DNA of 24,691 nt, taken from a virus. Lineage: Duplodnaviria; Caudoviricetes. The DNA lies in IMG/VR virus record IMGVR_UViG_3300020413_000079, positions 1 to 24,691 of that record; one strand, given 5' to 3'. Positions 1 through 24,691 of this stretch are shown here, piece after piece (position 1 is the first letter of the stretch; each line of letters opens with the position of its first letter). A model generated the notes under the pieces. The model did not search any database. It was not told the DNA's origin and was given only the letters and a program-made list of their open reading frames with translations. The position numbers were made by a program, and so were the translations under genes.

Positions 1-1
1 T

Positions 2-211
2 GAACTATCAAAACAATTTGACACAGAAACTAAAGTCGGATTGCTTGGAGAGTTGACAGAAGAATTTTTATTTCAACTACCACCAGATCAACAAGCAACA
101 ATGAGAGCTTTGAAAGTATCTATTGTTAATGACGTAAGTCAAAACATGGCTTTAGTACCTGGCGGAAGTGATAATACAATCAACTATAAAGAAGAAGTAG
201 TAAACAATTAA
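2..211 (+). CDS. 3' end of an upstream gene (partial, ...ELSKQFDTETK...YKEEVVNN*), probably a virion/internal protein
   Basis: Frame 2 is open from the window start to TAA at 209-211; not in the ORF track. Product inferred only from position before the giant virion gene. Confidence 0.7.
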   Translation, partial: ELSKQFDTETKVGLLGELTEEFLFQLPPDQQATMRALKVSIVNDVSQNMALVPGGSDNTINYKEEVVNN

Positions 212-219
212 TAAACCTA

Positions 220-235
220 AGAGAGTTCGCTCTCT
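220..235 (+). other. Small stem-loop AGAGAG-TTCG-CTCTCT (UUCG tetraloop) in the intergenic spacer
   Basis: Perfect 6-bp stem, UUCG loop, no U-tract after it; lies just upstream of the TAAGGA RBS (248-253) of the giant gene. Confidence 0.6.
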
Positions 236-258
236 GAATACAATACGTAAGGAAACAA

Positions 259-3200
259 ATGGCAGACGACGTACTTCCTATTAGGAAGCCTATAGACATA
301 AGAACATTATTGGGAGCAATGTACAATGCTCCTGCACTTTCCAACTTAGACAACTTCATAGAAAATGTAGCACAGATAGAAAGCTCTGGCGGTAAAGATA
401 CTGTCAGTGATATAAGCTCTGCACGTGGTATATATCAATTCTTAACTAAAGGTGAAGGCAATGCTTTTCAAACAGGATTAAACAGAACTGAAAGAACCTA
501 CAAATTAAAAGGGGATAAAGTTCCCAGTTGGATAAACGAAGCACGTAAACACAACGACCCAAATAAACTAACACCTAAACAACAAGAAGATGTAATGCTT
601 GCTAATTTGTATCAGCAAAAAGGTACAGACGATTACTTTAAAAGAATACTAGCAGGAGATAAATTAGCACAAGCACAGATGTACGGCACTTATCACCATA
701 CTGTACCTGACATTTACAAAGACGATAGAATTTCTGAAATATTTGGAATTGAAAAAAGACAAGAAGGCGGCCCAGTCAATGCTGGTCAACCATATCTTGT
801 TGGCGAAGATGGTCCCGAGATCATAGTACCAGAACAATCTGGAACAGTTATTCCAAACAATCAATTAGCTTCTCCATTTAATTTACAATTTGACGCAACT
901 GCTTTTGCAGATGCTTACGCACAATTATTTCCTACAGAACCTGTAGGCGAACCACTTCCTGAAAAACCTAAGATGAAGTATATAACGTTTGAGGATCCAA
1001 ACGCTCCAAGGTTTGAGGTTCCTGAAAATTTAACTAAAGAGCAATTACAAAGATACATGAAGTCTCCTGAGATTGAACAAGAGATGTATAACAAAGGCTA
1101 CTTGTACAAGTACGGTTTAGACCCAGTAAGATATGATGACCCACAAAATTTAGATGATTGGAATTTTACAGCAGGTGTTAAATCGGGCTATGATAATTTA
1201 AAGTCTATTGGTTCTGGTTTTTTATATACCATGGCTGATCTATTTAACAACGAAGAGTACGAAAATAAATTTGCTGAAATGGTTGGACAATATAATTTAG
1301 ATGCAGGTGTTCACCAATTTAAAGAAGGTGAAGAGGGTAAGCCAGACTTGCGAATTACAACAATTGAAGGTATGTTGCAAGATGAAAACAAACTTGGAGC
1401 ATTCTTAGACTGGGCATCATTTAATATGGGAGTTGGCGTAGCTACTATGGTGCCTTTAATAGGGGCGGCTGTGGTTGGGGGCATTGCTGGTGGAGGAGCT
1501 ACATTACTTACCGTGCCTATAACAGGCGCAAAAATAGGTCTAGGAGGATTGTCTTTCTTATTAGGTTCTTATGGAATGGGTGTGGGTGAAGCTACTAATG
1601 CTCAACTAGAAAGATCAGGAGATTCGAATGCTGCAATATCATTAGCTGCTGGTATTCCATATGCTGCATCTGAAGCGGCGTTTGGTGTATCATCTCAAAT
1701 AATATCTTCTTTTGCCAAACGTGGAGGTTTGTCAGGCACAACAAAAGAGGTACTTGATAATATAATTAAAAGAAAATTTAATAAATCAGTAACAGACCCA
1801 TCTATAATAAAAGAAGTTGCCAAAGGAGTATCAAAAGGTTTTGCAGGAGAAGCAACGGCAGAGGGATTGCAAGAAATTATTACATCATCTGCTGCTGAGA
1901 TAGGGGCAGGCGCAAGTTTAAAAGATTTATATAGCACTCCAGACTTTTGGAAACAAGTAGGAGAAGCTGCAGCAGCTGGTGGTGTTGCAGGTTTTGGTAT
2001 AGGGGCAATACCTGGCGCAATAAACTATACAAAACAAAGCAGATCTAAAGTTGAAGGAGCATTTGGTATAGGGGAAATAGACCCAACTGATAACGAAACA
2101 GTTAAAAAAACTGGAGCAACTGTTGGTGATGTTATTACAATTGAAGGAGCATACCAAGCAGAGAATCCTGAATACGAAACAGAAAATAATCCACCGCAGT
2201 TTACAATATTAGGATCAACAACAAACACAGATGGTACTAAAAATATTGTGTTAAAGAATAACACAACCAATACTATACAATTACTGAATGAGAAAGAAGC
2301 AAGTAAAGTAATTAAATTAGAGCAGAATCAAATAGACAAACAAGAGACAACAGAAAAATTTGAAAAAGAAGAACCAGTACCTAGCGATACTAGAATTAAT
2401 AAAGTTATTGCTGAACTAAAAAGAAGAGGACTTACATCTAAACAAATTATAGATAGCGCTTTAGAAGAAGAAGGAGTTAAAAGTAAAGAAGAATGGAAAA
2501 GAGAAAGATTAGAAGAGGCTGGTGTAGAACTTACTAATTACGATGAGGGTATTGCAGCAGGTGAGACTATGGGTTCTTTGCCTGGTTGGATGAAATCACT
2601 TGATCCAGAGACTAGAGCTGAAGGAGAGTTAGACATACTATTAGAAAGGGAGTGGACTAAGTGGACTAAAAGAACATTAAATAATTCTATAAACAGTGCA
2701 AACATAAATAATATTACAAAACAAGAACAAGAACAATTAGCTAAACTAGGCTATGACAATGGCCCACAAGGGCAGGCACTAATTGAAACACATAGAAGAG
2801 ACTTTACAAGAGTCAAAGACAATTCAAAAACTAACAGGGGTAGACAAAGAATAAAAGAAATTATTGATCAAGGCGTTGCATACGAACCTATGACAGTAAG
2901 CACTAGAACTTTGATAGAAAGCCGTAGGGTGCCCCCTTTACAACAGAGAAGTGAACAAGAGTTTCAGAATCTAACACAACAACAAAAACTAGCAGACTTT
3001 GAGACAGCAAAAGTTGACGAAGAAATACAATCGGCAAGATTACAAAAAAGAAATTTAGATAAGAAAGATCCTACATATAAAGAAAATATTCGTGAGTTAG
3101 ATTTACAGATAGATAATCTAATAACTCAAAAGAATGCAAGAGTATTAGAGTCATCAAGCGCACTAGGTAGAATAGATGCTATAGTAGATATATTAAATAG

Positions 3201-6200
3201 AGCAGATATGCAGGGAATAAAATACAACCCTAAAGGAATGCTTAGAGCAGCTTTAAAGTTAGCTAAGAAAAGTAAAAATCAAATAGAAGTAAACGCATTG
3301 GAAGGGGCATTATCTAGAGCTAAGTCTGAGTACTACCCATTAGTTAGATTTGGAACAGGTACTGTATTTGTTTACTCAGATGTAATGGTAGATACAGCTA
3401 AGAGTGAAATAAAATTTTTAGAAAGTCAAAGAAAGGGAGGAGCAGAAGGCCTTTCAGCGGCAGACTTTGAAGTTCTAACTGATGAAGAAAAACTAACCTA
3501 TCTAGAAATTACTGATAGCATACAAGAGTATCAAGATATAATAGAAGTTTCTTTGGCAAAAAGAAAAGAATTAAATTCCTTATTAGAAAGTTTTGACATA
3601 GAACCTTTATTGAATTTTAAAGATAACAGAGCAAGAGTTCCTGGCGCTCAAACATTAACTAAAGTAAAAACTCAAGTTAAAAAATTAAGAAAAGAACTCT
3701 ATGGGTATGATGAGAATGTATATGAAAAGAATACACAAACTTTTTGGAGTATATCTAATTACCCCAACTCACTAGATCGCCCACAACTTTCTGAAGAAGT
3801 TATAAGATCCATGGCTGTCATTGGTGATCAATTTCAAAAAGAACTTAATCGAATGGGGCTAGATAATCTTAGTGTAAGATTAATAGATTCTATAATGACT
3901 GAGAAAGGGGCACCTTTAAATGGTAGATTCTTTGGTGGTCTAGGTTTGATAGAGGTTGCTATGAATGCAACTACTCCTGTAGATAATATAGCTCTTGCAG
4001 ATTCTCAACGTTACACTATGCATCACGAGTCAATGCACTATATATTTAATAATTTGTTAACACCAAAAGAACAACAAGTATTACGTAACGCTGCTAGAAA
4101 AACTTTAATTGATAGATACAATATTAAAAACAGATACGGCCCATTTGGTTTAGATCAAAGTCAAATGGAAGAAGAAGCGATCTCTGATTACTTTGCAGAG
4201 TATATGGCAACAACTCCTAACGGTGCATTAGATAGTCCAAAAGGAATTATAGGCAGAGTCTTTGAAAGAATACGGTTGTATATTACAACTCTTGCAAATG
4301 TACTTAGAGGCAATGGATTAAATCAAGCTAATCAAGTGTTTAATAAATTAGACTATGCAACAGTAATAGCACGAAGAGCTATTATGTCTAAAGCTGTTAT
4401 GCAAACTACAGAAATAAGTAACATAGCCAAGGCTGCAGGCATATCTATAGATGAAGCTCAAGCATTTGTACAACGAGGACTTATAAAAACTAAAGTATTA
4501 AATTCAGGATATAATACAGGAAGTGTTACAGACAATAAAGGATTGTATGCTTCGTTTGTGTTGTATCAACAACCAAAAACAGGACTAATGATTGATCCAA
4601 GTTTAAGAAAAATAACTACATTAGTTAACGGTTTAATGAAATCTCTCACAACTAAAGAGGGTATACCAAATATAAGTGAAGCTAATTATTATTTAGCAGA
4701 GCTAAAGAAGATAACACCTCAAGAATTAAATGCAGCAATAGCTTCTTTACAACTTTCAGACTCATCTTTTGCAGACAAATTTGAAACGTTTAGTGCTATG
4801 GAATTAGGAACTGCAACTAGGGCACAAAGGCAAGTAATGAACCTTTTATCTTCTTTAAATTCTAGAACTCAAGGCGAAGAAATATTTACTAATCGATTAA
4901 ACAGAATCACACTACCTACTGAATCTGATTTAAGAATAGCAGGTTCTATTAAAAAAACATATCACTTTACCACTGACGGTTCAGCTGTTCCTACACTTGA
5001 TAAGAGTAGAGTTAGTGAACTTGGAATGCATTTTGCAAGCAGTGAGATGCAAGCAAAAGATAGATACAACATGAAGGTAAGACGAGGAGAAACTACACTG
5101 ATGCCAGTCTTAGGAGGAAGAACAAAAACGGGTGGCGTATTATTTCAAGATGGTCGTTTCGATATAGACTCAACGGTTGAAGAAGACTTAGGTAGTATTA
5201 ATACAGCAATCTTATACATAAACAATCCATTAAGAATGCCAGACATGGGCAACTGGGAAACTACAGATGTGTTAGATCAATTAACAGAAACACCTACCAG
5301 TAAAAATTTTAGAGGTTTTAGAACTTTTTATAACACTGTTGATATTTCTCCTGTTCTATTTACAGAAAAAGAAAATGGCGCAATACTTCGTGAGTTAGGA
5401 AAGATTGAAGAAAAGTCTAGGAAGTCTCCAGTTGAAGGGTATGGTAGTTATAGAAGCAAACAATCAAGATACTTAGTAGAAAAAATAAAAGAAAAAGGTT
5501 ACGACGGTATTGTATATGTCAACATGTCTGAAGGTATGCGCGCAGGAGATTTTGGCAGAGGAGTAGAAAAAGGGGCACAGGAATCTTTTATAGTCTTTGA
5601 CGACAATCAAATACAAAGAGTTGAATTTAATAGTAACCCAGATTTTACAGACATAAATTATCAAGCATCAGTACAAATGCAGGAGTCAGTTGCAGATGAT
5701 GAGTTAAGTAAACCTGAAACAATGAATAGACAACAACAAAAAAAAGGTGTTGATGATTTAAAGAAAACAGCAGAAGCCACTGATAAAATATTTGAAGATG
5801 GTAAAGAAGCTAGCTTAAAAGACATAAGTTTCTTTGGTAAGTGGGCAAACCATGCTAGAAACTTTGCTACCAAATATCCTGTAGTAGCAAGACTGTGGGA
5901 TTCCATATCTAAAATGGAACAAAAAGGAAGAGAAATTCAAACGCAATTTGTTATGGATATGCGAAGATACTTTGAAGTAATCAACAATGTAGAAGGGGCT
6001 AAAGAAGCGTTAGCTAAAGCACATATTATATCACAACAAGAAGGCGCGCAAGGTAGATATAGAAGAGATGCCAACGGTCAAATTATATTTGTATCACCAA
6101 TAGACATGACTACTGGTGGAACTGGACAGAATGTTGTAACAATTAACAAGGGTGAAATAATTATATTAGAAGGGGATATTGCTACAGCTTATGAAGAAGC

Positions 6201-8838
6201 TCAGATTGCAATTCAAAAGTTATTAGAAGAAATTAAAAAAGGAATGATAGCATCTAACTACGTAGATGATATTATTAATGCTGCAAAGATGATAAACATT
6301 ATGGATCCTAGATTATTACAACAAGTAGGATTAGATATAGATAGTTTGAATAGAGATAATGTAGAAAATTTAAACTTCCAACAATTAAGTGCTATAGTAG
6401 GCGGACTACAAATGATGGAGCAAAGACAAGTACAATCAAAGCAATTAGAATTATTTGCCCCTATTGAAGAAATACAAAAGTTACTTGGTACAGAGGACTC
6501 AGGGCTAAGCGCTTTACTAAAACAAATAGGCATATACGAGCAATATAAAACATTTGATTATGTACCACTGCAAAGATATGGGGAGTTTTTTATTACTGTT
6601 AAAGATTCTAAAGGTAAAGTAATTCATGCGGAGAGTATAGAAAAACCATACATAGAAGAACGAGCAGCAGGTCAAACTTTTGAAAAAAAGAAAGACGAAG
6701 TGATAAGCAAGTTAGCTGGATTATATCCATCATCAGCGGGGTTTGTAATATCAGATGTAAAAGCAAGTAAAGATACAGAACGTGAAAAAGTTATACAAGA
6801 ATTTTCTGCATTGGATGTACTAGCATCTAAACTGCCAGAACCTAATGCTAAAGCTTACGCTGAAGTCAGAGCGATATTAGATAAACGTATAGAAGGGGGC
6901 ACTTTAGTTGGATTTGATCAATTCCTAAGGGGCAGAAAACAAATTGGTGGTATTCCAGGATTTGATGGAGATATTGTAAGAGGTATATCTTCGTTCGGTA
7001 TGGTAGCTGCAGAGTACGCAGGAAGAAACAGATTCTTAAAAGAAGTAAGAGATCGAACAGCAACTGCTATAAAATACACAGAGCAGCCTGGCAATCAAAG
7101 ACCGAAGTTAAAAGAAGCTATAAAAGGTATTGTTAGCTATGGGGTGGACAATGGGCATCAGCATGAGTTTGCTATGGCTAGACGTATGGGATTCTGGTGG
7201 TTCTTAGGTGGAAACTTATCTTCAGGTATACTACAAATAATGAGTGCAGTACAATTTACTGGGCCTATCCTTGCGCAATTTAGTAATTCAGCAACAGTTG
7301 CTGCTCAAATGACCAGAGCTGTGGCTGACGTTTCCAAGATGATTACATTTACTAATAACGAATTTGCTGATGTTTATCTAGACTTTGATAAAATACCTGC
7401 AGATGTTAGGGAAGTAGTTAAAGAAGATGTAGCTAATGGTATCATTAAACAAGGGCAAGCAATATACGAAGCAGGCATGGCTCCAGGATATGCTATGACT
7501 CCAACTGAAAAAACAAAATTACGATCTAAAGTAAGACAATTTGAACAAAGCGTTATGGGTGGTGTCTTTAATACTTTCGAGACTATATCTCGTTTAACTG
7601 CTTATATAGCAGCATATAGAATAGCAAATAATAATGCAGTTATGGAAAAAGCAAATGACTATTATGGTTCTGCTAATAAATTATGGAATGAGTATAAATC
7701 TAGAAGAGGGGGTGTTGCTACACAACAAGACTTTGCTAGAATATTAGTTGATGATACGTTTGGGGATTACTCTAAAGCTAATAGACCTAAAATAATGAGA
7801 GGACCTGGTTCTGTATTCTTTTTATTCCAAACTTATATCAGTCAAATGTTTTTCTTACTAGGAAGATTATTTACACAAGGAGGTCCAACAGGTAGAAAAA
7901 TGTTTGCAAGAGTTATGCTAATGTTATTTATAACTGGAGGACTTATGGGTATGCCAGGAATGGAAGAGCTTGATCAGATATACAAAATGATACAAAGAAT
8001 GAGAGGTGTTAACGAGGACATGAGAACACAACTAAGGGAAATGTTTACTGAAACTGTAGGTCCTCAAGCTACTGAATATTTAATGCAAGGTGTCATAGAA
8101 GCTGGGACGGGGGCAAGTGTACAACGTAGATTATCTTTAGGTGAAGTACCAGGATCTGCTCAGATAAGATCACTTATGGGCATGCTGGGTTTCCCTACTG
8201 GAGCAAGAGCGGAAGAATTTTTAGGAGCACCTGGTGCGGTGTTTATAGATTCAGCTAGAGAAATGATAGACATATATAGTAAAGAAGGAAACGCAGCATT
8301 TTATAATGATTTAGATTTTTACATGGCAGCTATGCCTACATTTATTAAAAACCTATACAGAGCAACATACAAATATCCAACCGAAGGATATGTAGAAACT
8401 AAATATGGTAATATTGTAACGTCTGATTTAAATGGATTGGATCTTTTAAAACAAGGAATGGGTTTTACTCCTACTAAAATATCTAAAGAAAGAACTGCAC
8501 TGTATTATGATAAAGCCATAGAAGGAAAGTATACTGGCGTTATAAGAAAATTCAACAGTAGAATTAAAAGAGCATACAGAGACATCTACATTGGCATCAA
8601 TGTAAATCCTGACAGTAGCATGGTTAAAGATGCACAGCTAGAAATTAATAAAGTAATGAGAGAGATTATGGCATTCAATAATAAAGTAGGATATGAGTAT
8701 ATGTTCTTCCCACAGTTAAGCCAGTTACAATCTGAGGGTATACAACAAGCTAACACTACATACCGTAATCTTAAAACTGATAAGAAAACTATTAAGATGA
8801 AACAGAAAATGCGTGAGTCTTTAAATATTAAAGATTAA
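259..8838 (+). CDS. Giant (2859 aa) polyvalent internal virion/ejection protein: N-terminal lytic transglycosylase, Gly/Ala-rich hydrophobic segments, HExxH zincin-like peptidase, ART-like domain, PLxRFG motifs, helical C-terminal domain
   Basis: RBS TAAGGA; SLT-type motifs AQIESSGG and ARGIYQF (~367-440); HHESMH (4021-4038) plus EEAISDYF; TYHFT...GMHFAS...GYDGIVY...ESFIVFDDNQI (~4957-5613) as in ART-PolyVal; PLVRFG (3337-3354) and PLQRYG (~6565-6582). Confidence 0.85.
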   Translation: MADDVLPIRKPIDIRTLLGAMYNAPALSNLDNFIENVAQIESSGGKDTVSDISSARGIYQFLTKGEGNAFQTGLNRTERTYKLKGDKVPSWINEARKHNDPNKLTPKQQEDVMLANLYQQKGTDDYFKRILAGDKLAQAQMYGTYHHTVPDIYKDDRISEIFGIEKRQEGGPVNAGQPYLVGEDGPEIIVPEQSGTVIPNNQLASPFNLQFDATAFADAYAQLFPTEPVGEPLPEKPKMKYITFEDPNAPRFEVPENLTKEQLQRYMKSPEIEQEMYNKGYLYKYGLDPVRYDDPQNLDDWNFTAGVKSGYDNLKSIGSGFLYTMADLFNNEEYENKFAEMVGQYNLDAGVHQFKEGEEGKPDLRITTIEGMLQDENKLGAFLDWASFNMGVGVATMVPLIGAAVVGGIAGGGATLLTVPITGAKIGLGGLSFLLGSYGMGVGEATNAQLERSGDSNAAISLAAGIPYAASEAAFGVSSQIISSFAKRGGLSGTTKEVLDNIIKRKFNKSVTDPSIIKEVAKGVSKGFAGEATAEGLQEIITSSAAEIGAGASLKDLYSTPDFWKQVGEAAAAGGVAGFGIGAIPGAINYTKQSRSKVEGAFGIGEIDPTDNETVKKTGATVGDVITIEGAYQAENPEYETENNPPQFTILGSTTNTDGTKNIVLKNNTTNTIQLLNEKEASKVIKLEQNQIDKQETTEKFEKEEPVPSDTRINKVIAELKRRGLTSKQIIDSALEEEGVKSKEEWKRERLEEAGVELTNYDEGIAAGETMGSLPGWMKSLDPETRAEGELDILLEREWTKWTKRTLNNSINSANINNITKQEQEQLAKLGYDNGPQGQALIETHRRDFTRVKDNSKTNRGRQRIKEIIDQGVAYEPMTVSTRTLIESRRVPPLQQRSEQEFQNLTQQQKLADFETAKVDEEIQSARLQKRNLDKKDPTYKENIRELDLQIDNLITQKNARVLESSSALGRIDAIVDILNRADMQGIKYNPKGMLRAALKLAKKSKNQIEVNALEGALSRAKSEYYPLVRFGTGTVFVYSDVMVDTAKSEIKFLESQRKGGAEGLSAADFEVLTDEEKLTYLEITDSIQEYQDIIEVSLAKRKELNSLLESFDIEPLLNFKDNRARVPGAQTLTKVKTQVKKLRKELYGYDENVYEKNTQTFWSISNYPNSLDRPQLSEEVIRSMAVIGDQFQKELNRMGLDNLSVRLIDSIMTEKGAPLNGRFFGGLGLIEVAMNATTPVDNIALADSQRYTMHHESMHYIFNNLLTPKEQQVLRNAARKTLIDRYNIKNRYGPFGLDQSQMEEEAISDYFAEYMATTPNGALDSPKGIIGRVFERIRLYITTLANVLRGNGLNQANQVFNKLDYATVIARRAIMSKAVMQTTEISNIAKAAGISIDEAQAFVQRGLIKTKVLNSGYNTGSVTDNKGLYASFVLYQQPKTGLMIDPSLRKITTLVNGLMKSLTTKEGIPNISEANYYLAELKKITPQELNAAIASLQLSDSSFADKFETFSAMELGTATRAQRQVMNLLSSLNSRTQGEEIFTNRLNRITLPTESDLRIAGSIKKTYHFTTDGSAVPTLDKSRVSELGMHFASSEMQAKDRYNMKVRRGETTLMPVLGGRTKTGGVLFQDGRFDIDSTVEEDLGSINTAILYINNPLRMPDMGNWETTDVLDQLTETPTSKNFRGFRTFYNTVDISPVLFTEKENGAILRELGKIEEKSRKSPVEGYGSYRSKQSRYLVEKIKEKGYDGIVYVNMSEGMRAGDFGRGVEKGAQESFIVFDDNQIQRVEFNSNPDFTDINYQASVQMQESVADDELSKPETMNRQQQKKGVDDLKKTAEATDKIFEDGKEASLKDISFFGKWANHARNFATKYPVVARLWDSISKMEQKGREIQTQFVMDMRRYFEVINNVEGAKEALAKAHIISQQEGAQGRYRRDANGQIIFVSPIDMTTGGTGQNVVTINKGEIIILEGDIATAYEEAQIAIQKLLEEIKKGMIASNYVDDIINAAKMINIMDPRLLQQVGLDIDSLNRDNVENLNFQQLSAIVGGLQMMEQRQVQSKQLELFAPIEEIQKLLGTEDSGLSALLKQIGIYEQYKTFDYVPLQRYGEFFITVKDSKGKVIHAESIEKPYIEERAAGQTFEKKKDEVISKLAGLYPSSAGFVISDVKASKDTEREKVIQEFSALDVLASKLPEPNAKAYAEVRAILDKRIEGGTLVGFDQFLRGRKQIGGIPGFDGDIVRGISSFGMVAAEYAGRNRFLKEVRDRTATAIKYTEQPGNQRPKLKEAIKGIVSYGVDNGHQHEFAMARRMGFWWFLGGNLSSGILQIMSAVQFTGPILAQFSNSATVAAQMTRAVADVSKMITFTNNEFADVYLDFDKIPADVREVVKEDVANGIIKQGQAIYEAGMAPGYAMTPTEKTKLRSKVRQFEQSVMGGVFNTFETISRLTAYIAAYRIANNNAVMEKANDYYGSANKLWNEYKSRRGGVATQQDFARILVDDTFGDYSKANRPKIMRGPGSVFFLFQTYISQMFFLLGRLFTQGGPTGRKMFARVMLMLFITGGLMGMPGMEELDQIYKMIQRMRGVNEDMRTQLREMFTETVGPQATEYLMQGVIEAGTGASVQRRLSLGEVPGSAQIRSLMGMLGFPTGARAEEFLGAPGAVFIDSAREMIDIYSKEGNAAFYNDLDFYMAAMPTFIKNLYRATYKYPTEGYVETKYGNIVTSDLNGLDLLKQGMGFTPTKISKERTALYYDKAIEGKYTGVIRKFNSRIKRAYRDIYIGINVNPDSSMVKDAQLEINKVMREIMAFNNKVGYEYMFFPQLSQLQSEGIQQANTTYRNLKTDKKTIKMKQKMRESLNIKD

Positions 8839-9270
8839 TTATTTCTTAACTAAGCTTCCGCCAAAGTATAAACCAATGATAGCTGCTACTAAATTAGTAT
8901 CTAGTGGAGTTATAATAATTCCTCGTTGAGCCATAGGCACCCATTGCATTACTTCTTTACCTTCAAAGAATAAGAAGCCAGGCTTCCACTCTGTGTATCC
9001 AACTATTACTTGTGCTTGTGGATCTATTAAAGGAAGTATCTTAGGTAAAACAACAATTGCAAAGATAGCAGTCAATGCTATAATTCTTCTTGTCCATTGA
9101 AAGCCTACGTTCTCATACTCTCTTGCTTCTTTAAACGCAGCCGTCTGTGCTTCTGCTCTTTGCAAAAGCATTTTTTGTTCAGCTTGTTTAGCTTTTATAC
9201 TTTGTGACCAGATACTCATGACACCACCAAGAACGGTAGAGCCAAGCATTGTTATCATTTCAAAAGGCAT
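8839..9270 (-). CDS. Holin-like membrane protein (143 aa, 2-3 hydrophobic segments)
   Basis: Hydrophobic N-terminus, WTRRIIALTAIFAIVVLPKIL segment and C-terminal NLVAAIIGLYFGGS, resembling 3TM (GTA-type) holin patterns; start coupled to the upstream micro-ORF by TAATG. Confidence 0.55.
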   Translation of the reverse strand: MPFEMITMLGSTVLGGVMSIWSQSIKAKQAEQKMLLQRAEAQTAAFKEAREYENVGFQWTRRIIALTAIFAIVVLPKILPLIDPQAQVIVGYTEWKPGFLFFEGKEVMQWVPMAQRGIIITPLDTNLVAAIIGLYFGGSLVKK

Positions 9271-9332
9271 TAGAATAAACTTTTAATTTTTTCTATTACG
9301 TCTTTTATTTTTTCTTTTATCTTTTCGATCAT
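9270..9332 (-). CDS. 20-aa amphipathic micro-peptide MIEKIKEKIKDVIEKIKSLF
   Basis: GGAG RBS 6 nt before ATG; stop overlaps the holin-like ATG (TAATG); hydrophobic residues at helical spacing. Below the ORF-track cutoff. Confidence 0.6.
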   Translation of the reverse strand: MIEKIKEKIKDVIEKIKSLF

Positions 9333-9402
9333 TATTTTCTCCAAATGATTTTTTATTTAACAACTCAGCTAAAGATTTAAATGACATATCTTTAATCATC
9401 AT
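9283..9402 (-). CDS. 39-aa small ORF MMIKDMSFKSLAELLNKKSFGENNDRKDKRKNKRRNRKN
   Basis: Bridges the 59-aa ORF and the 20-aa ORF, overlapping both, as other genes in this arm do; no clear RBS, and the basic tail may be a by-product of the overlap. Confidence 0.4.
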   Translation of the reverse strand: MMIKDMSFKSLAELLNKKSFGENNDRKDKRKNKRRNRKN

Positions 9403-9571
9403 TGTATGAACTATCCCAATTCAAAGGATTAGCACTGGTCTGTTTCCACTGCTCATCTATAGGATCTGTTTTCTTTTCAGGCATAGGTTTGGCATCGCCA
9501 CCTATACTTACTGTACCTATACCCATGTCGGGTTTAGGCATATTAAAACCTGTCTTTACATCGTCATTCAT
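9392..9571 (-). CDS. 59-aa hypothetical protein (MNDDVKTGFNMPKPDMGIG...NPLNWDSSYNDD), probably leaderless
   Basis: Open frame from ATG 9571 to TAA 9392; only 6 nt separate a TATAAT box from the ATG; just under the 60-aa track cutoff. Confidence 0.7.
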   Translation of the reverse strand: MNDDVKTGFNMPKPDMGIGTVSIGGDAKPMPEKKTDPIDEQWKQTSANPLNWDSSYNDD

Positions 9572-9577
9572 AACTAT

Positions 9578-9606
9578 ATTATATCAAATAAAGGGGGCAC
9601 ATTCAA
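9578..9606 (-). promoter_or_regulatory. sigma70-type promoter TTGAAT-N17-TATAAT with extended -10 TG
   Basis: Minus strand reads TTGAAT gtgccccctttatttga TATAAT atagtt ATG, in an intergenic gap. Confidence 0.75.
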
Positions 9607-9611
9607 GTACA

Positions 9612-10847
9612 TTATATCCATTTTACCCACTCCGATTTTGGCTTCTTGTCTAAGGCTTGCTCAGATATTACAGGCAATTGGAAAGTTATTCCATACTTAG
9701 GGTGTGTAAACCATAAGGCTTGCCGTGGCTCTTCATAAGAGAACCTATTACTCATAGCATATTCGTCATATCCTTTAAGAGATCCGTTAACTATAATACC
9801 TTTTAAAGATAGATACTGATGCCAGTGTCCCATGATAACGTAATCAATAGGCTTTTTATGTGTGGCATATTCAGCTTTAACTTTGGCTACCCCTCTAGAA
9901 ATAGGGCCAAGCATACCAACTACTCCACTGCCGCCCTTAACTCCTAGCCTGTCTCCATGAGTGAGCAAGTAGTTAACGTCATATATTTTGTAGTATGAAT
10001 CAAAGCCATAGTTTATTTGAAACTGTACTCTTTTGTCTTTAGCATTAGTATAATGTTTCTCAAGCATAGTATATAGCATCCAGTCAAAGCTAGTTGCTGC
10101 TGCTTGTTTATGTCTGTATTGTCTAAACATTCTTCCATGATTTCCAAATGCACATGGCACAAATACCTTACCAAACACATCAGCTAATGAATCAATAGCC
10201 CATGTCAAGTGATCAAACAATTCAAGCACATGCTCTATGTTAGTTCCGTCATTTGTTTCTGTTAACTCTTCATGTATATGTCCAGATATCATGTCACCAC
10301 CCAAACATAAAACAATACCAGGATACTTTGGATTAACCATATGGTTAGTGCATAAATCAATAGTAGATTCTATTGTAGACTTAAGCCTAGCTTTAGCAAT
10401 ACTTCTGTCGTATTTATTTAAACCGTTCACTTCATCTGGATTAACTACCTCACCCCAGTGTAAATCAGATAGAAACAATGTAGGTACACCAGGTGCTCCG
10501 TGTGCTGGAGAACTTTTTCTTAGCCACTTAGGTGGTTTAGCTGTGCGATTATGTAATTTAAATACTGTCTTTCTTATTTGTTCGGCAGTAATATTATCTA
10601 AGGCTAATTCTTTTACTTGTTTTTTTAAATCAGATATTTGCATATCATACAAAATCTTTTGCTCTATCAAAGCTGCATCAGTATCAGGTGCATTTACTGT
10701 TGGTGCAATACCCTCACGCTCTGCCGCTTCTAGTCTACCAATCAAGGTAGTTCTAGGTATACCTAAAGTCTTAGCTGCTTCTGCTTTGTTACCTTTAGCT
10801 ACAACTAAAGCATTAATTGCTTCTAGATTTTTATTTTCTATACCCAT
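9612..10847 (-). CDS. HTH + coiled-coil + calcineurin-like metallophosphoesterase
   Basis: N-terminal Fis-like HTH (GNKAEAAKTLGIPRTTL); metallophosphoesterase motifs SDLHWGE, GGDMISG, FGNHGR, THGD, MGHWH. Start moved from 10862 to the ATG at 10847, which follows a GGAG RBS. Confidence 0.85.
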   Translation of the reverse strand: MGIENKNLEAINALVVAKGNKAEAAKTLGIPRTTLIGRLEAAEREGIAPTVNAPDTDAALIEQKILYDMQISDLKKQVKELALDNITAEQIRKTVFKLHNRTAKPPKWLRKSSPAHGAPGVPTLFLSDLHWGEVVNPDEVNGLNKYDRSIAKARLKSTIESTIDLCTNHMVNPKYPGIVLCLGGDMISGHIHEELTETNDGTNIEHVLELFDHLTWAIDSLADVFGKVFVPCAFGNHGRMFRQYRHKQAAATSFDWMLYTMLEKHYTNAKDKRVQFQINYGFDSYYKIYDVNYLLTHGDRLGVKGGSGVVGMLGPISRGVAKVKAEYATHKKPIDYVIMGHWHQYLSLKGIIVNGSLKGYDEYAMSNRFSYEEPRQALWFTHPKYGITFQLPVISEQALDKKPKSEWVKWI

Positions 10848-11223
10848 TTGATACATCTCCATTGTTTACAATTCTACCAAAGCTATCCACTATTGACCCT
10901 TGAGGCGCACCTTTTAATTTGCCCTTGTTGTCATAAGCTTCAGCTACCACTCTATAAAATACTTGTTGATCAGTTCCAGGAACCATGTTGTTGGACCACT
11001 CACCTGTCCTCTCATACCTTCTTAACTCAGCAAGATTAGCTTTATGATGTAGGTAATCTCCATAAGCTTCTGCATGATTCTTATCTCTTTTACCTAGCTT
11101 TCTAGATACTTTATAAGCTTGAGCCGCTGCTTCAGTCTCTTGCTTCTTTAACTTATCTATTTCTTTTTGAGTATGTTTCTTAGCAGGGCTAAGTTTTAAC
11201 GGATAGTCTGGGTGATATTTCAT
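10831..11223 (-). CDS. Hypothetical protein (130 aa, MKYHPDYPLK...)
   Basis: ATG at 11223 preceded by AGGAGAGAG; the track start at 11253 lies inside a hairpin and is unlikely. No recognisable motif. Confidence 0.75.
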   Translation of the reverse strand: MKYHPDYPLKLSPAKKHTQKEIDKLKKQETEAAAQAYKVSRKLGKRDKNHAEAYGDYLHHKANLAELRRYERTGEWSNNMVPGTDQQVFYRVVAEAYDNKGKLKGAPQGSIVDSFGRIVNNGDVSNGYRK

Positions 11224-11237
11224 ATTCTCTCTCCTAT

Positions 11238-11277
11238 AAAAAGCTAGGGGCAAACTAACCTAAATTAATTCGCCCCT
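11238..11277 (-). terminator. Terminator-like hairpin (14-bp stem with 3 G-U pairs, 4-nt loop) followed by AGC-UUUUU
   Basis: Minus RNA AGGGGCGAAUUAAU UUAG GUUAGUUUGCCCCU AGC UUUUU; the wobble pairs only work on the minus-strand RNA. The U-tract is offset by 3 nt, so it is atypical. Confidence 0.55.
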
Positions 11278-11296
11278 TGTGCCCCCCTTAATTCGT

Positions 11297-11326
11297 ATTA
11301 TACCACGAACAAGGGGTAATTGTCAA
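11297..11326 (-). promoter_or_regulatory. Consensus sigma70 promoter TTGACA-N18-TATAAT with extended -10 TG
   Basis: Minus strand reads TTGACA attaccccttgttcgtgg TATAAT acgaat, immediately after the RNR stop codon. Confidence 0.85.
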
Positions 11327-11329
11327 GGG

Positions 11330-13243
11330 CTAATTTCCTGTAACGTCTACTAATTCGCAGACACCACCTGTACAGGCTAGCTCTTGTGAACCTGTGGTAT
11401 TATCTTTATCCTCAACAAATGCAGAAAAATCCACACCGTTCGGCATTTGCTTTAATAAATTTTCGTATTGTTTTTTATCACAATCTTGGTAGGGTGCTTG
11501 CTGATATACGTGATCAGCATAAGGCAAGAAACTTATTCCCGCCACATGATCAAAGTTTTTATAAACCCATGCTCCTACATCCATCCACTCGTGATCCTTT
11601 ACTGATATAGTAACAGAAGGTTTGTGCTCACACCAATGCTTCTGGTATAACAACCAAATCTCTAGTTGTTGTATAGCACCTACATCATTTCTACAGACAG
11701 CACGGTCTGGTGATTTAATTGGAAAAGAAAACACGGTGACTGATGTGGGATTAGTAACATCTGGTTCATTAGGAAATCCTTTTTCAATCATGAATGAAGT
11801 CAATGGATCTTTTGTATCACACCTAACTGTTCTTATGTAGTATGGGCTATGTCTTGTGTGAATACCTGATGCACTATCCACTAACTGACTAACAGTTCCT
11901 GAAGGCTTTACACAAGTTATGGCAGTAGACTGTGGTATCTTTAAAGTTTTCGCTAACTCTTTATTAACCTCTACAGCAGTTGCCTTTAGCTTTTTAAGAA
12001 AGTCCGCAGTAGGTAAATTTGTATAGTGATTATCCATTATACCTGTCAAGGATACTCCAAGTAATCTTTCTTCTTCCGTATTATCTTTCCATATTTTACG
12101 TAAATATTTAAAGTCAGTAAGGGTCGATTGGAATGTTCCAAGTATAGTAGCCAGCCTAACCTTTGCTTTCAAAGATGAAGGAGTGTCTGCCCCTCTTACT
12201 ACTACTTCAGTAAGATTACAAAATTGATAAGGCCTTAGTATTATTTCAGAGCAAGGGTTAGTTCCGAAATCAAAATCACTATCTCTTCTGCCGTTTTCCG
12301 CAGCTTTATCTTTAGCAGATTTCCTGTTAAATATTCCACGCTCACCAGACTTACTATCAAATAAACTTTTCCATTCATGCATAAACAAACCTATGTCGGG
12401 TGTTCTAGTATAACATGCTGAGTTATTAGCCAATGCTCTTTGAGGTTCTGTGTTCCACCACTGTCCACTCTTGGCCTTTCTCATTCTGTCATCTTGTATA
12501 TTACTAAGAGATAGTAAAGCACTACGTCTTACTCCTCCTACAACAACGACCTCACCAATCTTACAAACAAGATCATGACATTCTATTGCATCTAATCTTC
12601 TGCCAGTTGCATTTTTAAACATGGTAATAGCAAAGTCAAAAAGATTTACTAAAGGTTGTGGACCACTAGCTCTTCCTCCAAATGTTTTTAATCTAGCACC
12701 TGCTGGTCTTACTTTAGTTATATCAATCTTCGGTATCTGTCCGCCGTATAACATTGCTAGTAATTCTTTGAAAGCTTTTGCCCACCCTGTCTTACTATCT
12801 TGAACAACAATAACTGTATCACTTTCTTCCATGGTCTCATGAACTGGGGGCAACTGTTGTACAAAATTTCTTTCAACAGAGAACCCAACACCTGTTCCGC
12901 ACATTAGTATGTACATCAACTCATCAAATGCTCGTACATTATCTATAGGAATATAACTACAGTTATATCCTGCTACATGTTCTTTATCTAACGCTTGTCC
13001 TGCTGTCATCAGTGCACGCATAGATGGCATCACTTCTGTAGATAGTACAGCATTCTCCAGTTCGTGCCGCAAACTACTATCTAAATTGTATTTAAAATTA
13101 TTCTTCAAATGATTTTGAATATAATCAAAGTAACGACTAACTGTTTCTTCCCAAGTCTCTCTTCTATTTTCCTCGTCCATATATCTAGCATATCTAGATG
13201 TATGTATAAATTGTTGGTACTCAGTTGGAAGTGTGTTGCTCAT
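11330..13243 (-). CDS. nrdJ: Class II (adenosylcobalamin-dependent) ribonucleotide reductase
   Basis: PSMRALMTAG, YNCSY, GTGVGFS, VVVGGVRRSA, GTNPCSEI, CNLTEV, TCVKPSGTVSQLV and C-terminal LACTGGVCE cysteine pair; no class I beta subunit nearby; RBS AAGGA. Confidence 0.93.
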   Translation of the reverse strand: MSNTLPTEYQQFIHTSRYARYMDEENRRETWEETVSRYFDYIQNHLKNNFKYNLDSSLRHELENAVLSTEVMPSMRALMTAGQALDKEHVAGYNCSYIPIDNVRAFDELMYILMCGTGVGFSVERNFVQQLPPVHETMEESDTVIVVQDSKTGWAKAFKELLAMLYGGQIPKIDITKVRPAGARLKTFGGRASGPQPLVNLFDFAITMFKNATGRRLDAIECHDLVCKIGEVVVVGGVRRSALLSLSNIQDDRMRKAKSGQWWNTEPQRALANNSACYTRTPDIGLFMHEWKSLFDSKSGERGIFNRKSAKDKAAENGRRDSDFDFGTNPCSEIILRPYQFCNLTEVVVRGADTPSSLKAKVRLATILGTFQSTLTDFKYLRKIWKDNTEEERLLGVSLTGIMDNHYTNLPTADFLKKLKATAVEVNKELAKTLKIPQSTAITCVKPSGTVSQLVDSASGIHTRHSPYYIRTVRCDTKDPLTSFMIEKGFPNEPDVTNPTSVTVFSFPIKSPDRAVCRNDVGAIQQLEIWLLYQKHWCEHKPSVTISVKDHEWMDVGAWVYKNFDHVAGISFLPYADHVYQQAPYQDCDKKQYENLLKQMPNGVDFSAFVEDKDNTTGSQELACTGGVCELVDVTGN

Positions 13244-13273
13244 GTTAGTCCTTTCTTATTTGGGTGAACTTGT

Positions 13274-13302
13274 ATTATATCATTTTTCATTTTGACTGTC
13301 CA
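13274..13302 (-). promoter_or_regulatory. sigma70-type promoter TGGACA-N17-TATAAT with extended -10, upstream of RNR
   Basis: Minus strand reads TGGACA gtcaaaatgaaaaatga TATAAT acaagt; same TGATATAATAC core as the promoter at 22191. Confidence 0.7.
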
Positions 13303-14570
13303 GATATATATTTCTTTTCCACAGGAAAAACTATATTACCTTCTACCTTTATGTAACCAGAGTCTTCCATGGCTTTAATAGTTTGCTCTAATTCTCCAGG
13401 GTTAGGAACCTTTCTTAACAGTTCTCTTTTAAATAGCTTAAGAAGCATATGAGTTCGGCCATTATTAAATAGTGTACCATGTAGCCATGTAACCATGTCA
13501 TGTGCTATACGTCCTGTTCTGCCCATGCCAAACCCTTCTAAAGCTTTAGGCATAGAAGCCTCAGCTTCAAACATTATCTCTTTAGTAGTATCCCAGTCTT
13601 CTCTCATTATCTTTCTGGTGCCCCTCCTTGAAGCAGAGACAGCCATAGCAATCTTAATAAAGTGAGATACTCTACGTTGAACATACTCAGATAGGTGATT
13701 GTCTTTAGGTTCTGGCGGTATGCCGTCATGTATATCTTGTTCTACATAATCAAAAGCATCCTTATCAAAAGACATAGGGCCATACATCTTTGCTATATCG
13801 GCAAGATCATGGACTAAATTGTTTACAGTATTATCGCTTATTCTTTTTTGTAACAAGCTCTGCGGTATCCTTTCACCATCATAGTAAACAGGTATCATAC
13901 GAGAGAGTAACCCCTGAGACCTCGCATCTTCTGGTAAGTTATCTACAAATTGTTCTGGTGTAGCACAAGCCAACCAATTAAGACACGGTCCTTTGATTAT
14001 ATATTCACCTGCTGTCTTAGTCTTGTGGCTGTATTCCATTTTAGAATCCCACATATCTGTTAAGAACATCTGCAAGTAACGTTCATGCCTACTCATAAAG
14101 GTACCAAACTCTGACGTAACTAAGGTCATAGATGAATCATAGAACTCATCCGCCGCAGGAGTTGCTATTCTTAGGTCAAGTCTTGTTACCTTTGTCATGT
14201 CTACTGCGAGTTTTTCTGGTGTAATTCTATCTTGTATAGAGTATAAAGGATATTTACGTAAGCCATACTGATCTAATCCAGAGTTAAAGTTCTGGTCATC
14301 TTCACTTGTACCAACTGGTGTAGTTAACTTAGTGAACACCCTACTGAATGGTAAGATTAAACTTACGGATTTATTTCTTCCAGGAGGGGCAATCAATACT
14401 ACAAACAAGTTAGTTCTAATATCATAGTTAGCCATAGGATACCATACTCTCCTGCCCATAGCGCCAGCGACTGCACTCAGTGCACTCCATCTAGCAAAAG
14501 GCTGAGGTATGGGACTATCCTTTATAGCATCCATACATGCCTCAGAAAAATCTTTGTAATTTCTACTCAT
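13287..14570 (-). CDS. DUF3987/YfjI-like AAA+ ATPase with C-terminal winged helix; putative replicative helicase
   Basis: NLFVVLIAPPGRNKS Walker A variant, TPEKL, LVTSEFG Walker B variant, GLLSR arginine-finger-like motif, short C-terminal wHTH-like region. Confidence 0.7.
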   Translation of the reverse strand: MSRNYKDFSEACMDAIKDSPIPQPFARWSALSAVAGAMGRRVWYPMANYDIRTNLFVVLIAPPGRNKSVSLILPFSRVFTKLTTPVGTSEDDQNFNSGLDQYGLRKYPLYSIQDRITPEKLAVDMTKVTRLDLRIATPAADEFYDSSMTLVTSEFGTFMSRHERYLQMFLTDMWDSKMEYSHKTKTAGEYIIKGPCLNWLACATPEQFVDNLPEDARSQGLLSRMIPVYYDGERIPQSLLQKRISDNTVNNLVHDLADIAKMYGPMSFDKDAFDYVEQDIHDGIPPEPKDNHLSEYVQRRVSHFIKIAMAVSASRRGTRKIMREDWDTTKEIMFEAEASMPKALEGFGMGRTGRIAHDMVTWLHGTLFNNGRTHMLLKLFKRELLRKVPNPGELEQTIKAMEDSGYIKVEGNIVFPVEKKYISGQSK

Positions 14571-14793
14571 CGTTTGAAATATCTATTATATCACCAATCT
14601 TTTTAAAATCAAGGTTTTCTTTAGGTATATTAACTAACTTATAAACTTTAGCCTTTGTCTCTACCAAAATCTTTCCATCCTTGTATTGCATTTTACAAGG
14701 CCCTTCAATCTCTACTGCATGGCACGTGTTTACCACGTCTCCTTCATCAACAGTAAAAGTCTGCTCATCGTTGTTGATACATATTTGCTTCAT
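14563..14793 (-). CDS. Small phage hypothetical protein (76 aa)
   Basis: Strong GGGAGGT RBS; overlaps both neighbours; HAVEIEGPCK...VET pattern recalls small aquatic-phage proteins. Confidence 0.7.
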   Translation of the reverse strand: MKQICINNDEQTFTVDEGDVVNTCHAVEIEGPCKMQYKDGKILVETKAKVYKLVNIPKENLDFKKIGDIIDISNDE

Positions 14794-15415
14794 GTTTTAC
14801 CTCCCATTTTTGTGGTTTCCAATCTTTGTCATAATTTTCATGCTTATGAAATATGGATGGTTTCTCAAACCAAATGCTAGAAGCCAAGTTCTCTCTGACT
14901 CCTGCGTGTACATATGATACTCTATGCAATCTAGCTGAGTCATATATTACCATCCTATTTTGTACACATCTAATTGTTTCTTTAAAACTTTCTTCTGCGC
15001 CTAGCTCTAAGTAATTATGAACAGCTAATCGCTGATTCCTTTTTTCTCTATCATCAAAAGGATATAACTCTAAATTACCGCCCACTAAATCTTCTACCAT
15101 TGTATAGTAAACCATGCTAGCCCCTGCAATTTCATAATTATCTGTACTAAATTCTTTTTCATTAGTGTCTTGATGCCAAGCTAAACCAGGATTGGGTGCA
15201 GTTAATTTTCTTGACCAGTACTCTATACCTGCAGGATAATTATCAGAATTCACGTATGGTCTCCATAGCGAATGAAGAGCTTGCTCTACAGAATTTCTTG
15301 GAGCAACCCTCCACCATCCATCCCACCAATTATAATCTGGCATGGTTTTATAAGATAAACTATTTACTAAACGCAATCTAAATTCTTCTGGTATCGCATC
15401 ATCAAACAGGATCAT
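14765..15415 (-). CDS. 2OG-Fe(II) oxygenase (prolyl-hydroxylase-like)
   Basis: WHQD (HxD), GGNL, NRMVIYD, LHRV (distal His), VRENL (2OG-binding Arg); RBS AGGAGA. Confidence 0.85.
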   Translation of the reverse strand: MILFDDAIPEEFRLRLVNSLSYKTMPDYNWWDGWWRVAPRNSVEQALHSLWRPYVNSDNYPAGIEYWSRKLTAPNPGLAWHQDTNEKEFSTDNYEIAGASMVYYTMVEDLVGGNLELYPFDDREKRNQRLAVHNYLELGAEESFKETIRCVQNRMVIYDSARLHRVSYVHAGVRENLASSIWFEKPSIFHKHENYDKDWKPQKWEVKHEANMYQQR

Positions 15416-16103
15416 CTAATATCTCCTTCCTTATCTTTGTTGCTCCAAGATGTGATCTCCCAATTACATCAAAATATTTATGATATTTTATATACTCATC
15501 ACCCATCATGAGTTTCTTTTCAACAACATATTTTTTACCTGATAGAGGAATTGCATGAGCAATTATATCGCCGTAATTAAATTTTAAATAACCAAAGCCT
15601 TTAGGTATATACATATTAATCCTCATAGGCATAGGATTTTTAGACTGTTCTATGACTCCATTTAATACATGAATGTTTAATCTATCTCCCCAAAAATTAT
15701 TAGTAATTAAAAAACTTTCTTTCTCTTCAGTTACAAAACTATATCTGCAAACTATTTTAAAATGATGATAACGCTCACTAAAAGCACTGCCTGTTTGAAC
15801 ATCAGGGTGTATGCTGCCAGCACTTTCTGGAGAATACCTTATGCCTATTTTATTATCATCAGTTAAAAACTCTGATATTTCAAGTTCCAAATCCAAAGGC
15901 AATGCAAAAGAATTTTTATATAAATCAATAAAACCAGGGCACCCTTTCATAGTAGGGTTCATAAGTGGTTGGGTTTCGTCTTGTGAAACAAAGTGTCTAG
16001 GCAATTTCTTCCACCATTCAGGTGCATATTTAAGGCTAGGTGCCATAGGTTTATAGTCATGAATATATGCATCATCAGTTACAAATTTTATTACATTAGG
16101 CAT
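15402..16103 (-). CDS. Beta-rich phage protein often found beside oxygenases (DUF6065-like; function unknown)
   Basis: PEWWKKLP, TMKGCPGFIDLY and GDIIAHAIP motifs recalled from marine-phage proteins in oxygenase-rich regions; AGGAG RBS before ATG 16103. Family name tentative. Confidence 0.6.
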   Translation of the reverse strand: MPNVIKFVTDDAYIHDYKPMAPSLKYAPEWWKKLPRHFVSQDETQPLMNPTMKGCPGFIDLYKNSFALPLDLELEISEFLTDDNKIGIRYSPESAGSIHPDVQTGSAFSERYHHFKIVCRYSFVTEEKESFLITNNFWGDRLNIHVLNGVIEQSKNPMPMRINMYIPKGFGYLKFNYGDIIAHAIPLSGKKYVVEKKLMMGDEYIKYHKYFDVIGRSHLGATKIRKEILDDPV

Positions 16104-16755
16104 TATCACTCCTTGGTAGATTTGGTATATAAGTATACCAATGTGTAATAGAATATCTACCTAGACCTAGTATATTTAGTTTAGGGTCATTCATCTTAAT
16201 AGGTGTTACCTCGTGGTTAATAAAACTAGGGAAGAATATTAATCTATTGTGTTTTGATTCTACTTTAGTTTGTATTTCAGGTAAAAAGAAATCACCACCA
16301 GTATATCTCTTTGGTGTTTTATGAAACCATATAATGATTGAAAATAGAAAGGTATCGTGGTGTGCTTTATAATAATCTGAATCATTATAGTAAGTAACTA
16401 AAGTTCTATCACAATTTGATGTAAAGAAATTTCTACTCATTGGAGTTAATTGTTTAGCCTTCTCACAAAACCAATCTGTATTAATTAGTTCTTGTTGTTT
16501 AGTTAATATAGTTGATACATTTCTAGCTTGTGGTTGATATGTTTCATCTAAGAATATTCTAAAAGATTGACCAGTTGGTTTGCCTTCTTTATCTCTTGCA
16601 TAAGAATTATCATTTCTAATCATTTTATCTTCGTTTGTATAAAACTCTAATTCTTTCCATACGTCTTTTTCAGATTGTTCATCATACCAATTGTCAACTA
16701 ACATTACTGGAAAGGCAGGATTTTGATTTATAAAAGTATATTCACGCATTGACAT
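16096..16755 (-). CDS. 2OG-Fe(II) oxygenase
   Basis: YKAHHD (HxD), YTGGDF, NRLIFFPS, NHEV, GRYSIT; overlaps the polymerase stop; start may be 16749. Confidence 0.88.
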   Translation of the reverse strand: MSMREYTFINQNPAFPVMLVDNWYDEQSEKDVWKELEFYTNEDKMIRNDNSYARDKEGKPTGQSFRIFLDETYQPQARNVSTILTKQQELINTDWFCEKAKQLTPMSRNFFTSNCDRTLVTYYNDSDYYKAHHDTFLFSIIIWFHKTPKRYTGGDFFLPEIQTKVESKHNRLIFFPSFINHEVTPIKMNDPKLNILGLGRYSITHWYTYIPNLPRSDNA

Positions 16756-18292
16756 ACTTCTTCATGTCCTTCCAATTAGATCCTATCTCACAGTCAGATG
16801 GTATTATCATCTGTCTGCCATTTACTTCCATAGGATTTTTCATACAGTTTAAAATTTTAGGAACGATCACATCAGCTTTATCTTTAGGGAACTGTCCCAA
16901 TATAGCATCGTGCACTTGTCCAAGTATATCTACTCCGTCTTCTTTCAATTCATTCCAGACTCTATACAAACCTAGATTTAAAAGATCACCTATAGTAGAT
17001 TGTGGCACGTATGCAATTGCCTTCCTCAAAGTAGTGCCGTCTTCTATGCGTCCCCAAAATTGTCTGCGACGACCTAATGGAGTAGTCAACGAGCTGCTTT
17101 CTTTAAGTTCAGCAGCAATAGCATTGTGCCACTTTCGGATTCCAGGGAATGCCCCTTCGATACGAACGAGAGAGGAAGGGCCTGACCCTAGAACCGTGCC
17201 CCCATCAATCAGTTCTTGGAAGCCTCCCTCTCTGTCCTGTTTATGCCATCTTTCTAAAGATGCCAAAGCAATTACTCCTCCGTAGTAAAGTAATTGAAAC
17301 CGTGTTGCATGAGACAATTTAATTTTAAGATGCCTGCCTAAAGATGTAGCTGACAGTCCATAGTTAGTTCCATGCCCTGCTCTTTTACACATATCTCTGT
17401 AACTAAAGTGGCCAATATAAGGACGATCCGCTAACTCTCTATTCTGTGCACGGTCAGATGACCACCCCATATTTGGCCACACCATCTTAACTACTTGTGT
17501 GTGTAAGTCTTCCCCTTCGCAAGCATTTATATATCCTTGATCACCTGCAACATATGCAGTAACCCTTGACTCAGCTTGCTCAAGGTCTGCGTAAAATAAT
17601 ACATTGTCCCCATCTGGTACAAATATTTCGCGCATATCTTTTGTAATATTTTGTAGGTTAGTTCCTGTTCCCCAAGGACTTTCAGAACTTGCCCACCTAC
17701 CTGTCTCAGTTCCTGCTACTTTAAAAGAACAACGCATCCTACCATCTCCATCTCTCTTCGCATTTAAAATATTTAATTGCTTATCTATATCACGTAAAGC
17801 CAAGATGGTTCTACAGAAAGGCCTTGCTCTAGGATACTCTTGTATCAAATGCTCAAGTGCTTCTTTATCTGTTGATACTTTTTGTTTACCTTTAACATAA
17901 GAAATAACTTCGGGCAGACCTAACCACTCATATAAAAAACTTTTTAATTGTGTAGGACTGTTGTGATTAAGATCTCTGTCCCATACTGCATTAGCAAATA
18001 GGTGTAGCATCCGCTCAAGCTTAACACGTGATGAGACAAGGGGGGCTTTGAGTCTACCTACAGTTTTCTCATCAACCTTTAACCCACGCAACATCATGTG
18101 CATAGCTGGCTTAAGCATATCTAATTCAAACTGATATGTCTTTCTATAATCGTGGTCATTTCTACCGAGATCTTTTTCTATCTTAGTCCATATCTCATGT
18201 GTCAATGTGCAATCTAATCCACAGTAAACCCACAAGGTTTGCTCTTTAGACAGTGATGTCTGTGAGATCTCCGTATTCTTTATTATTCGCAT
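16742..18292 (-). CDS. polA: Family A DNA polymerase, polymerase subunit (carries ExoIII only)
   Basis: TETGRWAS, TNLQNI, motif A ADLEQAESRV, motif B RDMCKRAGHGTNYG, TPLGRRR, PQST, motif C QVHDAI; N-terminal YCGLD ExoIII; AGGAGGA RBS before ATG 18292. Confidence 0.93.
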   Translation of the reverse strand: MRIIKNTEISQTSLSKEQTLWVYCGLDCTLTHEIWTKIEKDLGRNDHDYRKTYQFELDMLKPAMHMMLRGLKVDEKTVGRLKAPLVSSRVKLERMLHLFANAVWDRDLNHNSPTQLKSFLYEWLGLPEVISYVKGKQKVSTDKEALEHLIQEYPRARPFCRTILALRDIDKQLNILNAKRDGDGRMRCSFKVAGTETGRWASSESPWGTGTNLQNITKDMREIFVPDGDNVLFYADLEQAESRVTAYVAGDQGYINACEGEDLHTQVVKMVWPNMGWSSDRAQNRELADRPYIGHFSYRDMCKRAGHGTNYGLSATSLGRHLKIKLSHATRFQLLYYGGVIALASLERWHKQDREGGFQELIDGGTVLGSGPSSLVRIEGAFPGIRKWHNAIAAELKESSSLTTPLGRRRQFWGRIEDGTTLRKAIAYVPQSTIGDLLNLGLYRVWNELKEDGVDILGQVHDAILGQFPKDKADVIVPKILNCMKNPMEVNGRQMIIPSDCEIGSNWKDMKKYVNA

Positions 18293-18566
18293 CTTGTTCC
18301 TCCTGTACAGTAGCAATCAATTTATCTATAAACCATTTAGCTTTTTCTAGATCTTGAATTGGTTTGCTCTTGTGTTCGTATCTCCAAATATATTTTAATA
18401 TTGATCCTTGTAAATAAAATTTAAACCCATCACCTTGGCAAGACTTAATCGCATCAATGCAACCAATACCACCTTTGTTGTAATGTGCTGGGAAATTTAC
18501 TGGATCATTCTTTTCTTTTGCTTTCATCTTTCTCGCCAGTTCCTCCATACTTTTTACGTCTGTCAT
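18246..18566 (-). CDS. DUF3310 protein (related to T7 gp1.7 nucleotide kinase)
   Basis: DPVNFPAHY, CIDAI, GSILKYIWRYEHK and QDLEKAKWFI signature. Confidence 0.88.
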   Translation of the reverse strand: MTDVKSMEELARKMKAKEKNDPVNFPAHYNKGGIGCIDAIKSCQGDGFKFYLQGSILKYIWRYEHKSKPIQDLEKAKWFIDKLIATVQEEQDANNKEYGDLTDITV

Positions 18567-18834
18567 TAGCTACCCCCATTATGTAATAAAATTCATCTCT
18601 TGTTTTATCTGGATCTAAGTATGCGTAATCACATACCGCTTCGAAATCTTCTTTGTCATTTATTAACCATTCTTCAGCGTCATCTTTATATCCTCTAAAC
18701 TCTTTATCAAATCCCATGTAACTTATATCCTGTAATGCTTGATCCAATACTGCTCTCCATAATTCAATCTCATTATATACGGTTATATCTTTATCCTGTA
18801 AAGGCTTTGCAGCAAAGTACTGGGGACGTTTCAT
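18505..18834 (-). CDS. Phage hypothetical protein (109 aa)
   Basis: ELWRAVLDQALQD...DAEEWL...DFEAVCDYAYLDP pattern; ATG directly follows the upstream stop codon. Confidence 0.75.
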   Translation of the reverse strand: MKRPQYFAAKPLQDKDITVYNEIELWRAVLDQALQDISYMGFDKEFRGYKDDAEEWLINDKEDFEAVCDYAYLDPDKTRDEFYYIMGVANDRRKKYGGTGEKDESKRKE

Positions 18835-19911
18835 TTATGCCTCGGCCTTCGTGCTCTTTGAAAAATTTGTTAGATTTTTCCATGCTCCCTCGTTCGTATA
18901 AATAGATCCTAAATATCCCAAGCTCTTTTCTAACTCTGGTTGTAGCACATGTTGCGCATGCATAGTGTCATGTACCACTCCCTTTACTTCGATGCCATAC
19001 ATGTGTCGCAACCATGATATGTCATACGTCTGATTCTGTGCAACCTTTGTTATGTTTGGGTTGCTTAATATATCTCCTATCAATTTCCATACAGCTAACT
19101 CTGTATGATAGTCATAAAAATCTTTACCATCTGCTCCTTTAAATGGTATCACCATAGCTTTCTTTGCATGTGGAGCAAACCCAATACAAGTTATTTCTTC
19201 GTTAGCTGTTTCAATATCAAAAGATAAAGGGTTGTAAGATGCATTCACTTTCTCACAGAAAGATAAGAAATGTTTTACTTCTTCATAAGTTGGTTCAATG
19301 CAAAGTTCTCTTTCAATGTAGTCTATGTTTTGTTGATTAGCCGCTTTCTTAAAATCTGAAAGAACAGTAGGCCTAAAAGAATAATTCTTAAGCAATGCAA
19401 CTGGACTGTAGGTTGGCATAACTTTATACTCTTTGTTAATGGTGTCAATAAACGAACCTCGATACGATCCTACTTTATCCAAACCACACAATGCCCAGAA
19501 GGCTACGCTTCCCATCGCTATAATAGTGTTAGGTTTGTACCTATCTATCTCTTCCCATAATCTTTCAATGTCTTGTTCATACTCTTCTTTTAAATATCCG
19601 TACTGAGTGGGGGCAAACTTTGACCTCCATTCAGTTTCCTTTTTAATATTTTTATATTCACTTCTTTTGTAGAAGAAACTCTGCAAGTTATCTTGTGCAG
19701 GTTTTAATTGAATTGCGTGAGTGAGTAATGCGTTGCTAGCATCAATGCCAGCAAACTTAAACATCGGATCTAATACTGATTGTATAGACCCTACATTAAT
19801 CTTACCAAGCCTAGCTTCTGTTGTCGTAGGACAATCCATAATTATGGCAAATGGATTCCCAGACTCTGGAAGCTGAGACTTAATTCTATTATGTACCGCA
19901 AACTCACTCAC
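18835..19911 (-). CDS. Degenerate UDG(family 4)-like domain fused to the N-terminal part of the PolA 3'-5' exonuclease
   Basis: UDG-like segments (AGID...LTHAIQLKP, EIDRYKPNTIIAMGSVA, RGS, PTYSPVALL); ExoI SFDIET; ExoII AQNQTYD; HDTMHAQHVLQPE...SLGYLGSIYT; no ExoIII before the stop. GTG start. Confidence 0.85.
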   Translation of the reverse strand: MSEFAVHNRIKSQLPESGNPFAIIMDCPTTTEARLGKINVGSIQSVLDPMFKFAGIDASNALLTHAIQLKPAQDNLQSFFYKRSEYKNIKKETEWRSKFAPTQYGYLKEEYEQDIERLWEEIDRYKPNTIIAMGSVAFWALCGLDKVGSYRGSFIDTINKEYKVMPTYSPVALLKNYSFRPTVLSDFKKAANQQNIDYIERELCIEPTYEEVKHFLSFCEKVNASYNPLSFDIETANEEITCIGFAPHAKKAMVIPFKGADGKDFYDYHTELAVWKLIGDILSNPNITKVAQNQTYDISWLRHMYGIEVKGVVHDTMHAQHVLQPELEKSLGYLGSIYTNEGAWKNLTNFSKSTKAEA

Positions 19912-19920
19912 TATACAAAC

Positions 19921-20361
19921 CTACCTGTTAATTATTCTTTTAACAGAAGCTTGTAGTATGTCTTTATTCTTGCCAACCATTTCGTGCTTGACTACACCAG
20001 AAAAATTCTGGCCAATAGCTTGCTCTAATAGTTCGCCAAAAGACTGTTCCTCACTCATCTCTAAAGCATCAGTTAAGAAACTCTTGAGTGATAACGCAGG
20101 GTTCTTCTGCTTCATAGCATTGGGCGTTGCCCAGAACTCCATACGTGTTGGCTCTGCGTTAGCAAGATCTGATTCATCTAAGTCAGACTGAATCACACCA
20201 GTTGCTTTCACATTCACCTTTACAAGTGGTGTTTGATTCTCTCCCACTCGATCAGAACGATAGCTAGTAATTGTAAAATCATAACTACCCTCTGGTAAAA
20301 CCACAGTTTGTGGTATCTCTGTTGGTGACATACTTAAGAAGTCACTTACGTCTTGTGTCAT
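19921..20361 (-). CDS. Putative single-stranded DNA-binding protein (DUF669-like)
   Basis: LPEGSYDFTI start, beta-rich acidic 146 aa, directly downstream of the AAA_24 ATPase; AGGAGGT RBS. Confidence 0.7.
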   Translation of the reverse strand: MTQDVSDFLSMSPTEIPQTVVLPEGSYDFTITSYRSDRVGENQTPLVKVNVKATGVIQSDLDESDLANAEPTRMEFWATPNAMKQKNPALSLKSFLTDALEMSEEQSFGELLEQAIGQNFSGVVKHEMVGKNKDILQASVKRIINR

Positions 20362-20373
20362 GGTATATACCTC

Positions 20374-21159
20374 CTATTTAATTGACAACTTCTTCTTTGA
20401 GTTACCTTGAATTGTATCAAATAACTTGACCAAATCTAATTCAGCATTCGGCTCCATAGCATTTAGAGTCGGTACTTTTAGATCCATCTTGTGATCTGAT
20501 ACAGTTCGCAGTGTTCTCTCTGTGCCTTTGCTAGAACTCTTAGTGTCCACTCTACAAACACAGTTAAAGTATCGGCCCAATTTTGTAGATAGCTTTGAAC
20601 CAACACTAGTTGGGTATGATTTGCTTATACCCAAATCTCCTTCCATGTACTGCATGTGTGTAGTAACTACAACATTACATGGAACTTCTGAACCAGTGAT
20701 GTACTGGATAATATACTGCACATCTCGTGCCGCAGTTCCCCACTCTGGTTGAGTAGGTTGCTCAGTTGGTTTCTTGTTATTAAATACAAGTGCCCCTCTG
20801 AGAGCCGCCTCGCCCATGAGTGTCAGACTATCAATAACTAGCACGTCATCTTTAGTCCAAGTCTTCACCGATCCAAAATCTTCATCTCCATCTTTCCAGT
20901 TAGAGATTAAATTAACTCCTTTTCTAAAGGCCTCAGCCTTTCCAATAGAATCTTTTAATGTAACATATGATACCCTCTTAACTGCTTCGGGTGTTAAAAG
21001 ATCGGGCAGTATATCTAACCCATCATCATAATCTAATATTCTTAAATTCTTTCCAGCATTTGCCAGTGCAGCAAGTGCGGCAGTCTTTCCTGACCCACTA
21101 TCACCCACCAATAATAATTTAGTTACATCTGCTGATATATGTTTAGCTATGTTTGCCAT
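20374..21159 (-). CDS. AAA_24 / Sak4-like P-loop ATPase (putative recombinase)
   Basis: LLLVGDSGSGKT Walker A, ILDYDDG, LVIDSLT Walker B, EWG, NVVVTTH; GGAG RBS. Confidence 0.82.
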   Translation of the reverse strand: MANIAKHISADVTKLLLVGDSGSGKTAALAALANAGKNLRILDYDDGLDILPDLLTPEAVKRVSYVTLKDSIGKAEAFRKGVNLISNWKDGDEDFGSVKTWTKDDVLVIDSLTLMGEAALRGALVFNNKKPTEQPTQPEWGTAARDVQYIIQYITGSEVPCNVVVTTHMQYMEGDLGISKSYPTSVGSKLSTKLGRYFNCVCRVDTKSSSKGTERTLRTVSDHKMDLKVPTLNAMEPNAELDLVKLFDTIQGNSKKKLSIK

Positions 21160-21162
21160 GTC

Positions 21163-21606
21163 TTACTCTCCCTTTAAATATTTTAACATTGTCTTCGGAT
21201 CACTTACTTCGTAAGGATCATAATCTGTAGGAACATTGTGCCCCTTTCCTTCTTCTATAAACATCTTCTCAATCACACCATCTTTAAGTATTGCTGAATA
21301 CCTCCATGACCTTTTACCAAAACCTTTGTTACTCTTATCTACTAGCATTAGTATCTCACTAGTAAAATCTCCGTTGCCATCTGGTATTGTCTTCACCTTT
21401 TCAATATTCAAACTATTTGCCCATGCGTCCATAACAAACTTATCATTCACAGATACACAGTATATGTCATCAACATGCTGTAACAATTCATCAGCCATCT
21501 CTTCGTACTCTGGTAAATGTTTAGACGAGCAAGTTGGAGTGAAAGCACCAGGCAATCCAAAAATTGCTACACGTTTGTCTTTAAATAATAAACTATAATT
21601 TTGCAT
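21163..21606 (-). CDS. Peroxiredoxin, Prx5/Redoxin type
   Basis: GLPGAFTPTCSSKHLP peroxidatic motif, CVSVNDKFVMDAW, PDGNGDF, GFGKRSWRYS; AGGAGA RBS. Confidence 0.93.
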   Translation of the reverse strand: MQNYSLLFKDKRVAIFGLPGAFTPTCSSKHLPEYEEMADELLQHVDDIYCVSVNDKFVMDAWANSLNIEKVKTIPDGNGDFTSEILMLVDKSNKGFGKRSWRYSAILKDGVIEKMFIEEGKGHNVPTDYDPYEVSDPKTMLKYLKGE

Positions 21607-21614
21607 GTTATCTC

Positions 21615-22184
21615 CTATTTATAATTAATATTAATTGTAATTCTTTCTTTCGCATATATAGGACATGTAGTTCTATGTAGTACATTGCTATTAAAGAATA
21701 TAGCTCTGTTCGCATAGGTGCCTACATAATCTATACTACCATCGTCTCTCTTAAATTCTATCCCAGTATCAGCACTGTCCGCACACCACACCATGGCAGG
21801 GTGGACCTCGTTCTTCTCAGCCGCCGCAAAATCCCTATGAAAATCATGCTTTGCGTGAGCCTCACTTGCTCTAATATATAAATTACATTTAATCCTACCC
21901 AAATAAGCAGGTTCTAATCTATTAAGTAAAGGCATAATTTCTTCTGGTATAGGTCTAACCATATTAGGTTCTACGAAATAAAGTACATTACAAAAATATC
22001 CATTGGCCTGATCCATCAATGCATCTTTCATATTCCCTTGCAGATTCTCATATCCAAAAGCTGCTTCTGATTGATAGTTCCATTGTAAATTCCTTAAATA
22101 ATTATTAAGCCTCTCTTGAGAGTTAACGTCTAAATAATTATCAACATAATAAATATCATCTGCAACTGTAATTCCTCTTCTCAT
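21615..22184 (-). CDS. 2OG-Fe(II) oxygenase
   Basis: RIKCNL, FHRD (HxD), NRAIFFNS, LHRT, ERITININY; probably leaderless. Confidence 0.82.
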   Translation of the reverse strand: MRRGITVADDIYYVDNYLDVNSQERLNNYLRNLQWNYQSEAAFGYENLQGNMKDALMDQANGYFCNVLYFVEPNMVRPIPEEIMPLLNRLEPAYLGRIKCNLYIRASEAHAKHDFHRDFAAAEKNEVHPAMVWCADSADTGIEFKRDDGSIDYVGTYANRAIFFNSNVLHRTTCPIYAKERITININYK

Positions 22185-22190
22185 ATTCGT

Positions 22191-22219
22191 ATTATATCAA
22201 ATTAAATTTAATCCGTCAA
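22191..22219 (-). promoter_or_regulatory. sigma70-type promoter TTGACG-N17-TATAAT with extended -10; 12-bp palindrome ATTAAATTTAAT in the spacer
   Basis: Minus strand reads TTGACG gattaaatttaatttga TATAAT acgaat ATG. Confidence 0.82.
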
Positions 22220-23217
22220 TCATTTTCTGGTACCCATTCTATTTCTAATTCTGGCTCAAACTCAATAACATTATCGTCATTGCGCAATGATTCATGTACC
22301 TCACGATCAAACAATTCTTCAACAACTTTTTGTCTGTGGTCTGGAGACTCATTACATATCTCTCTATATTTACAGCCACCATAATTTCCACAAGCAGTAA
22401 AGTCTGCAGGATAATAATTTTGATCAGCATATATTTTGGCCATAGATAATTTATGAACCGCATCACCGTACCATTCCTCAATAATAGATGAGGGCACTTT
22501 AAATACTGCACGATTAAATCTACAAAAATTTGCACCAGTTTGTACTGCATCAATAATAAACCCAGCGACATCTAAACCTAAAATATTTTTAGCCGCCCAC
22601 AGGTAAGCATATATCTGATTGTTAGGGGCAAACTGATTAAAGTAATAGTCAGTTAAACTTGCTTTAGTAGTTTTAGTATCAACTAAATACAACTCATTAT
22701 TTAACTCTGCTACTTTATCTATCCTGCCAGAAAATCTTAAACCATCTTGAGTCTGCATACTAATAGGAACTTCAAACCTCTGTTCTAATGCAGGAGTACC
22801 ATCTTGCATTGATGCAATCTTTATAGTATCTTCCCAATATTCTTCTGCTCTCCATACAATAGCACGCAAAGCCGCTTCTAAATTTCTAGCTTTGTCATCA
22901 GACTGTTGCAAGGATTCTCCGTGCTCAACAAGAACTAACTTAATAGCTTCAGCTACTGCTTGATCCTTAGTTCTTCCCATAAAACGAGCCAAGTCTAGTT
23001 GTTCGTAGCCATCATGAACAGCTGATCCAAATCCCGTAGCTGTAGAATATATTTTAGATTTATATCCTAAAAGGTTTTGAAAGTTATAGTAACGGGGGCA
23101 CGAACTAAATGATGAAAGACTAGACGTATCCCATACCATTTGTTTTGCATTGCCGCCATCAAGCCACACATACTTTGGAAACTTTGGTGCCTCTATATAT
23201 CCTATTCCACTATCCAA
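22216..23217 (-). CDS. Cas4/AddB-like PD-(D/E)XK exonuclease with probable 4Fe-4S cluster
   Basis: SSLSSFSSCPR, FGSAVH, EQRF, GRIDKV, VDTKT, QIYAY, C-terminal CGNYGGCKYREIC (1+3 Cys). Probable TTG start at 23217, 7 nt after GGAGGT. Confidence 0.88.
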   Translation of the reverse strand: MDSGIGYIEAPKFPKYVWLDGGNAKQMVWDTSSLSSFSSCPRYYNFQNLLGYKSKIYSTATGFGSAVHDGYEQLDLARFMGRTKDQAVAEAIKLVLVEHGESLQQSDDKARNLEAALRAIVWRAEEYWEDTIKIASMQDGTPALEQRFEVPISMQTQDGLRFSGRIDKVAELNNELYLVDTKTTKASLTDYYFNQFAPNNQIYAYLWAAKNILGLDVAGFIIDAVQTGANFCRFNRAVFKVPSSIIEEWYGDAVHKLSMAKIYADQNYYPADFTACGNYGGCKYREICNESPDHRQKVVEELFDREVHESLRNDDNVIEFEPELEIEWVPEND

Positions 23218-23842
23218 TTCTTTCACCTCCGAACCAACTAACAACAGAATATCTTTTACCTTCTGTAACTGGTTTTACTGTGTGCATTACGCAAGAAGGA
23301 AAGACCAAACAATCTCCTGCTTTTAATGGGACATTTAATTCTTCCGCTATTACACGACCATCTCTGATGTTTAATCTATACATAACAAATTCTCCTCCTT
23401 TAAAATCATCATTAAGTAAATGTACGGTACTTATCTTTCTTATTTTTCCTAGTTTGTATGCATCATCTAGTCTAGAAACGGACATGTTTTTTCCTTCATC
23501 GTCCCACTCATAGGCTTGATCTAAATTACCATCTACATGTGGCACGTAGTGTCCTCCCGCATCGTAAGTCAAATACTGGAAAGGTTCTTGGAAATCTATT
23601 TTATATTTCCAGTTTGCTCTATTATTTGCAACCGAAACCATATGAGCAGTATCAACACTCAACTCATTATCTTGATGTAATACAGATACTTTGACGTTTC
23701 TTCTTGACTCATCAGCTTTGGGTCCATCAGGTGTCATTATTGTAGCTTTCTCTCCTTGACTTGTGTCCATATTTTTGATGATGTATTTTCTTTTAGTTTC
23801 ATCTATCGTGCCACTAAAATGCCAAAACAATTCGTTATACAT
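23210..23842 (-). CDS. 2OG-Fe(II) oxygenase (PKHD-type/prolyl-hydroxylase-like)
   Basis: QYLTY, PHVD (HxD), RKISTV, FKGGEF, GDCLVFPS, MHTVKPVTEGKRYSVVSW; ATG 23842 after GGAGA. Confidence 0.92.
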   Translation of the reverse strand: MYNELFWHFSGTIDETKRKYIIKNMDTSQGEKATIMTPDGPKADESRRNVKVSVLHQDNELSVDTAHMVSVANNRANWKYKIDFQEPFQYLTYDAGGHYVPHVDGNLDQAYEWDDEGKNMSVSRLDDAYKLGKIRKISTVHLLNDDFKGGEFVMYRLNIRDGRVIAEELNVPLKAGDCLVFPSCVMHTVKPVTEGKRYSVVSWFGGERIG

Positions 23843-24392
23843 TGTCTTCTCCAAAATCTAAATTACCTGCCAACACAACTCTTGGTTCGTCTGATTGATT
23901 ACGCATAGTAAAGTGGGGAACCCAACCAGGAAAAAATAGTAAAGACTTGTTTGCAGGATCAGCCTTGCATACTTCAAACTTGGTGTCATAATTTATGTAC
24001 CAGTTTAGTATGCCACAATCTCTGGGGGCATTGACATAGTACACAAATGCAAAACAGTTTTCGTGCTTATGCATAGCAGTAGAACCACCTTTGTAATTAA
24101 CTTGACCCCACACCTCTGAACCAAAGTTAGATTTCATTATCGTAAGTTTCTCCTGAACTGTGCGAACATGTTCGAGTATCTCATCTAAGGTATCTTTAAC
24201 AAATGGTTTATCTGGATCTACTCTTATGTCTTCACTAGTTGGAAGTGAGTAATCGTTAGATACAAATCTACCATCGTTGTTTCGTTTAACTAAATACTCC
24301 ATCAGTTCTTTGTCTCGTTTGCCTTTCAATGTCCAAGAGTGATACCCGTAATTAGGAACCCATGGTTGAAAGCTTCCTTCAATAGTTTTCAT
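23835..24392 (-). CDS. Putative 2OG-Fe(II) oxygenase, HxH type
   Basis: VWGQ, MHKH (HxH), AFVYYV, LLFFPGWVPH, RVVLAGN. Confidence 0.82.
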   Translation of the reverse strand: MKTIEGSFQPWVPNYGYHSWTLKGKRDKELMEYLVKRNNDGRFVSNDYSLPTSEDIRVDPDKPFVKDTLDEILEHVRTVQEKLTIMKSNFGSEVWGQVNYKGGSTAMHKHENCFAFVYYVNAPRDCGILNWYINYDTKFEVCKADPANKSLLFFPGWVPHFTMRNQSDEPRVVLAGNLDFGEDNV

Positions 24393-24535
24393 CGCTTTTT
24401 TCCTTGTCCTTTATATTGTTTATGGTTTCTTCGTTTGTGTTTGTTCTTTGGGCGGCTCCGTATACTGTTGCCTATGCTGGTTCTCTTCTTAGGTCCTGCT
24501 TCGTGAGAAGAAAATGCTTTCCAAAGTTTTGCCAT
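24389..24535 (-). CDS. 48-aa highly basic protein ending YKGQGKKR
   Basis: MAKLWKAFSSHEAGPKKRTSIGNSIRSRPKNKHKRRNHKQYKGQGKKR; AAGGA RBS; ATGA overlap with the next gene; not in the ORF track. Confidence 0.8.
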   Translation of the reverse strand: MAKLWKAFSSHEAGPKKRTSIGNSIRSRPKNKHKRRNHKQYKGQGKKR

Positions 24536-24536
24536 A

Positions 24537-24691
24537 TCAACTATCCTTTAACAAAACAGCTAACGGATCTCCGTCAAATTGTTTTGGTTTAGTTGTTGCC
24601 GCTTTAGCAGTTATTCTTTTGCCTGCTTTTTCGGCGGCTCTTATATTTTCTCTAGTGTTTCTAAGATACTCTATTATCTTTTGTATACCAG
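24537..24691 (-). CDS. 3' end of a hypothetical gene (partial, ...GIQKIIEYLRNTRENIRAAEKAGKRIT...LLKDS*)
   Basis: Open minus frame from the window end to TGA at 24537-24539, ending 1 nt before the next ATG. Confidence 0.7.
   Translation of the reverse strand, partial: GIQKIIEYLRNTRENIRAAEKAGKRITAKAATTKPKQFDGDPLAVLLKDS

What the first reader, a model, noticed from the sequence alone, without database searches (positions are those of the whole stretch)
16742..19911. Family A polymerase split through the middle of its proofreading active site, with two genes in between
Seen: ExoI (FDIET, 19207-19221) and ExoII (NQTYD, 19021-19035) lie in the UDG-like ORF, which stops at 18835. ExoIII (YCGLD, 18212-18226) is at the N-terminus of the polymerase ORF, which has its own AGGAGGA RBS. 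A 109-aa gene and DUF3310 fill the gap. Established: DEDDy exonucleases need carboxylates from all three motifs. Inference: proofreading exists only when the two polypeptides assemble, giving a heterodimeric PolA whose fidelity or strand displacement could be tuned by subunit ratio; the intervening small proteins might be further subunits. I see no intein or intron signatures.
Basis: partly seen in the sequence, partly recalled or inferred. Interest (0 to 1): 0.78.

Follow-up and report, generated by a model that had tools for sequence, protein, structure and literature searches.

The report
Two-chain proofreading site in phage polymerase
This marine phage, like a wide group of relatives that includes a cultured Caulobacter phage, encodes its DNA polymerase as two separate genes cut inside the proofreading domain, so the two proteins likely have to assemble to proofread, while the small genes between them are likely swappable passengers.

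Summary
Observation confirmed. A UDG-like + ExoI/ExoII gene (358 aa) and an ExoIII + PolA gene (516 aa, own RBS) lie 542 nt apart in different frames. The cut is not an accident. It is found in 252 of 255 related loci with both halves (38 clusters at 90%), including cultured Caulobacter phage Kuura, and the split forms make one clade among fused UDG-PolAs (SH-aLRT 99-100). All exonuclease carboxylates are invariant on both chains. A complex model docks the ExoIII helix and a new N-terminal leader into the exonuclease core (0.89, best control 0.00; halves of split genes pass easily). No intron, intein or spliced RNA was found. The gap holds 0-5 varying genes, so they are not general subunits: DUF3310 swaps with DUF6378, and the 109-aa gene is confined to one subclade. 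Tuning by subunit ratio has no support. The UDG domain is degenerate here. Known split PolAs are cut elsewhere (S-SBP1 after ExoIII). I found this cut in no paper searched; the scan noted a similar cut on other DNA (untested here). Verdict: new variant of a known kind, testable in Kuura.

The parts
18835..19911 (-). N subunit, 358 aa: family-4 UDG-like domain (catalytic motifs degenerate) plus 3'-5' exonuclease core with ExoI and ExoII; ends in a short K-x-[DE]-x tail
   Evidence: Pfam; AF2 model pLDDT 89 matching UDG family 4 and Klenow exo, residues 350-358 low confidence; motif state; tail
19207..19221 (-). ExoI motif FDIET (D232, E234)
   Evidence: D232 and E234 in 67 of 67 aligned N subunits
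19021..19035 (-). ExoII motif NQTYD (N293, D297)
   Evidence: N293 and D297 in 67 of 67
18505..18834 (-). 109-aa gene of unknown function; starts on the base after the N-subunit stop; confined to one subclade
   Evidence: no Pfam; only unnamed Atlas clusters; HMM hit in 240 of 252 split loci, absent from 12 deep-branching ones
18246..18566 (-). DUF3310 gene (PHROGs label 'nucleotide kinase'); replaceable cargo overlapping the polymerase start
   Evidence: this slot holds this DUF3310 type in 88, DUF6378 in 100, a second DUF3310 type in 49, none of the three in 15 of 252 split loci
18298..18304 (-). AGGAGGA ribosome-binding site of the polymerase gene, inside the DUF3310 gene
16742..18292 (-). 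C subunit, 516 aa: ~20-aa leader, ExoIII helix, then thumb/palm/fingers of a family A polymerase with His at the position of E. coli F762
   Evidence: H307 in 76 of 76
18212..18226 (-). ExoIII motif YCGLD (Y23, D27)
   Evidence: aligns to Klenow YAAED; Y23 and D27 in 76 of 76
18236..18292 (-). Leader of the C subunit (M-x-I-I-x-[TSN] pattern), extra relative to fused enzymes; residues 1-7 predicted to touch the N subunit

Best explanation
This is a phage UDG-type family A DNA polymerase encoded as two genes cut between the ExoII and ExoIII motifs, whose two products likely assemble without splicing into a heterodimer that is predicted to rebuild one proofreading site from residues of both chains. 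The N chain gives D232, E234 (ExoI) and D297 (ExoII); the C chain inserts its first long helix with Y23 and D27 (ExoIII) into the exonuclease core, and its new N-terminal leader is predicted to add contacts. The fission likely happened once, in the ancestor of a wide podovirus-like clade, as an overlapping stop/start pair. The seam then likely served as an insertion slot for small accessory genes, several of them like nucleotide-handling enzymes. The genes likely share one transcript with coupled translation, which would keep the chains near equal amounts. In this marine branch the UDG domain has lost its catalytic motifs and likely serves as a template-guiding or processivity module. Shown: gene layout, motif positions, conservation, clade structure, cargo turnover. 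Predicted: the complex. Inferred: activity, coupling, role of the UDG domain.
For: Layout and motifs. Split at the same point in 252 of 255 loci with both halves; these collapse to 105/38/14 clusters at 99/90/55%. Cultured Caulobacter phage Kuura has the same cut at 35% identity. 113 of 120 top polymerase homologues begin 10-29 residues before the ExoIII Tyr; the other 7 begin mid-domain. 107 of 120 top N homologues end within 45 aa of the last exonuclease motif. Split forms are one side of a branch in both trees: 25 split vs 17 fused, SH-aLRT 100; 24 vs 17, SH-aLRT 99. ExoI/II acids in 67 of 67 N chains and ExoIII Tyr/Asp in 76 of 76 C chains. Complex model: ipSAE 0.89, best of 3 controls 0.00; runs agree in at least 92% of contacts; partner pLDDT at least 86; the mark was reached by 116 of 157 solved complexes and 2 of 215 mismatched pairs; interface includes C 1-7 and 20-39 and N 230-232, 234-235. 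Gap from -8 to 1629 nt with unrelated cargo. Precedent for a split enzyme with a two-chain active site and functional new tails: Aeh1 NrdA (PMC3045599, passages).
Against: No biochemical data. The complex score can come from likeness to solved single-chain polymerases, as the tool warns for halves of split genes. Loci were found with queries from the split clade, so the 252 of 255 count is not an unbiased census, and it is redundant. Trees are quick runs without bootstrap and midpoint-rooted; no AU test was run. The N-chain tail 348-358 is conserved but is not in the confident interface, so its role is unexplained. The overlap ATG is present in 72 of 99 distinct junctions but opens an ORF of 45 aa or more in only 20, and is absent in this window. 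Co-transcription rests on gene spacing; RNA data are thin.
Confidence: 0.85

Rival explanations
1. The halves are joined after all, by RNA splicing, ribosomal bypass or protein trans-splicing, into one polymerase chain.
For: Introns interrupt other phage polymerase genes (PMC10580990, passages). Three relatives carry intein-like inserts inside the C chain (read by eye, no Pfam intein match), so such elements do reach this family.
Against: No Rfam intron model. The gap ranges from -8 to 1629 nt and is filled with unrelated coding genes. The termini add only about 16-24 residues over fused enzymes (43 vs 19-27 between fixed points), too short for a split intein (size from established knowledge). 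The C gene has its own RBS and a Met at a fixed distance. Contigs from two RNA libraries run through the N stop into the gap gene, and no joint skips the gap (depth 2-3, DNA in the library not excluded).
Confidence: 0.03
2. The chains work apart: the N protein is a self-sufficient nuclease or a structural relic, and the polymerase works without proofreading.
For: Each chain folds alone with high confidence in AF2 (pLDDT 89 and 95). The N tail has a conserved Asp/Glu (37 of 47 distinct tails have K at -4 and D/E at -2) that could in principle supply a carboxylate.
Against: ExoIII Tyr and Asp are kept in 76 of 76 C chains, which has no reason if they are unused. The N model lacks the ExoIII helix and its tail is low-confidence. 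The tail Asp codon is GAT in 73 of 74 junctions, which points to a DNA-level overlap start rather than catalysis. The complex model supports binding.
Confidence: 0.05
3. In the marine subclade the 109-aa protein has become a third subunit or assembly factor of the heterodimer.
For: It sits directly behind the N gene in nearly all members shown and has an HMM hit in 240 of 252 split loci, down to relatives at 45-49% polymerase identity.
Against: Absent from 12 deep-branching split loci including Kuura and the gapless L262, so the heterodimer does not need it. Those 240 loci are one subclade and highly redundant, so retention can be simple inheritance of a useful gene. No three-chain model was run.
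Confidence: 0.1
4. The split is kept because the phage varies the ratio of the chains to tune fidelity or strand displacement.
For: The C gene has its own strong RBS. Czernecki et al. raise differential regulation as a possibility for S-SBP1-like splits (PMC10201439, passage).
Against: Genes abut or overlap; no terminator-like site in the gap and promoter-like sites at chance level, 21 vs 19.6 +/- 4.7 (this scan does not cover phage-specific promoters). PolAs are said to need the exonuclease domain for stability (same paper).
Confidence: 0.08

Closest known systems
Split exo/pol PolA of S-SBP1-like and S-TIP37-like T7-type cyanophages (PMC10201439 section 32; PMC12695635 passages)
   Same: Phage family A polymerase in two genes, predicted to re-associate without splicing.
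   Different: S-SBP1 is cut after ExoIII: its exo gene holds all three motifs, the genes overlap with nothing between, and it is T7-type without UDG. Here the cut divides the exonuclease site and the gap takes cargo genes.
UDG-PolA fusions: N4-like, SPO1-like, SP-15/phiLo/YerA41 (PMC10201439, PMC13697223) and fused relatives such as Microcystis phage Mel-JY34
   Same: Domain order UDG-exo-pol; phiLo structure is a fold match to the N chain; fused relatives surround the split clade in both trees.
   Different: Those are single chains. This one is about 870 aa in two chains, has His at the F762 position, and here an apparently inactive UDG (intact motifs in 28 of 67 split relatives).
Aeromonas phage Aeh1 NrdA-a/NrdA-b (PMC3045599, passages)
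   Same: Essential phage enzyme in two genes with an intervening gene, active site from both chains, no splicing, new terminal tails.
   Different: A ribonucleotide reductase split by a homing endonuclease, with oppositely charged tails. Here no endonuclease gene is seen in the gap, both termini have net charge +1, and the split is fixed across a deep clade.
CCPol-MP of staphylococcal mobile elements (PMC10201439)
   Same: PolA that keeps only the last helices of the exonuclease domain and binds a separate protein there.
   Different: CCPol lost the rest of the exonuclease and took an unrelated partner; here the missing part is kept as a gene with intact catalytic residues.
Other split phage PolAs: MEP401/402 (PMC10580990), Vibrio phage VS-ABTNL-3 and MW202554
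   Same: PolA in two genes with a small gene between; the last two are UDG-PolA relatives.
   Different: Cut inside the polymerase domain (MEP401, VS-ABTNL-3) or just after the ExoIII helix (MW202554), not inside the exonuclease site.

Membership tests
Family A DNA polymerase | Polymerase domain with motifs A, B, C and Klenow fold | tested here: met
   PF00476 over cut-off; D236, K303, Y311, D462 in 76 of 76; fold matches Bst/Taq Pol I, TM about 0.7
Family A DNA polymerase | DNA synthesis activity | not testable with these tools
   needs an assay
DEDDy proofreading exonuclease | ExoI DxE, ExoII NxxxD, ExoIII YxxxD all present | tested here: met
   present across two chains and invariant
DEDDy proofreading exonuclease | All three motifs on one polypeptide | tested here: not met
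   stop at 18835, different frames, 542 nt gap; the only PF01612 match in the record stops at position 130 of 173
UDG-PolA | Family-4 UDG-like domain ahead of the exonuclease | tested here: met
   PF03167; fold match to family 4 UDG and phiLo polymerase; encoded on the separate N chain
SPO1/SP-15-like UDG-PolA with active UDG | Catalytic Glu, Asn and His of the UDG motifs kept | tested here: not met
   window has MDCPT, THA and TYSPV where intact relatives have GEAxG, TNV and TYHP
S-SBP1-like split PolA | Cut at the exo/pol boundary with a complete exonuclease gene, overlapping genes | tested here: not met
Intron- or intein-interrupted polymerase | Group I/II intron RNA or intein halves at the break | tested here: not met
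   RNA contigs show no joint across the gap (weak)
Genes-in-pieces enzyme with composite active site (Aeh1 NrdA type) | Two chains bind and only the pair is active | tested here: inconclusive
   model supports binding; activity not testable
Genes-in-pieces enzyme with composite active site (Aeh1 NrdA type) | Homing endonuclease gene at the break | tested here: not met
   none among the window's two gap genes or 18 gap proteins of relatives scanned; 6 of the 18 had no Pfam match

The most novel reading that the evidence does not exclude
A clade-wide two-subunit phage replicase in which the subunit interface is the proofreading centre itself, locked by a newly evolved N-terminal leader. The polymerase chain could run with or without its UDG-exonuclease partner, making proofreading and template guiding a detachable module, and the seam between the genes is a coupled cargo slot that puts nucleotide-pool enzymes under the same control as the replicase.
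Probability: 0.2. Interest if true: 0.78.

Novelty: new variant of a known kind. Interest (0 to 1): 0.58.

Why it matters
Split family A polymerases were first described in 2023 with a cut at the domain boundary. This is a separate fission through the proofreading site, fixed in a large phage clade (about 1000 and 1400 stored stretches estimated in the viral and metagenome collections for the polymerase patterns) with one cultured member whose N gene is annotated 'hypothetical'. It gives a natural split point for engineering a polymerase whose proofreading switches on only when two chains meet. It lets the UDG-like domain's role be tested by simply leaving out or swapping a subunit. It also warns that PolA surveys will misread these enzymes as exonuclease-free.

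Tried and rejected
Frameshift or assembly error: rejected by conservation. Intron: Rfam gave nothing. Split intein: termini too short, no His-Asn end in the leader. Ribosomal bypass: gap length and content vary. Gap genes as universal subunits: rejected. Oppositely charged tails as in Aeh1: both termini +1. Promoter/terminator scan: chance level. Atlas search for the 109-aa protein: unnamed clusters only; a DUF6280 cluster at 0.90 with 24% of members is a weak lead; its locus search found only close relatives. Genome collection: 5 loci, three split members in MAG contigs that are probably viral, so no host assigned. RNA runs: only small shares, all contigs, no raw reads; parts without cover say nothing. 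Paper searches with no hit: gp43A+gp43B, two ORFs/UDG/marine phage, Exo III/two-subunit. Rows left out of trees: 7 of 24 fused proteins (near-copies or a bad cut point), and L265 from the N tree as a contig-end fragment. No three-chain model with the 109-aa protein and no model of a fused relative were run.
Full report
Observation. The window is a linear virus record of 24,691 bases, estimated 42% complete. On the minus strand a replication block runs PD-(D/E)XK nuclease, Sak4-like AAA protein, SSB-like protein, then the finding, then 2OG-Fe(II) oxygenase-like genes, a DUF3987 primase/helicase-like gene and a class II ribonucleotide reductase. The upstream ORF (19911-18835, 358 aa) holds a UDG domain and an exonuclease match that ends at profile position 128 of 173. 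The polymerase ORF starts at ATG 18292 behind AGGAGGA and is 516 aa. YCGLD aligns to the Klenow ExoIII motif. A 109-aa ORF starts on the base after the first stop, and DUF3310 overlaps both it and the polymerase start.

The split is inherited. Of 142 loci examined first, 131 held both halves; 129 were split and 2 fused. With profiles over 286 loci, 280 had a polymerase match: 252 split, 3 with ExoII and ExoIII in one ORF (Mel-JY34, MW202489, VS-ABTNL-3), and 25 without the upstream half, 24 of them because the match lies within 863 nt of the locus start. The 252 are redundant: 105, 38 and 14 clusters at 99, 90 and 55%. They were found with split-clade queries, so this is no unbiased census. 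Still, a search for longer proteins found fused forms only at 34% identity or less (21 proteins), and none of the top 120 polymerase homologues is fused: 113 begin 10-29 residues before the ExoIII Tyr and 7 begin mid-domain. Caulobacter phage Kuura, a cultured podovirus (PMC9959647, passages), is cut at the same place at 35% identity, with two unrelated genes in the gap and its N gene annotated hypothetical. In trees of each half the split forms are one side of a branch among fused UDG-PolAs (25 vs 17 rows, SH-aLRT 100; 24 vs 17, SH-aLRT 99; quick runs, no bootstrap, midpoint root). One fission is the simplest reading.

The proofreading site is kept on both chains. D232, E234, N293 and D297 are present in 67 of 67 aligned N chains, Y23 and D27 in 76 of 76 C chains. 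These alignments used 66 of 120 and 75 of 120 listed homologues plus the window. DEDDy exonucleases need acids from all three motifs (established knowledge), so this conservation is best explained by an assembled site. AF2 models show the N chain ending without an ExoIII helix and the C chain starting with a free helix at 16-41. The two-chain model scored 0.89 against a best control of 0.00; runs agree in at least 92% of contacts and partner pLDDT is at least 86; in calibration the mark was reached by 116 of 157 solved complexes and 2 of 215 mismatched pairs. The interface includes C residues 1-7 and 20-39 and N residues 230-232 and 234-235. Halves of a split gene tend to pass by likeness to solved single-chain enzymes, so this shows compatibility, not binding.

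New termini. Between two fixed points the fused enzymes have 19-27 residues (23 of 24 measured), the split pair 43. The C leader has a conserved pattern, with hydrophobic residues at position 4 in 76 of 76, and touches the N chain in the model. The N tail ends K-x-[DE]-x in 37 of 47 distinct tails. Its Asp codon is GAT in 73 of 74 junctions, which places an ATG 8 nt before the end of the stop codon; this ATG starts the polymerase gene itself in L262 and an ORF of 45 aa or more in 20 of 99 distinct junctions. I read this as a trace of an overlapping stop/start at the original fission. It is an inference: related junctions are not independent, and the window itself has GAG there.

The gap is a cargo slot. 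Its length runs from -8 to 1629 nt and it holds none to about five genes. Contents include DUF3310, DUF6378, DUF7768, a PNKP-type HAD phosphatase, and weak matches to HD nucleotidase, dATP/dGTP pyrophosphohydrolase and SLOG families (12 of 18 proteins scanned matched Pfam at E 0.01). The second slot holds this DUF3310 type in 88, DUF6378 in 100, another DUF3310 type in 49 and none of these in 15 of 252 loci, never two together. The 109-aa gene is in 240 of 252 loci, all in one subclade, and missing from 12 deep-branching loci. So neither gene is needed for the architecture; a subclade-specific role of the 109-aa protein stays open.

No sign of rejoining. Rfam finds no intron; the extra termini are too short for intein halves; the gap is too variable for bypass. 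Contigs from two RNA libraries of different studies run from the N gene through its stop into the gap gene (18762-19015 and 18764-18915), and no joint skips the gap. Depth is 2-3 and DNA in the libraries is not excluded, so this is weak.

UDG domain. The window has MDCPT, THA and TYSPV where 28 of 67 split relatives keep GEAxG, TNV and TYHP. Active fused UDG domains excise uracil ahead of the fork, and a strand-displacement role is suggested where catalytic residues are lost (PMC13697223, abstract and passages); a processivity role was proposed earlier (PMC3201878, passages). A non-catalytic role is therefore the likely one here.

Comparison with what is known. Czernecki et al. describe a split PolA in T7-like cyanophages (PMC10201439; passages and section 32). 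In S-SBP1 the exo gene holds all three motifs, so that cut differs. MEP401/402 are cut in the polymerase domain (PMC10580990, passages). Two UDG-PolA relatives are cut elsewhere: VS-ABTNL-3 in the palm and MW202554 just after ExoIII, so fission recurs in this family. The closest mechanistic precedent is Aeh1 NrdA (PMC3045599, passages). Split family B polymerases of T4-like phages and a methanogen I saw only as reference titles in that paper. A 2026 preprint on a split chimallivirus polymerase (PMC13648687) I saw only in a listing. I found no paper on this cut in searches; the library lacks most subscription papers, and I did not read supplements, such as Kuura's Table S1, which may annotate the N gene. 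The scan's own index has one note of a PolA cut inside its proofreading domain in a marine T4-like phage; it was not found by sequence with either chain and I did not test it.

Verdict. The extra-subunit and ratio-tuning ideas are not supported. It is a new variant of a known kind, notable for cutting the active site, for its depth and spread, and for having a cultured member.

Noticed in passing
window 17372-17374 (C chain H307): Histidine at the position of E. coli Pol I F762 in 76 of 76 aligned C chains and in the fused relatives shown; the passages read in PMC10201439 name Phe, Tyr and Leu there.
   Followed up: partly
P0215, P0239, P0244: Three C-chain homologues carry inserts of about 290 aa that begin with Cys and end TGN before Thr or Ser, like inteins; two sit in motif B, one next to the TGR motif. 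Pfam gave no intein match.
   Followed up: partly
L335:1727-4364 (MW202554): A UDG-PolA relative cut just after the ExoIII helix, with a short zinc-ribbon-like frame in the gap.
   Followed up: partly
L143:4873-8007 (VS-ABTNL-3): A UDG-PolA relative cut in the palm just before motif A, with a 184-aa gene between the halves.
   Followed up: partly
window 14765-16755 and 21615-24392: Several short genes that look like 2OG-Fe(II) oxygenases (three with Pfam matches) and a redoxin are scattered through the replication block; one RNA-library contig joins 16099 to 16749, as in a relative lacking the gene behind the polymerase.
   Followed up: no
window 17325-17140 (C chain about aa 330-380): An insertion of about 40 aa in the fingers region relative to Kuura, modelled with high confidence and shared by the marine subclade consensus.
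   Followed up: no
window 259-8838: A 2859-aa protein on the plus strand, matching phrog_11358 at its C-terminus; likely an internal virion protein.
   Followed up: no
window 9612-10862: 416-aa protein with an N-terminal helix-turn-helix followed by what reads as a metallophosphoesterase-like domain (by eye, recalled motif).
   Followed up: no
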